From NCBI GenBank assembly GCA_963719515.1, contig CAVRCJ010000003.1, forward strand, positions 640,001 to 704,000: a DNA stretch of 64,000 nt. The letters run 5' to 3'. The DNA comes from an uncultured cyanobacterium. GTDB taxonomy: Bacteria; Cyanobacteriota; Cyanobacteriia; CAKZMO01. The notes below the pieces were generated by a model. It made no database searches, had not been told where the DNA came from, and worked only from the letters and a program-made list of their open reading frames with translations. Shown one piece after another: positions 1-64,000 of the stretch; positions within the stretch are counted from its first letter, which is position 1; every line of letters starts with the position of its first letter. The translations under genes were made by a program, and so were the position numbers.

Positions 1-56
1 GTTTGCCAGTGACGGTTGGGTGAGACGGCCTCGTAGCAATTTATCAGCAGCCTTGC

Positions 57-884
57 TCAATCGACAACGCCTAGCTGGCCAACGAATTGGCCGATTGCCC
101 TGTTAATCCCCTCAGCGTCCTCTGCCATCATTAGATGGCCCCCGTTGAGCAAGTGCAAGTGCTGCCCATTAATAAACTGATCAGCCAGCTCAACTCCCAT
201 CTGCTCCGTAAACATTGGGTCCTGTCCGCCGCTGACCACTAGCGCCGGAAGCTGCCGTAGCCGTTTTGAAACGCCGCGAGCAAAGAAGTCATACTGCCAA
301 AAGATTTCTAGGGCCTCGTAGGGGGAGGCCTCCGTTGGCACTGGGCTTTCGGCAAAAAAGCGATCGAGGCGAGGATGGGTGTGGGTGGTGGACACCGCTT
401 GAGTCAGCTTCTGCAGACCTGGTAGGCGATACAGGTGGCGACCACCCCATTTGAGAAATCGCATCAGGGGCATCTCCCACCAGGTGGCAAGATCGTGGGT
501 ACCCCCGGCGATGAGAACCAGACCCCTTGCTGGGTGCTGACGTGCCCACTCCAGGCCCAATGGAACGCCGTAGCTGTGGCAGCACAGTAAAGGACGCTGG
601 ATGTGGTGCCGTCGCAAAAGCCGTGTCAGATCGCGGCAGTGTTGACCAATAGAATAGCTTGGGTCGGTTTCGGACTGACCGTGGCCAGCTAGATCGTAGG
701 CCAGCGCCTCCCAGCCTTGGGCAACCGCAAACTCGTACTGCGATCGCCAGTTGTAGCGGTTGCCCAGACCCCCATGGAGAAACACTAGGGTTGGCGTCTG
801 ACCTGGGCTGTGGCAAACCTGTAGAGAGATGCCCCGCCGCAGTCGAATAGACTTACCACCCAATAGATCTACAGCATCTGACAT
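57..884 (-). CDS. alpha/beta-fold hydrolase
   Basis: VFLHGGLG, YDLAGHGQS, CHSYG nucleophile elbow, C-terminal GGH. Confidence 0.85.
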   Translation of the reverse strand: MSDAVDLLGGKSIRLRRGISLQVCHSPGQTPTLVFLHGGLGNRYNWRSQYEFAVAQGWEALAYDLAGHGQSETDPSYSIGQHCRDLTRLLRRHHIQRPLLCCHSYGVPLGLEWARQHPARGLVLIAGGTHDLATWWEMPLMRFLKWGGRHLYRLPGLQKLTQAVSTTHTHPRLDRFFAESPVPTEASPYEALEIFWQYDFFARGVSKRLRQLPALVVSGGQDPMFTEQMGVELADQFINGQHLHLLNGGHLMMAEDAEGINRAIGQFVGQLGVVD

Positions 885-1149
885 ATTCGAGCCTCAACAG
901 TAAACTTAAATCCTGTTGTTGAGATGAGGATAATAGCTTAGGCACTGGTAGATAAGATGCTGGCTTGAGCTACTCTATCTTGCGTTCTCATGGCAATGCA
1001 CACTATTTTTGGTGCGCTAATTATTTTTTATCGCGTTTATTTGATGTGACGATTGTAACCCTACGCATCAGTATGCTAGCTCAAGGCTGTTGCTAGATGG
1101 CGGTCGCCTTGAGCTTCGTAGAAGCGCTGCTGTGGTAGGTAAGTTTCTC

Positions 1150-2259
1150 TTATTTTGAAAGATTGCGAAACCATCCCCGTCGCCAGAAAAAGTACATGAG
1201 ACCAGCAGCGATCACTAACATTAAAAGCCATACCGCCACATAGCCCCAATACCAGTTCAACTCCGGCATATTGAACGGTGATGCCTCCGGGTTAAAGTTC
1301 ATGCCATAAATTCCGGCAATGAAGGTGAGGGGAATAAAAATGGTGGAAATGACAGTCAGGGTTTTCATCACCTCATTCATGCGGTTACTCATGGCAGACA
1401 GGTAGATATCCACCAGTCCCGAGCAGCGATCGCGATAGCTTTCCACAATATCCAGCAGCTGCACCCCGTGGTCGTAGCAGTCTCGCAGGTATACATCAAG
1501 GTGCGGCCCTATAAACTCATCGTTATCCCGGAGCAGGCTGGCAAGCGTTTCGCGCTGGAGCCAGATGGTATGGCGCAGGCTCGCCAGGTTCTGTTTGAGG
1601 CGATAAATCTGATGAAGCGTTTTTTCATTGGGGTGGGATATGACCTCATCTTCTAGGCTTTCGAGCCGATCTCCATAAGCTTCTAAAGCCTGGAAAAAGC
1701 TATCTACGATGGCATCGAGCAGGGCATAGGTCAGGTAATCGGCCCCCATACGGCGAATTACCCCGCGATTGTGCTGAATGCGATTCCGAATCGGCTCAAA
1801 ACAGTCATGGTCGAACTCTTCCTGCACAGTCAACAGGTAATGCTGACCGAGGACAAAGCTGATCTGCTCATGCACCAAGCGGTTCTGCTCAGGCAGATAG
1901 GTGACCATATGGGTCACAATCACCAACTGGTTATCGTAGATTTCTACCTTAGGGCGCTGAGGCACATTTACTAGGTCTTCTAGCACTAGGGGATGTAGGG
2001 CAAAAACCTGACCCAGTTTATGGAGCGTGGCCGCATTGCCCAATCCCCGAACGTTTATCCAGGAAACGGAATCGGTATCTAAATAGGCGACGCAGTCCTG
2101 GGGGGTTGCCAGGGATAGCTTCATCACCATATCGGCATTGTAATCAACCAGGTCAAGCTGAGTGCTGGCCGCGGATGCCGAGATCTGAAGGGTGCCCGGG
2201 ACGGTACCCGGTACATCATGAAAATAGGGCAAGCGGGTGGATGAAGGACGCTGATTCAT
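1150..2259 (-). CDS. corA: Mg2+/Co2+ transporter CorA
   Basis: YGMNF signature, MPEL loop, two C-terminal TM helices. Confidence 0.95.
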   Translation of the reverse strand: MNQRPSSTRLPYFHDVPGTVPGTLQISASAASTQLDLVDYNADMVMKLSLATPQDCVAYLDTDSVSWINVRGLGNAATLHKLGQVFALHPLVLEDLVNVPQRPKVEIYDNQLVIVTHMVTYLPEQNRLVHEQISFVLGQHYLLTVQEEFDHDCFEPIRNRIQHNRGVIRRMGADYLTYALLDAIVDSFFQALEAYGDRLESLEDEVISHPNEKTLHQIYRLKQNLASLRHTIWLQRETLASLLRDNDEFIGPHLDVYLRDCYDHGVQLLDIVESYRDRCSGLVDIYLSAMSNRMNEVMKTLTVISTIFIPLTFIAGIYGMNFNPEASPFNMPELNWYWGYVAVWLLMLVIAAGLMYFFWRRGWFRNLSK

Positions 2260-2341
2260 GGGGGGAGAAGATAGGGCAAACGCATCCCAAAAGTGAGCAT
2301 TGATTCAGGGGCATGATGCAGGAGATGAGCCACACCCCTGA

Positions 2342-3457
2342 TCAATGCTGTCCGGTAGTAGCCAATCGCTGTTTAAGCCAAAAATCTAAGCATGGCAAAG
2401 CAACGCGGTAGTCGTAGTTTGACCCATAGATCAGACCCTTTTGCTCTAGGCTGTTGAGCGCCCCCTGTAGCCCTCCCCCCCGAGAGAGGTGATGCTTTTT
2501 GATGTAGCTTCGCGACTGCGGGCTATCTGTCGGGTCAAGCGCCAGGCACTCCAGAACACGGACCTGACTGGGCGGAAGTAGCATCACCAGGGACTCAAAG
2601 GTTACGGACATATCTTCAGCGAGTGCCAGCATACTGCGATGAATATGGTGGGCACAAACGGTTTTGTCTGTGTAGCTGTATGCGTTGTGGTGAAGCCAAA
2701 TACGACGGGCCAGAGCGATCGCATCCCCCAAATGCCCCTGGATATAGCTGAGAAATAGGGCGATCGCCTCATCTTCTTTGCTCACCCTGAGCCCTTGCTT
2801 TTCCATGGCTTCCACAAACCATCGCTCTATCGCCCCATCATCAAGGGGCAGCAGATGAATCACCGGCAAGGGACTCTCAGAGGCCCAGGGTTCGACCACC
2901 GTTGTCACCAGGGCATAGCTCACCTGGGTATGGCGCTGCCCCGCCTGCTTTAGATAGTCTCCCCATTTCCCCTGCCGGTCCCAGGAGCGCAGGTGGGAAA
3001 AATTTTGCAAGGCGATCACCATGCGGCAGTCGAGCTTTCCTGCTATAAACTGCGGCAGGGCCAACAGGGCCTCAAACAGCGGCCACTCTTTGCCAGCAGG
3101 GGTATGCCAGACGATCTGTGCCCGCACGCCGAGGGAGACTTCAACGGTAATGGGATAGTTCACTGCCCAAGCCTGGAGCAGGGCGATCTCCTCTGGTGCA
3201 CGGAAGCAGTCTGTAATGCTATTTGCCAACAGTCGTAAGAACTGATGGGCATTAGCGCTACGCAGGCAGTCGATCTCTAATACTCTTGCGTTGGCAGCAC
3301 GGGCCGCTTCGCGCAGCAATAGTTGGCGGCCTGTTCCAGGGGCACCCACCAGTAAAAAGTCCCCCTCTTGGGCCAGGATTTGGTGGATGCGCTGAAATTC
3401 AGCCTCACGGGCGATCGCAGCTTGGGGCGTCAATAGGGTGTTATTCATCTCAAGCAA
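2342..3457 (-). CDS. P-loop ATPase-like protein with degenerate Walker motifs and probable C-terminal winged helix
   Basis: LLVGAPGTGR (Walker A with K to R), IALQNF at the Walker B position, ALNSLEQKGLI wHTH-like tail. Confidence 0.6.
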   Translation of the reverse strand: MLEMNNTLLTPQAAIAREAEFQRIHQILAQEGDFLLVGAPGTGRQLLLREAARAANARVLEIDCLRSANAHQFLRLLANSITDCFRAPEEIALLQAWAVNYPITVEVSLGVRAQIVWHTPAGKEWPLFEALLALPQFIAGKLDCRMVIALQNFSHLRSWDRQGKWGDYLKQAGQRHTQVSYALVTTVVEPWASESPLPVIHLLPLDDGAIERWFVEAMEKQGLRVSKEDEAIALFLSYIQGHLGDAIALARRIWLHHNAYSYTDKTVCAHHIHRSMLALAEDMSVTFESLVMLLPPSQVRVLECLALDPTDSPQSRSYIKKHHLSRGGGLQGALNSLEQKGLIYGSNYDYRVALPCLDFWLKQRLATTGQH

Positions 3458-3528
3458 AAAGCAACACTAAGAAATAGTGCCAATTTGGTTAGCACGGCTC
3501 TATTATTAAGTGTATATTCTCGCTCATC

Positions 3529-6459
3529 TTGGAGTCTTCCGCTATGGCTTTGCGAGCACCCGCCCCAAAACCGTCCAGGTCCAAGTCCAAGTCCAAGTTG
3601 CCGTCTTCTCAAGTGTCTACAGCAGTGCCCTCAACGCCACTGGCCTGGCACACCTTCTCGCCAGAGGAAGCAATTCTTCGCCTCAACAGCGATCGCACCC
3701 GGGGGCTGACTGACCAGCAGGCTACGGAGCGGCTGCAGGAAGTCGGGGCCAACGAGCTGGACGAGACAGCGAAGCGAGGCACCTGGGGCATTGTGCTCGA
3801 CCAGTTCAAAAACATCATGCTGGTGATGCTGATTGTGGTCGCCATAGTCTCAGCCGTATTAAACCTGGCTGATGGATCGTTCCCGAAGGACGCGATCGCC
3901 ATTTTCGCCATCGTCATCTTGAATGGCCTATTGGGATATCTCCAGGAAAGCCGCGCCGAGAAAGCGCTAGCGGCGTTGAAACGAATGACCTCTTCCCAGG
4001 TTCGGACGCTGCGGCAGGGGCAGGAGCAGCAGGTCGCTGCCAAAGCGCTGGTTCCCGGCGATGTCATTCTGTTAGATGCAGGCGCACAGGTTGCTGCAGA
4101 TGGCCTACTGTTAGAAGAGCATAACCTGCAGGTGCGGGAGTCGGCGCTTACGGGAGAGGCCGAAGCCGTCAGTAAACAAGCGGGCATGGTTTTACCCAAG
4201 GACGCACCATTGGGCGATCGCCTCAACCAAGTGTTTCAAGGCACCGAGGTCACTCAAGGGCGGGGGACGGTGCTGGTTACCCAGACCGGGATGCAGACCG
4301 AGCTGGGGCGTATCGCGCAGCTGCTTCAATCCGTAGAATCGGAGCCGACGCCGCTGCAGCGGCGCATGGCCCAGCTGGCCAACGTGCTGGTGTCAGGGGC
4401 AATGATACTGGTGGGTCTGGTTGTGGTAGGGGGACTACTGCGAACCGGCGATTTGAGTCTATTCGACGAGCTGCTAGAGGTTTCTCTGAGTATGGCTGTG
4501 GCCGTGGTGCCTGAGGGGTTACCCGCCGTCATCACGGTCACTCTAGCCCTAGGCACCCAGCGTATGGTGCGCCGTCAGGCGCTAATTCGCAAGCTGCCAG
4601 CAGTGGAAACTCTGGGGTCAGTCACGACCATCTGTTCCGACAAAACGGGCACGCTTACCCAAAACAAAATGGTGGGGCGAGAGGTCTATGCGGGAGAACT
4701 GTCGTTTCAGGCGTCGGGTGAAGGCTACAGGCCGACGGGCAAATTTCGTCTGGGTGAGGCAGTGCCAGAGGACCAATCTCACAAAGTAGCAGTAGCGCCG
4801 CATCATTACCCGGCGTTGACGAATCTGCTGTTGACCTGCGCGTTGTGTAACGATGCCACCCTCCAGCACCAGGGCAGTCTATGGACGATCTTGGGCGACC
4901 CTACGGAAGGGGCGCTGCTTACGTTAGCGGAGAAAGGAGGGTTGGATAAAGCAACGCTCTCCGGTGCGTACCCCCGCATTGACGAAATCCCTTTTTCCTC
5001 TGAGCGTAAGCGGATGAGCGTTCTCTGCGCTACGGCATCACCATCTTCTACAATCCCGCTTTTTCACCGTCTAACAGCGCCGTATATCCTGCTCACCAAG
5101 GGCTCTCCTGAGGCGGTACTAGATTGCTGTACCCAGGCCCAGGTCGGGGATTTTACGTCGGTTTTGACGCCTTCTCAGCGCGATCGCATTCTCCAGCAAA
5201 ACAATGCCATGGCCCAGCGCGGACTGCGGGTGCTGGGGCTAGCAATGCGACCGATGACGGACCAAGCTGTCGAAGACGCTGAACAAGATTTGACCTGGCT
5301 AGGGTTGGTCGGCATGCTAGATGCCCCGCGTTCTGAAGTGCGCGAGGCGGTCATGCAATGCCGTGCAGCGGGCATTCGCCCGGTGATGATTACCGGCGAC
5401 CATCCCCTGACAGCGCGGGCGATCGCCAAGGAACTAGGGATTGCTGACGATGAAGACACCTGGGTTACTGGCCAAGCCCTAGCTCAGATGACCTTCCAAG
5501 ATCTGCAAAAGATCGTGCCCCACGCTAGCGTCTACGCTAGAGTTTCCCCCGAGCACAAGCTCAAAATTGTGCAGGCGCTGCAGCGGCAGGGAGAGGTGGT
5601 TGCCATGACGGGCGATGGCGTCAACGATGCTCCCGCCCTCAAGCAAGCGGATATTGGCATTGCCATGGGCATTACCGGCACCGACGTCAGCAAAGAGGCT
5701 AGCGACATGGTGCTGCTCGACGACAACTTTGCCACGATCGTCGCTGCCGTTGAAGAAGGCCGCGTGGTATACGACAATATTCGTCGGTTCATCAAATATA
5801 TTCTCGGCAGCAATATTGGTGAGGTGCTCACCATTGCAGCCTCTCCATTGTTGGGGCTAGGCGGGGTACCGCTCTCTCCTCTGCAAATTTTGTGGATGAA
5901 CTTAGTCACCGATGGACTACCGGCCTTAGCACTGGCAATGGAGCCTGCCGAGCCAGATGCAATGCGCCGTCCGCCCCACAGTCCCCGCGAGAGCATTTTT
6001 GCTAGAGGGATGGGGCTTTACATGGTTCGTGTGGGTGTGGTGTTGGCGATTGTTACCATCGGTCTGATGGTATGGGCATTTTCCTACACCCATGCAGCGG
6101 GTTATCCGGGCCATCCCGACACCTGGAAAACCATGGTGTTTACGACCCTTTGTCTTGCCCAAATGGGTCATGCCTTAGCTATTCGCTCCGATACCCAGCT
6201 CACCTGGCAGCTTAACCCGGCATCAAATCCCTACGTTTGGGGTTCTGTTCTGTTAACAACAGCGCTGCAGCTTTTGCTGATTTACACGCCTGCACTACAA
6301 ACTTTTTTTGGCTTACATCCCTTGACTGCCGTTGAACTGTTGGTCTGTTTTGGCTTTAGTTCCCTGATGTTTGTATGGATTGAAGCTGAGAAGCTTGTCA
6401 TTCGGGCAACCCGTCGCCAAGCCCGTCGCCGCGATCGCCATCTTCCTCGGCATGCCTAA
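3529..6459 (+). CDS. cation-transporting P-type ATPase (type IIA, Ca2+/PacL-like); start may be ATG 3544
   Basis: [32 protein letters not shown]. Confidence 0.93.
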
Positions 6460-6823
6460 AGCCTGTGGACCATATTTCCCTATGGTTGCAGCCAAATCCA
6501 TCGCTTCCACAATTTTGCTGTTTACCAACACAAGGAGAATGCTTCTCACCGACACACCTCGGAAGAGCCTCATCGGTATCAGTCTAATAACGCCGCGCGC
6601 TTATTTGATTGTGTAGATGCCGTATACCGCGAACTGCACCGCCTAGAATGGATAGATTACCGGCCTTCTCTAGCGCTTTGGCTGGGGCCTTCAAACAGAC
6701 CTCACTAACAAAACGCTGCAGATCGCAATCTTGCCTCTGTGGTAGCAGGATTTTGATGATGTCCCAAAAGAACACAGTACTTTTTGATGTTCGGTTTAGC
6801 TACTAGACAGGAAGCCCCGCGCT

Positions 6824-7006
6824 CTACCCGTCAGGGTGAGCGTCGGGATGAGAGTCGCGGTCGTCGATGGGGCTCAATGCCCCGGAGACGGCCAAACTTC
6901 GGATGTACTCCCTAAGGACATCGTTGATAGTTCTTTCGGTCATCTCATAATACTTGTCAAGATGCTGCTTTTCTCTATCAGCGGCTCTAATAGTTATTTG
7001 TTGCAT
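6824..7006 (-). CDS. small ribbon-helix-helix (CopG-like) protein, divergent from tnpB
   Basis: MQQITIRAADREKQHLDKYYEMTERTINDVLREYIRSL has a beta-helix-helix pattern. Confidence 0.65.
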   Translation of the reverse strand: MQQITIRAADREKQHLDKYYEMTERTINDVLREYIRSLAVSGALSPIDDRDSHPDAHPDG

Positions 7007-7039
7007 GTCGTTCTGATGTCAATATGCTATCATTATTGC

Positions 7040-8236
7040 ATGAAAGTCACTTATCAGTACAAGTTGCGTCCAGCGGCTGAGCAAACGGTTACCATGACCC
7101 AATGGCTAGATATGCTTCGGGCACAGTACAACTGGTTGCTGGCTGAGCGCTTCGACTGGTGGGAGATGAACCGCTGTTCGGTCAACGCCTGCCCACTCAC
7201 CTGTAGCCTTGCGCCACTCAAAGATAATCCTAATTACTACAGCCAGAAGGCTAGCCTAGTACCTCTCAAGCGAGAGCGGCCCTGGTACAAAGATTTGCAC
7301 TCACAAGCGCTTCAGGAGGTGACGAAGCAGGTAAAGCAGACGTTCGAGCGTTTCATCAAAGGTGATAAAAACGGTAAGCGTAGCGGCAAGCCTCGGTTCA
7401 AAGGCGCGGGGCGCTACAGGACGTTCACGTTCCCGCAGATGAAACCTGACTGCATCGATGGAAGTCGTATTACCCTGCCTAAGATTGGCCAGGTGAAGCT
7501 AATCCTTCATCGCCCGATACCTGATGGGTTTACTGTCAAAACGGCCAAGGTGACTCGCAAAGCAGATGGTTGGTATGCGAGCCTGTTACTGGAAAACAAT
7601 GCCGTTCCGATGCTTACTCCGGATGTTGATAGGGCTAAGTCTGTCGGTGTTGACGTTGGGCTGAAGGATTTCTTGGTTACCAGTGACGGTGAGAGCGTTC
7701 CTATCCCTCAGTTCTTTCGACGCTCAGAGCGGCAGCTATCCAAGCTGCAGCGGCAGCTATCGAGACAGAAGAAGGGCTCTAACCGCTGGCGTAAGCAGGT
7801 GAATCGCATCGCCAAACTGCATCTGAAAATATCGCGTCAACGCCGTGATTTCTTTTCTAAGGTGTGGGATTGGCTGTTTTCAAAGTACGATGTTGTCGCT
7901 CATGAAAAGCTCAACATCAAAGGACTTGCTCGAACCAGACTGGCAAAGTCAATCGCTGATGCCGCATGGGGTACATTCTTGGAGATAGGCTCTTTCAAAG
8001 CCGCGAAAGCTGGAAAGATGACCATCGCTGAGAACCCACGCGGAACCAGCATTGATTGCTCGGGTTGTGGTGAGCGGGTACCAAAGACGCTGGCCGATCG
8101 GGTCCATAGTTGCCCGTCATGCGGCTTAACGATCTGTCGCGACCACAACGCGGCTATCAACCTATTGAATAGGGCTGTGGGACATCAAGCCCTTAATCTC
8201 TCAGGAAATGTCTCAGCGGTAGCTGGGAGTCACTGA
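7040..8236 (+). CDS. tnpB: RNA-guided endonuclease TnpB (start moved to ATG 7040)
   Basis: MKVTYQYKLRP N-terminus; RuvC GVDVG / HEKLN / RDHNAA; CSGCG..CPSCG zinc finger. Confidence 0.95.
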   Translation: MKVTYQYKLRPAAEQTVTMTQWLDMLRAQYNWLLAERFDWWEMNRCSVNACPLTCSLAPLKDNPNYYSQKASLVPLKRERPWYKDLHSQALQEVTKQVKQTFERFIKGDKNGKRSGKPRFKGAGRYRTFTFPQMKPDCIDGSRITLPKIGQVKLILHRPIPDGFTVKTAKVTRKADGWYASLLLENNAVPMLTPDVDRAKSVGVDVGLKDFLVTSDGESVPIPQFFRRSERQLSKLQRQLSRQKKGSNRWRKQVNRIAKLHLKISRQRRDFFSKVWDWLFSKYDVVAHEKLNIKGLARTRLAKSIADAAWGTFLEIGSFKAAKAGKMTIAENPRGTSIDCSGCGERVPKTLADRVHSCPSCGLTICRDHNAAINLLNRAVGHQALNLSGNVSAVAGSH

Positions 8237-8300
8237 GGAAGCCCGCGCTGTATGCGTAGCATCAGCGTCGGGAGGATGTCACTGCCTATCCTGACAAATA
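8165..8300 (+). ncRNA. putative omega/reRNA of TnpB (3' end of tnpB, right end and flanking guide); limits approximate
   Basis: Inferred from established TnpB biology; right-end hairpin ends at TCAC 8282. Confidence 0.5.
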
Positions 8301-8607
8301 TGGCGGTGCTTTAATGTGCGTTGCGGGAAATCCGCCTGCTGTTGGTGAGGGTGCCAAATGGGTAGACCCGGCTACCAGCGTAATAACTTTGTGGAAAATA
8401 CAGCGGGTTGAATATTATCCGTGCTTTGGGTGCCCGTCTGACGGTATACCGGCTTCGTCTAAGGCATTCGGCGCTGTGTGGTTCGAAAAGATTGCTGATT
8501 TAGGGGCAGAGTCCTACCCGATTAGTACCAAGCCTAGACCAGTGAGATCCTAGACAATCGCGTTTTAAATTGTAATGCTGAGGCACAGCGAGCGGAGCAC
8601 CAAACGC

Positions 8608-9651
8608 CTACCCAAATCCTTTCGTCTTCCGCTCTTCCAGACTCCACAGGCCGATTACTCCGGTTGTCCCAGCGATCGCCAGCAGCTCCCCACCGGGGTG
8701 CCAGGCCAGGGCCGAGCAGCCGCCCTCCGGAAACTTGAGCGCTTTGACAAGGCTTTTCGCGTCCCAAAAGCAGACGGTGCCGTCTTCTCCTACCGAGACC
8801 AGCCGCGAGGTTCTGGGCTGAAAGGCGATCGCGTTCACCCGGTCGGTGTGATGCTGCAGGACTTGCGATCGCCAGCCCCGCTTACCCTCAGCGCTCTGGG
8901 TCCAGAGGGTGACCCCCTCAGCGCAGGCCGCCGCCAGCTTGGGCGTTCCCCCAGCGGCCTCAGCCCAAGCCACCTGCCGCACTTTGCCAGGAAAGCCCTG
9001 CATCAGCCAGGGCGGTGGACTGTCCCATTCCACAACTGTCAGGGTGCGGTCTAAGTTGCCCGACGCCAAATAGCACCCATCGGCGGACCAGGCCGCGTAG
9101 AGACCTGCCCCCGGTACGGCGACCGTTTTGTGCTCCACCGTCCAATCTGCCGTATTCCAGACCTTCATCCCCCCATGACCGCTGACGACAAGCCAGTCAC
9201 CCCGAGGGTGCCAGGCTAAGTGCAGGGCGGAAGAGGACTGAAAATCCAGGTCGGCGATCGCGTTAGTCCCGTCCCAAACTTTTACCTGGGAACCGACCCC
9301 ATAGGCCAGATAGGGCTGGCTTGGGTGCCAGGCCAGTTGGTCAATCCAGATGCCGGGGTGGGACTGGCTAAACGCCACAGGGTAACCCGGCTGCAGTGCC
9401 CACACCACCAGGTCACCGCTTTGGCCAGCGGCGGCGAGGTATTGACCCTCTGCAGAAAAGCCCAGGGCATTCACCGCTTTGCCAGTTGTGGGCTGTAGGA
9501 CGACGCGATCTTGGTGGAGGTCAAACAGCGTCACTTCGCCTGCAGCAGAGGCGACGGCTAAGCGGCTGCCATCGGCAGACCAGGCGATCGCCGTCACGTA
9601 GTCGCCCAGGCGATCGCGCCAGCGCTTGGTGAAATTCAGCGCAGTCTTCAC
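8608..9651 (-). CDS. WD40-repeat protein
   Basis: Repeated AWHP/AWSADG..VKVWD motifs; 4-bp overlap with the upstream COG0523 gene. Confidence 0.9.
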   Translation of the reverse strand: MKTALNFTKRWRDRLGDYVTAIAWSADGSRLAVASAAGEVTLFDLHQDRVVLQPTTGKAVNALGFSAEGQYLAAAGQSGDLVVWALQPGYPVAFSQSHPGIWIDQLAWHPSQPYLAYGVGSQVKVWDGTNAIADLDFQSSSALHLAWHPRGDWLVVSGHGGMKVWNTADWTVEHKTVAVPGAGLYAAWSADGCYLASGNLDRTLTVVEWDSPPPWLMQGFPGKVRQVAWAEAAGGTPKLAAACAEGVTLWTQSAEGKRGWRSQVLQHHTDRVNAIAFQPRTSRLVSVGEDGTVCFWDAKSLVKALKFPEGGCSALAWHPGGELLAIAGTTGVIGLWSLEERKTKGFG

Positions 9652-10604
9652 GCCAGGCAGGCGCGAAATCCGCTGCGCAGCTCAGCTTCGTCTAGGTTGC
9701 GGCCAATGAACACCATCTCGCTACGGCGGGACTCGTCCGGCTTCCAGGGGCGATCGCTGCGGCCATCAAAAATCATGTGGACGCCCTGAAAGACGTAGCG
9801 ATTGGGCTCGCCCGCCAGGTTGAGGATGCCCTTGGTGCGAAAGATATCTGGGCCTTTGGTTTCCAGCAGCTTGCTCACCCAGCTGCTCAGCTTGTCGCCG
9901 TCTAGGGGCTTTTCTTCCACAATGGCAAAGGAGTAAACCGACTCGTCATGCTCGTGGGCATCTTCATTGAGAAATTCGGGGTCGACCTCGAGGGCTCGGT
10001 CCAAGTCAAACGCCTTGACGCCTAAAACCGACTCAATAGGCAGCTCAGAGTTCTGGGTGCGGTAAATTTTCACCATGGCGTTCATGTCCAGGATGCGGCG
10101 CTCCAGCTCAGCGAGATCTTCCTCAGACACTAGGTCAATCTTGTTGAGCAAAATCACGTCGGCAAAGGCAATTTGCTCTTGGGCTTCGTCGCTCTCCCAA
10201 TGCTGGTGGATGTGCTTGGCATCGACAACGGTAATCACGGCGTCTAAGGCCAGCTGAGACTGGATGTCTTCATCGACAAAGAAGGTCTGAATTACGGGGG
10301 CGGGATCGGCGAGCCCCGTGGTTTCAATCACCAGATGGTCGAACTGGTCGCGCCGCTGCATGAGATTGCCGATGATGCGAATTAGGTCGCCCCTCACGGT
10401 GCAGCAGATGCAGCCGTTGTTCATCTCGAAGATCTCTTCGTCGGCGTCGATGATCAGCTGGTTATCAATACCCACCTCGCCAAATTCGTTGACGATTACC
10501 GCCACCTTTTTACCGTGCTCGTAGGTCAAGATGCGGTTGAGCAGGGTGGTTTTGCCCGCGCCGAGGTAGCCGGTGAGCACCGTTACCGGGACTGTTGTCG
10601 CCAT
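9648..10604 (-). CDS. COG0523/CobW-family metallochaperone GTPase
   Basis: GYLGAGKT, NEFGE, GCICC, ETTGLA, NKID, CobW_C domain. Confidence 0.95.
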   Translation of the reverse strand: MATTVPVTVLTGYLGAGKTTLLNRILTYEHGKKVAVIVNEFGEVGIDNQLIIDADEEIFEMNNGCICCTVRGDLIRIIGNLMQRRDQFDHLVIETTGLADPAPVIQTFFVDEDIQSQLALDAVITVVDAKHIHQHWESDEAQEQIAFADVILLNKIDLVSEEDLAELERRILDMNAMVKIYRTQNSELPIESVLGVKAFDLDRALEVDPEFLNEDAHEHDESVYSFAIVEEKPLDGDKLSSWVSKLLETKGPDIFRTKGILNLAGEPNRYVFQGVHMIFDGRSDRPWKPDESRRSEMVFIGRNLDEAELRSGFRACLA

Positions 10605-10683
10605 AGTCGTTACACCATCTCAGTTAAGCGTATTCAACCTTAGCGATGGGGAGAGCTACAAAAAGTTCGCGGCGAACAGTTTT

Positions 10684-13362
10684 TCAATCCAGCGTGTATT
10701 CGCAATACTGCTGGATCAGCTTGGCCACCAGCGCGGTCCACCCGGTTTGGTGGCTCGCCCCAATGCCTGCGCCGTTGTCCCCATGAAAATATTCATGGAA
10801 GAGCACCAAATCCTTCCAGTGGGGGTCAGACTGCAGCATCTCGATGCCGCCGTAGGTAGGCCGGCGACCTGACGCATCCGGCTCAAAGATCTTGATCAAC
10901 CGGTGAGATAGCTCCGTTGCCACCTCCCACAGGGTCAGCCAATTTCCCGACCCGGTGGGGCACTCCACTTTGTAGTCATCCCCCGCGTAGAAATGGAACT
11001 TTTGCAGAGACTCGATCAGTAAATAGTTCACCGGAAACCATACGGGACCGCGCCAGTTGGAGTTGCCGCCAAACATCCCTGAGCTAGACTCGGCGGGCTC
11101 GTAGCCTACCCGATACTCTTCACCGTCGTATTCGAACACGTAGGGGTTTTGGGCATGGAAGCGAGACAGGGCGCGGATGCCGTAGTCACCGAAGAACTCA
11201 TCTTCATCTAGCATTCTGCTCAGCACCCGGCGGAAGCGATCGCTCTCCACGAATTCGTCGGGAGACAAATAGGTGAGGGCCAACAGGCGACGGGCCTCTT
11301 GCCCCTCGGTCTCCATACAGGCCACGTTCTTCTTCAGCTGGGGGCGGTTTTCAATAAACCACTCCAGCCGCTGCTTGAAGTTAGGCAGCTTGTCTATCGT
11401 GTCGGGCTCTAAGATGGCGATCGCAAACAGCGGAATCAGCCCCACAATAGAGCGAATTTTCAGCGGCATCTTGTCGCCACTCGGTAGGTTGAGCACATCG
11501 TAGTAGAAGCCATCTTCCTCGTCCCACAGCCGGCTGCTTCCCCCCCCAACGTGGTTCATCGCCTCAGCGATATAGAGAAAATGCTCGAAGAACTTAGTGG
11601 CCATGTCTTCATACACGGGGTTCTCTAGGGCTAGCTCTAGGGCAATGGTCAGCATATTGAGGCAGTACATCCCCATCCAGCTCGTGCCGTCTGCCTGCTC
11701 CATGTAGCCCCCGGTGGGCAGGGTAGCGCTGCGGTCAAACACCCCAATGTTGTCCAGCCCTAGAAAGCCACCCTCAAAGGCATTGTTGCCGTCGGCATCT
11801 TTACGGTTCACCCACCAGGTGAAGTTGAGGAGCAGCTTTTGAAACACCCGCTCTAGGAACTGGCGATCGCCCTTGCCGGTGAGCTTACGGTCAATTTGAT
11901 ACACGCGCCAGGTCGCCCAAGCATGTACCGGCGGATTCACATCCCCAAAGGCCCATTCGTAGGCCGGGAGCTGACCGTTGGGATGCATGTACCACTCGCG
12001 GGTCATAATATCCAACTGATCTTTAGCGAACTCCGCATCAATGAGGGCGAGAGGAAGACAGTGGAAGGCCGTATCCCAGGCGGCAAACCAGGGATACTCC
12101 CACTTGTCCGGCATGGAAATTACATCATCTGCATGCAGATGAATCCACTCGCTGTTGCGGCCCTCCTCGCGGGGCTTGGGGGGCTCAGGCCTGTCCGGGT
12201 CTCCGTCCAGCCAGTCTTCCACCACGTAGTGATAGCACTGCTTGGTCCACATCAGCCCTGCGAAGGCCTGCCTCTGGACATTTTCTAGTTCACCGCGCAC
12301 TGAGTCAGGCGTAATGGTGTCGTAAAATTCGTCGGCTTCGGCGATGCGAGCTTCAAATATGTTGCGTACGGCATCCCCCAGAGGCTCCTCCAGCGACTCG
12401 TTGTCCGTCAGCCGCAGGTAAACAATCTGGGAGGCTCCGGACTCTAGGGTGAGCTTGTAGTGGGGCGAAACTTTACTGCCCGAATTGTTTGGGCTAACGG
12501 CGCTCTCATCCCCCTGTACAACGTAGTTGTTGATGCCGTCTTTGACGTAGGGGGATGCATTCTCGCCGTCAAACAGCCGCCGGAAGTTCGTCTCGTTTTC
12601 GGTGAACAGCAGGGACGGGGTGCCATCGCAGTGCAGCCAGCGGGTGCCTAGCGTTGGATGGGTCGCCTCTAGCGTCGTGAAGCCTTCGCACTGCCTGGCC
12701 TTCTTAACCGCCGGCTTCTCTGTTTCGTAGCCCCAAGACCAGATGTTGCGGAACCACAGCGTTGGCAGCAGGTGCAGGGTATGGGCCTCGGGTCCCCGGT
12801 TGGTGACAGTGATGCGGATGGCGATATCTTCGTTAGTTTCCTTGGCATATTCCACAGCCACGTCGTAGTAGCGGCTCTCGTCAAATATGCCGGTGTCCAG
12901 CAGCTCGTACTCCATGCCCTCCCGGCCACGCTGCTGATTCCCATTGAGCAGATCCTCATAGGGAAACGCCCGCTGGGGATACTTATATAGCCCCTTCATG
13001 TAGGAGTGGGTGGGGGTGCTGTCGAGGTAGAAGTAATACTCTTTGACGTCCTCCCCGTGGTTGCCTTGGGGGCCCGTCAGACCGTACAGCCGCTCTTTGA
13101 GGATGGGATCTTCGCCGTTCCACAGGGCCACGGCAAAGCAAAGCCGCTGGTGGGTATCGGAAATACCCATGATGCCATCCTCACCCCAGCGGTAGGCCCG
13201 CGACCTAGCCTGGTCGTGGGGAAAGTAGTCCCAGGCTGACCCGTGGGCGCTGTAGTCTTCCCGCACGGTGCCCCACTGGCGATCGCTGAGGTAAGGGCCC
13301 CATCGCTTCCAGTGCACGAGCCGCTGATTGGAGTCTTCCAGTCGCTGGTGTTCGGGTGTCAT
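10684..13362 (-). CDS. MGH1-like glycoside hydrolase (GH63-type glucosidase)
   Basis: [51 protein letters not shown]. Confidence 0.9.
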
Positions 13363-13406
13363 GGCTGAATGGCTATCAAAGGACGTCGGGCCTCAGTTAG
13401 GATAAC

Positions 13407-13482
13407 CCTAAGAGACCGACATTAAGCTAACCTAAACGACGTCAGAAATCACCTGCCACACCCGCAAAATTTCCGCCACGCT
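13407..13482 (-). repeat. diverged direct-repeat copy of the 3' end of the amylo-alpha-1,6-glucosidase gene (partner 21859-21934)
   Basis: Ungapped 76-bp alignment, 59/76 identical by hand; reads SVAEILRVWQVISDVV* versus SVAEILRVWRAISEGI*. Confidence 0.85.
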
Positions 13483-13800
13483 GGCCCTCACCCCCGGCCC
13501 CTCTCTCAACGCTGATACCGCTGGCGAATTTCATGTCTTGTTACATCTCGGCTATTTCCTGCCCCGGAGAAGGCCCCCTAAATCCCCCAATTCTGGGGGA
13601 CTTCAGAGAGGTTAGAACTCCTTAAAGTCAATAGCCGCGAATAGTATGGCCACTGCTCCGGTTCCCCCAGAATTGGGGGTTAGGGGGCCTCGAAGGCGTA
13701 CAGCTCGATTACGAAATATTTCGCCAGTGGTATCAACGCTGGGAGAGGGGAGTCTGATTCCCTCCCCTCGGAATTGAGGGAAGGGCTAGGGATGAGAGCC
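13483..13800. repeat. REP-like palindromic element interrupted by a MITE-like insert
   Basis: GGCCCTCACCCCCGGCCCCTCTCTC...GGGAGAGGGG...CTCCCCTC...GGGAAGGGCTAGGGATGAGAGCC arms. Confidence 0.7.
13514..13734. mobile_element. 221-bp MITE-like insertion with 15-bp TIRs and 6-bp target duplication
   Basis: GATACCGCTGGCGAA / TTCGCCAGTGGTATC (14/15 inverted match); AACGCT at 13508-13513 and 13735-13740; inner palindrome AGGCCCCCTAAATCCCCCAATTCTGGGGGA..TCCCCCAGAATTGGGGGTTAGGGGGCCT. Confidence 0.75.
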
Positions 13801-13941
13801 TCCCATGGCGCTAAACGGTTACCAGGGGAAACGCCTAGACGAGGTTTATTCGTCAGGGGTCTATAATTTGAGCAGATAAGGATGGCTCGCTAGAGTAATG
13901 AAGAAAGGGCTGGCCTCAGAAGAAGGTAAAACTTAAGGCCT

Positions 13942-14337
13942 ATGGAACCGCTCCCTATGATTCAAATTACCTTCGGACTCAGCAACGCCGACGAGGGCGA
14001 TCGCCTCCGGTTTTCCAAGCAGGTGCTGCCAGAGCTGCGGGACTTGGACGAAGTGCAGCGGGCCGACCGCACCGAGGTGATGGCGGCGGAAGACGGCGTC
14101 AAGGGCTTTGAAACCCTGCTGGGCTTTTTGACGGCGGAGGTGACGCGGGAGAGCCTAACGGAATTCCTCAAATGGATGGGCGATCGCTTTGCGGATAAGA
14201 CCCTGAAGGTGGCGGTTAAAGTAGGGGAGAAGGAAATCGAGCTAGAGGCGACGAGCCGCAAAGAGCTGGATGACCTGGAGCAGCGGGCCACCCGGCTGCT
14301 GGCGGCAATGGATACCGGCAGTTCCGAAGCCTCGTAG
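13942..14337 (+). CDS. small protein, EACC1-like effector-associated constant component
   Basis: 131 aa, ELRDLDEV..GVKG + hydrophobic helix + VKVGEKEIEL; directly upstream of a caspase gene; family call from recalled pattern, not a search. Confidence 0.55.
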   Translation: MEPLPMIQITFGLSNADEGDRLRFSKQVLPELRDLDEVQRADRTEVMAAEDGVKGFETLLGFLTAEVTRESLTEFLKWMGDRFADKTLKVAVKVGEKEIELEATSRKELDDLEQRATRLLAAMDTGSSEAS

Positions 14338-14383
14338 GGTGGGTCCTGACCCACCACCAACCCGTTAGATACCCACCAAATCT

Positions 14384-16498
14384 GTGCCCAGAAAATTAGC
14401 CCTATTGATCGGCGTCAGCGACTATGGCGAGGGATTTGATCCCTTAAGTGCTCCCGTCAAAGACGTTGCCGCCCTGCAGCGGGTGCTGGCAAATCCCGAG
14501 ATGGGTCACTTTGACGAAGTCAAAACCCTGACTAACCCTGGCTTGGTAGAAATGCGGCGGGAAATTGGCACCCTGTTTTCCACCTCCCAAAAAGACGACC
14601 TGGTGCTGCTGTTCTTCTCCGGCCACGGCGTCACCGATGACGACTATCGGCTGTACCTGACCACAAAGGCATCCGCCAAAGATACGTTTAAGTTCGACTC
14701 CTTAGAGGCCAGCTACATCCAAAACTTTTCCGACAGCGCTTGCGCCAAGCGGCAAGTGATTATTTTGGACTGCTGCTACAGCGGCGCGTTTGCCGGGGGG
14801 TGGCAGCCCAAGGGGGCGGAGGTAAAGCTGGAGCTAGAGCGGGAGCTGGGCAAGGAGGGGCGGGTAGTGTTGACGTCGTCCTCTTCGACGCAGGTGTCGT
14901 TTCAGCAGGAGGATGGGGAGCTATCGCTGTATACCCAGTATTTGGTGGAGGGAATTGAGACGGGGGCGGCGGATAAGGACAAGGATGGGGCGATTCGGGT
15001 GCGGGAGCTGCACGAGTACGCGAAGCGGAAGGTGCAGGAGGTGAAGCCGAAGCTGAAGCCGGACATTATTGTGGCGGATGATGAGGGCTATGATATTGTG
15101 CTGAGCCGGGTGAAGCTGGATGCAGCGCTGCGATTTCGGCGGGAGGTGGAGAAGCGGGTTGACCATGAGCGTGGGGAGATTTTAGATATTGACCAGGAGA
15201 CGCTGCAGGTGAAGGCGCAGCGTCTAAATTTGCCCGCTGAGAAGGTCAAGGAAATTATCGACAGCGTACTGGAACCATCGCGGCGCAGGTTGCGGAATTT
15301 GGAGCGGTATCGGCAGAAGTACGAAGAGTATGCCGAGCGGGGCTATCCGTTGAGCGAGCGGGTAATGGAGAGCCTGCGGGACTGGCAGCAGGAGGTGCTG
15401 GGGCTAGAGGACAACGATGTTGCAGGGATTCAGCGGCAAGCTCACCAGCGATATGCGCGAAGTGAACAGGTTAAGGAAGAAGTTGATAATTCCAATTTCC
15501 TCACTTCTCTGACAGCAGATGAGGCAGCGGGAAGACGGCCCACGGCTCCGCCTCAAGTTGATACGGCTTACAAATTTGAGCAGATACTACCTGAACCAAA
15601 TACAACCGACAAACAAGGCAGGCTTGAACAACCGCTGACCACTTTCAGCTTTCAGACCGCTAGAATCACAGGCTGTCAGAAGCAGGGAGGGTTCCTTGGC
15701 GTAGGCGGTGAAGTTGTCTGCGATATTAGACGCGAAACGAAGACAGCACAGGGATTTGTTGAGGGCTTGGGCAACGGCGCGACGCTGGAACTAGTGCAGA
15801 TTCCGGCTGGGCGATTTGTAATGGGCTCGCCAGCAAAAGAGGCCACCTACGGTGATGAGAAGCCTCAGCACGCGGTTAGAGTGCCGCCATTTCTCATAGG
15901 CAAGTTCGTGGTGACTCAGGCTCAATGTGAGGCTGTGATGGGTACTAATCCAGCAGTCCAATACAATGCTGACCATTTTGTAGCGCCTGATAAACCCGTT
16001 GTGGGCGTGAGCTGGAATGACGCGATCGCTTTTTGCGAAAAGCTGTCTCAGCAGACTGGTCGAATGTATCGATTGCCGAGTGAGGCGCAATGGGAGTATG
16101 CCTGCCGGGCTGGAACCGAGACGCCGTTCTACTTTGGAGAGACGCTGACAGTGGCGATCGCAAACTATGACGCTAGCCAAACTTACGGCAGCGGACCAAA
16201 AGGTGAATATCTAAAAAAGACAAAGGCGGTAGGATCTTTCCCTACCAACGCCTTTGGCCTGTTTGATATGCATGGCAATGTCTGGGAATGGTGCCAAGAC
16301 CACTGGCATGGAAACTATAGGGGCGCACCCGCTGATGGAAGCGCCTGGATCGCAGGTGGAGACAGCGATAAACGTGTTCTACGCGGCGGTTCCTGGTTCA
16401 ATCTTCCGATCTTTTGCCGTTCGGCGAATCGGAACAGGAACGCCCCCGGCTACCTCGGCTACGGGATGGGTTTCCGGGTGTGTGTGGCGTCGGCGTGA
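14384..16498 (+). CDS. caspase-family (peptidase C14) protease fused to a C-terminal FGE-sulfatase/CLec domain; DGR target protein
   Basis: ALLIGVSDY, FSGHG and LDCCYSG dyad; YRLPSEAQWEYACRAG, NAFGLFDMHGNVWEWC, RVLRGGSW..GFRV. Confidence 0.92.
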   Translation: MPRKLALLIGVSDYGEGFDPLSAPVKDVAALQRVLANPEMGHFDEVKTLTNPGLVEMRREIGTLFSTSQKDDLVLLFFSGHGVTDDDYRLYLTTKASAKDTFKFDSLEASYIQNFSDSACAKRQVIILDCCYSGAFAGGWQPKGAEVKLELERELGKEGRVVLTSSSSTQVSFQQEDGELSLYTQYLVEGIETGAADKDKDGAIRVRELHEYAKRKVQEVKPKLKPDIIVADDEGYDIVLSRVKLDAALRFRREVEKRVDHERGEILDIDQETLQVKAQRLNLPAEKVKEIIDSVLEPSRRRLRNLERYRQKYEEYAERGYPLSERVMESLRDWQQEVLGLEDNDVAGIQRQAHQRYARSEQVKEEVDNSNFLTSLTADEAAGRRPTAPPQVDTAYKFEQILPEPNTTDKQGRLEQPLTTFSFQTARITGCQKQGGFLGVGGEVVCDIRRETKTAQGFVEGLGNGATLELVQIPAGRFVMGSPAKEATYGDEKPQHAVRVPPFLIGKFVVTQAQCEAVMGTNPAVQYNADHFVAPDKPVVGVSWNDAIAFCEKLSQQTGRMYRLPSEAQWEYACRAGTETPFYFGETLTVAIANYDASQTYGSGPKGEYLKKTKAVGSFPTNAFGLFDMHGNVWEWCQDHWHGNYRGAPADGSAWIAGGDSDKRVLRGGSWFNLPIFCRSANRNRNAPGYLGYGMGFRVCVASA

Positions 16499-16499
16499 G
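16381..16499 (+). repeat. DGR variable repeat (VR)
   Basis: 119-nt ungapped match to 16664-16782 with 17 mismatches, 12 at TR adenines; forms the last 39 codons of the CDS. Confidence 0.92.
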
Positions 16500-16663
16500 G
16501 ACCTTGCCCTTTGCGCCTTTTCCCTCTTGCCCTCTGTTCCGCACTTAGCGCGGCGAAAAATTTTTCCTTTGGTACTACCTGACCGCGTTTGTAACGAACG
16601 AAGCAACATTAGCCCCCTGCCACCGATGGGCATGGTATATCCCTATGTGGGGCAGGCATTAAA

Positions 16664-16782
16664 ACGCGGCGGTTCCTGGTACAACCATCCGATCAATTGC
16701 CGTTCGGCGAATCGGAACAGGAACACCCCCGGCAACATCAACAACAATGTGGGGTTCCGGGTGTGTGCGGCGTCGGCGTGAG
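16664..16782 (+). ncRNA. DGR template repeat (TR)
   Basis: AAC/AAT-rich copy of the VR (TACAACCAT, ATCAAT, GGCAACATCAACAACAAT) outside any credible CDS. Confidence 0.9.
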
Positions 16783-16930
16783 CACTCCCAACGGCCAGAA
16801 TCGGTAGAAGGGATTCTATCGAGCGTGTGACTGGGAGTCCAGACCTGCTCCGGCGAGGGCAGAAATGCTTTCCGAAAATAAAACAGGGCCAGGTCATTGG
16901 TAGGGAAACCGAAGATTATCTGGCCCCCCA
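16783..16930 (+). ncRNA. putative structured 3' spacer of the DGR RNA
   Basis: Non-coding and hairpin-rich (ACTCCCA..TGGGAGT, TCGGTAGAA..TTCTATCGA, GGGCCAGG..TCTGGCCC); lies where the TR-RT spacer normally is. Confidence 0.5.
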
Positions 16931-17093
16931 GCTAGACAGACCCTAGATCCCTGGAATCTGGTAAGGCTTCGCAAAGCGTCATCCTTGGCCGCTCAGGTAT
17001 CACCGTTGCCCCGTGAGATGTTACCACCGACAGTTGAAGTCTCGCCGCCGACAGATAAACTCTTTCGGGCGAAACGACGGTTAGCGGCGTAGA

Positions 17094-17204
17094 GGCAATC
17101 GCTGCCTAGCCGACGACGAGCGCCTGGCACAGATGCAGCAAGAGAAGGAGGTGCTGTTGGCGAAACTCCGCTCCCTCGGCATCAACCCAGAAGAGCTGCA
17201 ATAG
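17094..17204 (+). pseudogene. orphan C-terminal fragment resembling the tail of cyanobacterial Uma2-family endonucleases
   Basis: GNRCLADDERLAQMQQEKEVLLAKLRSLGINPEELQ* with an in-frame stop just upstream. Confidence 0.55.
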
Positions 17205-17232
17205 CCTGCCCACCAGCGATCGCCCAAACCTT

Positions 17233-17583
17233 TTACCGGATAGGTCGCTGCTGCACCAGGTAGCTGAGCACCTGACCGTGGGCCGGGGTAATATGGATGC
17301 CGCGATCGCCAATGGTAATCATCGGAGTCCAGTAGTGGCGCTCCACGTAATCCAGCAGGTGCAGGCGGGCTATAGCGTCCTGCACGCCGACCGGGGAGCC
17401 AATCAAGAGGTGCCGTAAGTGCTCGCATCCTGGCGCGGGGGATGGTTCTACCAACGTGGGGATATGAGGATCGGCTTCCATAGGCGAATCTAGCCGTGCG
17501 GCGCGGTCTGCCGCGAGCTGTTGGCGTACGGCGAGCTGGGCAGCCTCTTGAACCAAGGGCAGCCGAGGATATTGGATTGTCAT
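17233..17583 (-). CDS. small hypothetical protein, HxxIGSP family copy 1 (start MTIQYP at 17583)
   Basis: LRHLLIGSP..AIARLHLLDYVERHYWT..GIHITPAHGQVLSYL shared with 46166-46450 and 57812-58243; GGAG SD. Confidence 0.75.
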   Translation of the reverse strand: MTIQYPRLPLVQEAAQLAVRQQLAADRAARLDSPMEADPHIPTLVEPSPAPGCEHLRHLLIGSPVGVQDAIARLHLLDYVERHYWTPMITIGDRGIHITPAHGQVLSYLVQQRPIR

Positions 17584-17772
17584 GAGGGACTCCATTTGTG
17601 TTGTTTTGGAGTCCCCCAAAGAATCTGGACATTCCAGACGTGATAAGGGCTCGGTATGACTCAGGTACAATCGCACAAGGTCATCCAAACAGCTTGCTCT
17701 GTTCTGGTGGCTCAGGGGCTGCATGTTGTTCGTAGCAACATGCGGCTCCGCCAGACCGACTCTTTGGGAGAC
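17584..17772 (-). ncRNA. structured leader RNA, copy 1
   Basis: 15-bp closing stem 17758-17772 / 17611-17625 with two G-U pairs; internal hairpins; alternative 9-bp SD-sequestering hairpin 17586-17615. Confidence 0.6.
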
Positions 17773-17887
17773 TAGAACCATGAGGACCACGGCTCATAGC
17801 TCACTAAGGTAGATCATTTATGCGCTGATGGCAAGGGGCACGTAGCGTTTTTAGCGAGGGGGCTGGCTGGCGAGGGCGGCGGGATAA

Positions 17888-18181
17888 GCGATCGCCATTC
17901 TCCAACGAGTGCTAATTACTCTCGAACAAGCGATCGCCACTCTCCAGTGAGTCATTGCCACTCTCGCACGGATGATCATCACTCTCCCACGAGCGATCGC
18001 TAGTCTCCAACGAGTGGGCATTACTCTCGCAGGAGCGATCGCCACTCTCTGCCAAGCGATTGCCACGTTCCGACGAGTCATTATGGCTCTCGCACGAGTA
18101 ATCGCCACACTTCCACGAGCAATGGCCACGCTCTGACGAGTGATCAGGACTCTCACACGAGCGATCGCCAGTCTCCTACAG
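17888..18181. repeat. tandem array of 14 degenerate 21-bp units
   Basis: Exact 21-bp period with no indels; consensus about GCGATCGCCACTCTCCNACGA. Confidence 0.9.
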
Positions 18182-18190
18182 GTAACAGCT

Positions 18191-19879
18191 TCAATCTCCC
18201 CAAACTTGAATATGGTAGCGGTACCCCTGCTCCGTCAAGAATAGCTGCCGGTGCTGAGCAAACTCCTCCTCGCAGGTGCGCGAAGACACCAGCGTATAAA
18301 ACTGAGCGCTGCGCCCGTCCCCCTTAGGCCTTAGCACCCGCCCCAGCCGCTGCGCCTCCTCCTGGCGGGAGCCATACTTCCCTGACACCTGAATCAGCAC
18401 GTCCGCATCGGGCAAATCTAAAGCAAAGTTACCCACCCGCGAGAGAATCAGCCCCGTCTCTTCGCCGCTGCGAAAGGCGGCGTAGAGGCGATCGCGCTCT
18501 TTTTGGCTGGTCTTGCCGGTGATCATGGAGAAGTCGACCCGCTCAGCGATCGCCTTCAATTGATCCAGGTACTCCCCAATAATCAGCACCCGTCGCCCTG
18601 CTTCCCGCTCTAGCAGCGCCGCCACCACGTCCACCTTGAGGGGATTTTCGGCGGCGATGCGAAACTGGTAGCGGCGGGAGGCCGTGGCGTAGTCCATCTG
18701 CCGCGCCTCGGTTTGCGGCACCCGGATTTCGGTGCATTCCGCCGCCGCAATAAAGCCTTGGCCCTCCAGCTCTCGCCAGGGTACGTCGTAGCGCTTGGGG
18801 CCAATGAGGGTGAACACATCGCCCTCGCGGCCGTCCTCGCGAATCAGAGTGGCCGTTAGTCCTAAGCGGCGGCGGGCCTGCAGTTGAGCGGTGATGCGGA
18901 ATACGGGGGCGGGCAGCAGATGCACCTCGTCGTAGATGATTAGGCCCCAGCTTTGCTCATCGAACAGCCCCAGGTGCAAGAAATCCTCATCTTGACTGGC
19001 CCGGTAGGTGAGGATTTGGTAGGTGGCAAGGGTAACGGGGCCGGTGGCCTTTTGCTGGCCGCTGTACTCCGCTAGATGGTCTGCCGTGAGGCTGGTCTTG
19101 TCCAACAGCTCCCGCTGCCACTGGCGCACCGAGGTGAGGCTGCTGGTGAGGATCAGGGTCTTTTGCTGCACCGCCGCCATCGCCGCCATGCCTACCATGG
19201 TCTTACCCGCCCCGCAGGGCAGCACAATCACGCCGCTGCCGCCTTTGGCCTGCCCCGACTGGTAAAACAGGTCGGCGGCAGTTTGCTGGTAGGGCCGCAG
19301 GTGAAAGGGCTCGCCCGCGCTGGTAGTAGTAGCCAGCTTCAGCGGTAGGGCATCGCCCTCTAGGTAGCCCGCCAAATCTTCTGCCGGGTAGCCCGCCGTG
19401 AGCAGCGCCTGCTTGAGCAGGCCCCGGTGTCCCAAGGCGACGGCAAAGGTTGTCGGCGAAAGGCGACCAGCCAGCAGCGGCCCCACCTGCTCGTGGCGCA
19501 GTAGCAGTTCGGCCAGGGGCTTGTCGGCCACCTGCAGCAGGAGTTCATCTCCCGAGCCAGCGCCATCACTTGCCTTCAGCGTCGTTAGCCCGTAGCGCTG
19601 CCCCAATGCTTCAAGCTCCTGAGCCACTGATTCGGGCATGGGGTACTTGGCGTGGGTGCTCAGGGCGGTAACCATATCGGCGACGGGCATGCCAGCGGCG
19701 CGGGCGTTCCAAATGCTCAGGGGGCTAAGGCGGTAGGTGTGGATGTGCTCTGGGCTTTTGACCAGCTCGGCAAAGGGAGCGATCGCGGCTTGGGCAGGCT
19801 TGGCCTTGGGGGCGTGGACATCCAGCAGCACGGTGCGATCGCTTTGGATAATTAGGGCGTTGTCGGGGGAGTAGCTCAT
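18191..19879 (-). CDS. XPB/Rad25-like SF2 DNA helicase
   Basis: ELVKSPEHIHTY N-domain, LRPYQ, LPCGAGKT, DEVH, GLTATLIRED, QRLGRVLR. Confidence 0.93.
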   Translation of the reverse strand: MSYSPDNALIIQSDRTVLLDVHAPKAKPAQAAIAPFAELVKSPEHIHTYRLSPLSIWNARAAGMPVADMVTALSTHAKYPMPESVAQELEALGQRYGLTTLKASDGAGSGDELLLQVADKPLAELLLRHEQVGPLLAGRLSPTTFAVALGHRGLLKQALLTAGYPAEDLAGYLEGDALPLKLATTTSAGEPFHLRPYQQTAADLFYQSGQAKGGSGVIVLPCGAGKTMVGMAAMAAVQQKTLILTSSLTSVRQWQRELLDKTSLTADHLAEYSGQQKATGPVTLATYQILTYRASQDEDFLHLGLFDEQSWGLIIYDEVHLLPAPVFRITAQLQARRRLGLTATLIREDGREGDVFTLIGPKRYDVPWRELEGQGFIAAAECTEIRVPQTEARQMDYATASRRYQFRIAAENPLKVDVVAALLEREAGRRVLIIGEYLDQLKAIAERVDFSMITGKTSQKERDRLYAAFRSGEETGLILSRVGNFALDLPDADVLIQVSGKYGSRQEEAQRLGRVLRPKGDGRSAQFYTLVSSRTCEEEFAQHRQLFLTEQGYRYHIQVWGD

Positions 19880-19905
19880 AGGTTTTGTTTTTAGGCGTTG
19901 GGGCC

Positions 19906-21777
19906 TTAGCTACTCGCCATCGGTAGGCTGTACCCCAGCTTCCGCAGGCCGTTACGAAAGCGGGTTTCTTGGTCTAAGGGCACCACCAAATGGCGATCGC
20001 CCGCCAGCTGGCAATACTTTTTGGTGCGGGAATCGTGGGCAATTAGCGCGGCTAGGCTGGCGTCGGCGCATTCAATCAGGCGGGCTACCCCCTGGGCCTG
20101 CAGGCTCTCCGTGCGGCTGCGGCAGTCTTCGAAGAACTGCGCCACGGTTTTGGGCAAAGCTTCGGCGCTGGCCTGGGTGAGAAAGTCGTAGAACTCTTGG
20201 AGGGAGTGACCCGCTTCAGCGGCCTTAAGGATGGTTTCTCGGTCCAGCTTCCAGACGGCGTCAGAGGTCTGCTGGGTGAAGGTGTTCATCATTAGGGTTT
20301 CGGCGGGGGGGAGAGGGGCTCCCGCCATGACGATGTCGAGGTTGGGCAACACCCGCAGCGTGCTCTCGGTGGTGATAGGGGCCGGGGTATAGGCATCGGT
20401 GAGGCCGAGGCAAAAGTCTCCTAGGGGCGTGAGCCGCACCGCAACCAGGCCATCGTAGCGGCTGAGAAACGAGAGATCGTCGGTGCCCCAGAAGCTGTCA
20501 TAGCTGCCGCGGGGGGCCGCGTAGGGGGTGATGTAGCCCACGTCCAGCAGCCCTAAGGTAGCTGCGTATTCAAACAAAAAGCAGCGCATGTAGCTGTCCT
20601 GGAGAATGCCCCAAGACGCGCCATATTCATTGAGATAGCCGTAGCCCGCTTCGCTGATATAGAGACTTTCGGGGTAGCGGCTGACCTCAAACAGTTGATT
20701 GCTGGCAATCATGTAGCGCTTTAGGTGGTCAAACGTGACCCACTCCCCTGCAGGGCACAGCTGCAGGGCGTCAGTAATCGCAGCGCGCCGTCCGCTGACG
20801 GCAGTGAGGCTGCGCTTGGCTTTGCCGGTTTGCCCTTTAATGGCGTCGATGCGCCGCAGTTCGTCGAGCAGGGTGGTTTTCAGCCACTTTTTCCAAATGG
20901 CCTTGAGGGTTTTGTGGGGAGGCGCGCCCATGGCCTTTTGCCCTGCCTTGGTCAGCTGCAGCTTTTTGCCGTCTAAGCTGGCCAATCCACCCGCCTGCAC
21001 CAGCATCACCCAGGCAAAGGGCTTGATGACGCCGATGGGATCGTGGTAATCGTCGGCGGGTTCGTCGTCCTCGGTGTAGTAGTCGCCGCCCTGCAGCAAA
21101 GGGGCGATCGCCTTCAGGGTGGCCTTGCTGGGCATGTAGGTTTTGTCACTGACGCTCACCTTGCCCAGGTGAATCAGCCGCAGCACCGCGAGCAAGTTCT
21201 GCTGGGCGGCTTGTTCCCTAAGGGCGATGGCGATGGGCACCGCTGCTACCGTCTTGATGGACTTACGCTGCTCGTAGTCAAAGTGACGGTGCTGTACCTC
21301 AAACACCTCCGGCAGCGTTTCACTGCTGTTCAGGGTGAGCAGCGGGGGCTGCGGCACAAATGCCTTGAGCTTTTGCTGCAGCGCTTCTGGCATCAGGGAG
21401 GCAGAGTCATACCGGCTACCGGGATAGAAAAACAGATCGAGCTTGGCGGCGGGCTGGCTGTAGCGCATAAACGAGCCACGATTCTCCCAGGTCGGTAAGT
21501 CGCCGTATTTGGCCCGAAACTGCTCCGCCTCGAAGCGGCCCTCGGTGTAGTAGATCGCTTCTGCAACGGCCGCCTGCTGCAGTTTGTCTAGATCGTTCCA
21601 CAGCGCCTTTACCCCCGGCCCCAGGAGATACCCTTCTATGGCATAGATGAGGTCGGCTTTTCGAGTCGACTTTCCTTGAATGGGTAAAAGATCAAGCAGC
21701 TTTTTAATATCTTCGACGGTGCGAAAAGATAATCCTGCCTGGATCGTGCTCAGCGATGTCAGCGTGGAGTCTGCCAT
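19906..21777 (-). CDS. helicase-associated protein with C-terminal XPB/Ssl2 N-terminal-like domain
   Basis: C-terminal LRVLPNLDIV..VWKLDRETILKAAEAG..LPKTVAQF; operonic with the XPB gene. Confidence 0.7.
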   Translation of the reverse strand: MADSTLTSLSTIQAGLSFRTVEDIKKLLDLLPIQGKSTRKADLIYAIEGYLLGPGVKALWNDLDKLQQAAVAEAIYYTEGRFEAEQFRAKYGDLPTWENRGSFMRYSQPAAKLDLFFYPGSRYDSASLMPEALQQKLKAFVPQPPLLTLNSSETLPEVFEVQHRHFDYEQRKSIKTVAAVPIAIALREQAAQQNLLAVLRLIHLGKVSVSDKTYMPSKATLKAIAPLLQGGDYYTEDDEPADDYHDPIGVIKPFAWVMLVQAGGLASLDGKKLQLTKAGQKAMGAPPHKTLKAIWKKWLKTTLLDELRRIDAIKGQTGKAKRSLTAVSGRRAAITDALQLCPAGEWVTFDHLKRYMIASNQLFEVSRYPESLYISEAGYGYLNEYGASWGILQDSYMRCFLFEYAATLGLLDVGYITPYAAPRGSYDSFWGTDDLSFLSRYDGLVAVRLTPLGDFCLGLTDAYTPAPITTESTLRVLPNLDIVMAGAPLPPAETLMMNTFTQQTSDAVWKLDRETILKAAEAGHSLQEFYDFLTQASAEALPKTVAQFFEDCRSRTESLQAQGVARLIECADASLAALIAHDSRTKKYCQLAGDRHLVVPLDQETRFRNGLRKLGYSLPMASS

Positions 21778-21858
21778 AGGGGTTTGGGCGTAGACTGCTT
21801 CAATTAAAAATACGCACTCTCAACGCTGGGAGTCGAGGGTTTTGGCTATCACAGTTAT

Positions 21859-21934
21859 CTTAAAAGACCGACGTTAGATTGGCCTAGATGCCCTCAGAAA
21901 TTGCCCGCCAAACCCGCAGAATTTCCGCCACGCT
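21859..21934 (-). repeat. right-hand copy of the 76-bp island-flanking direct repeat
   Basis: Aligns ungapped with 13407-13482 and has the stop codon at the same position. Confidence 0.85.
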
Positions 21935-23920
21935 CCAGGCCTGGGCAAAGCAGCCGCGCGGGGCGTGGGGGGCATCGCCATCAAAAATTTCGCTGACGGT
22001 GCCTAGGCCTGCGTCTGCTAGATGGTCTGCAAAGGGCTCTAGGTAGGACAACGCCCGCTCTGCGTCTCGATAAACCTTGAAGTGAGCCTGCACAAAAGGC
22101 CCCATCAGCCATCCCCAGACGGTGCCCTGGTGGTAAGCGCCGTCCCGCCGGTAGCGATCGCCTCCGTAGGTCCCCGCGTAGCCTGGGTGGGTGGTAGAGA
22201 GCGAGCGCAGGCCGTAGGAGGTGAGTAGATGAGCCGCCACGACGTCGACGACGGCCTTTTGCCGGTCTGGGGTAAGTAGGCGATCGCCGGGGAGACCATC
22301 GCCGTAGGGCAGCGCCACGGCAAAAATTTGGTTGGGGCGGAGGGTGCTGTTGCTACCGCCAGGAGCGTCGAGCACGTCAAAGCAGTAGCCACTCGCCTCG
22401 CTCCAAAAGCGCTGAAAGCCCTGGCGGCACCGTTCGGCCAGTCGCTCGTAGTCTTGGGCGGGCTTGCCCAGCCGGCGAGCCAGCTCAATCATCACCCGCA
22501 GCGCGTTATACCACAGGGCATTCACTTCCACGGGCTTCCCAATGCGCGGCGTCACCACCCAGTCGTCTACCTTGGCATCCATCCAGGTGAGCTGCACCCC
22601 TGTCTCTCCGGCGTACAGCAGGCCGTCGCCCGGGTCCACTTGAATGCCGTAGCGCGTACCCCGCTGATGCCAGTCCACCACTTCAGCCAGGGCGGGAAAG
22701 AGTTCTGCCATCAGCGCCGTATCCTGGGTAGCGGCGCAGTAGCTGCGAATCGCCTCGAAGTACCACAGAATGGCGTCCACGGTGTTGTACTCCGGATCTT
22801 GCCCTGAATCAGGGAAGAGGTTGGGCAGCATGCCCTGGCTGAGGTGCTGCCCAAAGGTCTGTAAAATAGGCCGGGCCAACTCCGGTTTGCCCGCCGCCAT
22901 GGTGAGCCCCGGCAGGCTGATCATGGTGTCGCGGCCCCAGTCCCCGAACCAGGGGTAGCCCGCGATGACTGTTTTACCGGGGGGCTTGCCGGAAGGGTTG
23001 TCCGGGCCGCCGCTTGAGGGACGATCGACCACAAATGAGTCGGCGGCCAGCACCAGCGGCTGTAGCCAGACTGGAGAACTCTGCTGAGAGGCCTGCCATC
23101 GGGTAACCAGCGCCTCATCCTGCTGCCTCCGGTCATCTAACAGCGCGGCCCCGTCAGTGGGGGTCTGACCGCGATCGCCCTCGGTCGTGGCTACCAGAGT
23201 CAGATCCTGACCGAGCCTGAGCGAAACATTGACTGTCGCCGCCTGGAGGTGAGCGTCGCGATCGCCCGTCCCCCGGTAATGCTCCACCGCTAGCCCAAAG
23301 TGATGCAGCCACTGCGGGTCAATTTGCGGCTGACCCCGGTTGCTTAGGACGTAAAAGGGCGCTTTATTGGGCGCTTCTACCTGGATGCCGCACCCCAAGG
23401 CGCTCACCGGCCAATCTCCGGGAGAGCTGCCGCCGTGGTGATCGCGGTGGTTGACAATTACCTTCAGGGCAAGGTCGAGCCTGGCTCCCCGCGTCAGGGT
23501 ATAGCGAACGCAGGTGGTGTTCTCACCGCGCACCATCCACACCCGCTTTTGTAGCTGCGCCCCCCCAAGGGCGAAGGTCCAGACGGGCACCGTACCCTCT
23601 AGCTCAAAGTGCTCGATATGTCGGTAGCCTTGGGGCTCAACCAGGCTGCCCCAAGGGTCTCCCTTTCCGGGAGCCCAGGCATTGGTAAACAACGGGTAGG
23701 CTTTGCCGCCATAGGTGGCGGTCTCGTCCAGCTTCGTCACCAGCAGCGATCGACCTAAGGGGGGATTGAGGGCCGCTACGAGCAATCCGTGGTAGGCCCG
23801 CGTCAGATGGCCCGCGACGGTCCCGCAGGCGTAGCCGCCGATGCCGTTGGTCACCAGCCACTCCCTAGCGGCAGCGGCCTCTAGAGTTCCACAGATCTCC
23901 CGGCCAAACTGAATCGTCAT
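21884..23920 (-). CDS. amylo-alpha-1,6-glucosidase (glycogen debranching enzyme family)
   Basis: REWLVTNGIGGY, AGYPWFGDWGRDT, QLTWMDAK, YHQGTVW, AQAWSVAE. Confidence 0.93.
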   Translation of the reverse strand: MTIQFGREICGTLEAAAAREWLVTNGIGGYACGTVAGHLTRAYHGLLVAALNPPLGRSLLVTKLDETATYGGKAYPLFTNAWAPGKGDPWGSLVEPQGYRHIEHFELEGTVPVWTFALGGAQLQKRVWMVRGENTTCVRYTLTRGARLDLALKVIVNHRDHHGGSSPGDWPVSALGCGIQVEAPNKAPFYVLSNRGQPQIDPQWLHHFGLAVEHYRGTGDRDAHLQAATVNVSLRLGQDLTLVATTEGDRGQTPTDGAALLDDRRQQDEALVTRWQASQQSSPVWLQPLVLAADSFVVDRPSSGGPDNPSGKPPGKTVIAGYPWFGDWGRDTMISLPGLTMAAGKPELARPILQTFGQHLSQGMLPNLFPDSGQDPEYNTVDAILWYFEAIRSYCAATQDTALMAELFPALAEVVDWHQRGTRYGIQVDPGDGLLYAGETGVQLTWMDAKVDDWVVTPRIGKPVEVNALWYNALRVMIELARRLGKPAQDYERLAERCRQGFQRFWSEASGYCFDVLDAPGGSNSTLRPNQIFAVALPYGDGLPGDRLLTPDRQKAVVDVVAAHLLTSYGLRSLSTTHPGYAGTYGGDRYRRDGAYHQGTVWGWLMGPFVQAHFKVYRDAERALSYLEPFADHLADAGLGTVSEIFDGDAPHAPRGCFAQAWSVAEILRVWRAISEGI

Positions 23921-23965
23921 AGGTGTCTTTGGCGTTCGCGTACCGGCATATCGAGGTTCCTACTC

Positions 23966-24595
23966 CTAGGCGCAAACCTTTTTGACGCTCTCCAGGTTCT
24001 GCGCCTGCTGCCACCAGGCTCTTAGCTTTGGCGTCTGGGCCGTAACGGCGTCAAATTCCTTGGTCTTGGACAGGTAGACAAAGATGGGAATCAGGTAAAA
24101 GTCAGCAAGGCTGATCAAGCTGCCCACGAGAAACGGCGTCCCCACGCACAGCGCTTCAATCGCCTCTAGCGCCTTCTTAGCCGGGGCGATCGCCCCCTGT
24201 ACGGCTTGCTCGTCCGGCTCGCCGCCCTGCTGAGGCACAATCAGCCGCTGAATCACGATGGTGCTGATAGCGTGCTGGTAGAGGTAGCTATCGACGATTG
24301 AGATGATTTGACGCATGCGGGCCTGCTTAAGCAGGTCAGACGGCGTAAATTTGTCGTTGGCCAGCTGATTGAAGTAGTAGGCTATGGCCCCCGTCTCATA
24401 CAGCAGGTGGCCGTCTACTTCTGCCGCTGGGACCTTTCCGAAGGGATGCTTCTTTAAATACTCATCGGTTTCGTTGTCTCCGTTGAAGATGCCAACGTCT
24501 TCTAAGGTGTAGTCGGTGTTGGCCTCGGCTAGCAGCAGGCGAATGGTGCGAACGTAGGTACTGACAGGCGTACCGTACAGGGTGATATTGGCCAT
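23966..24595 (-). CDS. glutathione S-transferase family protein
   Basis: HPFGKVP, LYETGAI, SLADF. Confidence 0.9.
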   Translation of the reverse strand: MANITLYGTPVSTYVRTIRLLLAEANTDYTLEDVGIFNGDNETDEYLKKHPFGKVPAAEVDGHLLYETGAIAYYFNQLANDKFTPSDLLKQARMRQIISIVDSYLYQHAISTIVIQRLIVPQQGGEPDEQAVQGAIAPAKKALEAIEALCVGTPFLVGSLISLADFYLIPIFVYLSKTKEFDAVTAQTPKLRAWWQQAQNLESVKKVCA

Positions 24596-24825
24596 GGTGT
24601 CTTAACCTCCGTGAGTGAAATCGTGCCCTGGCCAAACAGGATAACCCATTCCAAGCTCGGCGCACTCGCCCGCAGATAATACACTATTAGAAAAATTTTT
24701 CAATAAATAATCATAGCGCTTTACCTCAAAAGACAGATTTCTTAGGAAGACATACAGGTCTTCATAAAGTTAAGATGAATATTTCTGTATCATAGATAAC
24801 TATAAGAAGCCTCCAGATCTAAAAA

Positions 24826-25032
24826 ATGCTTATACTGCTCTATGCTTTGCCCGGCGCGCTGACCTTTATCGCGCTGCGGCAGGCGTTTCAGGAAGACGCC
24901 GCAACGCCGTTAAAAGACGTCGACAATTGGGTCGTCCTTCTCGCGGCCTCCATACTGTGGCCTGCGATCGCCTTGCCGGTCCTCAAGACGACAATGCTCA
25001 AAAGACGGCTTCAGCATCAAGCGCCGTCCTGA
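24826..25032 (+). CDS. small membrane protein
   Basis: 68 aa, two hydrophobic segments, AT-rich upstream region. Confidence 0.55.
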   Translation: MLILLYALPGALTFIALRQAFQEDAATPLKDVDNWVVLLAASILWPAIALPVLKTTMLKRRLQHQAPS

Positions 25033-25075
25033 CCGCTGCGCTTTTAGAGGACGCCGGGCCGCATCAGGCTAGGCC

Positions 25076-26596
25076 CTAGGCGCGCGGCTTATCGCCAGGA
25101 CTGACGCTGAAGTTAGCAAAATCGATGTGCGTGTCCTTCGGCGTTGACCAAGAGCGATCGCCGCCGCCAAAAAAGGTAGAGAAGAAGATGCCGTCCAGCT
25201 GCAGGTCGTCTGTTGTCCGAAACATCAGCCCGCTGTCCTGCAGCACCAGGTTGCCGTCGAGCCAGACCCGAACTTGCCCGTCGGACTGGCCCGGTTGGTT
25301 GAGTACTACCTCTTGCTCTACGGTGTGCCACTGACTCGGCGTAAAGGTCCAGGCTCCCCGCCCGATGGAGTCGCCATAGCCTTTGCTCGTAGGTAAGTAA
25401 GCGTAGACTTCGCCCTGTCCCTCCCGTCGCCACATGAGCCGCGTCGAAAAGCCGTCAGTGCCGTCGGGGATATTGCCGCCGCTGGCCCCCGCTCCGCCAA
25501 ATAGACCGGGAAGCTTGCCGCCTTTGACGAAGTCAAAATTGTCGGCAAAGCGCAGGTCATAGCTGAGGCGCAGGCTGTCTTGAGGCGGGACGTCTAAGCC
25601 GGCGTAGAACTGTCCGCCCCCCAGAGGAACGCCTTCCTTACGGCTGACGGAGGGAGCTGCAGAGCCCTTGGGATAGTGGACCCGGAGGACGCCTGGCTCT
25701 CCCCCTGTAGACAGCACCTCAAAGTTCTCTTCTCCCCAAGCGCCTTTTTGCCGGACGTTCCACTGCGCCTGCCAATCGCCTGAGAAATCGTCGCTCCAGG
25801 CCGCGGCTGGGCTGGGCCGGACGCCGGGGCCAGGGTCGGGGGTAGCGGCCGCTGGCAAGATTCTTTCTACCACCGGGGCCTCGCTAAAGGTCGGGCCATC
25901 CGCTTCGACGCCGTTCGCTGTCGCGTTTCCATCAGGGCGACTAAACTCTGGGCTATCTACCGGCGACTCGAGCGGAGAGCCAGCGCGAGTGGAGACAAAC
26001 ATGCTCTCCTCTAGCGCTGCAGACTGGACGTTCTGCAGGCGCGCCAGCTTGCTACCAGACGTGCCATCGATGATAATGGTGTCCTTGCGGGACTGAGAGA
26101 ATTCGAGCTGATCAAACGTCAGGCCATCGGCCAGCCCTAGGCGGTCGGTGCCGACCTGAAAGTCAATGATTCTGTCGGTGCCACTTTGGCGCTCTAGCAC
26201 GAACACATCTTGCCCCTGATGCTTAGAGACATCGCCAATCAGCCGGTCGTCGCCCTGTCCGCCCCACAGCAGGTCGCTACCCGCGTCCCCGCGAATTCTG
26301 TCGTCGCCCTCTCCGCCAAAAAGCAGGTCGTTGCCCTCCCTGCCGCGAATTCTGTCTTTCCCGTCGTCGCCAAAGATGATGTCGTTCAGACTGTCAGCGA
26401 GTCGGCCTGTACCCGCATCGCCCTCAAGGCGATCGCCCTTTGCGGTGCCGTAGATAGGGGCATTGAAGGCGTCAGGGGCCAGCAGGCCGCGATTCTCACC
26501 AGCGCTAGAGGAGCGAAGGCCAGGATCTTCGGATGCGATCGCAGAAAAGTTAGCCAATGCGCCGTCCGGCATTGACTCAAAAGATTGAGGTCTCAC
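25076..26596 (-). CDS. RTX Ca-binding repeat protein fused to a PL14-like polysaccharide lyase
   Basis: GGxGxD nonapeptides; FDFVKGGKLPGL, GFSTRLMWRR, FFSTFFGG. Confidence 0.8.
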   Translation of the reverse strand: MRPQSFESMPDGALANFSAIASEDPGLRSSSAGENRGLLAPDAFNAPIYGTAKGDRLEGDAGTGRLADSLNDIIFGDDGKDRIRGREGNDLLFGGEGDDRIRGDAGSDLLWGGQGDDRLIGDVSKHQGQDVFVLERQSGTDRIIDFQVGTDRLGLADGLTFDQLEFSQSRKDTIIIDGTSGSKLARLQNVQSAALEESMFVSTRAGSPLESPVDSPEFSRPDGNATANGVEADGPTFSEAPVVERILPAAATPDPGPGVRPSPAAAWSDDFSGDWQAQWNVRQKGAWGEENFEVLSTGGEPGVLRVHYPKGSAAPSVSRKEGVPLGGGQFYAGLDVPPQDSLRLSYDLRFADNFDFVKGGKLPGLFGGAGASGGNIPDGTDGFSTRLMWRREGQGEVYAYLPTSKGYGDSIGRGAWTFTPSQWHTVEQEVVLNQPGQSDGQVRVWLDGNLVLQDSGLMFRTTDDLQLDGIFFSTFFGGGDRSWSTPKDTHIDFANFSVSPGDKPRA

Positions 26597-26835
26597 TTAC
26601 GTCTCCTTTAAGTCGCTTGATTTGAGGCAGCGCGATGCTGCCCTGAGCTCAGTCAAGCGGGAATAATTTGCCTTGCACTCAAACGCTGAATAGGCCGTGA
26701 GGCAAGTGTAGTGACCCTTCAAATACCTGTTGCTGCATAGAGCTCGCCATGGGGCAACTGAACCAGTGCAATAAGCGCTGTATGCCCCATCGGTGCAGCT
26801 CAAAATTTAGCGTTGCACAGCTACTCCATTTGACA

Positions 26836-26875
26836 GGCGCACCCCCTGAGATGTTCCCAACAAAAAGGGTGCGCC
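26836..26875 (-). terminator. hairpin downstream of the GT2 gene
   Basis: GGCGCACCC...GGGTGCGCC inverted repeat. Confidence 0.4.
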
Positions 26876-26923
26876 GCAGCGCACCCGGTAACCCAATTTG
26901 ACGAGTTGCTCGTTGACGAATTG

Positions 26924-29101
26924 CTACAGCGTTGACGGTGTCACGGTGGCACCCTCCGCGCTTTCCTCAAAGATCACCCGCTCCATCTCAATGTCTCGGG
27001 TTTCCTCCAGCAGTAAAGCCTCTTCCTGCTGCCGCTCAATCTTAATACGGGTAATCGATCCCCCATTGACCTGATGCATCGCGATCGCTTTTGTCTTCGC
27101 CGCCCCGGCGCGGTTGGCTACGGACCCTCCCCTCTCGTAGCGAATCGTGAACCGCTTGAGGTGAACATCCTGCAGCATTGCTGCAGGCGCCGGGTCAGTA
27201 AGCTGTTCAGCCGGGTCAACCTGGGGCGATTTCGGAGCCGATGTGCTCTGGGCGGCAGGGGCAACTACCACTGCGGCCACGTCCGGCCTGCGGTTTGCAA
27301 CTAGCTGGGCCGCTCCGTTGAACCGTACCTTCAGCACCGTACGCCCAGGGCCTTCTCCTACTAGGGTCAGATTACCGCGATTGATGGTGAGGGGTTCGAA
27401 GAAGTCCAGCTCTCCAATGGGAAGCTTAATCACCAGGTCATCCTCCAGGCTGTAGCGGCGAATCAGCTGGCTAATGGCCGCCGCGTCGTCTTGGCCGTCA
27501 TTCGGCCAAATTCCATGGTCAATGACGCTAACCTGCTGCACAGGCCGCTCTGGGGTTTGGCGGGACAGCTGCAGTCCGGCAATGTCCCAAAGGGGGTTGA
27601 GAACGCCACCCAGAGAGGCCAGAAAGACCACAAAGCAAAAGGCCTGGATTCCCAAGAGTGTATAGGAGGTGCTGCGCTTGGCAAGACGGCTGAAGCCCTT
27701 GCCGTCAGCATTGATGTTTTGATTGCCTCGGTTGGTCCAAGACTGCTGGGCCAGGTTCATCTGAGTCCAGATTTTGACCAAAGACGCCGCCCACTGGGTG
27801 GCCAGCAGCAGCGGGAAGTGGATGGGCTTGAGGACAGACTGTCGTCCCCAAAACACGATACCGAGGGTCAGCGGACGACTAAAGGTGACCCAGGAGAGGA
27901 CGATGCCAACCGCGATCCAGCTGCCCTGAAGCAGCGACAGCAGCAAAAAGCCGGGGGTAATCAGGCAGGTCCAAAAGCTGATGCGCTGGTCGATGAGGCT
28001 GTACCAAACAAACCAGCCCGTTCTCTTGGGCCCTAAGGCGAGCGCCCGCCCGTTGTTGCGTAGCATATTGCCGTACCAGCGGCGCATGTTGTTGTAGGCT
28101 CGGTCCACCACCGACCCCGACACGGTTTCGATGGAGTACACCAGGGCATCTGGAACATAGAGCATCTCGTAACCCTGCTTCAGCAGCCAAAACCAGGTGC
28201 TCTTATCGTCCCCCGAAAGAAACTTGAACCGTCCCCAGAGCCAGTCGTCTAGCGCATCATGCTCTAGCTGATGGATAAAGCTGGGGTCGAACGCGGCTTC
28301 GGCCCGAAACAGCGAAAACCGCCCGGTAAGACACAGGACCTTGCGGGCGAGGCTGTCGGAGCACATCTGCACATGACGCTGGGCAAAGCGGAGGTGAAAC
28401 CATTCTGAAAACAGATAGGACCCCGAAACCGCAGGCAATTCGTCGGTAGTCAAGGCTCCCATTTTGGGAAATAGGCGAAAAAACGGTAGGCATTGGTGCA
28501 GGACGCCGGGTGCTAGCTCAGAGTCACCATCCATCAGCGCTACAACCGTATCTTCGGGCAGCCCCAGCTGCGCTAGCTCCCGGAGACCATCCGCCATTGC
28601 TTTGCGCTTGCCGTCTTTTTGAATCATTGAGATCAGCCGCATCGTGGTGAGGCCAGGGTCTTCTCGCTCCAAAATTGCTCGAATCGCCCTGTTTTCATCC
28701 TCGCTGCTGCTGTTGACCAACAGGGTAACCGGCTGGGCTAAAGTTCTAGCTTCGCGGGCGATCGCCCGGAACACCCGTTCGGTAATCCAGGGCTTCTCTT
28801 TGTAGCTAGGCACCAGGAAGCACATATGGGGCAGCGCCTCCACAGGCACCGCGTTAGCCTGCTGACGCCAGCGGGGAAAGACGCCATGGAGGTAGAGGCG
28901 CGATCGCACCACTCGATAGAAAAACCATAGCCACCGCCAGATGCCAATAATTCCTAGCCCCAGGAGACTAAAGACTTCCCAGAAGGAGAGGTAGCCTGGA
29001 TTTTGAAGGATGAAGAGTCCCGTTAGACCGCAAAGGGAAAGGGCGCAAAGCAAGACGCCGTTGAGCCGAGCGCTGGCTGAGGGGAAAGATTCCTGTGTCA
29101 T
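26924..29101 (-). CDS. Alg8-like processive GT2 polysaccharide synthase with C-terminal beta-helix-like extension
   Basis: GKR, MDGDS, LTGRFSLFRA, FLSGDDKSTWF, MRRWYGNMLR, DQRISFWT; tail VIDHGIWPNDGQDDAAAI. Confidence 0.8.
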   Translation of the reverse strand: MTQESFPSASARLNGVLLCALSLCGLTGLFILQNPGYLSFWEVFSLLGLGIIGIWRWLWFFYRVVRSRLYLHGVFPRWRQQANAVPVEALPHMCFLVPSYKEKPWITERVFRAIAREARTLAQPVTLLVNSSSEDENRAIRAILEREDPGLTTMRLISMIQKDGKRKAMADGLRELAQLGLPEDTVVALMDGDSELAPGVLHQCLPFFRLFPKMGALTTDELPAVSGSYLFSEWFHLRFAQRHVQMCSDSLARKVLCLTGRFSLFRAEAAFDPSFIHQLEHDALDDWLWGRFKFLSGDDKSTWFWLLKQGYEMLYVPDALVYSIETVSGSVVDRAYNNMRRWYGNMLRNNGRALALGPKRTGWFVWYSLIDQRISFWTCLITPGFLLLSLLQGSWIAVGIVLSWVTFSRPLTLGIVFWGRQSVLKPIHFPLLLATQWAASLVKIWTQMNLAQQSWTNRGNQNINADGKGFSRLAKRSTSYTLLGIQAFCFVVFLASLGGVLNPLWDIAGLQLSRQTPERPVQQVSVIDHGIWPNDGQDDAAAISQLIRRYSLEDDLVIKLPIGELDFFEPLTINRGNLTLVGEGPGRTVLKVRFNGAAQLVANRRPDVAAVVVAPAAQSTSAPKSPQVDPAEQLTDPAPAAMLQDVHLKRFTIRYERGGSVANRAGAAKTKAIAMHQVNGGSITRIKIERQQEEALLLEETRDIEMERVIFEESAEGATVTPSTL

Positions 29102-29176
29102 TTTGTTGACCGTTGAAGGGAGTTGCGTTGGTGTGTCGAACAGAGCTGTCGTCAGGGTTAGCGCTTATGACAGACG

Positions 29177-30490
29177 CTACAGCGTGCTCCAAGCATCCAT
29201 TCCAAAGGTCAACTGCGCGTTCTGGCCCACGCCGCAAAACTGGTGCGCCTGAAGCGGGTTTTCAGAGGCGGGGATGGTTACCCGAACTCGGGCCAAGGGC
29301 TGATTGATGAGATTGGGGGGAACGGCGGGAAGAATTGCCTCTGCCCTGGCCTCCGTCAGCTCTCCCATGCTGACAGCTTCAATGACGGTCACTTGCCCGA
29401 GCACGGTCTGGTCGCTTCCCGCCAGCTTGACGCGCACGGGCTTGTCCGCGTCAACTCGGTTGGCTCGATTCGCGCCCACAAGGGTCTCAACCCAAAGATC
29501 GTTGCAGTCTAGCAGGCCGAGTAAGGTCTCGGGGCGGCTGACCTGCTCTCCCGTTTCGTGATACGTCGTATAGACCACGCCGGAAAAGGGAGCCTTGACG
29601 GGAACAATCGCCTCCTGCTTATTCAGCCCTTTGGCCTCGTCTAGCTCAGCCTGCTGGTGACCCAGCGCTAGAGTCAGCCTTTCGACGGCTGCCTCTTGGG
29701 CTTGGACTTCTTTTGCCAAGGCTTCCTGTCGCTCCTGCATGTCGTCAATGGATGAGGCCATTGGGACGCTGGTGCGAGCCGCGCTCAGCATCGTGCTGCT
29801 CGCCTCTAGCTCAGCTCTAGCCGCTTTTACTTTGGCCTGAGCCGCCTTCCAAGAGGCCTCTAGCTGGTCTACCTGCTGCGCTGAAACGGCACCTTCGCTG
29901 AGGAGAGAGCGAAAACGGCTGTAGTCGCTTTGGGCCGCGCTCTCTTCGGCGATCGCCGCGTCGAGGGAGGCTTGGTAGCGATCGCGATCGTCTGTGGCAA
30001 CGGCAACCGTGGCCTGCTGTACCTGCTGATCTTGCTGCTCTAGGCCCTTTTGCTGCTGATTGAGTAAGGCCAGGGTTTGACGGGCGAGCGATAGCTCCGC
30101 TGTCATGGCTTGAACCTGACGCTGTAGTTCAGGAACAAGGCTTTGCCCCTGCTCTCGGGCGAGCGGATTGAGCCTAGCAAGCACTTGCCCAGTTCGCACT
30201 GAAATGCCGGGGCGACTGTAGAAGTCCTGAATTGTCCCGTCGACGGGAGACTGGACCCGCACGGTCCGTCCATTGACAATGCCGGTCTTGATTGTCATGT
30301 GGGTGAACCGGTAGTAGACCGACGTCAGGCCGATGCCCGCTGCACACAGGCCGAGGCCGAGGCAGAGTCCACCGACGGCGAAACGCTTCCAGGTGGCAGG
30401 GCGGGCTTCGGGGTCGCGAAAGGTATAGTCCTGCGCTGATACAGAGGACAAGGTGTCAGCCGATGAGGCTTTAGGTAGAGTTTTAACCAT
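29177..30490 (-). CDS. HlyD/Alg44-like membrane-fusion protein
   Basis: N-terminal TM, lipoyl halves VQSPVDG / VKAPFSG, long coiled coil. Confidence 0.8.
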   Translation of the reverse strand: MVKTLPKASSADTLSSVSAQDYTFRDPEARPATWKRFAVGGLCLGLGLCAAGIGLTSVYYRFTHMTIKTGIVNGRTVRVQSPVDGTIQDFYSRPGISVRTGQVLARLNPLAREQGQSLVPELQRQVQAMTAELSLARQTLALLNQQQKGLEQQDQQVQQATVAVATDDRDRYQASLDAAIAEESAAQSDYSRFRSLLSEGAVSAQQVDQLEASWKAAQAKVKAARAELEASSTMLSAARTSVPMASSIDDMQERQEALAKEVQAQEAAVERLTLALGHQQAELDEAKGLNKQEAIVPVKAPFSGVVYTTYHETGEQVSRPETLLGLLDCNDLWVETLVGANRANRVDADKPVRVKLAGSDQTVLGQVTVIEAVSMGELTEARAEAILPAVPPNLINQPLARVRVTIPASENPLQAHQFCGVGQNAQLTFGMDAWSTL

Positions 30491-31313
30491 GGGGATTAGC
30501 AGAGCAAGATCTAAAGGACTTGGTGAGCGAACTGGTAATCGAAATGAGCGGAATAAGGTAGGTGAATTTCTGCGGACCAGAGTGATAGCGATCTGGTTGT
30601 TGCAGAGAAGTTATATCTTTTTAGACTGGGTTTAGACAGGAAATAGATTGTTTAGCTTCTGCATCAGCATCAAACTGCAATACAAATGCACAACTTCTGA
30701 GGGCAGGGACTGAAAGATGTAACCTTCTAATTATTTCTTGAGTGATTGGAAGTATCAAATATTACCTTTCACTGAAAAGCATTCAGTTATTCACTTTGAT
30801 GCAGGCTATTGGTGACACACCCTCTTGCTGAATTTGCGCGCTTTCCTGACGGTATTACAAAGAGCTTTGAGGTTCGAAGCGGTTACACAGCTAGGGATTG
30901 AGCTTCTCAGTCATGATTTTTTATGCGGTATAAATTTATCCAAACTGCCAGTCACGTTCACGGAACCGGCTAAATGCTAAACGGTGCTGTGGCCAGCTAA
31001 ATTTTCCGAAAAGCACTTAATGCAACCCTTGATTCGAAGTACCTTTGTCTAGAAATTAGCAGTATTGATGTCAATGTAGCAACTCTCTGAACAAGCAAAT
31101 GCGTGAAGCTTCACCGCAGCCTTACAAAGGTTTGATTCACTTTGTTTTAGCTTCAATATAAATTCTCAGGTAGCATACATAGACCGCGCTTAAGTAGCGC
31201 AGTCTATGCGCTTTGTGTTTGTTTAGTAATGCTTTTTAAACCAAACACAAGCCATCAGCCAATGGTTAGTTGAGTTACGTTAGGGTTATGCAAACTTGCG
31301 AAAATGAAGCGCG

Positions 31314-32243
31314 ATGAAGCACCGACTTTTAGGTCAATCGAGACTGTGGCGATTGGGGCTTGTCGTCGTAATCTTCAATCTGGGATGTCGCTCAGTCCAA
31401 CAGAGTTCCTCTCAGCTAGCGGAGAGCGATCCGGCAGCCGCGGCCCAGATTCAGGAAACCCAACCACAACAGTCGTCTCTTGAAGTGCAGACTGATGTTG
31501 ATGCTGAAGCGATCGCCCGTTGGTTAGCCCAACCCGATGGTGCTGGCCCAGCTCGCTCCTTTCGCGTCCGCTCGGGGAAGTCTTGGGGCTTTGAAAACCT
31601 GTCCTTCATTTCAGACGTCAGTACCGCCGAAGTTCCCGCTTTTCTACGGGTTTATTACCCCGCAGGCTCGGCGAGCCCTTCCGTGTCTCGGGAGAGCAGC
31701 GTGGCCTTGGGCGGAGCGCAGTTCTATGCCGAAATAGAGGCCCCTCAGAAGGCTTTGCGCCTTAGCTATCGGGTCCGCTTCTCGGATGACTTCAACTTTG
31801 TCAAAGGGGGGAAGCTGCCGGGGCTATTTGGCGGGGTGGGAGCCAGCGGCGGCAACATCCCCGACGGCAGCGACGGCTTTTCTACAAGGCTGATGTGGCG
31901 GCGGGAGGGGCAGGGAGAGGTTTATGCCTACCTGCCGACGAGTGAGCGCTATGGGACGTCCATTGGCCGAGGTCGCTGGCAATTTCGCCCTGGGGCTTGG
32001 ACTCAGGTAGAGCAGGAGGTTGTCCTCAACCAGCAGGGAGCAGCAGACGGACATATTCGGCTGTGGGTCGACGGCACCCTGGTGATCGACGAACCGGGGC
32101 TGACCTTCCGCACCACCGACGCGCTCCAGCTCGATGGGCTATTTTTCTCTACTTTTTTTGGCGGCGGTGACCCTTCTTGGGCTACGCCCGAGGATGCTTA
32201 TGTGGACTTTGCAGACTTTACCATTGACGGGGGCGGCCCCTAG
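31314..32243 (+). CDS. PL14-like polysaccharide lyase, probable lipoprotein
   Basis: Signal ending NLGC; FNFVKGGKLPGL, GFSTRLMWRR, FFSTFFGG; close paralog of the 25076 lyase domain. Confidence 0.8.
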   Translation: MKHRLLGQSRLWRLGLVVVIFNLGCRSVQQSSSQLAESDPAAAAQIQETQPQQSSLEVQTDVDAEAIARWLAQPDGAGPARSFRVRSGKSWGFENLSFISDVSTAEVPAFLRVYYPAGSASPSVSRESSVALGGAQFYAEIEAPQKALRLSYRVRFSDDFNFVKGGKLPGLFGGVGASGGNIPDGSDGFSTRLMWRREGQGEVYAYLPTSERYGTSIGRGRWQFRPGAWTQVEQEVVLNQQGAADGHIRLWVDGTLVIDEPGLTFRTTDALQLDGLFFSTFFGGGDPSWATPEDAYVDFADFTIDGGGP

Positions 32244-32272
32244 TTTTGGCTGGGAGGGGTGCGCTGCCCCCC

Positions 32273-32578
32273 CTACAGCGGACCGTTAATCTTGCCGTTT
32301 AACCCATATACCCGCCGTTCCCCGACTAGCGGTATCAGCGTCACCTCGCGCTCGTCCCCCGGCTCAAACCGCACCGCTGTCCCCGCTGGAATATCTAACC
32401 GTAGCCCCCGCGCCGCCTCGCGGTCGTACCGCAGCGCCTCGTTCACCTCGTAAAAATGAAAGTGGGAGCCGACCTGTATGGGGCGATCGCCTGTGTTGGC
32501 GACGGTGATGGTGGTGGTGGGGCGACCGGCGTTGAGCTCGATGTCGCCTGACTCTGGAAGTAGTTCGCCTGGAATCAT
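32273..32578 (-). CDS. ureB: urease beta subunit
   Basis: [35 protein letters not shown]. Confidence 0.97.
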
Positions 32579-32598
32579 GGGTTTAGAGGGTTAATTCG

Positions 32599-32901
32599 CT
32601 ATTGGATGGGATCGTGGATGGTGACCAATTTGGTGCCGTCGGGGAAGGTCGCTTCCACCTGCACCTCATGCAGCATCTCCGCGATGCCGTCCATCACGTC
32701 ATCCTGCGAGAGCAAGGTTGTGCCATAGCTCATCAAATCTGCCACGGTACGCCCGTCCCTGGCTCCTTCTAGGACGGCGGCTGAAATGAAGGCGATCGCT
32801 TCCGGGTAGTTGAGCTTTACGCCGCGCTCCTTGCGACGTTCGGCGAGCAGCGCCGCCGTGAAGATCATCAGCTTGTCTTTTTCTTGAGGCGTCAGTTGCA
32901 T
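32599..32901 (-). CDS. ureA: urease gamma subunit
   Basis: [30 protein letters not shown]. Confidence 0.97.
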
Positions 32902-32980
32902 GGTCTATGAGTTGAGTGGATTCGATGGCGGCCCTGTCGGGACGCTGCAGAGCCGGCGGCATTCCAGCCCCTACCAAAAT

Positions 32981-34324
32981 TTATCGTTTCAGCCACAGCC
33001 GCGCCAAAACAACCATAGGCTGAAGATACAAATAGACGGCGAAAGGGATAAATCCCGCATCCGTCATCAGCACCGTTGCCGGAACGAGCCCAGCAATATT
33101 CCAGGGTACCAGGGGAGACAGCACCACGACAGTGTTCTCTAGATCCAATGCTAGAGCCGGGCTAGAGAATTCAGCCTGCCGGTCGCTGCCCTGCGGCCCG
33201 GTCCAAACGCCGTCATGCCTCTGATACTGCGGCTGAACCAGCTGCTGCGTCAGCAAAATCGCGATCGTTTGCGTGCAGCCAAACATCGCCGTAACGAGGC
33301 CTACCAGCCCCGTACTTAAAAACTGCTGCGCCCGGCGCTTGGGCTGATGCAGCCGGTCTACCTCACTCAGTAGCCCAGCGCCTGCCAAAAACCCGGCCAG
33401 CGCCGTCGACACCACCACGACCCCACACACCCGCGCCATCGCCACCAGCCCTCCTCCCTGAAACAGCCCCCCGGCGACAGCGTCAGGGGAGGAAAACCCC
33501 GTGAGGGCAAACCCTAGAAGCTCCTGCGGCGCGAATCCCTGAACCCCAGAGGCGATCGCCGCCGCCACCCCAATGCTGAGGGTCAGCGTGTAGAGCACCG
33601 GTACCCGCACCGCCGATAGCCCAAGCACTACCACAGCTGGCAGAACGACGCTCCAGTGCAGCACGAAGGTCTGAGCGATCGCCTCCCGCAGCTGTCGGTC
33701 AAGGGCGAGGGGAGGAGTAGCCCAAGACATCGCGCCGTAGAACAACACCGATAGCGCCACCGGCAGCAGCGCCGTGCGGGCCATAGCCTGAAGATTGGCG
33801 TGGAGGGACGTACCTGTGAGGGTGGCGACCAGATTAGCGCTGGAAGACACCGGAGAGCAGCGATCGCCGATGTAGGCTCCGCCGATAATCGCTCCAGCCA
33901 GGAGATGGGGATTGACGTCGCTGCCGCTGGCCATGGTCATTAGCGCTAAGCCGATGGTGCTAGCGCTGCCGAACGACGTGCCGATCAGCACGGAAACCAC
34001 TCCCGGCAGCACGAACGCCCACACCAAAAAGTAGCGGGGCTGAATCACCTGCAGCCCCCAAGACACCAGCGCCGGCACCGTGCCTGCCGCCATCCACAGC
34101 GCCACCAGCACCCCAATCAGCAGCAAAATCAGAATTACCGACAGTGACTTGCGGATTCCCCCCAGCCCCAAGTGCAGCAGCGATCGCCAGGCCGTCCCCC
34201 GACGGCGCGCTACGACCCCGAAAGTCAACAGGGCCCCCAGCAGGGGATAGACCATGTATACCCCTTGGGAAACGCCGGCTAGCAGCAGCGCGAACGAGAG
34301 GGCGATCGCTAGGGCAATATCCAC
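32981..34324 (-). CDS. NhaC-family transporter
   Basis: WMAAGTVP, GTSFGSAST, GAYIGDRCSPVSSSANL, LVPWN. Confidence 0.85.
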   Translation of the reverse strand: MDIALAIALSFALLLAGVSQGVYMVYPLLGALLTFGVVARRRGTAWRSLLHLGLGGIRKSLSVILILLLIGVLVALWMAAGTVPALVSWGLQVIQPRYFLVWAFVLPGVVSVLIGTSFGSASTIGLALMTMASGSDVNPHLLAGAIIGGAYIGDRCSPVSSSANLVATLTGTSLHANLQAMARTALLPVALSVLFYGAMSWATPPLALDRQLREAIAQTFVLHWSVVLPAVVVLGLSAVRVPVLYTLTLSIGVAAAIASGVQGFAPQELLGFALTGFSSPDAVAGGLFQGGGLVAMARVCGVVVVSTALAGFLAGAGLLSEVDRLHQPKRRAQQFLSTGLVGLVTAMFGCTQTIAILLTQQLVQPQYQRHDGVWTGPQGSDRQAEFSSPALALDLENTVVVLSPLVPWNIAGLVPATVLMTDAGFIPFAVYLYLQPMVVLARLWLKR

Positions 34325-34503
34325 AGCATCACGATAGATTGAGGTGCTTTCTACGGTAAGGCGTAAGTTAAAGCGCGTTCAACCGGAAGCAGCCATGGTA
34401 TTGATTCATATCATCGATAGATTAAAAAGGAAGATTCCGCGATAACGGGAGGTAGTTACGCGGGCGACTGGGCAACGCTCCGTTGACACTACGGCATCGA
34501 TAG

Positions 34504-35406
34504 ATGAATGTAGCCGCCTGCTCTCTCAAACTCTCCCAGCTCAAAGCCTTTTGGGCCGTTGCCCAGTGCGGCAACTTTAGCGCCGCCGCGCTAGAGCTAA
34601 ACGTTACCCAGTCCACTATTAGCCACGCGATCGCCGCTCTGGAAACCGAGCTGGGCGTGGTGGTGCTCTCGCGGGGTCGCCACGGCGCAGCGTTGACGCC
34701 CGTTGGCGAAGAGCTGCTGCCGGACGTCTGCGAAGTGCTGGAGCGGCTGTGCCAGATTCAGCAGATGGCGACTCAGGCGCGCGAGCTACATCGAGGTCAT
34801 GTGCGGGTCAGCTGCGTTCGCAGCGTCGCGACCCACCTGCTGCCTGACATCATGGCCCAGTTTCATGAGGCCTTTCCCGACATTCAGCTCACCCTTATGG
34901 AAACCGATCGCTACGTCGAGATTGAGCAGGCGCTGCGAGAAGGCCATATCGACGTTGGATTTGTCTGCCTCCCTGTGGGGCTAGAGTTTGACGCTTGGGA
35001 GGTCCACCGGGATGAATTCGTCGCGCTGCTGCCGCCAGAGGCCCTGCCCCCCGGCACCCCCCTCACCTGGGAAACCCTGCTGCAGCAAACCTTGATCATG
35101 ACGCCGCTCACCGGGCTGCACCACACAAAGCTAGTGCGCGACCACCTGGCTCAGCTCGGCCATACCCTCACCATCAGCAGTGAAGTGCGGCAGGATTCAA
35201 CGGTGCTGGGCATGGTGCATCGAGGATTGGGAGCCACTATTATGCCGCGCATGGCGGCGGAACCCATTCCTAAAGGCGTGGTGGTGCGATCGCTGCCGGT
35301 GCCGCTCCATCGGGCAACGGGGGTCGCGACCCTGGCGAGTGCCCTGCTGCCTCGGGCGGCGTTTGCCTTTTTAGATACGGTGCGCGGTTTGAAATTCAGA
35401 GCCTAA
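34504..35406 (+). CDS. LysR-family regulator, divergent from the NhaC gene
   Basis: NFSAAALELNVTQSTISHAIAALE HTH. Confidence 0.93.
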   Translation: MNVAACSLKLSQLKAFWAVAQCGNFSAAALELNVTQSTISHAIAALETELGVVVLSRGRHGAALTPVGEELLPDVCEVLERLCQIQQMATQARELHRGHVRVSCVRSVATHLLPDIMAQFHEAFPDIQLTLMETDRYVEIEQALREGHIDVGFVCLPVGLEFDAWEVHRDEFVALLPPEALPPGTPLTWETLLQQTLIMTPLTGLHHTKLVRDHLAQLGHTLTISSEVRQDSTVLGMVHRGLGATIMPRMAAEPIPKGVVVRSLPVPLHRATGVATLASALLPRAAFAFLDTVRGLKFRA

Positions 35407-35595
35407 ATAATGGTGGGGGCTAGAAGCCAAAGAAACAAATTTCACTAGAGGGAGTCTGATGTCTATAAGAGAGCGTTTGAAAAGTCACAAACGTACTGCT
35501 CTAACCGATACTTTTCAGACATCCTCTGAGACGACCGCAGAACTGGTGCTAATTTGCGATCGCTCCTGACGTTGCGCTAGGCTCGCCATTGCCCC

Positions 35596-36696
35596 ATGGA
35601 ATTTACTAAACATCAGACTAACATTGCTAAAGGCGTTGCCATTTGCCTGATGTTTATTCATCACCTCTATGGGTTTAGCGATCGCCTCCTTGAGGGCAAC
35701 CGCTACAGCCCAATCCTTGACTCCTTGCCGGTGGAATTTCACGTGGCGAAGTTTGGAAATATTTGCGTCTCCGTCTTTCTATTTTTGTCCGGTTACGGCC
35801 TCTTTCTTGGCTACTGCCGCTCTTCAAAGGGCTCATTTCACTACGCCGGGGAAAAGCTTATTGGCTTCTACAAAACGTACTGGCTTTACTTCTTAATTTT
35901 TGCCCCCATTGGGCTAATCTTTTTCCAGGACGTGACGCTTTGGGACTCTCAGCAGATTCGCTACGCCGCCGACCCTGCAACTTTTCTATCCAATTTTTTC
36001 GGCTGGCAGTCGACCTATAACCAAGAGTGGTGGTTTGTTCGCCTATTTGCGGTGACCCTCGCGGCGCTATTTCCTCTGTATGCCATGCTGGCGCAAACCG
36101 GTCAAACTGGAGCGATCGCTGCCGCTAGCTTTCTGTTGGCCCTCATCGGTTACCACAGCGATCCCTACGGCGTCTGGGGCTTCACCTTTTGGCAACCCTC
36201 ATTCGCCCTGGGAATTGTCTATGCTCGGTTTAATCTCTTTTCAAGACATCGCCTTACGGGTGTTAAGTCAGGCTGGGCCGGGATAGCCTGGGGCTGGGCG
36301 GGGCCGATACTGCTATTGTTTGCGCTGCGCACCTTTGCTCTCGGCTCTAGTCCCAAGCTAGATTTCTTGATGGCCCCGGTTTTTATCTATTGCTCTGTTC
36401 AGGCGATCGCTGCGCTGCGCTTGTCTCGGCCGGTGGCATACCTGGGGCAGTATTCGTTTCCCTTGTGGCTAACCCACTCCTTTTTCTGCTACTACTATTT
36501 CCAAGACATTGTTTATGCGCCGCGCTGGTCCCCTTTGATTTTTTTACTGCTGCTGGCGCTCTCTTTACCGACCGTGCTAGGCATCGAGCTTTTGGGTAAG
36601 CTTGCCGCTAGCATCAGCTTTAAATGGTTCATCGTTCCGCTCAATCGTCTTCGTAAGTTGCCCAAGATTGAGGCGTTTCTGAAACTGCCACTTTGA
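35596..36696 (+). CDS. acyltransferase family 3 membrane protein
   Basis: KGVAICLMFIHH, VFLFLSGYGL, WWFV, LGQYSFPLWLTH. Confidence 0.85.
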   Translation: MEFTKHQTNIAKGVAICLMFIHHLYGFSDRLLEGNRYSPILDSLPVEFHVAKFGNICVSVFLFLSGYGLFLGYCRSSKGSFHYAGEKLIGFYKTYWLYFLIFAPIGLIFFQDVTLWDSQQIRYAADPATFLSNFFGWQSTYNQEWWFVRLFAVTLAALFPLYAMLAQTGQTGAIAAASFLLALIGYHSDPYGVWGFTFWQPSFALGIVYARFNLFSRHRLTGVKSGWAGIAWGWAGPILLLFALRTFALGSSPKLDFLMAPVFIYCSVQAIAALRLSRPVAYLGQYSFPLWLTHSFFCYYYFQDIVYAPRWSPLIFLLLLALSLPTVLGIELLGKLAASISFKWFIVPLNRLRKLPKIEAFLKLPL

Positions 36697-37072
36697 GGGC
36701 GACGTCTTCGGGGAGTTCGCTCTTTGTTTTGTCGTAAACAAACTTGGCAATCATTTCTGCTGTAGTGCCATAGTTTTCCGGAATAACCTCATTCAGTACG
36801 CAGTGGTCAAGTCCTCCTTTGAGCATGTCCTGCTTTGCCCAGCGCAGCGTTTTAAAGTCGGCAACCATGGTCGGGCGAGGGCAGCGTTCTGAGGGATGAA
36901 GTTGGCGAGAGACGGCTTCAAGCTTGACCCGGTAGGTATGTCCATGCATTCGGCCGCACGACCCCTCGTAGTCTTGAATATAATGGGCGGCATCAAACGT
37001 AAATTCAGTCGTGAGAGTCCACTTTGGCATAGGTTTTGGTGATAGGAAAATGGCATCAGGCTTTGTAGCCAT
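36641..37072 (-). CDS. queD: 6-carboxytetrahydropterin synthase (start 37072 or 37030)
   Basis: FDAAH, CGRMHGHTY, LDHCVLN, TTAEMIA, ETP; 3' end overlaps the acyltransferase by 56 bp. Confidence 0.85.
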   Translation of the reverse strand: MATKPDAIFLSPKPMPKWTLTTEFTFDAAHYIQDYEGSCGRMHGHTYRVKLEAVSRQLHPSERCPRPTMVADFKTLRWAKQDMLKGGLDHCVLNEVIPENYGTTAEMIAKFVYDKTKSELPEDVALKVAVSETPQSWATYEDD

Positions 37073-37218
37073 ACCGATAGATTTCAATATAGTAGTCGTT
37101 AATTTAGAAGGAGAGGAGTTCCCAAACCCCTTAGGGGTCTGGCACCTTCTAGTATGTGAAGCCAATGTTTTCTGCAGCACCCCACTTGAGACCGGTGAGC
37201 AAGGCCAGGCCACCCAAT

Positions 37219-37277
37219 GTCGCTATTCAATGTCGCTATCCAGAGTCGCTATTCAATGTCGCTATCCAGAGTCGCTA
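37219..37277. repeat. 13-bp-period tandem repeat (GTCGCTA x5)
   Basis: GTCGCTATTCAAT and GTCGCTATCCAGA alternate. Confidence 0.85.
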
Positions 37278-37343
37278 ACCCCGCATCGCTCTGGCCTATT
37301 CCCTGCGGGGCCTGCTGAAGGGCGCACCTGGGCTGGGAAAATC

Positions 37344-38435
37344 CTACTTTTGCCGCACGGGCTGGGAGGACGCGAGCAGCTCTAGAACGGCGCACTCGTA
37401 GCGCTCTAAATAATCAACCGTCTGCTGAGCGGACTGCATCAGGGGAACCAAGTCCCCTGAAAGGTAGGCCTCAGGAACGCGGGGATGCACGTAGTACTTG
37501 CGGCAGGTTGCCGGGCGATTGCCGAGCTGCTTTGCCACCGCTTTAATGGCCGTCACCACCCGCTGCTGGGCCGCCGGCTTCGAGTCTTCTGGCCCCATCC
37601 CCCCTAGCTCCAAAGCGGTCAGCACCGTGCCGCCCCAGGTGCGAAACTCTTTTGCCGTCAGGTCTTCACCCGTTAGAGCCTGCAGATAGTCATTCACATC
37701 TTCCGAATCCACCTGCTGGCGTTGGCCCTCGTCGTCGATGTATTGAAATAGCCTGTATCCCGGAATCTCGTAGCAGCGCTTGATAATCTTCACCAGCTGC
37801 TTATCGGCCAGCGCAATGTGATGGTTCACGCCGCTCTTGCCGGTGAACTCAAACTCAACTTGACTTCCCTCAATATCAACATGGCGCGTCCGTAGGGTCG
37901 TCAATCCGTAGGAGCTATTCTCGCGGGCATATTCGACGTTGCCGATGCGAATCAGCGTCGTTTCCAGCAGCCTCACGACTAAGGCCAGCACCTTCTGGCG
38001 CGGTAGCCCCCGCAGGCGCAGGTGAACCTCGGTCTGTTCTCGAATTCGGGAGAGCATCTTGCCAAAGGTCTGCAGGCGCTCAAACTTGACCTCGTTGCGA
38101 AGTCTGCGCCACTCGGGGTGGTAGCGATATTGCTTCCGGCCCTTGGCGTCTCGCCCGGTAGCAATCAGGTGACCGTTTTCGAAGGGGCAAATCCAGACGT
38201 CTTTCCAGGAGGGCGGAATCGGCAGCTGTTTGAGGCGATCGCGCTCGGCTTTACTTTTAATTCGGCTGCCGTCCACGTCGAAATAGCTAAACCCTCGCCC
38301 TACCTTTCGACGTCGTACACCGGGCTGCCGGTCGCTGACGTACCGCAGCCCCAGCTTGCGTGCCGCTTTGATTGGGGATCTATTCACTGGAGACGGTCGA
38401 CCTGTAGGTATTGCCCTGGCTTTAGTTAAGCGCAA
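37344..38435 (-). CDS. bacterial DNA topoisomerase IB
   Basis: IPPSW, GRDAKGRKQYRYH, RIGN, FTGKSG, TAKEFRTW, LGNRPATCRKYYVHP. Confidence 0.93.
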   Translation of the reverse strand: MRLTKARAIPTGRPSPVNRSPIKAARKLGLRYVSDRQPGVRRRKVGRGFSYFDVDGSRIKSKAERDRLKQLPIPPSWKDVWICPFENGHLIATGRDAKGRKQYRYHPEWRRLRNEVKFERLQTFGKMLSRIREQTEVHLRLRGLPRQKVLALVVRLLETTLIRIGNVEYARENSSYGLTTLRTRHVDIEGSQVEFEFTGKSGVNHHIALADKQLVKIIKRCYEIPGYRLFQYIDDEGQRQQVDSEDVNDYLQALTGEDLTAKEFRTWGGTVLTALELGGMGPEDSKPAAQQRVVTAIKAVAKQLGNRPATCRKYYVHPRVPEAYLSGDLVPLMQSAQQTVDYLERYECAVLELLASSQPVRQK

Positions 38436-38584
38436 CGCTGTGGCTGTATTCCCCTATCTAAAGGGCTGACCTTGGATCTATCAGGGGTTGCGCTTTCATT
38501 TCTGTCTTTTGAGCGACGTGCCGCCTCAGGGTTGTAGAGGAAAATCCTAGGGCTGGATTTCTACAAACAGGCGGCAAATTTAAC

Positions 38585-39391
38585 ATGCGTGGACTTGAAG
38601 GCAAAAGCGTTTTGGTAACGGGAGCCAGCACGGGAATTGGACGGGCGATCGCCCAGCGGTTTGCGGAGGAAGGCGCCAAAGTTTGCGTCAACTATTACAG
38701 CAGCCCTGAAGAAGCGGAAGACACGAAAGCGCAGATGCTAGAAGCCTGTAGCGAGATGGAGAGCTGCAGCCTACAGAAGCCCATCCTCGTCCAGGCGGAC
38801 GTTTCCGAGCCGGAAGACGTGACGCGGCTATTTAACGAAACGATTACGGCCTTTGGCGGTCTAGATATCTTAGTCAACAACGCCGGCATCCAGTTTGAAG
38901 GGCCCTCCCACGAGATTGAGCTATCCAAGTTCAACAAAATGCTGGACGTCAACCTGCGGGGCGCTTACCTCTGCGCTCGTCAGGCGCTGAAGCATTTTGT
39001 CGACCACGACGTCAAAGGGGTGATCATCAACAACTCCAGCGTCCATGAGGTGATTCCTCGCCCCGGCTACCTGGGCTACACCATGAGTAAGGGCGGCATG
39101 GAGAACATGACCCGCACCCTGGCGCTAGAATACGCCCGCAGAGGCATCCGGGTAAATGCCATTGGCCCAGGTGCCACCATCACGCCCATCAACGACGACT
39201 GGATCAACGACCCGGAAGAGCGCCAAAAAATTGAGGAGTTCATCCCGATGGGTCGGTCCGGGACGCCGGAAGAGATGGCGGTTGCCGTCGCGTTTTTGGC
39301 CTCTGACGATGCGTCCTACATCACGGGTCAAACCCTGTTCATCGACGGCGGTTTAACCCTTTACCCCGGCTTTCGAGAGCCAATCACTTAG
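38585..39391 (+). CDS. glucose 1-dehydrogenase-like SDR
   Basis: TGASTGIG, NNAGIQ, SSVHE, YTMSK. Confidence 0.9.
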   Translation: MRGLEGKSVLVTGASTGIGRAIAQRFAEEGAKVCVNYYSSPEEAEDTKAQMLEACSEMESCSLQKPILVQADVSEPEDVTRLFNETITAFGGLDILVNNAGIQFEGPSHEIELSKFNKMLDVNLRGAYLCARQALKHFVDHDVKGVIINNSSVHEVIPRPGYLGYTMSKGGMENMTRTLALEYARRGIRVNAIGPGATITPINDDWINDPEERQKIEEFIPMGRSGTPEEMAVAVAFLASDDASYITGQTLFIDGGLTLYPGFREPIT

Positions 39392-39430
39392 GTCACCGAC
39401 TTAGGTCACCCGCTAGCCTCCGCAGCTGCC

Positions 39431-40618
39431 CTAATGCCGCAGGGGCGCGGCGATGTCGAAGGGAAACGCCACGGTAAAGGCTGTGCCTTCCCCGACGGTA
39501 GAGGCGACCTGGATGGTGCCCTGCATCAGCTTAACGAGCTGAGCGACGATCGCTAGCCCCAAGCCCGTGCCGCCTTGATTGACGTCAGCGCCATCGGCGG
39601 TGCGAAAGTAGGCGTCAAAAATCTGGGTTTGCTCAGCGGGAGTGATGCCTACACCGCTGTCGGCTATGGTGGTGGACCAGCGATCGCCCTTGAGGATCTG
39701 GCAGGTGATGGTAATGCTGCCGCTGTCAGTGTACTGAATAGCGTTGCTGATCAGGTTCGTCAGGATTTGCTGCAGCCGCAGCGGGTCGATAACCACCGTT
39801 GGGGGAGCGCGATCGCAGTCTACAACCAGCGTCAGCGATTTTTCCCGCGACAGGGGTTCGACCATTTCGACAACGGTGCGAATGGTTTCCCGGGGGTCAA
39901 CCGTCCCCGCTTCTATCAGCGTCTCGCCAACGCGCGAGATCTCAAGGGTGTTGTTGATGAGCCGCAGCAGCAGGCGTCCGCTGCGCAGCACCCGCTCGAT
40001 GCTTTCTATATTAGGGGACGACTCTTTAGGGCCCATTTGCTGCTGGCGCAAAAACGTATCGGCGTACCCAATGATGGAGGTGAGGGGGGTCTTTAGCTCG
40101 TGGGCCATGTGGGAGACGCTGTTGCGGTTGACCCGGACGAGCCGGGTTAGCTCCTGGTTGGTCAACTGCATCTGGCTTTTGAGCTGCTCGAGCTCGTTGA
40201 ATCGCGCTTGGGTATAGCTGTTAAAGCAGCGGGCGATCGCCTCGTCAATGATGGTGTCGATCAGGCGTACGGTACGCAGCACTTCTTGGGGCGTCCCCTG
40301 CAGCAAATCCTCCTCCAAAGCAGAAAAGGTGATTGTTCTCAGAAGGCGGTACTCCCTGGCAATCTCGGCAGGCTCAAACCCCTGCTCGGCGCGGACGATA
40401 CCGTGCGTTAGGCTTGCCTCTACGATTATTTCTAGGTCGTTCTCCTCCGTCTGGGACAGCACCGTAGCGAGTCCCTTGAGCACCTGAGGCAGGCTGTCGC
40501 GCACGGCCTTAAACGTCAGCTCGTCGGTTGCCTCAATTTGCTGATCGTTAAAAACAGCCTCAATCCATTGAGCGACAATCGCGTCGCGCTTAAGATCTAG
40601 AATTTCGCTAAAATTCAT
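39431..40618 (-). CDS. sensor histidine kinase with RsbRD-N-like helical input domain
   Basis: AHELKTPL, NLISNAI, DSGVG, GTGLGL. Confidence 0.9.
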   Translation of the reverse strand: MNFSEILDLKRDAIVAQWIEAVFNDQQIEATDELTFKAVRDSLPQVLKGLATVLSQTEENDLEIIVEASLTHGIVRAEQGFEPAEIAREYRLLRTITFSALEEDLLQGTPQEVLRTVRLIDTIIDEAIARCFNSYTQARFNELEQLKSQMQLTNQELTRLVRVNRNSVSHMAHELKTPLTSIIGYADTFLRQQQMGPKESSPNIESIERVLRSGRLLLRLINNTLEISRVGETLIEAGTVDPRETIRTVVEMVEPLSREKSLTLVVDCDRAPPTVVIDPLRLQQILTNLISNAIQYTDSGSITITCQILKGDRWSTTIADSGVGITPAEQTQIFDAYFRTADGADVNQGGTGLGLAIVAQLVKLMQGTIQVASTVGEGTAFTVAFPFDIAAPLRH

Positions 40619-40736
40619 GCCTCTCCACAGGAATATCGTATGGCCCGCTCGCGGTCTAGATTGCTCCTAGGCATTAGGACGAGGCTGTTTCTACCGTTTA
40701 ATATTAAGGCAAGACGTCTACAGCCCTACCAGAGCC

Positions 40737-41162
40737 ATGCTGAAAATCAACGATCGCCTAGCGATTCCGCTGAGTGAGATAGACCTCAGCGCCATTCGCT
40801 CTCAGGGGGCTGGGGGGCAAAACGTCAACAAGGTGGCAACGGCCATTCACCTACGGTTTGATATCGACGCCTCATCCCTCCCCCCCTATGTTAAAGATCG
40901 CCTGACGGCCCTGAGCGATCGCCGTATTACTAAAGACGGTGTCATCGTCCTCAAAGCTCAGCAGCACCGCACCCAAGAGCAAAACCGGGACGACGCCCTC
41001 CTGCGGCTAAAGCAGCTGATTCAAAAGGCACTGATTGTAGCCGCGCCCCGCAGGACCACCCGCCCCTCCCGCCGCGCCAAGCAGCGGCGGCTGGACGGTA
41101 AGACAAAGCGGGGACAACTCAAAGCGCTTCGGCGTAAGGTGTCTGAACCCTTAGATTCTTGA
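40737..41162 (+). CDS. arfB: alternative ribosome rescue peptidyl-tRNA hydrolase
   Basis: GAGGQNVNKV motif, basic C-terminal tail. Confidence 0.93.
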   Translation: MLKINDRLAIPLSEIDLSAIRSQGAGGQNVNKVATAIHLRFDIDASSLPPYVKDRLTALSDRRITKDGVIVLKAQQHRTQEQNRDDALLRLKQLIQKALIVAAPRRTTRPSRRAKQRRLDGKTKRGQLKALRRKVSEPLDS

Positions 41163-41233
41163 TTGTCCTGTGCCTTTGTCGCGTCTTCCGTTTTTATAAA
41201 ACCCACATCCAATCGTTTACTTAGAACAAACTT

Positions 41234-41626
41234 ATGAATCGATTCAGCTTTTTTGCAGCAGCGCTAACGATGGGCTTCACTGCCCTGAGCGCCATCCCAG
41301 CCGCAGCCCAGCCGCAGCAGGGGGCGGAGCTGTTCAACGCAGATCTGGCGCGGGCCAAAAACCTTGCCCGGCAAGTCGGTGAGCGGGAGAATGGCGGCAT
41401 CCTCGAATATCGGACAGAGCTGGCCATGCATGGCCCTGCCGAAGAGGCTCCGTTTGTCGAAAACGCCGACGGCAGCTGGACGTTTACCTTCCAGGGGTGC
41501 CGCACTGAGCTGCTCGACAGCACAGGCCAATGTAGCACCTACACTGTCGAGTCTGTGGTCACGGTCACCCCAGACAATACAGTCACCCTCGATGCGAACC
41601 GTACCCTTCCTGTAGACCAGCCCTAG
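41234..41626 (+). CDS. secreted hypothetical protein
   Basis: Signal peptide; RAKNLARQ..ENGG motif. Confidence 0.7.
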   Translation: MNRFSFFAAALTMGFTALSAIPAAAQPQQGAELFNADLARAKNLARQVGERENGGILEYRTELAMHGPAEEAPFVENADGSWTFTFQGCRTELLDSTGQCSTYTVESVVTVTPDNTVTLDANRTLPVDQP

Positions 41627-42183
41627 CTGGCGCGCCCGTACTCTTCAGTCGTGACGTTGCCCTGAGCGTCAAGGGTTTGCACCATGCAGTTGCCGTCGGC
41701 AAACGTCTTGATGTAAGCGGTGGGCTCTTGCAGATAGCCGTAGGTCACGCTGCTATCTGCATTTTCCTGAATGGCGACGGGAGAGGCTTTGTCGAGTACG
41801 GGTTGATAAGGCTTTTGCGTAATGGTGAGCAGAGGCTCGGCGTCTTGCCAGGTCACCTGAGCCGTTTGACTCGGAGTGCTGCAAAGAACGTCTGTGCCCT
41901 GAATTCCGACCGCTGGGTTCGCCGAGGGAACCGTCGACTGCGGCGCGGCAGTGGACTCCGTTGGGGCCTCCGTCGCGGTGGTGGCTGGAGGGGAGGCCGC
42001 TGGTGCGCCTTCGGTTGCTGCAGGTGGATTAGAAGCGGCTGGGTTAGCGTCGTCTCCGGGACCACAGCCTATCATCAGCCCTGAGAGGAGAATCAGGCAA
42101 GCGCCTAGGGCTGCGGGGCGTGCCAGCCGTTGATTAGTGAAGGTGCTAGCCAAAGCCGTTGGTTTCATGTCGTTTGTGATCAT
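41623..42183 (-). CDS. hypothetical lipoprotein
   Basis: Lipobox MIGC, Pro/Ala/Thr-rich linker. Confidence 0.65.
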   Translation of the reverse strand: MITNDMKPTALASTFTNQRLARPAALGACLILLSGLMIGCGPGDDANPAASNPPAATEGAPAASPPATTATEAPTESTAAPQSTVPSANPAVGIQGTDVLCSTPSQTAQVTWQDAEPLLTITQKPYQPVLDKASPVAIQENADSSVTYGYLQEPTAYIKTFADGNCMVQTLDAQGNVTTEEYGRAS

Positions 42184-42353
42184 TATTTCCTGTCCGCTTC
42201 AGTTCAGATTAACTAGAATTCTATACGCCAAGCCCTCTGCTTTGATCTAGCGCTGGCGGGTCTGCTCGTAGACTACCAGAGCCAGAAAAGCGATCGCCGT
42301 CACCGCCACCGAGCCGCCCAGGGCAATGAACACCGTCTGCCACCCCAGCGCCA

Positions 42354-42689
42354 TCACGAGGCCTGCGCCGGCTTTTTCTTCAGCTTCACCGCAGTTCCCA
42401 CCGCCAAAAGCTCCGCTGCCCCCTGCATAACCACCGACGTGGAGAACACCACCCCCACCACCCCGTCGGCTCCCTGCCGCTGGGCTTCCGCCACCATGCG
42501 ATCGATGGCCTGCTCGCGGGCCTCTGCCATGAGCTTGGTGTATTCTGAGACCTCGCCGCCAACGATGGTTCGCAGTCCGGCCACAATGTCGTTGCCGATG
42601 TGGCGGGCGCGAATGGTGTTGCCTTTCACCAGGCCCAGGGTTCTGACGATGTCGTAGTCGGCGAGATGGTGTTGAGTAGAGATAATCAT
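42354..42689 (-). CDS. YbjQ/UPF0145 family protein
   Basis: LGLVKG, GGEVSEYT, AREQA, GADGVVG, GTAV. Confidence 0.92.
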   Translation of the reverse strand: MIISTQHHLADYDIVRTLGLVKGNTIRARHIGNDIVAGLRTIVGGEVSEYTKLMAEAREQAIDRMVAEAQRQGADGVVGVVFSTSVVMQGAAELLAVGTAVKLKKKPAQAS

Positions 42690-42702
42690 GGGGAATATCC
42701 TC

Positions 42703-42906
42703 CTACTTTTTGATGTGCTTTGAATAGTATGCGTCTTCTTGATTCGCCAAGCGCTCCTGCAGCACTTTGATGAATAAGACCCCGATGCCCAGAAGACCCA
42801 GCAGCCCGACTATTCCCCAGGGCAAAGCCGTAATCATACCAACCACCATCGCGATGACGTAGGCGATCGCAACGAGCAGCAGTAGGACGTAGCCAATTAC
42901 CGTCAT
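42703..42906 (-). CDS. small two-TM membrane protein
   Basis: Operonic between the GNAT and YbjQ genes. Confidence 0.65.
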   Translation of the reverse strand: MTVIGYVLLLLVAIAYVIAMVVGMITALPWGIVGLLGLLGIGVLFIKVLQERLANQEDAYYSKHIKK

Positions 42907-43469
42907 GACGTTGGGGGGTTGGAGTTCAGCTCTTGCCAGCGCACCTTATTGATCCGGTATAGCACATGCCGCTGCAGCCTATGGCCCTCCGGCAGCGCCG
43001 GGTGGTCGAAGTCGTCCTCCGGCTGGTAAGTCATGCCGAGGCGCTCCATCACGGCTCTTGAGCGCTGATTCTCTACTGCCGTAATCGACACAATTTTCTC
43101 TAGTGCCAGTGTCTCAAAGCCGTAATTCAGCGCGCCCCTAGCCCCTTCGGTGGCGTATCCCTGGCCCCAAAACTGCCGCGCCAGCCGCCAGCCTGCCTCC
43201 ACCGCCGGGGTAAAGTGGGCCTCAAAGTCCGCCACCTCTATGCCAATAAAGCCGATAAATGCCCCGGTCTCCCGCAGCTCCGCCGCCCAAAAGCCAAACC
43301 CGTGCTGGTCAATACTCTGCTCTATTCGCGCCACGGCAGCGTCAGACTCTTGGCGGATGAGCAGGCCCGGAAAGTAGCGCCGCACCTCGGGGTCGGCGTT
43401 GAGGCGAGCAAAGGGCTCTAGGTCGGAAGGCTGCCAGCGGCGCAGCAGCAGGCGCGGGGTCGTAATCAT
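42903..43469 (-). CDS. RimJ/RimL-type GNAT acetyltransferase
   Basis: TPRLLLR, VEAGWRL, WGQGYATE, NQRSRAVMERLGM. Confidence 0.92.
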   Translation of the reverse strand: MITTPRLLLRRWQPSDLEPFARLNADPEVRRYFPGLLIRQESDAAVARIEQSIDQHGFGFWAAELRETGAFIGFIGIEVADFEAHFTPAVEAGWRLARQFWGQGYATEGARGALNYGFETLALEKIVSITAVENQRSRAVMERLGMTYQPEDDFDHPALPEGHRLQRHVLYRINKVRWQELNSNPPTS

Positions 43470-43493
43470 GGCGTAATCATGGCGGCTTAAATC

Positions 43494-44612
43494 TCAGTGT
43501 GCTAAGGGTAGCGAAAAGCGAAACGTACTGCCTACCCCCAGCTTGCTCTCTACCGCAATCGTTCCCCCCTGCAGCGCCACCAGCCGCCGGGAGATGGCCA
43601 GCCCAATGCCCGTCCCGCCCGACTGGCGATCGCGCGATCGATCCGCCCGCCAAAACCGCTCGAACACCAGGGGCAAATCGGCGGCGGCGATGCCAATACC
43701 CGTATCCGCTACCGCCACCCACAGCAGCTCGCCATCAGGCCAAGCCTGAATCTCCACCCGGCCCGCTGGGGTATAGCGAACGGCGTTGCCCACTAGGTTC
43801 ACCAACACCTGCTCCACCCGCGCCGGGTCGGCCCACGCTTGGGGCAGGCTGGGGGAGGCCGTTAGCTCTAGCGCCACCTCTAGGCGCTGGTCTGCAAAGC
43901 GCTGGATGATCGTCGCCAGCAGCGGATAGATATCGAACGCCTGGGCGTCTACGGGCAGATAGCCCGCCTCCAGCTTAGACAACTCCTGCAGGTCTTCCAC
44001 CAGGCGTCGCATGCGGCGGGTCTCCCGGGTCAGCCGCCCGTAGATATCGGGAGAGGCCTCGAAGGTGCCGTCTTCTAGCCCTTCTAGGTAGCCCTCCAAT
44101 ACCGTCAGCGGCGTGCGCAGCTCGTGGGTCAGGTCGCTGACCAAATCTCGCCGCCGCTGCTCTACGCCTTCTAGGTCGTCGGCCATGCGGTTGAAGCTCA
44201 GCCCCAGCCGGTGCAGCTCAGGAATGGGGATGGGGGGGACGCGGGAGTCTAGCTCTCCGGCGGCAAAGCGGCGGGTGGTGGCCTCAATTTGGTTGAGGGG
44301 ACGCACGATGCGGCGGGTGAGCCAATAGCTGAGCCCCCCCGCCACCGGAGCCCCCAGCAGCAGCGACCACAGCGCCCCCCGGCTCCAGGCAGCCTCGAAT
44401 CCCTGCACCAGCTCGGGGCGCACCTGACGGATGCTGCCGAAGCCCTCAATTTCAATCTGCCGCAGCCGTAGGACAAAGAAGCGGGGAGACGAAACTTTGC
44501 CCACCACAAATAGGGTCGTCAGCCCCACCACCATCACCACAATGTGGGACCAGAAAAGGCGCGACGCCAACGACAGGGGCTTGCGCTTGGGGGGTGAGTT
44601 ACGCATCTTCAA
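43494..44612 (-). CDS. HAMP-domain sensor histidine kinase
   Basis: THELRTPL, NLVGNA, DTGIG, GTGIGL. Confidence 0.92.
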   Translation of the reverse strand: MKMRNSPPKRKPLSLASRLFWSHIVVMVVGLTTLFVVGKVSSPRFFVLRLRQIEIEGFGSIRQVRPELVQGFEAAWSRGALWSLLLGAPVAGGLSYWLTRRIVRPLNQIEATTRRFAAGELDSRVPPIPIPELHRLGLSFNRMADDLEGVEQRRRDLVSDLTHELRTPLTVLEGYLEGLEDGTFEASPDIYGRLTRETRRMRRLVEDLQELSKLEAGYLPVDAQAFDIYPLLATIIQRFADQRLEVALELTASPSLPQAWADPARVEQVLVNLVGNAVRYTPAGRVEIQAWPDGELLWVAVADTGIGIAAADLPLVFERFWRADRSRDRQSGGTGIGLAISRRLVALQGGTIAVESKLGVGSTFRFSLPLAH

Positions 44613-45296
44613 ATTTGTACCCTACCCCCACGACGGTCTTAATAAACTGGGGATGGCTGGGGTCGGGCTCCATCTTTTTGCGCAGCCGCGCCACGTGGGT
44701 ATCCACCACCCGCTCATCGCCAAAAAAGTCGCTGCCCCACAGTTTGTCAATCAGCTGCGCGCGGTTCCACACGCGACCGGGGGCGCTGGCGAAGGTGGCC
44801 AGCAGGTCAAATTCTAGGGGAGTGAGGTCTAAAGGCTCTGGGCTATCGCCCGTGGAGCAGTGGGCCGTCCGCTGCTCTGGGTCTACCGAGAAGTGGGGCG
44901 TTTGGTGCACCTGGGGCTGGCCTCCCTGACGCAGCGATCGCCGCAGCAGGGCTCGCACCCGGCCACTAGCTCTCGGGGGCTGAAGGGCTTGGTCATGTAG
45001 TCGTCGGCACCGGTGGAGAGGCCCACAATGCGGTCAATTTCTTCTCCCTTAGCGGTGAGCATGAGGATGTAGGGGTCTTTGCTGCCGGGGGTTTGGCGGA
45101 TGCGGGCGCAGACTTCGAGGCCGTCGAGCTGGGGCAGCATCAGGTCTAGGATAATTAGGTCGGGGGCGATCGCCTGGAACTGCTGCAGCGCGCTCACCCC
45201 GTCGCGGCAGGTGTGACAGGTGAACCCTTCTTTTTCGAGATAGAGGGTGAGCAGCTGGGCGATTTCGGCTTCGTCTTCAACGATGAGGATGTTCAT
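44599..45296 (-). pseudogene. OmpR-family response regulator split by a 1-nt deletion near 44960 (possible sequencing error)
   Basis: Receiver ORF 44883-45296 plus wHTH ORF 44599-44958; restoring one C gives RELVARVRALLRR. Confidence 0.85.
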
Positions 45297-45338
45297 TGAC
45301 TGCGGTCGAAAAGGGTGAGCACAGTATCATAATGCAAT

Positions 45339-45906
45339 TTGATCATGGCCACTGAGCGAGAAAAGATGCTGGCGGGCCAGCCCTACCGAGCGGCAGACCC
45401 CGAGCTGACGGCAATGCGGCTGGCGGCGCGACGGCAGCTCCACCGCTTCAATGGCCTGTCTCCAGAGGGTGATCTGCAGCGGCAGGAGATTGTGCGATCG
45501 CTCTTTGATGCCGTGGGCTCCGGGCTTTGAGATCAATGCGCCGTTTCACTGCGACTATGGGTGCCACATTCGGGCGGGCCGCAATCTCTATATCAATGTT
45601 AGTTGCATCATTCTGGACTGCAACTGGGTGACCTTTGGCGACGACGTGTTGATTGCCCCCAATGTGCAGATCTACACCGCCTACCATCCGCTAGACCCGG
45701 CGGTGCGCCGCAGCGGGGTGGAAATGGCGGCCCCCATTACCATTGGCAATAACGTTTGGCTGGGGGGTGGCGCGATTGTTTGTCCGGGCGTCACCATTGG
45801 CGATGATGCCGTCATTGGGGCGGGCAGCGTGGTGACGAAGGCTATCCCCGCCGGGGCGATCGCGGTGGGGAATCCCTGCCGGGTGATGCGGACTGTTGGG
45901 GGGTGA
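45339..45906 (+). pseudogene. Maa-like sugar O-acetyltransferase split by a +1 frameshift near 45520 (possible sequencing error)
   Basis: EREKMLAGQPY N-terminus in one frame; PFHCDYG and hexapeptide repeats in another. Confidence 0.85.
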
Positions 45907-46165
45907 CGCGCTGGGGCTATGGGCTATGGCCAGAGGGGTACATGTTTAGCGACCTTGAATATGAAAGGCCGTACGCCTTGGTTTTACCCCCCTCAGTCCC
46001 TCCTTGGAAAGGCGGGAAGCTCAAGCCTCCCCTTTGGCTTTGGCGTGAGCCTGCCCGCAGGGCGTAGGGGAGCTAGAGGGGGTAATCCGAGACGCTAAAC
46101 ACATACCCGGAGGGACTGGCCCCCCGCGACTATGGCGCTACGACAGCGCGGGGCTGCCCAGCGAT

Positions 46166-46450
46166 TTACCCTATGGGTCCGTCGAGCGAACGCTGGCGTA
46201 CGAGGTAGCTCAACACCTCCCCTTCGTTGCGGGTAATTTTGATGCCGCCTTCCCCGATGGCAATCAGCTGGGTCCAAAGGGACTGCTCCACGTACCGCCT
46301 GACGTGCAGCTTGTGGATGGCCTCGCGGACGCCTTCGGGGGAGCCGATGATGATATGGCGGATGATTTCGCCGTTGGGGGCTGGGCTGGGGGTAGTCAGC
46401 ACGGTGGGTGCGGCCTCATTGCTGGGCAGCTCGGGATATAGAAATGTCAT
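46166..46450 (-). CDS. small hypothetical protein, HxxIGSP family copy 2 (start MTFLYP at 46450)
   Basis: IRHIIIGSP..AIHKLHVRRYVEQSLWT..GIKITRNEGEVLSYL; GGAG SD. Confidence 0.75.
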   Translation of the reverse strand: MTFLYPELPSNEAAPTVLTTPSPAPNGEIIRHIIIGSPEGVREAIHKLHVRRYVEQSLWTQLIAIGEGGIKITRNEGEVLSYLVRQRSLDGPIG

Positions 46451-46635
46451 GGGGTTTCTCCGTTTTGGGTTAAGAAAGCCCAAAATTTGGCCATCCCGGA
46501 CTGTGGCATGTCTAGGATGGCCTTCTGCCACGGTTTAAGATGGCAAAAGTCCAAGACAGGGCTCTTCTGTCGCGGGCTAGGGCGCGATCGTCGCTGGTAT
46601 CGGCGATCGCGTCCGCTGTTGACCAAATTTTTGGG
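46451..46635 (-). ncRNA. structured leader RNA, copy 2
   Basis: Closing stem 46620-46635 / 46479-46493; internal hairpins; SD-sequestering hairpin 46452-46481. Confidence 0.6.
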
Positions 46636-46728
46636 GAAGTAGAGCTAAGAATTAAACAGCTCTAGGATGAGAGAATAGCGCACTTAGTACAAAGGATCAA
46701 GCCCAAAATTGCATGGAGGCGATCGCTA

Positions 46729-49700
46729 TCAAATCGCTTCTGCTTTTCGCAGTGCCGCTAGCTCTTCTGGCGTGAAGGGGTTTTGGCCAGACTGGAGGGC
46801 GGCTACCCATCGCTCCCGTCGCGATCGCTGCTCATCCGAGAAAATCTGACTATTGTTATCTGCGCTTAGTGCCGACTGAAAATCTGCTAGTGCCCCGTCA
46901 AGGTCATTTGTTAAGAGCTTTGGCCAGCCCTCGGGTATCGAACCATGCGCTCTCATTCCGGATCTAAACTTAACGGCTTTTTCTCCAGCGTAGAGAACAT
47001 CGGCGGCGTGGCCGTAGAGGCAGCCGTTCCAGCACAGTCTATTCCACGAGTGGGCCGAGATGTCGATATTGGGGTCAGTAGCTTGTGCCTGGTGGTAAGA
47101 GGCGATCGCCTCTGGAATTTGGCCGTCTTTGGCAAGAGCTAGCCCTTGGCTCAGAGCCAGAGCGGCGGCAAAGGCTGCCTCTTGAGCAAGCACTGGAGGA
47201 ACGTTCTCAGCAGCATGTATGCCCTCAGCGTTTGCCCAACTCGTCTCAGAATTCCACTTAATATTCTTAAAGTTGGCTCTGATGAAGTTGGCTCTGATGA
47301 GGTTGGCGCTGCTGAGGTCGGCACTGCGGAGGTTGGCGCTGCGGAGGTTGGCGCTGCTGAGGTTGGCGCTGCTGAGGTTGGCGCTGCTGAGGTCGGCGCT
47401 GAAGAGGTTGGCGCTGCTGAGGTTGGCGCTGCTGAGGTTGGCGCTGCTGAGGTTGGCGCTGCTGAGGTTGGCGCTGCTGAGGTTGGCGCTGCTGAGGGTG
47501 GCGCTGCGGAGGTCGGCGCTGCTGAGGGTGGCGCTGAAGAGGTTGGCTCTGAAGAGGTCGGCGCTGCTGAGGTCGGCGCTGCGGAGGTTGGCGCTGCGGA
47601 GGTTGGCGCTGCGGAGGTTGGCGCTGAAGAGGTCGGCGCTGCGGAGGTTGGCACTGCTGAGGTTGGCGCTGAAGAGGTTGGCGCTGCTGAGGTTGGCACT
47701 GCTGAGGTTGGCGCTGCTGAGGGTGGCGCTGCGGAGGTTGGCGCTGAAGAGGGTGGCGCTGCGGAGGTTGGCGCTACGGAGGTTGGCGCTGATGAGATGC
47801 TTTCCAACGACACTACTGAAGCCCAAAACGCGGAGACACTCGCTGTAGCCGATGATCCTGTAAAGCCGCGTCTCCTCAAACGCCTCCGTTTCCGGCTCAC
47901 CGCAGGGGTGAAACATCAATTTGCGATTTCAGCTCCTCTCGCTTCTGCCCATAGCGATGCAGTTCAAACAACAAAATCATCACGTTCAGCCCCGTCACCA
48001 CGTCCACCTGCCGCAGCCCCAAAGTCTCCTCTCGCTCCGGCACCCGCTCCTGCAGATTCGCCATTTTCCGCTGGGGCAGATTGTTCGAGGTAGCGTCGAT
48101 GAACTCCCCCTCCCACCAGCGCAGATAAAACTCCTGCAGCCGCTTAAACAGCGTCACCGGCTCTAGTTCATCGGACTGATCCAGCAGCACGCTCAAATAG
48201 TCCATCACCTCCACCGTCAGCCCGCCGTAGCCCAGGAGGTCATATACCTCCCAGCACATATCTCCATCAGAAACAAGGTATTTATTCCTTCGCCCTTGCC
48301 CCGGCTGAGACCAATCCTCCATCGCATCCCGCAGCCGCTCGGCAAACAAAAACTCGCCAAAACTCTTGTGGGCAAATTCCACCGAGCCTTCCTTATCACC
48401 AGCGGCAGGCTTAAGGTAAAACGTCGTCAGCAAATTGTTGAGCTGCTTTTGCTCAGAATAATCCTCCTCCCGCCTCGCCTCCTGCAGCGCGGCGTACATT
48501 GGGCTACTGCTGTCTTGCTGCAGCCGCGCCTCCAAAAACGACACCTTGGCCGTCTCATTGCCCGACTGCATCACACAGACAGCAGCTTCCGTCAGGGCTT
48601 GGCGCAACGCCTCCGGCTCCAGACCGACCAGTCGAAAGTTCTCGTCCTGACGCTGCTTTTCAATCACCCAGCGCACGGCCTCATCGTAAATCACTACTTT
48701 GGCTTCATTGCCCTGGGTGCCCTCAAACATATCGGCTCGCAGCCGCGTCTCCCGGTGCATCCGCCCCAGCAGATACAGCAGCAGCGGCTCCCGCGCCAGG
48801 GCGTCGTCGGCATCGTGGATCTCTCTGGGGCACAGGGCCAAAAACTGCTGTAGTTGCTCCGTTTCTGGGTCACCAAACTTCCTGGCCCAGTTGCCATACC
48901 ACCGCTCCCGCAGCTCGTCCCCCATGGGCTGCAGCTCCAGCCGCTCCAAATTGTCGGCCTGAGAAATAAGCCGCCCTACATTTTGCAGCGATAGCGGACG
49001 TCCCGTAATCAAAAAGCGGTGGAGGCTACCCTCTTGGAACTGCACCACCTGCCGTAAGAACTCCTGCAGTCCGCCCGTTTTCCGCCCCTCCAGCAGCAGC
49101 TCATCAAAGCCGTCCAGCAAAAACAAAAAGCGGGTGCTACTATCCGTCAGCCAGCCCCCATCAGTGCTGACAAAATCCTGAGTCTCCAGATAATTAGATA
49201 GGGTTTGGGTCAAGCTGCTCTCCAGCGTTTTCAGGTGGCGCAGCCGCACCAAAATTGGTATATATGCCGGGTAAAGCTCAGTTCGCACCCAGTTGGCATA
49301 CATGCGGCAAAAAACGCTCTTCCCCCGCCCCGCTTCCCCGTCAATAAACAAAATCCGCTTCGCATCGCTGTGCATCAGGTGCCCGGTGACCCAAGCCTCC
49401 AGATCTTCCAGCGGCTTATCTTTCAGCGGATTCCCATCGCGGTCCAGCCGCTTTACCTGCAGCGGCACGTAAATATCGTAAAAGCTCAAAGCCTCCTCGT
49501 CAAACACCTTATCCTGTGGCCCATCTTCAATCTGCCGCAAATAATCCTCAATGCTCAGATACTTCGCCTGCTCCTGCCGCCAGTTCTCAAACGTCGGCTG
49601 CCCCAAATGCTTCACCGCCTCCGCAGACGCCGCCCACACCTCGTTCAGGTAGCGCGGAGCGCGCCACTTCACCCGCTCCGTCAGCCGGTGAGCCTCCTCC

Positions 49701-50254
49701 TCCGCCATCCCCGCCTGCACCAGCCGCGCCGCCAGCAGGTCGCCAAACTTCTCCGCCAGCTCACACCTCGGAAAGCTCGTCGCCGCCCGCCGCGCCGCCT
49801 CATCGCTAATTTCCAGCTCCCCAAGCCGCCGCGATCGCTCCCGAATATCTGCCGACGCCGGAACCCGCCCCACCTTCTCCTGCAGCCCCTCGTCCGCTTC
49901 CAGGAAATGCCTAAAGCTCTCCAGATAGGCGGCCTGAGAGGCGATCGCCACACATTCGGCCAAGCTCAGCTGCTTCTGGCTCTTCTCTAGATAAAACTTC
50001 AGCAGCCCCGTGGCAATAGAGACAAACGGCAGCCCCTTCTCCACAATCTCCGCCAGGGGCGAGTTTAGCGCATCCAGCAGCGAGTCGAGCTGCCCCACCA
50101 GCGGTGCCAGCCGCTCCACGTTCTGCCCTTCTTTCTGCAGCACCTCCGCCAGCTCAAAGACCGCTTTCGCGCCTTCCGCCGTCCCCACCGCCGTCTCCCC
50201 CGACAGCAGCTCAGAAATATCGGTGTTCAGAAATCGCCAAAGCCGACTTGCCAT
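46729..50254 (-). pseudogene. NACHT NTPase + pentapeptide repeats + TPR-like tail, split by a +1 frameshift near 47920 (possible sequencing error)
   Basis: GEAGRGKS, FLFLLDGFDE, PLLLYL; junction KSQI-g-MFHPCG; ANLSS repeats. Confidence 0.85.
47270..47790 (-). repeat. 15-bp coding tandem repeat (pentapeptide repeats)
   Basis: AGCGCCAACCTCAGC-type units encoding SANLS/SADLR. Confidence 0.95.
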
Positions 50255-50349
50255 ACGCCTAATCTCGTTTTGCCCCTGCCAATGTTCTAGCGAATTGCCA
50301 TGGCGTTGTCCACAGGAGAACGGAGGTGGGCAGGCTGAACCGCTAGGTT

Positions 50350-51045
50350 CTACGCTTGAAGCGTTCGCCAGCGCTCTCTACCCATCCGATACAGCACATG
50401 CCTTTGCAGCTCGTGGCCCTTGGGCAACGTCGGGTGGTCGAAGTCATCCTCTGCGCTGTGGGTCATACCCAGGCGCTCCATCACAGCCCTTGACCGCTGG
50501 TTACCCCCCGCCGTAAAGGACACAATCTCGTCGACGCCTACAGCCTGAAAGCCGTAGGTCACGGCGCACCTGGCACCCTCAGTGGCATATCCCTGGCCCC
50601 AATACTCCCGCGCCAGTCGCCAGCCTACTTCCACTGCGGGCGTGAAGTGGGCGTTAAAGGTGGGTTTCTTTAGCCCAATAAAGCCAATAAACTCCCCGCT
50701 TTCCCGCAGCTCCACCGCCCAGAGCCCAAAGCCCTGCTGCTCAAAGCAGGCTTCAATATGGTCGACAAAAGCGTCCGAGGCCGGACGGCCCAGGCGATAG
50801 GGGAAATAGCGCATCACCTCAGGGTCAGCGTTGAGGCAGGCAAAGGGCTGTAGGTCTGATTTTTGCCAGCGGCGCAGCAGTAGGCGAGGCGTGGTTAGCG
50901 CCTGAGTTAGCGCTTCTGTAGCTTTCGCCTCTGTAGTTGGCGTTTCTATATTCCGTGGGCTGGTGTTCTGCGGGCTACTTTGTACGTCAGCGTTTGGTGC
51001 GCTAGCATTCCGTACATCAATACCTGGTGTACCAATATTCTGCAT
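50350..51045 (-). CDS. RimJ/RimL-type GNAT acetyltransferase, paralog of 42903-43469; start uncertain
   Basis: TTPRLLLRRWQ, LNADPEV, AHFTPAVE, DDFDHP shared with the first copy. Confidence 0.85.
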   Translation of the reverse strand: MQNIGTPGIDVRNASAPNADVQSSPQNTSPRNIETPTTEAKATEALTQALTTPRLLLRRWQKSDLQPFACLNADPEVMRYFPYRLGRPASDAFVDHIEACFEQQGFGLWAVELRESGEFIGFIGLKKPTFNAHFTPAVEVGWRLAREYWGQGYATEGARCAVTYGFQAVGVDEIVSFTAGGNQRSRAVMERLGMTHSAEDDFDHPTLPKGHELQRHVLYRMGRERWRTLQA

Positions 51046-51303
51046 AGCAGTATTCTGTATATCTAATTCGCCAAGGGTAGCCAAAACCGAGACGGACTGC
51101 CAATGACTAGCTCGCGCTTCACCAAAGTTTTGCCGCTGTTGAAGACACCGTGTTGTCTGGGCTGATGGCAGCACACTTCTAGCTAAGCGCCTCTATTTTG
51201 CATCGTCTTTGCGATCGCTACAAACTTGACGTAGCCCCAAGCGAATTTGGCGCCTGCAGCCCAGCCGCTGATACAGAAGCCGCGAGAGATTCAAAAATCG
51301 AAT

Positions 51304-52734
51304 CTACGCCAACACCCACGTATCTTTTGCCCCGCCCCCCTGCGATGAATTGACCACCAGCTTGCCTCGCTCCAGCGCCACCCGCGTCAGCCCCCCGGGA
51401 TGCACATAGATCTCATCGCCCTGATGGAGCACATAGGGCCGCAAATCCGTATGGCGTCCCTCAATATGTCCGTCAACGCCATCACCAACCACCGTGGGAA
51501 TCTGCGATAGATATACCGTCGGCTGAGCCATATAGGCCCTCGGTTTTTCGCGAATCTTCTCCGCAAACGTCGCCCGCTCTTCGGCGGTAGAGTTGATACC
51601 CACCAGCATATCGTCGCCCCCCTCAGCGCTCGCCGCCTTCACCACCAGCTCCTCTAGGTGGTCCAGCACATAGTCGCGATCGCTATCCCGCCAGCAGAGA
51701 TAGGTGGGCACATTGGGGAGCAGCGGCTCCTCCTCCAGGTAAAACCGAATCATCTCCGGCACATAGGCGTAAATGACCTTATCGTCGCCAATGCCCGCCC
51801 CAATAGCATTCACCAAAGCGAGCTTCCCCTGCTGACACAGCTCAATTAGGGCCACCGTGCTGTCCGGGTACTCCTCCCCCAAATCGAGGTCGTCGAACAT
51901 CTCCGTGTCGCCGCGCCGGTACACCACGTCTAGGCGCTGCGGTCCCTGGTCGGTGCGGTGGCACAGGTAGCCCTCCGATATAGTCACCTCTTCCGGACTC
52001 ACAAGGACGATGCCCATCTGCTCGGCCAAAAGCTCGTGCTCAAAGTAGGCAGAGCTGTGGGTACCGGGGGTAAGCAGTGCCAGGGTGCTGTCGGGGCTGG
52101 GCGCTACGCTATCCATCACGGCTTTGAGCTCTTGCGCGTAATTTTCGACGGGCTTTGGGCTAAATTTCTCCATCAGTTCTGGCAGCACCCGCGTCATAGC
52201 AATGCGGTTTTTCAGCACGTAGGCAATGCCAGACGGCACGCGCAAGTTGTCTTCTAGAACGCACCAGTCGCCGTCGCCGTTGCGCACCAAATCGATGCCG
52301 CCGATATGGCACCAAATCCCTTTAGGGGGCGTCATGCCCATGCACTCAGGTCTAAACCGCAGCGCCGATTCAATAATTTCTCGGGGAATCACCCCTTCAG
52401 CGATAATCCGCTGATCGCTGTACACATCGGCGCAAAACAGGTTCAGGGCCTTCACCCGCTGCTGTAACCCGGCGGTGAGGTGCGTCCACTCCTCCGCTGC
52501 AATTACCCGGGGTATTGGGTCAAAGGGCAGCACCCGCTCTTCTTCTCCCTCAAAGCTGAAGGTTGCCCCTAGCTCTTGAAGCACAGCCTCTAAGGAAGCC
52601 TTGATCTCCGGCATGGTTTGAGATGTCTCGGCCTGGAACCACTGTAGGATGGGCGCTAGTTCAGGGCGCAGGGTGCCGGGTGAAGCAAAATACTCGTCGT
52701 AAAGGCCTTGGGGATCGTAAGCGTCAAAGTTCAT
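51304..52734 (-). CDS. circularly permuted type 2 ATP-grasp protein
   Basis: PFDPIPR, LEDNLRVPSG, SAYFEH, DLRPY, GGLTRVA, NSSQGGGAKDTW. Confidence 0.92.
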   Translation of the reverse strand: MNFDAYDPQGLYDEYFASPGTLRPELAPILQWFQAETSQTMPEIKASLEAVLQELGATFSFEGEEERVLPFDPIPRVIAAEEWTHLTAGLQQRVKALNLFCADVYSDQRIIAEGVIPREIIESALRFRPECMGMTPPKGIWCHIGGIDLVRNGDGDWCVLEDNLRVPSGIAYVLKNRIAMTRVLPELMEKFSPKPVENYAQELKAVMDSVAPSPDSTLALLTPGTHSSAYFEHELLAEQMGIVLVSPEEVTISEGYLCHRTDQGPQRLDVVYRRGDTEMFDDLDLGEEYPDSTVALIELCQQGKLALVNAIGAGIGDDKVIYAYVPEMIRFYLEEEPLLPNVPTYLCWRDSDRDYVLDHLEELVVKAASAEGGDDMLVGINSTAEERATFAEKIREKPRAYMAQPTVYLSQIPTVVGDGVDGHIEGRHTDLRPYVLHQGDEIYVHPGGLTRVALERGKLVVNSSQGGGAKDTWVLA

Positions 52735-53031
52735 TGCCGGTGGGGAAATTAGGGACGAGCGGGACCGCTACCTTTCTAGATGCAATAGATCTAGATGCAA
52801 TAGAACGGCTCGGCCCCACCAACCTATCAGGCGCAATAGCGCCATTTTGTGATTGACGCTACGGTTGTTGCTTGAGCAAGCGAACGGCGTCACAGGCATT
52901 CTCTAGCTATGAACGACAAGAAGGGGCCGCAGTGCCGCAACCCCTTCAGCTGACGTGATCTAGTTTTGCAAGGGCGATCGCCCCTATCTAATAAGAACGC
53001 GCGCTGCCCTCAGCAAAACGCCTTTGGACGC

Positions 53032-53433
53032 TTAAGCGCCTCGGCTTAGGGCCGTTTCAATCTGCTTAAACTCCTGATCCAGCCGCTGCTTCAGCTTATC
53101 TGGAACGGGGCGGTTGGGGTAAGAGCTGTAGTGGCCGGCTAGCGAATTGAGAGCCGTACGCATGGTCGTATAAGAACCGAGACGCTCAACGTCTGTATTG
53201 CGGCGGTAGAGAGACGCAAAGTCGTTGATGACTTTGCGAGCTTGGGTCTGGCTGCTCAGTCTATCGGGGGAATCATCTGGGAGACTGAGGGCAGTCCTGA
53301 TAGTTTCAACCACCGTCAAAGTATCGTCCCGGTAGTTTCCGGTCAGACCCTCTGGGGCCGAAGCCGAACATCCTGAGAGACCGATAACGGCAACCAGTAG
53401 CAAAGCGAGTACACGAGAGAAGAGCGTTTTCAT
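53032..53433 (-). CDS. psb27: photosystem II assembly lipoprotein Psb27
   Basis: LSGC lipobox, LTGNYRDDT, TALNSLAGHYSSYPNRP. Confidence 0.95.
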   Translation of the reverse strand: MKTLFSRVLALLLVAVIGLSGCSASAPEGLTGNYRDDTLTVVETIRTALSLPDDSPDRLSSQTQARKVINDFASLYRRNTDVERLGSYTTMRTALNSLAGHYSSYPNRPVPDKLKQRLDQEFKQIETALSRGA

Positions 53434-53712
53434 AGAACCTCACTAAAACAAAGCCAAACAACTCTGGGCAGTCATCCCGCGCGTTTTGATGCACTGCACC
53501 AGTCTCCCTAGCACTACTGCTGTTAGGGCTAAGCAGACGCAGCTTTGGCTGACATGCCTCAACGATACGACCTAATCTTACCCCGATTTGTCTCCCGTGA
53601 ACTCTGTCCTAGATCGAGACCACGGCTCGCCTGAAGTCTTTCCAAAGGTGCTTGAATTTTGCGAGCGCATCCTGTTTACAGAACGCTTCGCAGAACGCTG
53701 GGTCTGCGGCGG

Positions 53713-55317
53713 TCACATTGCAGCCACCGCCTCTTGCCGGTGCTTCTCTAGCGTCGCCACCGGCAGCGGACCCTGGAGGTGCTCCCACGGCAGGGGCACC
53801 TCGGTAGACCAATCCCGATGGACATAAAACTCCAGGGGCGGCAGCTGGCCTTTAAGATCCTTAAAGCCCCGCCGGTAGCTCCCCAGAGAATCGCCGTAGT
53901 GGCGTACCCGCTCTAGCAGGTAAGAGATGCGGCGATCGCCCCGAGAAATGAGCGCTTGAATCACCGACCACTTGTAGCTCTCGGGACGAAAATCGATGCC
54001 GATGGGGCGCAGCTGCTTTTGCAAAGACTTCAGCCGCTTATCGCCCTGTTCGCTAACGCCAAACCACTGAAACGGCGTGTGGGACTTGGGCACAAAGGTG
54101 CTGCAGCCCAGGGTTAGCCGCAGGCCGGGGGCAGCTTGCTTCACGGCTTTCATCAGCGCGACGGTTTGGGCCAGATCGTCCTCAGTTTCTCCAGGGATGC
54201 CCACCATGCCGTAGAGCTTTAGGCTAGAGAGCCCGCCCGCTTTCGCGTTGACGGCGGCCTGCAAAATCTCTTCGGTGTCCAGCTTCTTGTTGACAATCTG
54301 CCGCACCCGCTCCGAGCCGCTCTCCACCGCAATGGTGATGGAGCGGGTGCCGTGCTTCACTAGGGTTTCGGTGAGGGACTGGGTGACGGTATTGGTGCGC
54401 ACCGAGGCGATGCTGAGGCGCACATCGTCGTACTGCGGCCGGTTGAGGTGGGCGAGCAGCGCGTCAAATTCAGGGTGCTGGGTCACCGAGGCCCCCAGCA
54501 GCCCCAGCCGCTGGGTGACCTGGAGCCCGCGCTCAATGGCGGGCAGCAGCGAGCCCTCCAGACTAGCGGTGCGAAAGGGCAGGGTGAGGTAACTGGCGAG
54601 GCAAAAGCGGCAGAGCTCCGGGCAGCTGCGCACCACTTCAACCATATAAATATTTTCCCAAGCCGCCTTCTCCGTCACCACGGTGGAGGCCGAGAGCCGA
54701 TTTTCCCGGTAGGTCTGCTTCGTGACCTGAGCCGGGGTGGCGGCCTCTCGCGGAGAGATACCCGCAAACGGACCGTCCGCATCGGCGTAGCGGGCCTCGT
54801 ATAGGCCGGGGATATACAGCCCTGGAACCTGGGCGAGGTGCTGAAGAACACCGTGACGATCCTGCCCTCGGACGGCCTGATAAGCGTCAACAAAGGCGTC
54901 GAGCAGCAGCTCTCCGTCCCCCAGCAGCACCACGTCGAAGAAGTCGGCAAAGGGCTCGGGGTTCGCGGTCAACACCGGGCCGCCGCCAAAGACGATGGGA
55001 TGGTCAGCGGTGCGGTTGGCGGCGCGGACGGGAATATTCAGCTGCTCAAGTAAGGCCAGAATATTGGCGTAGTCTAATTCCCAAGAGAGGGAGAAGCCCA
55101 TCAGCTCAGGGCGAGAGGGCAAAGTCTCAGAGGCGTCGGTGAACAGGCGGCTCACGGCCAGGTCGGGGCGAGCTGAAAGGGTGGCCCACACCACCTGGTA
55201 TCCCAGGCTGGTGATGCCGACGCTGTAATCGTTGGGAAAGGCAAAAATAAGCGGCACCGCGTCGTGGGTCGGCGTCGCTGGAGTGAAGAGAAGCCGCTCA
55301 GCGTCGAAAGGCGTCAC
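53713..55317 (-). CDS. B12-binding-like radical SAM protein
   Basis: RSCPELCRFC (CxxxCxxC), FVPKSHTPFQW. Confidence 0.9.
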   Translation of the reverse strand: MTPFDAERLLFTPATPTHDAVPLIFAFPNDYSVGITSLGYQVVWATLSARPDLAVSRLFTDASETLPSRPELMGFSLSWELDYANILALLEQLNIPVRAANRTADHPIVFGGGPVLTANPEPFADFFDVVLLGDGELLLDAFVDAYQAVRGQDRHGVLQHLAQVPGLYIPGLYEARYADADGPFAGISPREAATPAQVTKQTYRENRLSASTVVTEKAAWENIYMVEVVRSCPELCRFCLASYLTLPFRTASLEGSLLPAIERGLQVTQRLGLLGASVTQHPEFDALLAHLNRPQYDDVRLSIASVRTNTVTQSLTETLVKHGTRSITIAVESGSERVRQIVNKKLDTEEILQAAVNAKAGGLSSLKLYGMVGIPGETEDDLAQTVALMKAVKQAAPGLRLTLGCSTFVPKSHTPFQWFGVSEQGDKRLKSLQKQLRPIGIDFRPESYKWSVIQALISRGDRRISYLLERVRHYGDSLGSYRRGFKDLKGQLPPLEFYVHRDWSTEVPLPWEHLQGPLPVATLEKHRQEAVAAM

Positions 55318-55403
55318 AAAAATTAGGGTTGAGGGAACCCCTTCAGGCTAGCACGACGCTTCCGAGGTGGTTTTCCGCTTCGATTCGGCGGAGTCTGGTC
55401 CCG

Positions 55404-56426
55404 CTAGTTAGTCCTGATGCGGCGGCGGAAATCGACTCGCGAGTCTAGATCGAGCGCTCTCAGGCGCAGAGAAACGCTCTCGGCGGATGACCGCTTCCCA
55501 AACCCACCGGCATAGATGTATGACCCCATGCGCGACCGCGCGAAGCAGGCCCTGGGAACCTCGCGGCGCACCAGCCTTAAGGTCTCTAAATCTTCGCTGT
55601 CGGCGGGCACCACCACCGCATAGGGACCGGTGTTAATTAGCGGTTGCTCATCCCCCGCGATCGCCAGCCCTAGCAGCCGCGCCGTCTCTTCGTCCACAAT
55701 GCCGTTGGCCGTCACGTTCCGCGACTGCTGAAACAAGATTACGGCCCGCTCTGTATTGGCCCCAAAGATGCCGTCGACGCCCTCTGTACTAAAGCCCAGA
55801 TCGGTCAATCGCTGCTGCAAAATTCTGATGCCGCTGTCGACATCTCCCCGCTGAAATGTCCCGATTTCGGCCAGGTTATTCTCCGGGGCCGTGACCGTGC
55901 TGCAGGCTGCTGTTGACGGGTCGGGCAGCTGGGCCAGCACGTCGTCAACCTCAATGTCGATGGCGGGCTCGCCGGGAAGCGGGGAGGAGGTAATGGGGTC
56001 TAGCTGGCCCACCACAACCGGCCTGTCTGGTACCGGCGCTAGGGTTTGAATTCCGGTGGGCCGCCCAAACAGAGCATCTTCCGTGCGAGGGCCGAATACG
56101 CCATCCGCCGTCAGGCCGCTTTGCCGCTGCAGGCGAAAAACGGCGTCCTGGGTCAGTTCTAGGTAGCGCCCGCTGATGGGACCATCAAACAGGCCCCGCC
56201 GCTGCAGCTCGCGCTGCAGCAGCTCCACCTCAGCCCCCTCGTCTCCAAAAGAGAGCACTTGCCCAAGGGGAAGGATTTGGGCGATCGCCCCCCCGGCAAA
56301 TATCACTATCCCCCCGGCGATCGCTAGCGCTGCGCCCAGGCAACGCCGAATCAGAGGGGCGTGACTGCGGGGTCGAGACCCGCTTGAACTGGGGGCAGGG
56401 CGATGGGGCATCATGGGCGCTAACAT
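55404..56426 (-). CDS. peptidoglycan-binding domain protein
   Basis: Two PG_binding_1 repeats (LQRELQRRG..DGVFGPRT; LQQRLTDLG..DGIFGANT). Confidence 0.85.
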   Translation of the reverse strand: MLAPMMPHRPAPSSSGSRPRSHAPLIRRCLGAALAIAGGIVIFAGGAIAQILPLGQVLSFGDEGAEVELLQRELQRRGLFDGPISGRYLELTQDAVFRLQRQSGLTADGVFGPRTEDALFGRPTGIQTLAPVPDRPVVVGQLDPITSSPLPGEPAIDIEVDDVLAQLPDPSTAACSTVTAPENNLAEIGTFQRGDVDSGIRILQQRLTDLGFSTEGVDGIFGANTERAVILFQQSRNVTANGIVDEETARLLGLAIAGDEQPLINTGPYAVVVPADSEDLETLRLVRREVPRACFARSRMGSYIYAGGFGKRSSAESVSLRLRALDLDSRVDFRRRIRTN

Positions 56427-56571
56427 AAGCCAACGTAATGCTTTACAAGTTTGGCGAATTCAATCTGGGGGCCACAAACCTTGACGTGAGCAGCAGGCGA
56501 CATCCCCAGCCTATGGCTATCGCCTACTTTATCCCATATTGGGAAGTATATTGACAGACTACTGGAAATAG

Positions 56572-57384
56572 TTACTGCAAGCCTACATCTTTTGGAGCTG
56601 CCGACTGCCGCTGGCGCATCGCCTCGTATAGCATCAGCGCCGTTGCCACCGAGACATTGAGCGATTCGACGGTGGCGGCGGCAGGGATGCTGACGCGCAC
56701 ATCGGCCAGCGCTAAAGCCGCTGCTGAGAGTCCAGCGCCTTCGTTCCCAACTAAAATCAGCGTGGGTTGAGTTAAATCAATGTCCCAGTAGGTTTGAGAC
56801 GCCGTAGGGCAGGTTGCAACGATCTGCAGCGTTCCCTGCCGCTGCGCAACGGCCCCATGCCAGTCGGCCCGCCGCTCCATTGGTAAACGAAACCACTGGC
56901 CCGCAGAGGCCCGCAGCACTTTGGGATGCTCCAGGTCAACGCTGTCTTCGCTGAGCCACAGGCCGTCAACATTGGCGGCAGCGGCAGTACGAATGATGGT
57001 CCCCAGATTCCCAGGATCCTGCAGCGTTTCGATGGCCAGCCCCAGCGACATCGGCCCGGCTTCGCTCAGGGTCTGGCGCGAAGACCGACGGCCCGCTGTC
57101 GCCACCACGCCGTCGGGGTGAGCCGTTGTGGCGATCGCTTCTAGAATGGCCTCATTGACCAATTCAGTTCGCTGCGCTTGCTGGGCGGCCTGTTTCCAAA
57201 CCTCAGGGTAGCTGCGCTGCCAGTCTTCTGTATGGCACACAACCTGTAGGGGCCAGCGGGTGCTGCAGGCTTCTTCAAGAAGGTGGGTGCCCTCTATTAA
57301 GAAGCAGTCTTGCTTCTGGCGTTCTTTGGCCCGGTGTAGCTTGCGAAGCTGCTTGACAAGCGGGTTTTGAAGGCTGCTAAGCAT
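56572..57384 (-). CDS. TrmH/SpoU-family RNA methyltransferase (start at 57384)
   Basis: SSLQNPLVK, QDPGNLGTIIRTA, GNEGAG, ESLNV. Confidence 0.92.
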   Translation of the reverse strand: MLSSLQNPLVKQLRKLHRAKERQKQDCFLIEGTHLLEEACSTRWPLQVVCHTEDWQRSYPEVWKQAAQQAQRTELVNEAILEAIATTAHPDGVVATAGRRSSRQTLSEAGPMSLGLAIETLQDPGNLGTIIRTAAAANVDGLWLSEDSVDLEHPKVLRASAGQWFRLPMERRADWHGAVAQRQGTLQIVATCPTASQTYWDIDLTQPTLILVGNEGAGLSAAALALADVRVSIPAAATVESLNVSVATALMLYEAMRQRQSAAPKDVGLQ

Positions 57385-57572
57385 GAATTTGGCCTGTCGT
57401 GGAGCGGGGTCGCAGCGCGGGCCTATCGGATACGCCGCAAGTAAATGCGCTGCGCTAGAACCTGTGCGATCGCCACAGGCCAATGCCGTTTGCTAAAACC
57501 ACAGTCTGAACAAGATTTTAAGGGCCGTTGCGAATCGCAAACTTCGGCAATTTTAATGGCGGCAGCTTTAAA

Positions 57573-57657
57573 TGCGGAACCCGGGACTTGAACCCGGAAG
57601 TCCTTATCGGACACTAGAACCTGAATCTAGCGCGTCTACCAATTCCGCCAGTTCCGC
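57573..57657 (-). tRNA. trnL: tRNA-Leu(CAG)
   Basis: GCGGAAC acceptor stem, TGGTAGAC D-loop, TT-CAG-GT anticodon loop, long variable arm, GGTTCAAGTCC T-arm. Confidence 0.97.
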
Positions 57658-57811
57658 AGGTTTATTGAGCTGTCTCACATTAGGCTTTTCAGCCAAGGTC
57701 ATTAATCATGACTCATATTTATCAACAAGTCAACTCTTTTGCATCCCCGTCACCAATCACATCACGGATGCGATCGCTGCTGCACTAGCGCAGCAGCGAT
57801 GCGCCTGCCAA

Positions 57812-58243
57812 CTAATTAACCCCCGGTCCGCTACGCTTTGGGCTGCTGCAAAGCAAGTAGCTCAACACCTGCCCCTCGTGAGGGGTGATTCTCAAGCCCT
57901 CCTCTCGTACGGGAATCTGCGGCGTCCAGCGGTGTTGCTCGACGTAGCGCAGCACGTGCAGCATCCGGATGGCTCGCTCGACGGCTAGGGGAGAGCCGAT
58001 GATGATGTGATGCAGGTATTCGTCGGCGCTATCGGGGTCGGCAGCGCTGAGCTTGAGAATGCTTTCGGGCGCTGGATCAGCGTCGAGGTGAGGCTCGCTT
58101 AGGCGGTTGTGAAAACCGGCGGGGGTTTTGCCGGTCGGCTGCGGTGAGGACTGAGATTGCTCGGGCGAAACCTGCGCCTGCGGCATTGGAAATTGGGTCG
58201 CCGCTTCGCAGTAAAGGGACGACGGGCTGTGTTGAATTGTCAT
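57812..58243 (-). CDS. small hypothetical protein, HxxIGSP family copy 3
   Basis: MTIQH start; LHHIIIGSP..AIRMLHVLRYVEQHRWT..GLRITPHEGQVLSYL. Confidence 0.75.
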   Translation of the reverse strand: MTIQHSPSSLYCEAATQFPMPQAQVSPEQSQSSPQPTGKTPAGFHNRLSEPHLDADPAPESILKLSAADPDSADEYLHHIIIGSPLAVERAIRMLHVLRYVEQHRWTPQIPVREEGLRITPHEGQVLSYLLCSSPKRSGPGVN

Positions 58244-58341
58244 TCCACCAAGGCACGAGGGCGTCCTTCCAATCTACCCGGTTTTCCTCTCAAGGTCAGC
58301 GATCGCGGCCCGCCAAGGAAAGAGCCGCCGCTCCCAGTAGC

Positions 58342-59967
58342 TTAAGGAAATTCGAGCTGCCACAGCTCCAGCCCCAGCTCGCTGGGAATCAGTCTCACAG
58401 GCTGATAGACCGGCTGCAGCAGACCTTGGCCCTCTATCTGGCTTTTCAGGGCTGCAGACGGCGTAAACACAAAAGTCTGAGTCCCGGAGCGCCGCGCCGC
58501 CGTCAGCCAGTCTCCTGAAGGCGCGGAGGGCGCTTCCGCAGGCGGCACAATATAGATCGCGACATCTGGCTCAAGGCCATAGCTGAGGGAAATTAAATCT
58601 TGAATATGCTCAGCCTCTGCAACGAGCTGCGGGGAAGAGGTTTGATTGATGATGGCGGCGATCGCCGGGTTGCTGCGGTTGCGGCTTTTTTGGTAATTAG
58701 ACGCATGAGTGACCCCAATCAGACAGGACGCCAGGCTGACCGACAACACCACCGCCGCAAGAGCGCGCCAGCGGCGGGATGGGGAAAAAAGGCGATCGCT
58801 GAGACAGTAGGCCACGGCGATCAGCGCTCCGATTTGGGTGGGCATCAGGTAGCGCGGGGTTGCCGCTGCCTGCCCGCTGCGCAATAGGTCGATCAAGAGC
58901 AGCGCCGCCGGGGTTGCCAGCGCCCCCAGCGCCAAAAACCCGCCTAGCTTCGCCGGGGTTTGGCGCAGCAGCCGGCAGGCCGCATAGCCCATCAGGGCCA
59001 CAAACCCCGCCGCGATCGCCATCTGCCCCCCCAAGATGAGCGGCCTGCCTGTCGCCACCGGCACATCAAAAAACAGCACCGCTAGGCTGTAGTGCCAAAT
59101 TCCCACAATGGCCCACAGGGGCATGGGCTCCCGCATCCAAACGGTGTTGCCCTGCAGCACCTGCCAGTGGGTGACCACAACCCAGCACCAGGGCAGCAGC
59201 GACAGCAAGGCCGCCCCGGTCGCTGCCAGGTAGGCCCGCCGCCGCTTTGGGTGGAACAGCATCACGGCCAGTCCCTGACCCAGCAAAACAAAGAGGGTGA
59301 GGAGGGAGGTATAGAGGGTGAGGGTGAGGGTTACCCCATAGGCAAGCCACCACAGCCTGCGGCCTCCCTGGAGCGATCGCCACAGCGTGCCCAGCAGCAG
59401 CAGCAGCAGCAGCAGCCACAGGCTGTAGGGACGGGCCTCCTGGGCGTAGGCCACGAAGAAAGGCGAGACGGCCAAAAGGCCGGTAGCGGTCCAGACGATG
59501 GGGGAGCTTCGCCTCGCCTGTGAGCCGAATAGGGTGCCACAGGCCCACCCCATGGCGGGAAGCGTCAGCAGGCTGAACACCACAGACAGGCTGCGCATGG
59601 CGGCGGTGGTGGTGCCAAACTGACTGGCCCACAGCCGCATGAGGACAAAGTAGAGGGGCGCGTGCTCTGGACTTTGGGAAAGCACGCGGAGCAGGTCGCC
59701 CAGCGACGAGCCGGATTTAATGCGCTGGAAGTAAAGCAGGTCGGCGACGCTGAGGGGGAGGCTCTGGCTGGCCTGCTGGGCGAGCAGCTGCTGGGTAACC
59801 TCAGCGTAGGTGTAGCCAGACACCCGAATTGAGGTGGCCACTTCGTCTACCCAATACACCGCCTGGTCTAAGTTAACGAGCCGAAACAGCACCCCCAACG
59901 CCACCAGGCAGGCCACGATGCCGCCCCAGAGTTGACGCTGTGAATACCGTGCAGAAGCGAGAGTCAT
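58342..59967 (-). CDS. GT-C (family 39/PMT-like) membrane glycosyltransferase
   Basis: YWVDE, EHAPLYF, YAQEARPYSL, PRY, many TM helices. Confidence 0.88.
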   Translation of the reverse strand: MTLASARYSQRQLWGGIVACLVALGVLFRLVNLDQAVYWVDEVATSIRVSGYTYAEVTQQLLAQQASQSLPLSVADLLYFQRIKSGSSLGDLLRVLSQSPEHAPLYFVLMRLWASQFGTTTAAMRSLSVVFSLLTLPAMGWACGTLFGSQARRSSPIVWTATGLLAVSPFFVAYAQEARPYSLWLLLLLLLLGTLWRSLQGGRRLWWLAYGVTLTLTLYTSLLTLFVLLGQGLAVMLFHPKRRRAYLAATGAALLSLLPWCWVVVTHWQVLQGNTVWMREPMPLWAIVGIWHYSLAVLFFDVPVATGRPLILGGQMAIAAGFVALMGYAACRLLRQTPAKLGGFLALGALATPAALLLIDLLRSGQAAATPRYLMPTQIGALIAVAYCLSDRLFSPSRRWRALAAVVLSVSLASCLIGVTHASNYQKSRNRSNPAIAAIINQTSSPQLVAEAEHIQDLISLSYGLEPDVAIYIVPPAEAPSAPSGDWLTAARRSGTQTFVFTPSAALKSQIEGQGLLQPVYQPVRLIPSELGLELWQLEFP

Positions 59968-60040
59968 ACCGTTAGCGGCGGCCTGTTAGCTCACGTCATA
60001 ATAGGGCAAAGTGCCCCAAGCTGGGAGGCTGTGGCGCAGC

Positions 60041-60904
60041 TCAGTTGGCAGACTGAGCAACAAAGGTTTGAATAGCCTCAGCGTAGCGATCGCCCCCCAA
60101 TTCAGGCAGATTATTGTGGTCAGCTCCGTCAATCCACAATAGGGTCTTGGGACCAGGAGCTGCGTCATACAGGGTCTGGCTCATGTCGGCGGGCACCACG
60201 GTGTCGGCGGTGCCGTGCAGCAGCAGCAGGGGCGCGGGCAGCGATCGCACCTTGGATAGGGAGTCAAATCGCTGGTTGATTAGCCGGTCCAGGGGAAAAA
60301 TCGCGGCCAGCGGTGAGCGACCCACGACGGCCTGCAGGGAGGTAAACGAGCTCTCCAGAATCAGGCCGGCGGCCTCAGGATGCTGTGAGGCGAGGTGAAC
60401 GGCGATCGCCCCCCCGATGGAGCGGCCATAGAGGACGATGCGGTCAGCGGGAGCTTGCTCGCTCAAGTAGCGCCAGGCGGCCTCCGCGTCTTCGTACACC
60501 CGTGCCTCGTTGGGAAACGGCCCGGAGCTGCGTCCGTAGCCTCGGTAGTCGATGAGCAGAACGCCATAGCCCCACTGGTGAAACCGGCGGGCGCGGTTGA
60601 TTAAATCCCCCAGGTTGCTGCCGTTGCCGTGCAGGTAGAGGATGATGGGAGACCCCGCGGCGGCGGGAATCCACCAGCTGTGGATCTGACCATCGCCCAC
60701 GGGCAGCCAGATCTCTTCGTAGGCAAGCTGCACATCGGCGGGAGTCGCCTCTAGGGTGGCGGGGGGCCGGAAGATGAACCGGGTTTGGTAGCGCCACAGC
60801 GCCAGCCCTAGGAGGAGATAGAGGGCCGCGCCCAGTCCAAGAGCTAGGATCCCGGTCAGGCTTTTGGGGGCGATCGCTTTCGTTACTAGCGGTGGGGGTC
60901 TCAT
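60041..60904 (-). CDS. alpha/beta hydrolase
   Basis: LHGNG, DYRGYG, GRSIGG, HGTAD, GADH. Confidence 0.9.
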   Translation of the reverse strand: MRPPPLVTKAIAPKSLTGILALGLGAALYLLLGLALWRYQTRFIFRPPATLEATPADVQLAYEEIWLPVGDGQIHSWWIPAAAGSPIILYLHGNGSNLGDLINRARRFHQWGYGVLLIDYRGYGRSSGPFPNEARVYEDAEAAWRYLSEQAPADRIVLYGRSIGGAIAVHLASQHPEAAGLILESSFTSLQAVVGRSPLAAIFPLDRLINQRFDSLSKVRSLPAPLLLLHGTADTVVPADMSQTLYDAAPGPKTLLWIDGADHNNLPELGGDRYAEAIQTFVAQSAN

Positions 60905-60947
60905 AATGAGGGGAGTCGATGCTGTTTAACCAGCACTATAAACCCCA

Positions 60948-61328
60948 ATGAATTTAATGAAGGCGCTGCGAGGCAGCACAATGATGGGCTTGGGCTACAT
61001 GCTGTCGCCGCTCTCCTGGTGGAACGATTTGTTTTTCAATTTGCCCATCGCCCTAGCGTTTGGCTACGGCGTCAGCTGGCTCTATCCAGACTGGTTCTTG
61101 CCGGGGACGATAGCGGGCTACTGGCTCTCGAACGTGCTGGGCATTGTGATGATGCAGTTTGGCACCATGGATATGTTTTTGGCCGAGGAGCGCCGCAGTC
61201 TCAAGCGAGACTTGCTGATTGGGTGTGGTGGCGCAACGGTCTACACCCTGGTTGTCTCCGGGTTGATCTATTTTCACGTTTTAGAAATGCCGGACTTTTT
61301 GGCAGATCTAGCGACAAAGCGAGGATAA
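60948..61328 (+). CDS. hypothetical membrane protein
   Basis: LSPLSWWNDLFFNLP, GYWLSNVLG; hydrophobic. Confidence 0.7.
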   Translation: MNLMKALRGSTMMGLGYMLSPLSWWNDLFFNLPIALAFGYGVSWLYPDWFLPGTIAGYWLSNVLGIVMMQFGTMDMFLAEERRSLKRDLLIGCGGATVYTLVVSGLIYFHVLEMPDFLADLATKRG

Positions 61329-61430
61329 GCTGAAGGGCGCTGCGCGATCGCCGCTAATATATAGCTTTGGCCCCATTGCTTAGGACAATGTCGTGGGCTC
61401 AAACCCTCACATAGCATAGGCAATGCAGCG

Positions 61431-61460
61431 CGCAGGTGTCCTAAGCTTAGGACACCTGCG
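61431..61460. promoter_or_regulatory. perfect 30-bp palindrome
   Basis: CGCAGGTGTCCTAAG|CTTAGGACACCTGCG. Confidence 0.6.
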
Positions 61461-61522
61461 ATATAAACTCGGGGGTCTAGAGGCCCCCTACGTCAAACAT
61501 CTTTAATGACCCGGCATCCACC

Positions 61523-62536
61523 ATGGCAAACTGCCTCGTTACCGGCGGCCTCGGCTTCATCGGTCATCACCTCGTCGCCCTCCTGCAGGAACGGGGGCAT
61601 TCTGTCCGCATCCTGGACCTAGCCACGCCTCAGACGCGCCAGCCCGACATCGACTACGTCACTGGCTCCATCACCGACGCCGACGCCGTGCAGCGGGCTA
61701 CCCAAGGGGTGCAGCAGGTCTATCACCTGGCCGCCAACGCGGGGCTGTGGTCTCCTCGCAAGTCGGAGTTTGTCACCATCAACCAAACCGGCACCCGCAA
61801 CGTCATGGAGGCGGCGATCGCTTCTGGGGTCGAGCGCGTCGTCCACTGCTCCACCGAATCCATACTCAAAAGCGTCAAGCGGCCTGCATTGAACGAAGCG
61901 AACGGGGGCAAGACCGACGAAACCGTCTCCTTGACCCTAGAGGACATGGCCGGGGCCTACTGCCGGGGCAAGTTCGTCGCGGAGCAAGAAGCCTTTGCGG
62001 CGGCGGCACGCGGCCTCTCCGTCGTCATCGTCAACCCCACCGTGCCCATCGGACCGGGCGATCGCCGCATCACTCCCCCCACCCGCATGATGCTGGGCTT
62101 CCTCAACGGCGACTATCCCGCCTATCTGAACAGCACCCTCAACTTGATCGACGCCCGCGACGTGGCGCTCGGTCACGTCCTCGCCGCCGAGAAGGGGACG
62201 CCGGGAGAGCGCTACATCTTGGGCAACGCCAACCTGACCCTGGGAGAACTGCTGCGGCACCTAGAGGCAATTACGGGGCTACCCCTGCCCAAGCGGCAAA
62301 TTCCCTACTGGCTGGCCTTCGGCGTCAGCGCGGTGCAGGAGTTCATCGCCGACAACTTCACCAAGTCTCCCCCTTCGGCCCCGCTTACCGGGGTGAAGCT
62401 GGCGCGATCGCCCATGAGATTCGACAACACCAAGGCGCAGCGGCGGCTAGGGCTGACGTTTCGCCCCCTGGAAGATTCTCTTAAAGATGCGGTTGACGAC
62501 TACCGAGAGCGGGGACTGCTGACGCGATCTTCGTGA
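61523..62536 (+). CDS. NAD-dependent epimerase/dehydratase (HpnA/DFR-like)
   Basis: VTGGLGFIG, YHLAA, YCRGK, VNPTVPIGPGD, DARDVA. Confidence 0.88.
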   Translation: MANCLVTGGLGFIGHHLVALLQERGHSVRILDLATPQTRQPDIDYVTGSITDADAVQRATQGVQQVYHLAANAGLWSPRKSEFVTINQTGTRNVMEAAIASGVERVVHCSTESILKSVKRPALNEANGGKTDETVSLTLEDMAGAYCRGKFVAEQEAFAAAARGLSVVIVNPTVPIGPGDRRITPPTRMMLGFLNGDYPAYLNSTLNLIDARDVALGHVLAAEKGTPGERYILGNANLTLGELLRHLEAITGLPLPKRQIPYWLAFGVSAVQEFIADNFTKSPPSAPLTGVKLARSPMRFDNTKAQRRLGLTFRPLEDSLKDAVDDYRERGLLTRSS

Positions 62537-63903
62537 ACAGAATCGCGGCAGTCCCTAATCTCAGCGAAGCGGATTAGGGAAGGATAGCGCGTGAGCGTAG
62601 CGAACATAGTACGATTGTCTCAGTGCATACATCGAGTTATGGCAACACGCCGTGTAACGTATAGGCTCTACCCGACGACCCAGCAAGGGGCGATGCTGTT
62701 CGAGTGGCGGCGTCTTCATGCCTACCTGTACAACGCCTGCATAGAGCACCGCCGCACCAGCTACAAACAGCACGGGCAGTCTGTGGGCTACATCGACCAG
62801 CAAAACCTGCTACCTGCATTCAAGGAGTGCTGGCCAGAGTACAAAGCTTTGGGCAGTCATGCTTTGCAGGCTACGGTCAAGCGAGTAGACTTTGCGTTTC
62901 AGCGGTTCTTCAAAGGGCTAGGGAAGTATCCCAAGTTCAAGTCGATACGGCTGTTCTCTGGCTGGACCTATCCGTGCGGTTCTGGCTGGAAGGCGCTAAG
63001 CGATGGCATCAATGGTTGCCTGCAGCTATCAAACTTGGGCAAGATTCGGATGCGAGGACAAGCTCGTACCTGGGGGAGACCGACAACCTGCACGATTGTC
63101 TACCGGCCAAGTGAAGGGAAGTGGTACGCCTCCATCACCGTGGCGTGCAGCCCAGAGCGCCAAACCGCTGGCGGTGCTGTCGGGATAGACTTAGGCTGCA
63201 CTAATGCGGTGTCGTTCTCAGACGGCACCAAAGAGGAAAAGCCTGAGTTCATCAAAGCGGGCGATGTCGCGGTTAAGCAGGCCTGCAAGGTGCTGCGCCG
63301 CAAACGCAGGCCCAACCGCAAGCAGGGCGTCAAAGCCTCTAACCGCTGGCGCAAAGCCAGACGCAAAGTTTCCAAGATTCAACGCAAGGTAGCCAACCAG
63401 CGAGCGGATTGGTTGCACAAGCTCACCAGCAACATAGTTAGCCGTAATAGCCTAGTCGCCGGAGAGCAGCTTAACGTCAAGGGCATGACCCGCAAGGCCC
63501 GCAAAGGCAAGCGGAAACGTCAAAAAGCCGGTCTCAATCGCTCAATCCTGTCGGTGGGGTTTGCAAGGGTTAGACCGCTGCTGTCCTACAAGGAAGCTGA
63601 GGCGGGCGGATTCTATCTGGAGTCTCCTACCCGGCAGCTCAAGCCGTCCCAGCGCTGCGCTCAGTGCTGGGAGCTGACGCCCAAGACGTTGAGCGACCGT
63701 ATCCACCGATGCCAACACTGCGGCCATACCGAAGACCGCGATACCAATGCTGCTCAGGTCAATCTGATCTGGGCACGGGGGCAGGAATCTTCCCTCGCAA
63801 GCGCTGAGCCGCCTAGCTCTACCAACTGCGGAAGCATGAGGCAACTAGGGGCAATGAAGCGCACGAAACACCTAGCTCAGCGTAGCGGTTAGGTGTAGTT
63901 CAT
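62537..63903 (+). mobile_element. IS200/IS605-family element, TnpB only; left boundary approximate
   Basis: Left hairpin TCCCTAATC-TCAGCGAAGCG-GATTAGGGA; right hairpin ACACCTAGC-TCAGCGTAGCG-GTTAGGTGT followed by AGTTCAT ending at 63903. Confidence 0.8.
62639..63892 (+). CDS. tnpB: RNA-guided endonuclease TnpB (start moved to ATG 62639)
   Basis: TYRLYPT, GIDLG, GEQLN, CAQC..CQHC, DRDTNAA. Confidence 0.95.
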   Translation: MATRRVTYRLYPTTQQGAMLFEWRRLHAYLYNACIEHRRTSYKQHGQSVGYIDQQNLLPAFKECWPEYKALGSHALQATVKRVDFAFQRFFKGLGKYPKFKSIRLFSGWTYPCGSGWKALSDGINGCLQLSNLGKIRMRGQARTWGRPTTCTIVYRPSEGKWYASITVACSPERQTAGGAVGIDLGCTNAVSFSDGTKEEKPEFIKAGDVAVKQACKVLRRKRRPNRKQGVKASNRWRKARRKVSKIQRKVANQRADWLHKLTSNIVSRNSLVAGEQLNVKGMTRKARKGKRKRQKAGLNRSILSVGFARVRPLLSYKEAEAGGFYLESPTRQLKPSQRCAQCWELTPKTLSDRIHRCQHCGHTEDRDTNAAQVNLIWARGQESSLASAEPPSSTNCGSMRQLGAMKRTKHLAQRSG

Positions 63904-64000
63904 TTATCCTAGAACTTATCGCTGGGTAGGGGAACGTCAGGGCCAATCGCCTCAGCCGCATCCACAGCCTCAAGCAGTTGATTGACCTGGCCCACGTCTT

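What the first reader, a model, noticed from the sequence alone, without database searches (positions are those of the whole stretch)
13942..16498. EACC1-like + caspase::hypervariable CLec receptor-protease module
Seen: a two-gene unit in which the large protein has an intact caspase His-Cys dyad (SGHG, DCCYSG), a helical linker and a C-terminal FGE/CLec domain carrying the VR. Established: caspase genes paired with small EACC1 components occur in conflict systems of multicellular bacteria, and DGR-diversified CLec sensors have been proposed for these taxa. Inference: a hypermutable ligand sensor wired directly to a protease, i.e. a candidate adaptive-like immunity or cell-death switch, carried on an island.
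Basis: partly seen in the sequence, partly recalled or inferred. Interest (0 to 1): 0.82.

Follow-up and report, generated by a model that had tools for sequence, protein, structure and literature searches.

The report
Frozen DGR-sensor EACC1-caspase death switch
A cyanobacterial self-destruct gene pair of a known kind (a protease that should cut open a pore-forming partner) carries a ligand-binding tip once rewritten by a mutagenic retroelement, but this genome has no reverse transcriptase to rewrite it now, and its template RNA belongs with others that seem to borrow that enzyme from elsewhere.

Summary
13942-14337 is a remote EACC1-family protein. 14384-16498 is an EACC1-type caspase (NF047832, 157 bits, cut-off 140) fused to an FGE/CLec domain. 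Its VR matches a TR 283 bp downstream: 12 of 24 TR adenines differ, against 5 of 81 other positions. This is a known system: EACC1 becomes a pore-former after caspase cleavage, and DGR fusions are mentioned in print (PMC12642450).

'Hypermutable now' is not supported. No RT or Avd was found in the 100%-complete, 21-contig genome. The 5 non-A differences exceed the 0-2 seen in 29 RT-linked pairs.

The template RNA keeps 50 of 50 conserved spacer positions and groups with other RT-less target+TR cassettes (13 rows, none with an RT seen in cis). Ten such cassettes lie in genomes with a distant RT. In 9 of them the VR tracks its own TR (0-1 non-A differences), not the RT-linked TRs (13-23). This suggests non-autonomous DGR cassettes served in trans, with this copy stranded without a helper. 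That reading is inferred; no activity was shown.

The parts
13409..13482 (.). Decayed copy (78%) of the 3' end of the glycogen-debranching gene; left boundary of the variable slot
   Evidence: Direct repeat D13 with 21861-21934; translation shows the same C-terminal residues
13484..13820 (.). MITE-like multicopy repeat upstream of the module
   Evidence: About 17 other blastn matches on 8 contigs, 71-97% identical
13942..14337 (+). EACC1-family effector (cyanobacterial clade); predicted latent pore-former; flexible loop aa 47-55 with conserved G-x-K (K54)
   Evidence: No direct Pfam hit. 10 of 24 and 17 of 55 aligned homologs hit PF19953, best E 1.4e-5. Atlas EACC1 clusters at 0.92. AF2 model pLDDT 74, loop under 50. 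G 53/54, K 52/54
14384..15115 (+). EACC1-type caspase domain, aa 1-244; His81/Cys131; invariant D27 and D129
   Evidence: NF047832 157.2 bits, cut-off 140; alignment A3
15116..15508 (+). Helical linker (aa ~245-375), followed by a low-complexity spacer to aa ~450
   Evidence: Helices in a low-confidence model; conserved at 35-56% in homologs; a near-identical relative diverges here (L084)
15788..16480 (+). FGE-type C-type-lectin-fold domain (aa 469-699), putative ligand sensor
   Evidence: PF03781; PDB relatives PvdO and the DGR target TvpA 2y3c, E 7.8e-22
16381..16498 (+). DGR variable region (aa 667-704)
   Evidence: TR/VR comparison; 15 codons variable from this TR, about 1e14 protein variants in principle
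16503..16575 (+). Post-VR pyrimidine tract, GC hairpin (about 16539-16553, imperfect) and A/T run typical of these targets
   Evidence: Same layout after the VR in comparators; best perfect stem 3 bp
16650..16785 (+). Template repeat (16664-16785) with its conserved 5' leader
   Evidence: AAC-rich non-coding copy of the VR; alignment A2
16783..16927 (+). DGR RNA 3' spacer (RT-14-like)
   Evidence: Rfam RT-14, 38.7 bits, E 0.0075, under the gathering score of 48.1; keeps 50 of 50 columns conserved in at least 90% of 42 other spacers
17216..17840 (-). Multicopy ~620-bp element with a 116-aa ORF of no known family, downstream of the spacer where some relatives have Avd/RT
   Evidence: About 16 other copies in the genome; no Pfam hit
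21861..21934 (.). Intact 3' end of the debranching gene; right boundary of the slot
   Evidence: this gene abuts the GH63 gene directly in congeners G003 and G004

Best explanation
This is an EACC1-caspase abortive-defence module whose sensor is a DGR-diversified CLec domain, now frozen.

Protein steps: (1) a ligand, probably a phage product, binds the CLec tip [inferred]; (2) binding relieves inhibition of, or dimerises, the N-terminal caspase through the helical linker [inferred]; (3) the caspase cuts the small protein in its exposed loop, most likely after K54 [inferred]; (4) the ~8.6-kDa C-terminal piece oligomerises and permeabilises the membrane, killing the cell [shown only for Ktedonobacter EACC1, PMC12642450].

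DNA steps: the VR was written by adenine-directed retrohoming from the adjacent TR [shown by sequence]. The cassette carries target, TR and spacer RNA but no RT or Avd [shown]. It belongs to a group of such cassettes that probably rely on a DGR RT elsewhere in the host [inferred]. This assembly has no such RT, so the sensor is fixed at one allele and TR and VR are drifting apart.
For: Family calls. Pairing in 36 of 40 fetched loci; there the same caspase carries CLec (14), GUN4, TPR, periplasmic-binding, RDD or other C-terminal domains, the variable-sensor pattern of PMC7159879 System 4. Complete DGR versions: L188, L189, L190, L103 (non-A differences 0, 0, 1, 0).

No RT: 0 candidates for PF00078; tblastn with 12 RTs gave no RT-domain hit (best E for the 7 DGR RTs 0.29). 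No Avd (best E 0.05).

Drift: 5 of 81 non-A differences, against 0 (22 pairs), 1 (5) or 2 (2) for the best VR in 29 RT-in-cis loci. Three of the 5 are at third codon positions and do not change the residue, so the protein looks retained.

Cleavage site: the loop is disordered in the model and K54 is conserved. D27 and D129 are invariant. Non-metazoan C14 proteases prefer Arg/Lys (PMC5756287 passages). By eye, K54 falls where KrEACC1 has its proposed site D49. Predicted fragments are 6.1 and 8.6 kDa, against 5.7 and 7.1 kDa for KrEACC1.
Against: The small protein does not itself score on PF19953, and none of 55 homologs has a Kyte-Doolittle TM segment above 1.6. KrEACC1 is proposed to be cut at Asp, not Lys. 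No ligand, protease activity, toxicity or expression was shown. The assembly has 21 contigs, so an RT could be unassembled. Seven RT-in-cis loci hold a second VR with 10-19 non-A differences (dropped from the count of 29), so drift does not require RT loss. One RT-less cassette in a genome without an RT hit has 0 of 83 non-A differences (L139). Two of the five non-A differences adjoin mutated adenines and could be RT errors.
Confidence: 0.68

Rival explanations
1. The DGR is still active here, through an RT/Avd on an unassembled contig or plasmid, or one supplied transiently by a mobile element.
For: The spacer RNA keeps 50 of 50 conserved columns and 36 of 39 consensus pairs. The TR retains its AAC codons. 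Non-A differences occur in 23% of curated DGRs, up to 11 per target (PMC5758913 passage). DGR regions often break assemblies: several comparator contigs end at the TR.
Against: No RT or Avd in a 100%-complete, 21-contig assembly by four searches. 5 of 81 non-A differences lies outside the 0-2 range of the best VRs at RT-linked loci. No congener has a DGR-type RT (only 23-26% identity hits in G004) or this TR (0 of 4).
Confidence: 0.12
2. Ordinary local decay: a complete target-Avd-RT-TR (or target-TR-Avd-RT) cassette lost its RT here recently, as each of the other RT-less copies did independently. There is no trans-served lineage. The protein mechanism is as in the best explanation.
For: Degenerate DGR loci are described (PMC10907252; all3226 in PMC7517822). 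MITE-like and multicopy elements flank the cassette. The label 'no RT' needs 9-10 changes on the trees, so RT loss is recurrent. A sediment/mat relative leaves the window's sequence right at the spacer end (X2 record 16), and what follows there could not be read.
Against: The window's RNA sits in a 13-row group (95/91) with no member seen to have an RT in cis, across six family codes; the spacer-only tree gives 11 rows at 81/87, with 0 of 49 RT-linked rows. TRs in this group mostly differ from each other at 7-26 non-A sites (2-3 for the near-sister pair L098/L023), yet six VRs still match their own TR at 0-1 sites. Independent recent losses in every branch would be needed.
Confidence: 0.35
3. 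The module is a developmental or stress-signalling protease, not anti-phage defence; the small protein is a regulator or adaptor rather than a pore.
For: PMC7517822 argues for regulatory tuning by cyanobacterial CLec targets. PMC7159879 proposed EACC1 as a membrane sensor upstream of the caspase. Sister proteins carry GUN4, DnaJ-like and periplasmic-binding domains. The neighbours are housekeeping genes, with no defence cluster.
Against: The one tested EACC1 is a caspase-activated toxin (PMC12642450). The loop and topology fit that mechanism. Presence is patchy (106 of 301 genomes) and the sensor is swapped between near-identical strains (L084), as expected of conflict genes.
Confidence: 0.17

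Closest known systems
EACC1-caspase two-gene system (Kaur et al. 2020, PMC7159879 'System 4'; Evans et al. 2025, PMC12642450, KrEACC1-KrAvs12)
   Same: Small EACC1 gene 5' of a caspase with a variable C-terminal domain; NCBIfam NF047832 passed. [quoted passage not shown] 6A, text only seen).
   Different: Cyanobacterial clade that scores weakly or not at all on PF19953; the sensor is CLec, not a STAND NTPase; the predicted P1 is Lys rather than Asp; no classical TM helix.
Cyanobacterial DGRs with orthocaspase-CLec targets (Vallota-Eastman 2020, PMC7517822; Pfreundt 2014, PMC4143802; clade 5E of Dore 2024, PMC10907252)
   Same: FGE/CLec C-terminal VR, AAC-rich TR, spacer RNA and post-VR elements; caspase N-termini are reported among targets.
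   Different: No RT or Avd in cis or in the assembly. Unlike the remote targets of those papers, it has its own adjacent TR.
Degenerate/RT-less DGR loci (Nostoc PCC 7120 all3226 in PMC7517822; Thiohalocapsa DGR 4/5/7 in PMC10907252)
   Same: TR-VR homology with no proximal RT; repeats and MITEs nearby.
   Different: In Thiohalocapsa the trans-served targets match the RT locus's TR. Here comparator cassettes match only their own TR, and their RNAs cluster on a tree; the passages read treat such loci as single remnants.

Membership tests
EACC1-caspase system | 3' gene with an N-terminal EACC1-type caspase and intact His-Cys dyad | tested here: met
   NF047832 157.2 bits, cut-off 140; H81/C131 invariant
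EACC1-caspase system | 5' gene homologous to EACC1 (PF19953) | tested here: met
   Indirect only. The protein itself has no hit. 17 of 55 aligned homologs hit PF19953 at E up to 0.01, best 1.4e-5. Two 68-70% identical homologs carry it precomputed. Atlas EACC1 clusters at 0.92, 203 shared features
EACC1-caspase system | Conserved two-gene linkage with variable C-terminal domains | tested here: met
   36 of 40 fetched loci (misses L194, L202, L215 and L222 at a contig end); domain variety
EACC1-caspase system | Central TM helix with small residues (2020 definition) | tested here: inconclusive
   Best 19-residue hydropathy 0.73; 0 of 55 homologs above 1.6. The 2025 work describes a soluble monomer instead, and the model here is alpha/beta
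EACC1-caspase system | Cleavage by the cognate caspase and pore formation | not testable with these tools
   Needs bench work
Diversity-generating retroelement | TR/VR pair with adenine-biased differences at a target 3' end | tested here: met
   12 of 24 A vs 5 of 81 non-A, p 4.5e-6
Diversity-generating retroelement | Template RNA with a conserved 3' spacer | tested here: met
   Rfam RT-14 under its gathering score
Diversity-generating retroelement | Reverse transcriptase | tested here: not met
   None in the assembly; 100% complete, 21 contigs
Diversity-generating retroelement | Avd accessory gene | tested here: not met
   Nine cyanobacterial Avd queries, best E 0.05
Diversity-generating retroelement | Ongoing VR diversification | tested here: inconclusive
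   Only contigs of related, non-identical strains were available
Catalytic formylglycine-generating enzyme | Two active-site cysteines in the C-terminal core (motif recalled, not from a call) | tested here: not met
   The VR segment holds one Cys before RSA; equivalog models fall far below their cut-offs, e.g. PvdO 177 vs 500 bits

The most novel reading that the evidence does not exclude
Cyanobacteria harbour a lineage of non-autonomous DGR cassettes: target gene plus its own template/spacer RNA, with no RT or Avd. These borrow the RT of an unrelated resident DGR, so one enzyme serves several independent templates. Some of them (this one, L026, L139) diversify the sensor of an EACC1-caspase suicide switch. 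Such a module would be a portable receptor that mutates only in hosts holding a helper DGR and is locked when the helper is absent, as here.
Probability: 0.4. Interest if true: 0.7.

Novelty: new variant of a known kind. Interest (0 to 1): 0.46.

Why it matters
Whether DGR-diversified CLec domains in multicellular bacteria are immune sensors is an open question. This family makes it directly testable, because the output (caspase, then EACC1 cleavage, then death) now has a published assay. The same module occurs in three states: with a full DGR, with a TR only, and with no DGR parts. If RT-less cassettes are served in trans from their own templates, RT-anchored surveys undercount DGRs, and DGR RTs accept foreign template RNAs in nature. 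This particular copy is probably a frozen example and is less useful than the complete loci.

Tried and rejected
Single-sequence fold of the 704-aa protein: unusable (pLDDT 39). Fold search of the small protein: best Z 7.1, none at 8 or above, generic ferredoxin-like hits only. Caspase dimer + small protein complex: no verdict (0.30, 0.35, 0.23; mark 0.32); not used as evidence. Atlas search of the linker: no usable hit.

Direct PF19953 genome scans: nothing over the cut-off in G000 or five relatives. Sequencing runs: no RNA holder listed; best share 0.35. Laid contigs were related strains and could not show VR polymorphism. Viral contigs: 6 of 6 spacer-motif matches lacked TR, RT and CLec. 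Phages: CLec-only matches. Plasmids: one weak hit for the small protein.

The hairpin defect as a sign of decay is weak: 7 of 29 RT-linked targets also gave stems under 4 bp in my script. The promoter scan was at chance level. The two other CLec genes in the genome (C6 caspase-CLec, C10 TIR-CLec) are not targets of this TR (27/80 and 29/80 non-A differences). A catalytic FGE/PvdO role was rejected.

Literature searches for an RT-less, self-templated DGR class and for RT-14 returned no paper describing it in the listings and passages seen; subscription journals are not covered. Earlier-findings look-ups by place and by sequence were empty.

Full report
Observation. The window is G000:C3:640001-704000 of a 5.28-Mb, 21-contig assembly rated 100% complete. 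Its relatives and its density of GCGATCGC (1.47 per kb; the HIP1 label is recalled) mark it as a cyanobacterium. The two ORFs are as described. The large one has Peptidase_C14 at aa 3-219 and FGE-sulfatase at aa 469-699, and passes NCBIfam 'caspase, EACC1-associated type' (157.2 vs 140). His81 and Cys131 are invariant in 14 aligned domains. TvpA, a DGR target, is among its PDB relatives. The architecture is common: 119 of the best 120 homologs carry both Pfam domains, the window's own protein included.

Small protein. It has no Pfam hit of its own. Homologs do: 10 of 24 at E up to 1 and 17 of 55 at E up to 0.01 match EACC1 PF19953, best 1.4e-5. The Atlas lists EACC1 clusters at 0.92 and 0.91, behind a cyanobacterial cluster misnamed 'sugar ABC transporter permease'. 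The family was found in 106 of 301 genomes of the class. I fetched 40 of these loci: six hand-picked for nearness to TR, RT or CLec hits, the rest mostly by rank. 36 have a caspase directly downstream and 14 of those are caspase+CLec fusions. Others end in GUN4, TPR, periplasmic-binding, RDD, SPOR, pilin-like or unassigned regions. The model (pLDDT 74) is beta-alpha-beta, a disordered loop at 47-55, then beta-alpha-beta-beta-alpha. The loop's G-x-K is kept in 53 and 52 of 54 sequences. No member has a classical TM helix.

What is known. PMC7159879 (passages, section 33) defines the EACC1-caspase system. PMC12642450 (abstract, passages, section 4, one row of Table S1) shows that Ktedonobacter EACC1 is cut by its caspase into 5.7 and 7.1 kDa pieces, that the C-terminal piece is toxic and leaks liposomes, and says that EACC1 proteases are fused to domains including DGRs. 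Its figures and supplementary PDF could not be read and may show this very architecture. PMC7517822 (passages, section 6) reports orthocaspase-CLec DGR targets and one paralog, all3226, with remnant TR-VR homology and no proximal RT. PMC10907252, PMC8195603, PMC5758913, PMC4143802 and PMC5756287 were seen as passages only. The module is therefore a member of a known kind.

DGR parts. The VR (16381-16498) matches a TR at +283 bp. 12 of 24 adenines and 5 of 81 other positions differ over 105 nt. Downstream lies a spacer that aligns with those of other cyanobacterial DGRs, keeps 50 of 50 columns conserved in at least 90% of 42 others, and weakly matches Rfam RT-14. No RT was found by PF00078, by tblastn with 12 RTs (hits only to the C-terminal parts of non-DGR RT proteins) or by a DGR RT query. 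No Avd was found with nine queries. After the spacer come about 280 bp without a long ORF and a multicopy element. The best VR at 29 RT-in-cis loci has 0 (22), 1 (5) or 2 (2) non-A differences. I left out seven second VRs at such loci with 10-19 differences, and loci with partial RTs. The window's 5 differences, three of them at third codon positions without changing the residue, fit a protein still kept but no longer rewritten. PMC4143802 reads silent non-target changes in Trichodesmium VRs the same way.

Comparative result. Of 67 loci examined (the window included) have a VR 283-566 bp before a TR and no RT or Avd in the fetched flanks. For four of them, wider fetches of 16-18 kb were also clear. 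Loci cut by contig ends, without a matched VR, or with Avd nearby were set aside as unknown. Ten of the 14 lie in genomes with a full-length DGR RT elsewhere, in G167 1.4 Mb away. Nine of these ten VRs differ from their own TR at 0-1 non-A sites (L129 at 11), and from the RT-linked TRs that I could parse at 13-23 (not every TR of each genome was parsed). The four in genomes with no RT hit show 5 (window), 4, 2 and 0.

On a tree of TR+spacer (57 rows), the window falls in a 13-row group (95/91): 8 RT-less, 5 unknown (two of them identical), none of 34 RT-linked. With the spacer alone (72 rows) the group has 11 rows at 81/87 and none of 49 RT-linked; holding 12 together is not rejected (p-AU 0.44). 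RT-less rows also occur elsewhere (9-10 changes), the root is not known, and one search scored only two candidates per genome. The simplest reading is a lineage of self-templated cassettes kept in step by an RT in trans; repeated recent loss is the rival. The EACC1 module itself appears in three states: with Avd, RT and TR (L188, L189, L190, L103); with TR only (window, L026, L139, degenerate L085); and with no DGR parts.

Site. The debranching and GH63 genes that bound 13483-21860 are adjacent in congeners G003 and G004. G001 has a TPR-CHAT gene and the same multicopy element in the slot, and G002 lacks the debranching gene at that side. A decayed copy of the debranching gene's 3' end marks the left edge. 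GC is 58.3% vs 57.0%, no integrase or transposase was found among the ORFs scanned, and the slot also holds an XPB helicase pair that sits elsewhere in G002. So it is a variable insertion site, not a clear genomic island. A public contig (L084) is 97.4% identical over 13696-15180 and then diverges in the linker, which suggests sensor swapping.

Mechanism and verdict. Most likely the CLec tip binds an infection cue, the caspase is activated and cuts the EACC1 protein in its loop, probably after K54, and the C-terminal piece forms pores. The K54 call rests on conservation, on invariant D27 and D129, on the Arg/Lys preference of non-metazoan C14 proteases (PMC5756287), and on a by-eye match to KrEACC1's D49. 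Every functional step is inferred from homologs. Novelty of the wiring is low, and hypermutation is not supported for this genome. The non-autonomous cassette lineage is the part I did not find in print. Interest 0.46.

Noticed in passing
L001:7217-10063 (G000 C6); L247-L249: A second EACC1-like gene and caspase-CLec gene (707 aa) lie in divergent orientation, with no TR. The divergent layout recurs in congeners G001, G003 and G004.
   Followed up: partly
L002:7895-9241 (G000 C10): TIR-CLec protein, a third CLec gene in the genome; not a target of this TR.
   Followed up: partly
window 17216-17840: A ~620-bp element with a 116-aa ORF of no Pfam family, about 16 other copies in the genome and present in congeners; nature unknown.
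   Followed up: partly
window 13484-13820: MITE-like multicopy repeat with internal inverted motifs; a similar-looking motif sits between VR and TR in L139.
   Followed up: partly
window 17110-17205: Short frame ending ...LLAKLRSLGINPEELQ that resembles the C-terminal tail of Uma2-type proteins (recalled, not tested); probably a remnant.
   Followed up: no
window 17887-18176: Degenerate 21-nt tandem repeat, about 14 copies, overlapping a 101-aa ORF right after the XPB gene.
   Followed up: no
window 18191-21777: XPB helicase (NF045503 above cut-off) and its Helicase_C_3 partner sit inside the variable slot here, but in another context in G002.
   Followed up: partly
L016:6272-9112 (G001): The same slot in a congener holds a TPR-CHAT protease gene, another caspase-superfamily protein.
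   Followed up: partly
L084: A 1.5-kb contig in a MAG titled Nonlabens is 97% identical to this cyanobacterial locus, probably misbinned; its protein diverges after the caspase domain.
   Followed up: partly
L027:7638-7889 (G029): A TR+spacer with no target or RT within 8 kb, and no other match to it in that genome.
   Followed up: partly
H1-H9 (Microcystis phages): Microcystis phages encode CLec domains 56% identical to the sensor, 2-4 places per genome.
   Followed up: no
window 47272-47796: 15-nt tandem repeat, 35 copies, 88% matches, inside a 396-aa ORF.
   Followed up: no
window 6836-8236: IS605 OrfB/TnpB-type gene.
   Followed up: no
window 25076-26596 and 31314-32243: Two polysaccharide lyase 14 genes in inverted orientation flank a glycosyltransferase/HlyD cluster.
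   Followed up: no
window 42928-43463 and 50360-50895: Paralogous repeats about 75% identical, 7.4 kb apart; also a 13-nt repeat at 37214-37277.
   Followed up: no

Follow-up and report, generated by a model that had tools for sequence, protein, structure and literature searches.

We consider it probable that the locus described here is a clade-5 cyanobacterial DGR minus avd and RT, an instance of a recurrent compact and non-autonomous form that is served in trans by an intermittent helper, and that this copy is helperless and dormant. The window is the whole stretch of DNA that was analyzed, 64,000 nucleotides from an uncultured cyanobacterium; its source genome (G000) is a 5.28-Mb assembly in 21 contigs that is 100% complete, a figure that counts marker genes only. 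In DGRs, RT-Avd binds the spacer, makes mutagenized cDNA and homes at the IMH.

Under the favored reading, avd and RT would have been lost and the target gene retained together with a leader-TR-spacer RNA module, which may be transcribed from its own promoter, as the literature has shown for Trichodesmium. RT-Avd encoded by another, complete DGR of the cell would bind the spacer and produce adenine-mutagenized cDNA, a trans step to which comparative patterns point; with this cDNA the neighboring VR, at the CLec tip of a caspase sensor, would be rewritten. Such a partner DGR could reside on the chromosome or on a plasmid and may come and go; as there is no partner in G000, the cassette would currently be dormant and drifting, to be reawakened only upon the arrival of a compatible RT. 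Experimentally, avd, TR and RT do function in trans, as stated in the available part of PMC5758913.

Target gene and organization of the cassette

The features of the locus are as follows.

13942..14337, + strand: 131-aa small gene directly 5′ of the target (ORF call)
14384..16498, + strand: DGR target gene, 704 aa, with an N-terminal caspase of the EACC1-associated type and a C-terminal FGE-sulfatase/CLec domain (Pfam, NCBIfam)
16381..16499, + strand: variable repeat (VR), IMH and stop codon included (repeat alignment)
16500..16538, + strand: pyrimidine-rich tract 3′ of the VR, common to full and compact relatives (comparison)
16539..16553, + strand: GC hairpin downstream of the IMH with an A.C mismatch (16543/16549), then an A/T run (sequence and relatives)
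16636..16663, + strand: probable TR-RNA promoter, its −10 region without the final T of TAnnnT, and conserved GGGGCAGG leader (16649–16656)
16664..16782, + strand: template repeat (TR) with 26 adenines, present once in the genome (repeat alignment)
16783..16927, + strand: structured DGR spacer RNA, multi-helix fold, RT-14-like (Rfam, consensus pairs, covariation)
17085..17204, + strand: 39-codon gene fragment, neither avd nor RT (sequence comparison)

The target protein matches PF00656 (Peptidase_C14) over residues 3–219 and PF03781 (FGE-sulfatase) over residues 469–699, and scores 157 bits against NF047832, for which the cut-off is 140. The VR occupies the 3′ end of the gene and closes at the stop codon; the CLec domain is assigned from the PF03781 match. 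If the reading given in the available parts of PMC10907252 and PMC7517822 is followed, this protein probably acts inside the cell as a sensor in conflict or signaling, in which CLec binding would gate the caspase. The 131-aa gene has no Pfam or NCBIfam match; its placement appears typical for an EACC1-type partner, and comparable small ORFs sit before the targets in loci L033, L034, L036 and L046. The gene fragment, rather than an RT, that the preliminary description had seen after the spacer is the 39-codon piece. Its end corresponds to the C-terminal part of a different protein encoded in G000; it has no Pfam match and may be Uma2-like.

The surrounding DNA is rich in repeats. A multi-copy MITE-like repeat of 220–330 bp, up to 97% identical between copies, lies at 13483–13816 and includes a perfect 17-bp inverted repeat at 13584–13679; a dispersed repeat of ∼620 bp at 17234–17838 has at least 15 near-full copies in G000 and occurs also in genomes of the same genus; and a tandem array of period 21 nt occupies 17886–18179. 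When positions 13900–17000 were compared with four genomes of the same genus (G001–G004), the flanking genes were found to be conserved. The caspase-CLec-TR module was not found as an orthologous block in these four genomes, and it therefore looks like a variable islet.

The VR-TR repeat pair

Positions 16381–16502 and 16664–16785 form a gapless repeat at an offset of 283 that is 85% identical. The preliminary description, made from the sequence alone, had aligned VR and TR without gaps over 119 nt (16381–16499 and 16664–16782), counted 17 mismatches by hand, 12 of them at TR adenines, listed codon changes of AAC to TAC or GGC, AAT to TTT and ATC to CTC, and placed the repeats about 165 bp apart. 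A repeat search confirms the alignment, the mismatch count is reproduced exactly, the codon changes are seen in the alignment, and the gap measures 164 nt. The five non-A mismatches fall at VR positions 16402, 16465, 16466, 16471 and 16485. TR and VR thus differ mainly at TR adenines, as they do in DGRs: 12 of 26 TR adenines are changed in the VR versus 5 of the 93 remaining positions (Fisher p = 3e-6). The window VR was written from the adjacent TR by adenine-specific mutagenesis. The notion that the repeat is a chance partial duplication of the gene end and not a DGR product, for which only the absence of an RT speaks, is refuted by this adenine bias and by the leader, spacer and hairpin, which are conserved and common to full DGRs.

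TR, VR and spacer are each present once in the G000 assembly. In the whole genome the sole TR matching the window VR is the adjacent one, so the locus does not fit the class of remote targets that carry a VR only. Three other CLec paralogues in G000 were considered as further targets of the window TR and rejected, since they match at only 50–63 of 122 positions.

Non-coding RNA module

The cassette retains all of the non-coding parts of full DGRs of the clade, namely the pyrimidine tract, the GC hairpin (here with a mismatched stem), the leader and the spacer. The spacer, described beforehand as hairpin-rich, folds with z = −3.1, in line with that description. It matches the Rfam RT-14 RNA (RF02921; Weinberg 2017, PMC5737381, available in part) over the full length of the model (1–144 of 144), yet its 38.7 bits fall short of the gathering score, which is 48.1. 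The same holds for four compact relatives (39–47 bits); RF02921 gave no match at E ≤ 0.1 in 15 of 20 loci, and a genome search with the RT-14 model gave no match anywhere, controls included. In the G000 spacer 35 of 36 consensus pairs are intact. Over 30 related spacers, which served both to derive the structure and to score it, pairing holds in 95.5% of cells, and both sides have changed in 26 of 37 pairs; no shuffle equaled the real pairing, and slid controls were only 31–47% paired. The spacer RNA module is structurally intact in G000.

The TAnnnT −10 box is present in 48 of 77 loci and is without its final T in G000, many loci using another leader type. A promoter scan of the window cassette returned no sigma-70 site on the + strand; when the Trichodesmium TR-RNA is aligned, its start maps ∼10 nt before the leader motif. 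By a crude measure of the hairpin stem, 13 of 55 loci (G000 included) have a perfect stem of 3 bp and 7 of 55 one of 2 bp, the G000 stem having one mismatch. DNA folding of the post-VR region is not significant (z = 0.4). A short conserved palindrome of the type TCTCA-N5-TGAGA lies just 5′ of the TR leader in eight loci (L196, L197, L225, L226, L222, L037, L191 and L125); it overlaps the RT 3′ end in full DGRs and is retained in compact copies.

Absence of RT and Avd and state of the window copy

Neither PF00078 (RVT_1) nor PF22296 (bAvd) has a match in the G000 genome, tblastn of the RT and Avd proteins of relatives against G000 returned nothing below E = 0.05, and a profile of 84 RTs run against all G000 six-frame segments of at least 25 aa reached a best E of 1.2. 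The assembly holds no RT remnant and no second TR either. The earlier observation that no RT-like ORF is recognizable in the 64 kb thus extends to the whole genome; the genome-wide search for RT, avd and other TR-VR copies proposed with it found none, which on the enzyme side is what that description had expected of an inactive relic. Since the assembly is 100% complete and holds no RT, remnant, Avd or second TR, there is no partner in the genome. The locus has the spacer RNA of a complete DGR and lacks the RT gene and the Avd gene.

The window copy has five non-A mismatches, compared with 0–1 in 35 of 42 full DGRs and in 16 of 23 compact cassettes. Together with the mismatched hairpin and the weak −10 box, this suggests that the copy is dormant, each of the three marks being weak alone in that short stems, alternative leaders and frequent non-A changes occur in relatives. 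To judge from its sequence, the cassette is probably dormant at present and drift has probably begun.

It is improbable that the cassette is still active in its source organism, served by a DGR RT that is encoded on a plasmid or contig which the assembly does not include. Such activity would agree with the intact spacer fold, with a completeness figure that rests on marker genes only, with the location of related DGRs on plasmids, and with the frequent non-A changes reported for Lineage 4 DGRs in the available part of Wu 2018 (PMC5758913). However, five non-A mismatches lie in the upper tail of both the full and the compact sets, the TR departs at position 16754 from its own VR and also from the TRs of relatives, and the hairpin and −10 box are imperfect; moreover, no DGR RT was found in the three same-genus genomes searched, and no other VR in the G000 genome matches the window TR. 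Related pieces from one study (the X3 contigs) have a target about 88–92% alike, 13 differences in 210 over 16573–16782, and 4 differences plus 1 gap in 175 over 16755–16929, followed by ∼676 unlike letters; as they are separate contigs, none of them listed across the VR, they are given no weight.

Recurrence and origins of compact cassettes

A spacer-motif scan of GTDB genomes gave at least 118 matches, from which 80 loci were taken; the window aside, these correspond to 79 sites. The later part of this census excludes L072 and short-flanked rows. The preliminary description had started from the premise that an RT would be expected downstream of the TR. This premise does not hold: among the matches listed, avd-RT lies upstream of the TR in 45 of the 79 sites (between TR and target where the target is covered) and downstream of the spacer in only 2. 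The remaining sites among these matches comprise 10 partial loci, 7 compact ones, 8 without RT or upstream VR, 6 that are cut and 1 false call. The best 16 non-self matches of a TR-plus-spacer search of 400 genomes of the class consist of 10 compact, 3 full, 1 partial and 1 cut locus and 1 lone TR, and two family searches yielded five further compact cassettes. The compact VR-TR-spacer cassettes without intact avd/RT that were scored number 23, the window and 22 others. In six of them with 7–19 kb of downstream DNA no avd or RT was seen there apart from one weak 35-aa match. The spacer motif had no match in viral contigs, its clade-specific form had none in JGI metagenomes, and a protein search of JGI metagenomes returned 75 loci of 41–54% identity with no close orthologue.

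Several other arrangements occur among these loci. L037 (G029:C14:145637–145888) consists of an isolated TR and its spacer; neither VR nor avd nor RT lies close by, and no DGR RT was found in that genome. L120, L233, L236, L239 and L346 are full DGRs whose avd-RT is inverted and divergent from the TR. Direct fusion of a CLec gene to the spacer, with the separate TR lacking, is seen in L088, L104, L108 and L086 and also, ∼4 kb downstream of the TR, in L194. Recombination between VR and TR that removed everything between them would have this outcome, and would be a further route of DGR decay.

Two trees of TR plus spacer were computed. Tree 1, from which long-branch or duplicate rows were omitted (L085, L104, L109, L060, L088, L108, L086 and one L061 site), groups G000 with G056, G010, G014 and the contig-cut G011 (99/83). 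Tree 2, from which L134, L206, L192, the other L061 site, L123 and L213 were additionally omitted, has a 10-row clade (SH-aLRT 97) that comprises these five together with G461, G184, G115, G422 and G423. No member of this clade has an adjoining avd/RT, one (G011) is contig-cut, and the clade spans three families. Compact forms elsewhere on the tree arise separately, with at least 8 state changes, and some compact copies keep the last RT codons ahead of the TR (L098). G141 and G550 group with G000 in tree 1 (92/93, not starred) and not in tree 2. For the side on which avd-RT ancestrally lay in the G000 lineage, no remnant was found and the two trees disagree.

The compact spacer of G056 is 89/94 identical in its 3′ half to that of a full DGR in the same genome, and 37/56 identical in its 5′ half. 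Compared with L124/L039, this spacer (L031:6619–6777) is a mosaic, with a G000-like 5′ half and with a 3′ half and flank near-identical to the resident full DGR.

Possible activity after enzyme loss

One indication of activity after loss of the enzymes comes from genomes G141 and G550. Both carry the same deletion, located immediately beyond the spacer, by which the opening codons of avd became joined to RT residue ∼250. The flanks are 94–98% identical between the two, whereas of 26 template adenines that the pair has in common the VRs differ at 13, versus 2 of 82 other sites (p = 4e-8), and both genomes have intact DGR RTs elsewhere. The shared deletion together with adenine-specific VR divergence suggests that retrohoming in trans went on once the enzymes had been lost. 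In one genus, four species have a common VR-TR junction, with CLec regions 69–82% identical; their VRs differ at 9–15 of 19–22 adenines versus 0–3 of ∼80 other sites, and over the six pairs 36 of 43 non-A differences agree with the TR of the respective copy. Beyond the spacer the DNA of the four cannot be aligned, so avd-RT may have been located there and lost separately and recently. The VRs of G010 and G014 differ at 14 of 22 adenines versus 0 of 86 other sites, and of the 14 non-A differences between the VRs of G000 and G056, 12 are positions at which the G000 VR agrees with the G000 TR.

An intact DGR RT is present elsewhere in 12 of the 22 other compact-cassette genomes versus 74 of 401 genomes of the class, a comparison in which related genomes do not count as independent and in which many of the assemblies are in fragments; a broken DGR RT is present in 3 of the remaining genomes and none was found in 7. 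Complete related DGRs occur on plasmids, one of them conjugative (2 of 6 plasmid matches inspected). Among compact-cassette genomes the number of non-A mismatches does not differ with the presence of an intact RT (p = 0.95); G184, G014 and G555 have 0 non-A mismatches, yet no DGR RT was found in them. Compact cassettes have a median of 24 TR adenines, compared with 30 in full DGRs, and slightly more non-A mismatches (p = 0.02), the repeat ends having been trimmed differently in the two sets. The fewer adenines and extra non-A mismatches are an erosion of compact TRs. The TRs of the 23 compact cassettes also carry VR-like codons in places alongside lost adenines, which suggests VR-to-TR back-conversion or homing of cDNA into the TR.

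These observations must be weighed against a simpler account, in which the compact form is a stage of decay after repeated recent avd-RT deletions and was never served in trans, the VR differences predating the loss or arising by recombination, and the agreement of TR and VR being due to gene conversion between direct repeats ∼300 bp apart. We judge this account rather unlikely. It has in its favor that decay is common in the clade (the partial loci and several target-spacer fusions in the 79 sites, among the matches listed), that compact forms arise several times on the tree, that mismatches are unlinked to RT status, that TR adenines are eroded, and that the G000 copy is partnerless and bears marks of decay. 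However, G141 and G550 share a deletion junction and their VRs nevertheless differ at template adenines; gene conversion would remove adenine mismatches, whereas compact VRs keep 49% of TR adenines changed compared with 46% in full DGRs; a clean and recent loss would have to be assumed for every one of the nine compact copies that lie in one clade and three families; and spacer pairing is intact with compensatory changes.

Both readings offered by the preliminary description therefore survive in part. That of a non-autonomous mini-DGR borrowing RT and Avd in trans is supported for the architecture, which is present in 22 other genomes, has kept all of its RNA and cis elements, and includes orthologues that came to differ at template adenines once avd/RT had been lost in common; it is not supported for the G000 copy today, with no RT or Avd and with decay marks. 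That of a DGR frozen by deletion stands for the origin, given the avd/RT remnants in some copies, and for the decay of the G000 copy, and fails as an alternative that would exclude a distinct working architecture. Remnants together with divergence after the loss indicate that a deletion origin and a distinct working architecture are not mutually exclusive.

A wider reading, which we find plausible and hold tentatively, is that compact cassettes form a long-lived, multi-family lineage of satellites (target plus own leader-TR-spacer, no proteins) that spread and endure in the manner of non-autonomous elements and hypermutate the target they carry whenever a compatible clade-5 RT-Avd, even a non-cognate or plasmid-borne one, is present in the cell. 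One RT would then run several independent templates, such cassettes would be missed by RT-anchored surveys, and the G000 copy would be waiting without a helper.

Relation to known DGRs and implications

In the available parts of the accounts of cyanobacterial CLec/FGE-sulfatase DGRs (clade 5, Vallota-Eastman 2020, PMC7517822; Lineage 4, Wu 2018, PMC5758913), the likeness to the window locus extends to the caspase-CLec target, the 3′ VR, the AAC-rich TR, the adenine-specific changes, the GC hairpin after the IMH, here with one stem mismatch, and the same spacer RNA. Unlike the clade-5 DGRs described there, the window locus has no avd/RT at the locus or in the genome, and only 164 nt separate its TR and VR. 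In its workings it resembles a clade-5 cyanobacterial DGR, yet it is neither a complete DGR nor a VR-only remote target.

Degenerate DGR loci served in trans are already published. As far as the available texts describe them, degenerate loci in Thiohalocapsa PB-PSB1 (Dore 2024, PMC10907252) and all3226 of Nostoc PCC 7120 (PMC7517822) likewise lack the machinery and have "remnant TR-VR homology" without a nearby RT, trans activity being proposed for some; the trans cases DGR 4 and 5 (PMC10907252) use a remote TR, whereas the window locus keeps its own TR and its form recurs as a multi-family lineage. The DGR of Trichodesmium IMS101 (Pfreundt 2014, PMC4143802, available in part) has a stand-alone TR RNA of 265 nt with its own start site that can be aligned to the window leader, TR and spacer, and there too RT was lost by mutation and the VRs are gaining non-A changes; it differs in that the RT gene is present but interrupted and that 12 VR-only targets depend on a single TR. 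The literature searched yielded no account of a recurrent DGR lineage that lacks RT and bears a TR, supplements and most subscription papers lying outside that search. In an RT-anchored survey, non-adjacent targets go undetected (PMC8144416, available part); with surveys anchored on the RT gene, template-bearing cassettes without enzymes remain uncounted, and these make up 7 of the 79 spacer sites among the matches listed.

The window copy, an orphaned and probably dormant member of a recurrent non-autonomous DGR variant, is by itself of modest interest. The compact cassette as such is a natural minimal module of template plus target and offers a direct test of RT-spacer specificity. If such cassettes are served in trans, RT-Avd would be promiscuous for spacer RNAs only ∼70–80% alike, and the gain or loss of a helper could switch hypermutation of a putative immune caspase sensor on or off.

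Follow-up and report, generated by a model that had tools for sequence, protein, structure and literature searches.

Small antisense RNAs with two or three stem-loops, among them CopA/CopT, pT181 RNA I and ColE1 RNA I, are known from plasmid copy control. In these systems, incompatibility is set by loop sequence, and binding of the antisense RNA refolds the leader downstream of the duplex. The c4 and CI RNAs of phages P1 and P4 are processed by RNase P from a precursor and have their targets on the same transcript. Type I toxins are usually, though not always, small hydrophobic membrane peptides, and Ibs of E. coli is a short peptide, unlike the product of the cassette described below.

According to PMC5416894, aapA/IsoA modules of Helicobacter pylori have two complementary stem-loops that kiss, encode a 30-aa peptide (AapA) with activation via 3′ processing, and occur at about six loci per genome. 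PMC2943612 describes ibs/Sib of E. coli as paralogous cis-antisense modules in which two recognition domains, located in highly variable regions, prevent cross-talk, with a U-turn (YUNR) loop in the target. There, Sib overlaps the open reading frame (ORF) and the initiation region, and five copies are present. The cis-antisense toxin families of these two papers (PMC2943612, PMC5416894) thus number five or six copies in a genome. The c4 family is listed among Rfam families in PMC2864571.

The cassette described here is carried in three copies, one of them leaderless, by the window, meaning the whole 64,000-nucleotide stretch of DNA that was analyzed. Each cassette is best read as a self-contained, cis-antisense-gated expression unit, with a probability of roughly 0.6. 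Judged from its sequence, it appears to be a real, uncatalogued cis-antisense-type control at unusual copy number. By analogy, the module would work like aapA/IsoA or ibs/Sib and not like c4/CI, since antisense binding is predicted to close the ribosome-binding site (RBS); the comparison draws on sequence and computation. With aapA/IsoA the cassette shares two complementary stem-loops and, as proposed, kissing. It differs in that its protein of 90–130 aa is predicted to be soluble, its five-way junction lies entirely inside the 5′ leader and up to 64 copies exist, and in that its predicted repression is indirect: opening of the closing stem P1 would free a Shine-Dalgarno (SD) hairpin downstream of the duplex. 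The paralogous modules, the two variable recognition domains and the U-turn-like loop recall ibs/Sib, to which there is no sequence or Rfam similarity. Compared to plasmid copy-control RNAs, the cassette is chromosomal and dispersed, and the gene that it controls is no replication initiator; on Trichormus variabilis plasmid D, though, the replication gene has a leaderless homologue upstream of it. Two features of type I toxin-antitoxin (TA) modules were found in computation, namely a leader that sequesters the RBS and complementary stem-loops with variable recognition loops. The cassette is nevertheless not assigned to type I TA, because it encodes no membrane peptide and because its antisense RNA is putative and its toxicity only a possibility.

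A preliminary description of this DNA had recognized three ORFs with a common motif, at 17233, 46166 and 57812 on the minus strand, and comparison of their translations bears this out. The family is not limited to these three, however: iterated HMM searches of all six frames of the genome give about 79 ORF matches, fragments included (79 at E < 1e-4). The copy 1 ORF (17233..17583, minus strand, likely start ATG at 17583) encodes 116 aa and matches no family. That of copy 2 (46166..46450, minus strand, likely start ATG at 46450) encodes 94 aa predicted to form a beta-alpha-beta homodimer. Copy 3 (57812..58243, minus strand, likely start ATG at 58243) encodes 143 aa and is leaderless, as had been implied; a covariance model run with filters off gives 5.3 bits at best. 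It is probably a truncated cassette.

Across the genome, leader profiles recover full-length leaders immediately 5′ of an ORF copy, 44 belonging to subfamilies A/B and 20 to subfamily C. This makes 64 complete cassettes, each with a sigma70-type promoter, a leader and an ORF of about 90–130 aa; nine of the 64 reading frames are shorter than 85 aa, mostly being broken or having a mis-called start. When the best-scoring boxes near the leader start are chosen as promoter, TTG is present at -35 in 63/64 cassettes and TAnnnT at -10 in 63/64, with a spacer of 17 nt in 52 cassettes and 18 nt in 12. The start codon follows the -10 box at 214–242 nt. In close pairs, 11% of second codon positions in the ORF core differ compared to 33% of fourfold sites, which indicates purifying selection on the ORF. 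Moreover, leader distance correlates with ORF distance (Spearman 0.73, 48 copies), and thus leader and ORF are inherited as a unit.

The leader is, by computation, a covarying five-way junction. It begins with a 5′ hairpin, P0, continues with the closing stem P1 around P2–P5, and ends with the SD hairpin. In copy 1, on the minus strand, the sense promoter consists of a -35 box, TTGCCA (17829..17834), and a -10 box, TACCTT (17806..17811), separated by 17 nt, and the transcript is predicted from sequence to start near 17800. Folding places P0 at 17771..17800. The leader core closed by P1 occupies 17611..17772 (covariance model, 114 bits), with P1 arms at 17772-17758 and 17625-17611 and inner stems P2 (17749-17715), P3 (17703-17688), P4 (17681-17658) and P5 (17657-17631). 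The alignment reveals two hypervariable loops: the 7-nt L2 (17729..17735) and L3 (17693..17698), which has 6 nt here and 7 nt in 46/54 copies. The SD-sequestering hairpin (17584..17617, arms 17617-17608 and 17593-17584, GGAG at 17593-17590), indicated by folding and covariation, rivals P1 for a G-run. In copy 2, also on the minus strand, box scoring gives a sense promoter TTGATC, 17 nt, TATTCT (46672..46700), and the leader core spans 46476..46640 (129.5 bits), with L2 at 46600-46594 and L3 at 46566-46560.

It had been claimed for copies 1 and 2 that leaders of about 160 nt are closed by a long stem whose pairing is kept despite sequence change, and for copy 1 that the 3′ arm of this stem shares bases with an alternative hairpin burying the GGAG. 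Each part holds: the stem is present in the minimum free energy (MFE) fold, the overlap is seen in the coordinates above, and the covariation check found two-sided changes. Compared to shuffled sequences, copy 1 folds at z -4.7 and copy 2 at z -6.7; among the 64 leaders (25 shuffles each), the median z is -5.5 and 63/64 fall below -3. In leader alignments that are fitted to the proposed structure model and whose rows are related by descent, RNAalifold reports two-sided changes in 22/34 pairs, the proposed structure has them in 22/41 pairs with 86% of cells paired (34–47% in slid controls), and a model-fitted 48-row alignment shows both sides changed in 33/41 pairs. A covariance model built from subfamily A/B only recovers 10/16 subfamily-C leaders at full length and on the correct strand. 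Structure statistics refer to 54 leaders, that is, the 64 cassettes minus four without a locus and minus the six of 16 subfamily-C leaders that the model does not recover. The shared leader motifs listed earlier do exist, in exact forms limited to subfamilies, and the most informative conserved motif, that of the P4 loop, was absent from that list.

The leader RNA is uncatalogued. In Rfam, copies 1 and 2 have no match near the gathering score, the sole match within the 64-kb window is a tRNA, and none of 20 foreign loci, searched up to E 5, has a family that matches the leader. The nearest candidate of relevance, symR, reached E 0.02 and 33 bits against 61 and was taken as chance. A search of plasmids with one leader query gave no match, and no description of the leader/ORF element was found in the open literature, motifs never entered in Rfam being outside the scope of that search. 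As far as its available text goes, the screen of PMC12873609 is limited to the flanks of KEGG orthologue groups, and therefore would not anchor on the cassette ORF. The leader model matches 29/141 cyanobacterial genomes in eight families, and an ORF of the cassette family comes next at 24/27 foreign leader loci; the exceptions comprise one assembly gap, one contig end and a single weak match. A metabolite riboswitch was considered and rejected, given no Rfam match at gathering score and the one ORF family downstream at those 24 loci.

The P4 loop carries A-T-n-n-T-A, the reverse complement of which is a -10 box. In 83 aligned leaders (54 from this genome and 29 from 27 other genomes), the opposite strand reads nAnnnT in fixed columns in 83/83 and TAnnnT in 66. 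A near-invariant T, which is an A on the antisense strand and a candidate +1, lies 6, 7 or 8 nt from the hexamer in 83/83. A scoring matrix derived from the cassettes' own sense -10 boxes rates the best antisense hexamer at P4 at a median of 5.5; that region read as sense yields 2.3, and the region next to it 1.4. Whether the motif is paired or unpaired in the sense fold varies among copies, so that a DNA signal fits better than an RNA contact. The leader thus probably hides a convergent antisense promoter, as its sequence suggests. This promoter has no conserved -35 box, a strict promoter scan at copy 1 gives no site on either strand, and a U-rich end is present in only 41/83 of the predicted antisense RNAs.

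The predicted antisense RNA is about 85–105 nt long and runs up to the 5′ end of P1. In most copies it would fold right from its first base, giving two stem-loops that abut each other and are complementary to P3 and P2. In copy 1, the putative antisense -10 box TACAAT (17666..17671, plus strand) lies within P4, and the predicted cis antisense RNA of about 95 nt (17678..17773, plus strand, 3′ end uncertain) spans P3, P2 and the P1 5′ arm; its MFE structure differs from the two-hairpin fold. In copy 2, a candidate box TAAGAT (46536..46541, plus strand) would give an RNA of about 93 nt (46548..46640, plus strand) with two abutting stem-loops from the first base and a predicted fold of -43.6 kcal/mol (z -4.1). 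In metatranscriptome run X1 (contigs, share 0.04), contigs of relatives span the leader, the ORF and also the promoter; they are strandless and possibly derive from DNA.

Wobble pairs can indicate which strand uses a helix: a helix used in the sense RNA should tolerate G-U, and one used in the antisense RNA should show A-C when read as sense. In P2, the A-C:G-U ratio is 56:14 in this genome and 44:1 in the 29 leaders of 27 other genomes, with the antisense-favoring wobbles spread across many positions. Inner P1 has the opposite bias, with 2:59 here and 0:32 in the foreign leaders. Counted as minimum changes on the tree, these ratios become 50:6 for P2 and 1:33 for inner P1. In addition, the P2 hairpin is stabler on the antisense strand in 46/54 leaders of this genome and in 29/29 foreign ones. 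Control hairpins show no strand bias (P0 28:33, SD 33:26), and the bias is mixed in this genome for P4 (38:46) and P5 (20:16). The extended P5 region is stabler as antisense in 37/54 copies here, though it lies outside the predicted antisense RNA.

Single-stranded DNA too can yield a G-T wobble bias. The P2 and P3 hairpins might be REP/PATE-like signals in single-stranded DNA, recognized by an HUH transposase of the host through which the cassette is spread, with the bias reflecting DNA folding. The 64 dispersed copies have differing neighbors, and IS200-type transposases occur near some copies in the genome, which would suit this explanation. It is quite improbable, however, as the hairpins are internal to the cassette, the cassette ends have no terminal hairpin, inverted repeat or fixed junction, and the opposite-strand -10 box with its fixed +1 would be left unexplained.

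The apical loops change faster than fourfold sites. Seven-nt L2 loops are distinct in 41/41 cases and follow the pattern N-Y-R-N-n-R-N, which we take to be U-turn-loop-like. Position 2 is a pyrimidine in 41/41 and position 6 a purine in 34/41, a pattern that reads alike on either strand. In 21 close pairs, L2 differs at 51% and L3 at 47% of sites, compared to 5% in stems. L2 and L3 together differ at 139/284 sites and fourfold sites at 147/464 (Fisher p 3e-6), in pairs that are not independent and were picked by non-loop identity, with the mis-framed pair L016/L035 left out of the fourfold counts; in the three closest pairs, the values are 18/41 for loops and 9/89 for fourfold sites.

These loops also bear on the likeness to P1 c4 and P4 CI proposed in the preliminary description. 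In a system of that kind, a P1-closed cloverleaf would be excised from the sense transcript and repress by pairing with targets on it. A multi-arm RNA with a long closing stem (about 15 bp) in the leader of a small gene is indeed common to both, inner P1 favors the sense strand, and the ORF family is met in phage-like HTH contexts. However, the longest complements of L2 and L3 in their own cassette average 5.15 and 5.17 nt, at the chance level given by other cassettes (5.0 and 5.06 nt), in a test of same-transcript targets that covered L2 and L3. There is also no Rfam match, and opposite-strand transcription is indicated. Complementarity between L2 and L3 is likewise only at chance level. The c4/CI reading is thus very improbable, and the evidence favors an opposite-strand cis antisense RNA; the parts of the earlier interpretation that survive are that the RNA is uncatalogued, that it is a switch or an antisense-type module, and that RNA and ORF disperse as one unit.

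Alternatively, the loops could sense external RNAs, either phage transcripts or by tRNA-like decoding, so that the copies form a sensor array switching on a defense protein. L2 has an anticodon-loop-like geometry of 7 nt, and upstream neighbors are often defense, TA or mobile genes (25/37 annotated). Seven bases, however, provide little specificity in trans, and the symmetry of the loop pattern on both strands is what a kissing sense/antisense pair needs, which makes this possibility very improbable.

The SD hairpin covaries, and its competition with P1 is closely balanced. P1-closed and P1-open (SD-closed) states differ by a median of 1.7 kcal/mol (IQR -1.4 to 4.7). Freeing the P1 3′ arm changes the median SD hairpin energy from -6.0 to -13.6 kcal/mol, and the hairpin gains more than 2 kcal/mol upon P1 opening in 53/54 leaders. 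Antisense binding was simulated by blocking the leader stretch that the predicted RNA would cover; the median cost of opening the RBS then increases from 4.9 to 10.8 kcal/mol, with a rise of more than 2 kcal/mol in 47/54 copies. In copy 2 the cost increases from 3.3 to 5.4 kcal/mol. Copy 1, which is among the 7/54 that switch little, has an RBS that is closed either way (12.0 vs 12.9 kcal/mol).

The near-equal energies of the two states would also suit a purely cis-acting leader switch without antisense RNA, which either resembles a riboswitch or binds a protein, for instance the ORF product, and in which the P4 motif serves as a nuclease site or as a contact at the RNA level. Conserved junction bases and the predicted homodimeric protein agree with such a switch. 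It is nonetheless unlikely, since it explains neither the tolerance of P2 for A-C over G-U, nor the opposite-strand -10 reading at fixed spacing whatever the pairing of P4, nor apical loops that outpace fourfold sites.

In the cis-antisense model, to which the computed elements (cassette, covariation, competing helices, opposite-strand -10-like motif, wobble bias and fast loops) contribute and for which we infer antisense transcription, kissing and repression, the sigma70 promoter would produce an mRNA with a leader of about 220 nt able to close P1. P1 closure would consume the G-run and leave a weak hairpin at the RBS, which would be the translatable state. The convergent promoter within P4 would produce an antisense RNA of about 95 nt with two stem-loops, which would touch L2 and L3 of the mRNA loop-to-loop and then zip into a duplex. 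This duplex would strip away the P1 5′ arm, allowing the long SD hairpin of the off state to form, and may also be cleaved. Because the antisense RNA would be copied from the same DNA as its target, recognition would be copy-specific; changes in the loops would give each copy its own specificity, and dozens of paralogues could coexist without cross-talk.

More tentatively, and with rather less than even odds, the approximately 64 cassettes may be chromosomal orthogonal antisense modules, the largest known set per bacterial genome, that control an undescribed soluble toxin or regulator. If this is true, the gene family exchanged protein control (HTH repressors elsewhere) for control by RNA, and its later spread relied on the diversification of two 7-nt loops. 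Loop-coded copies by the dozen would then be a natural experiment on how RNA specificity diversifies, and cyanobacterial engineering would gain a ready-made library of orthogonal switches of translation.

The cassette also gives a direct handle on a widespread uncharacterized protein family. The ORF product has no match in Pfam, NCBIfam or PHROG, and the ESM Atlas yields unnamed cyanobacterial clusters only. Among structure resources, a PDB sequence search gives a best E of 0.49, Foldseek finds nothing with E < 0.001 in PDB or BFVD, and the best VIA-align Z is 4.1, so no fold was assigned. None of these family and fold searches ties the ORF to the icd/kil/ant-type genes that lie downstream of c4/CI RNAs, although a remote kinship may exist. 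A tblastn search of phages with one query gave no match. AlphaFold2 (mean pLDDT 76.7) models a disordered N-terminus, a strand at 27–36, a helix at 38–50 and a strand at 79–88; the sole helix has 13 residues, and the model is no membrane peptide like most type I toxins. The homodimer reaches ipSAE 0.60 (best control 0.00) at pLDDT of about 75, with runs sharing at least 90% of contacts; this ipSAE mark is reached by 20/30 solved homodimers and 1/23 single chains. The product is thus predicted, by modeling, to be a soluble beta-alpha-beta homodimer.

The homology family has 630 representatives at 50% identity, is found in 24/201 genomes of the phylum, and has named homologues in Elainellaceae cyanobacteria, so that a filamentous cyanobacterium belonging or close to Elainellaceae is the probable host. 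A long leader is present at 4/28 foreign ORF loci. The upstream ORF examined at leaderless loci encodes an HTH or RHH protein in 13/23 cases (seven from one genus), a count that leaves out the HTH gene of locus L081, seen by eye, and in which L074 yielded no candidate. Plasmid loci that were viewed have an HTH or RHH neighbor in 4/6 cases. Since leaderless homologues often adjoin such genes, the gene is suggested to be always under tight control, and tight control by repressor or RNA suggests in turn that the product is harmful or needed only briefly. The homologue on Trichormus variabilis plasmid D (L138, NC_021575.1) is leaderless, divergent from parG and upstream of replication and primase genes. 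At L073, L074, L076-L078 and L082 (family f7), viewed by eye, the ORF mostly follows a short hairpin or a pair of them; their arms are usually HIP1 sequences and their loops L2-like, possibly a minimal form of the leader. Leaderless ORF copies of the divergent type also occur in the genome of the window; by eye, those at C5:122426 and C14:59752 face an HTH gene and that at C14:6058 a transposase-like gene.

Similarity between cassettes usually starts no farther than about 100 nt from the -35 box and fades near the stop codon. Spanning direct repeats occur at 6/64 cassettes compared to 3/64 control sites. An insertion sequence or MITE was rejected, because the ends vary around the -35 box and stop codon and direct repeats are near the control level. 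As the promoter is part of the cassette, the cassette moves as DNA. By nearest neighbors only, in 60/64 cassettes, with classes assigned by hand and no genome-wide control, 25/37 upstream neighbors with a Pfam match are of restriction-modification, TA, TIR/STAND, Uma2, XisH or transposase type, compared to 4/34 downstream. HIP1 octamers lie within 80 nt upstream in 30/64 and downstream in 16/54, compared to 9% of intergenic controls, flanks being partly inherited. On sequence grounds, the cassettes probably spread by recombination with accessory DNA and not by a transposase of their own. At C1:181052-182054, a leader is split in two by about 780 nt of other DNA, with the ORF behind it still intact.

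Copy 1 lies within an 8.4-kb islet whose site is empty in three relatives (G203, G204 and G216) and holds other cargo in a fourth, G201, where an orthologous cassette begins about 10 bp past the repeated gene end, followed by different cargo. On both sides, at 13409-13482 and 21866-21942, the islet is bounded by the 3′ end of a glycogen-debranching gene, duplicated as a direct repeat that has diverged (74 bp, 78%); besides copy 1 it contains a caspase/FGE gene and a pair of XPB-type helicase genes. Gene-end duplication, as seen around copy 1, was rejected as a general cassette feature. A palindromic repeat block at 13484-13816 has 94–97% identical copies on contigs C11 and C1, one of those on C11 adjoining a partial leader of subfamily C that is an orphan. 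The copy 1 promoter has directly upstream of it, at 17887-18176, a HIP1-rich 21-bp tandem repeat of about 14 units. A NACHT ATPase gene and a pentapeptide-repeat/TPR gene (46729-50254) stop about 30 nt short of the copy 2 promoter, and a tRNA gene (57573-57657, Rfam), judged to be Leu from its anticodon, lies about 155 nt downstream of copy 3.
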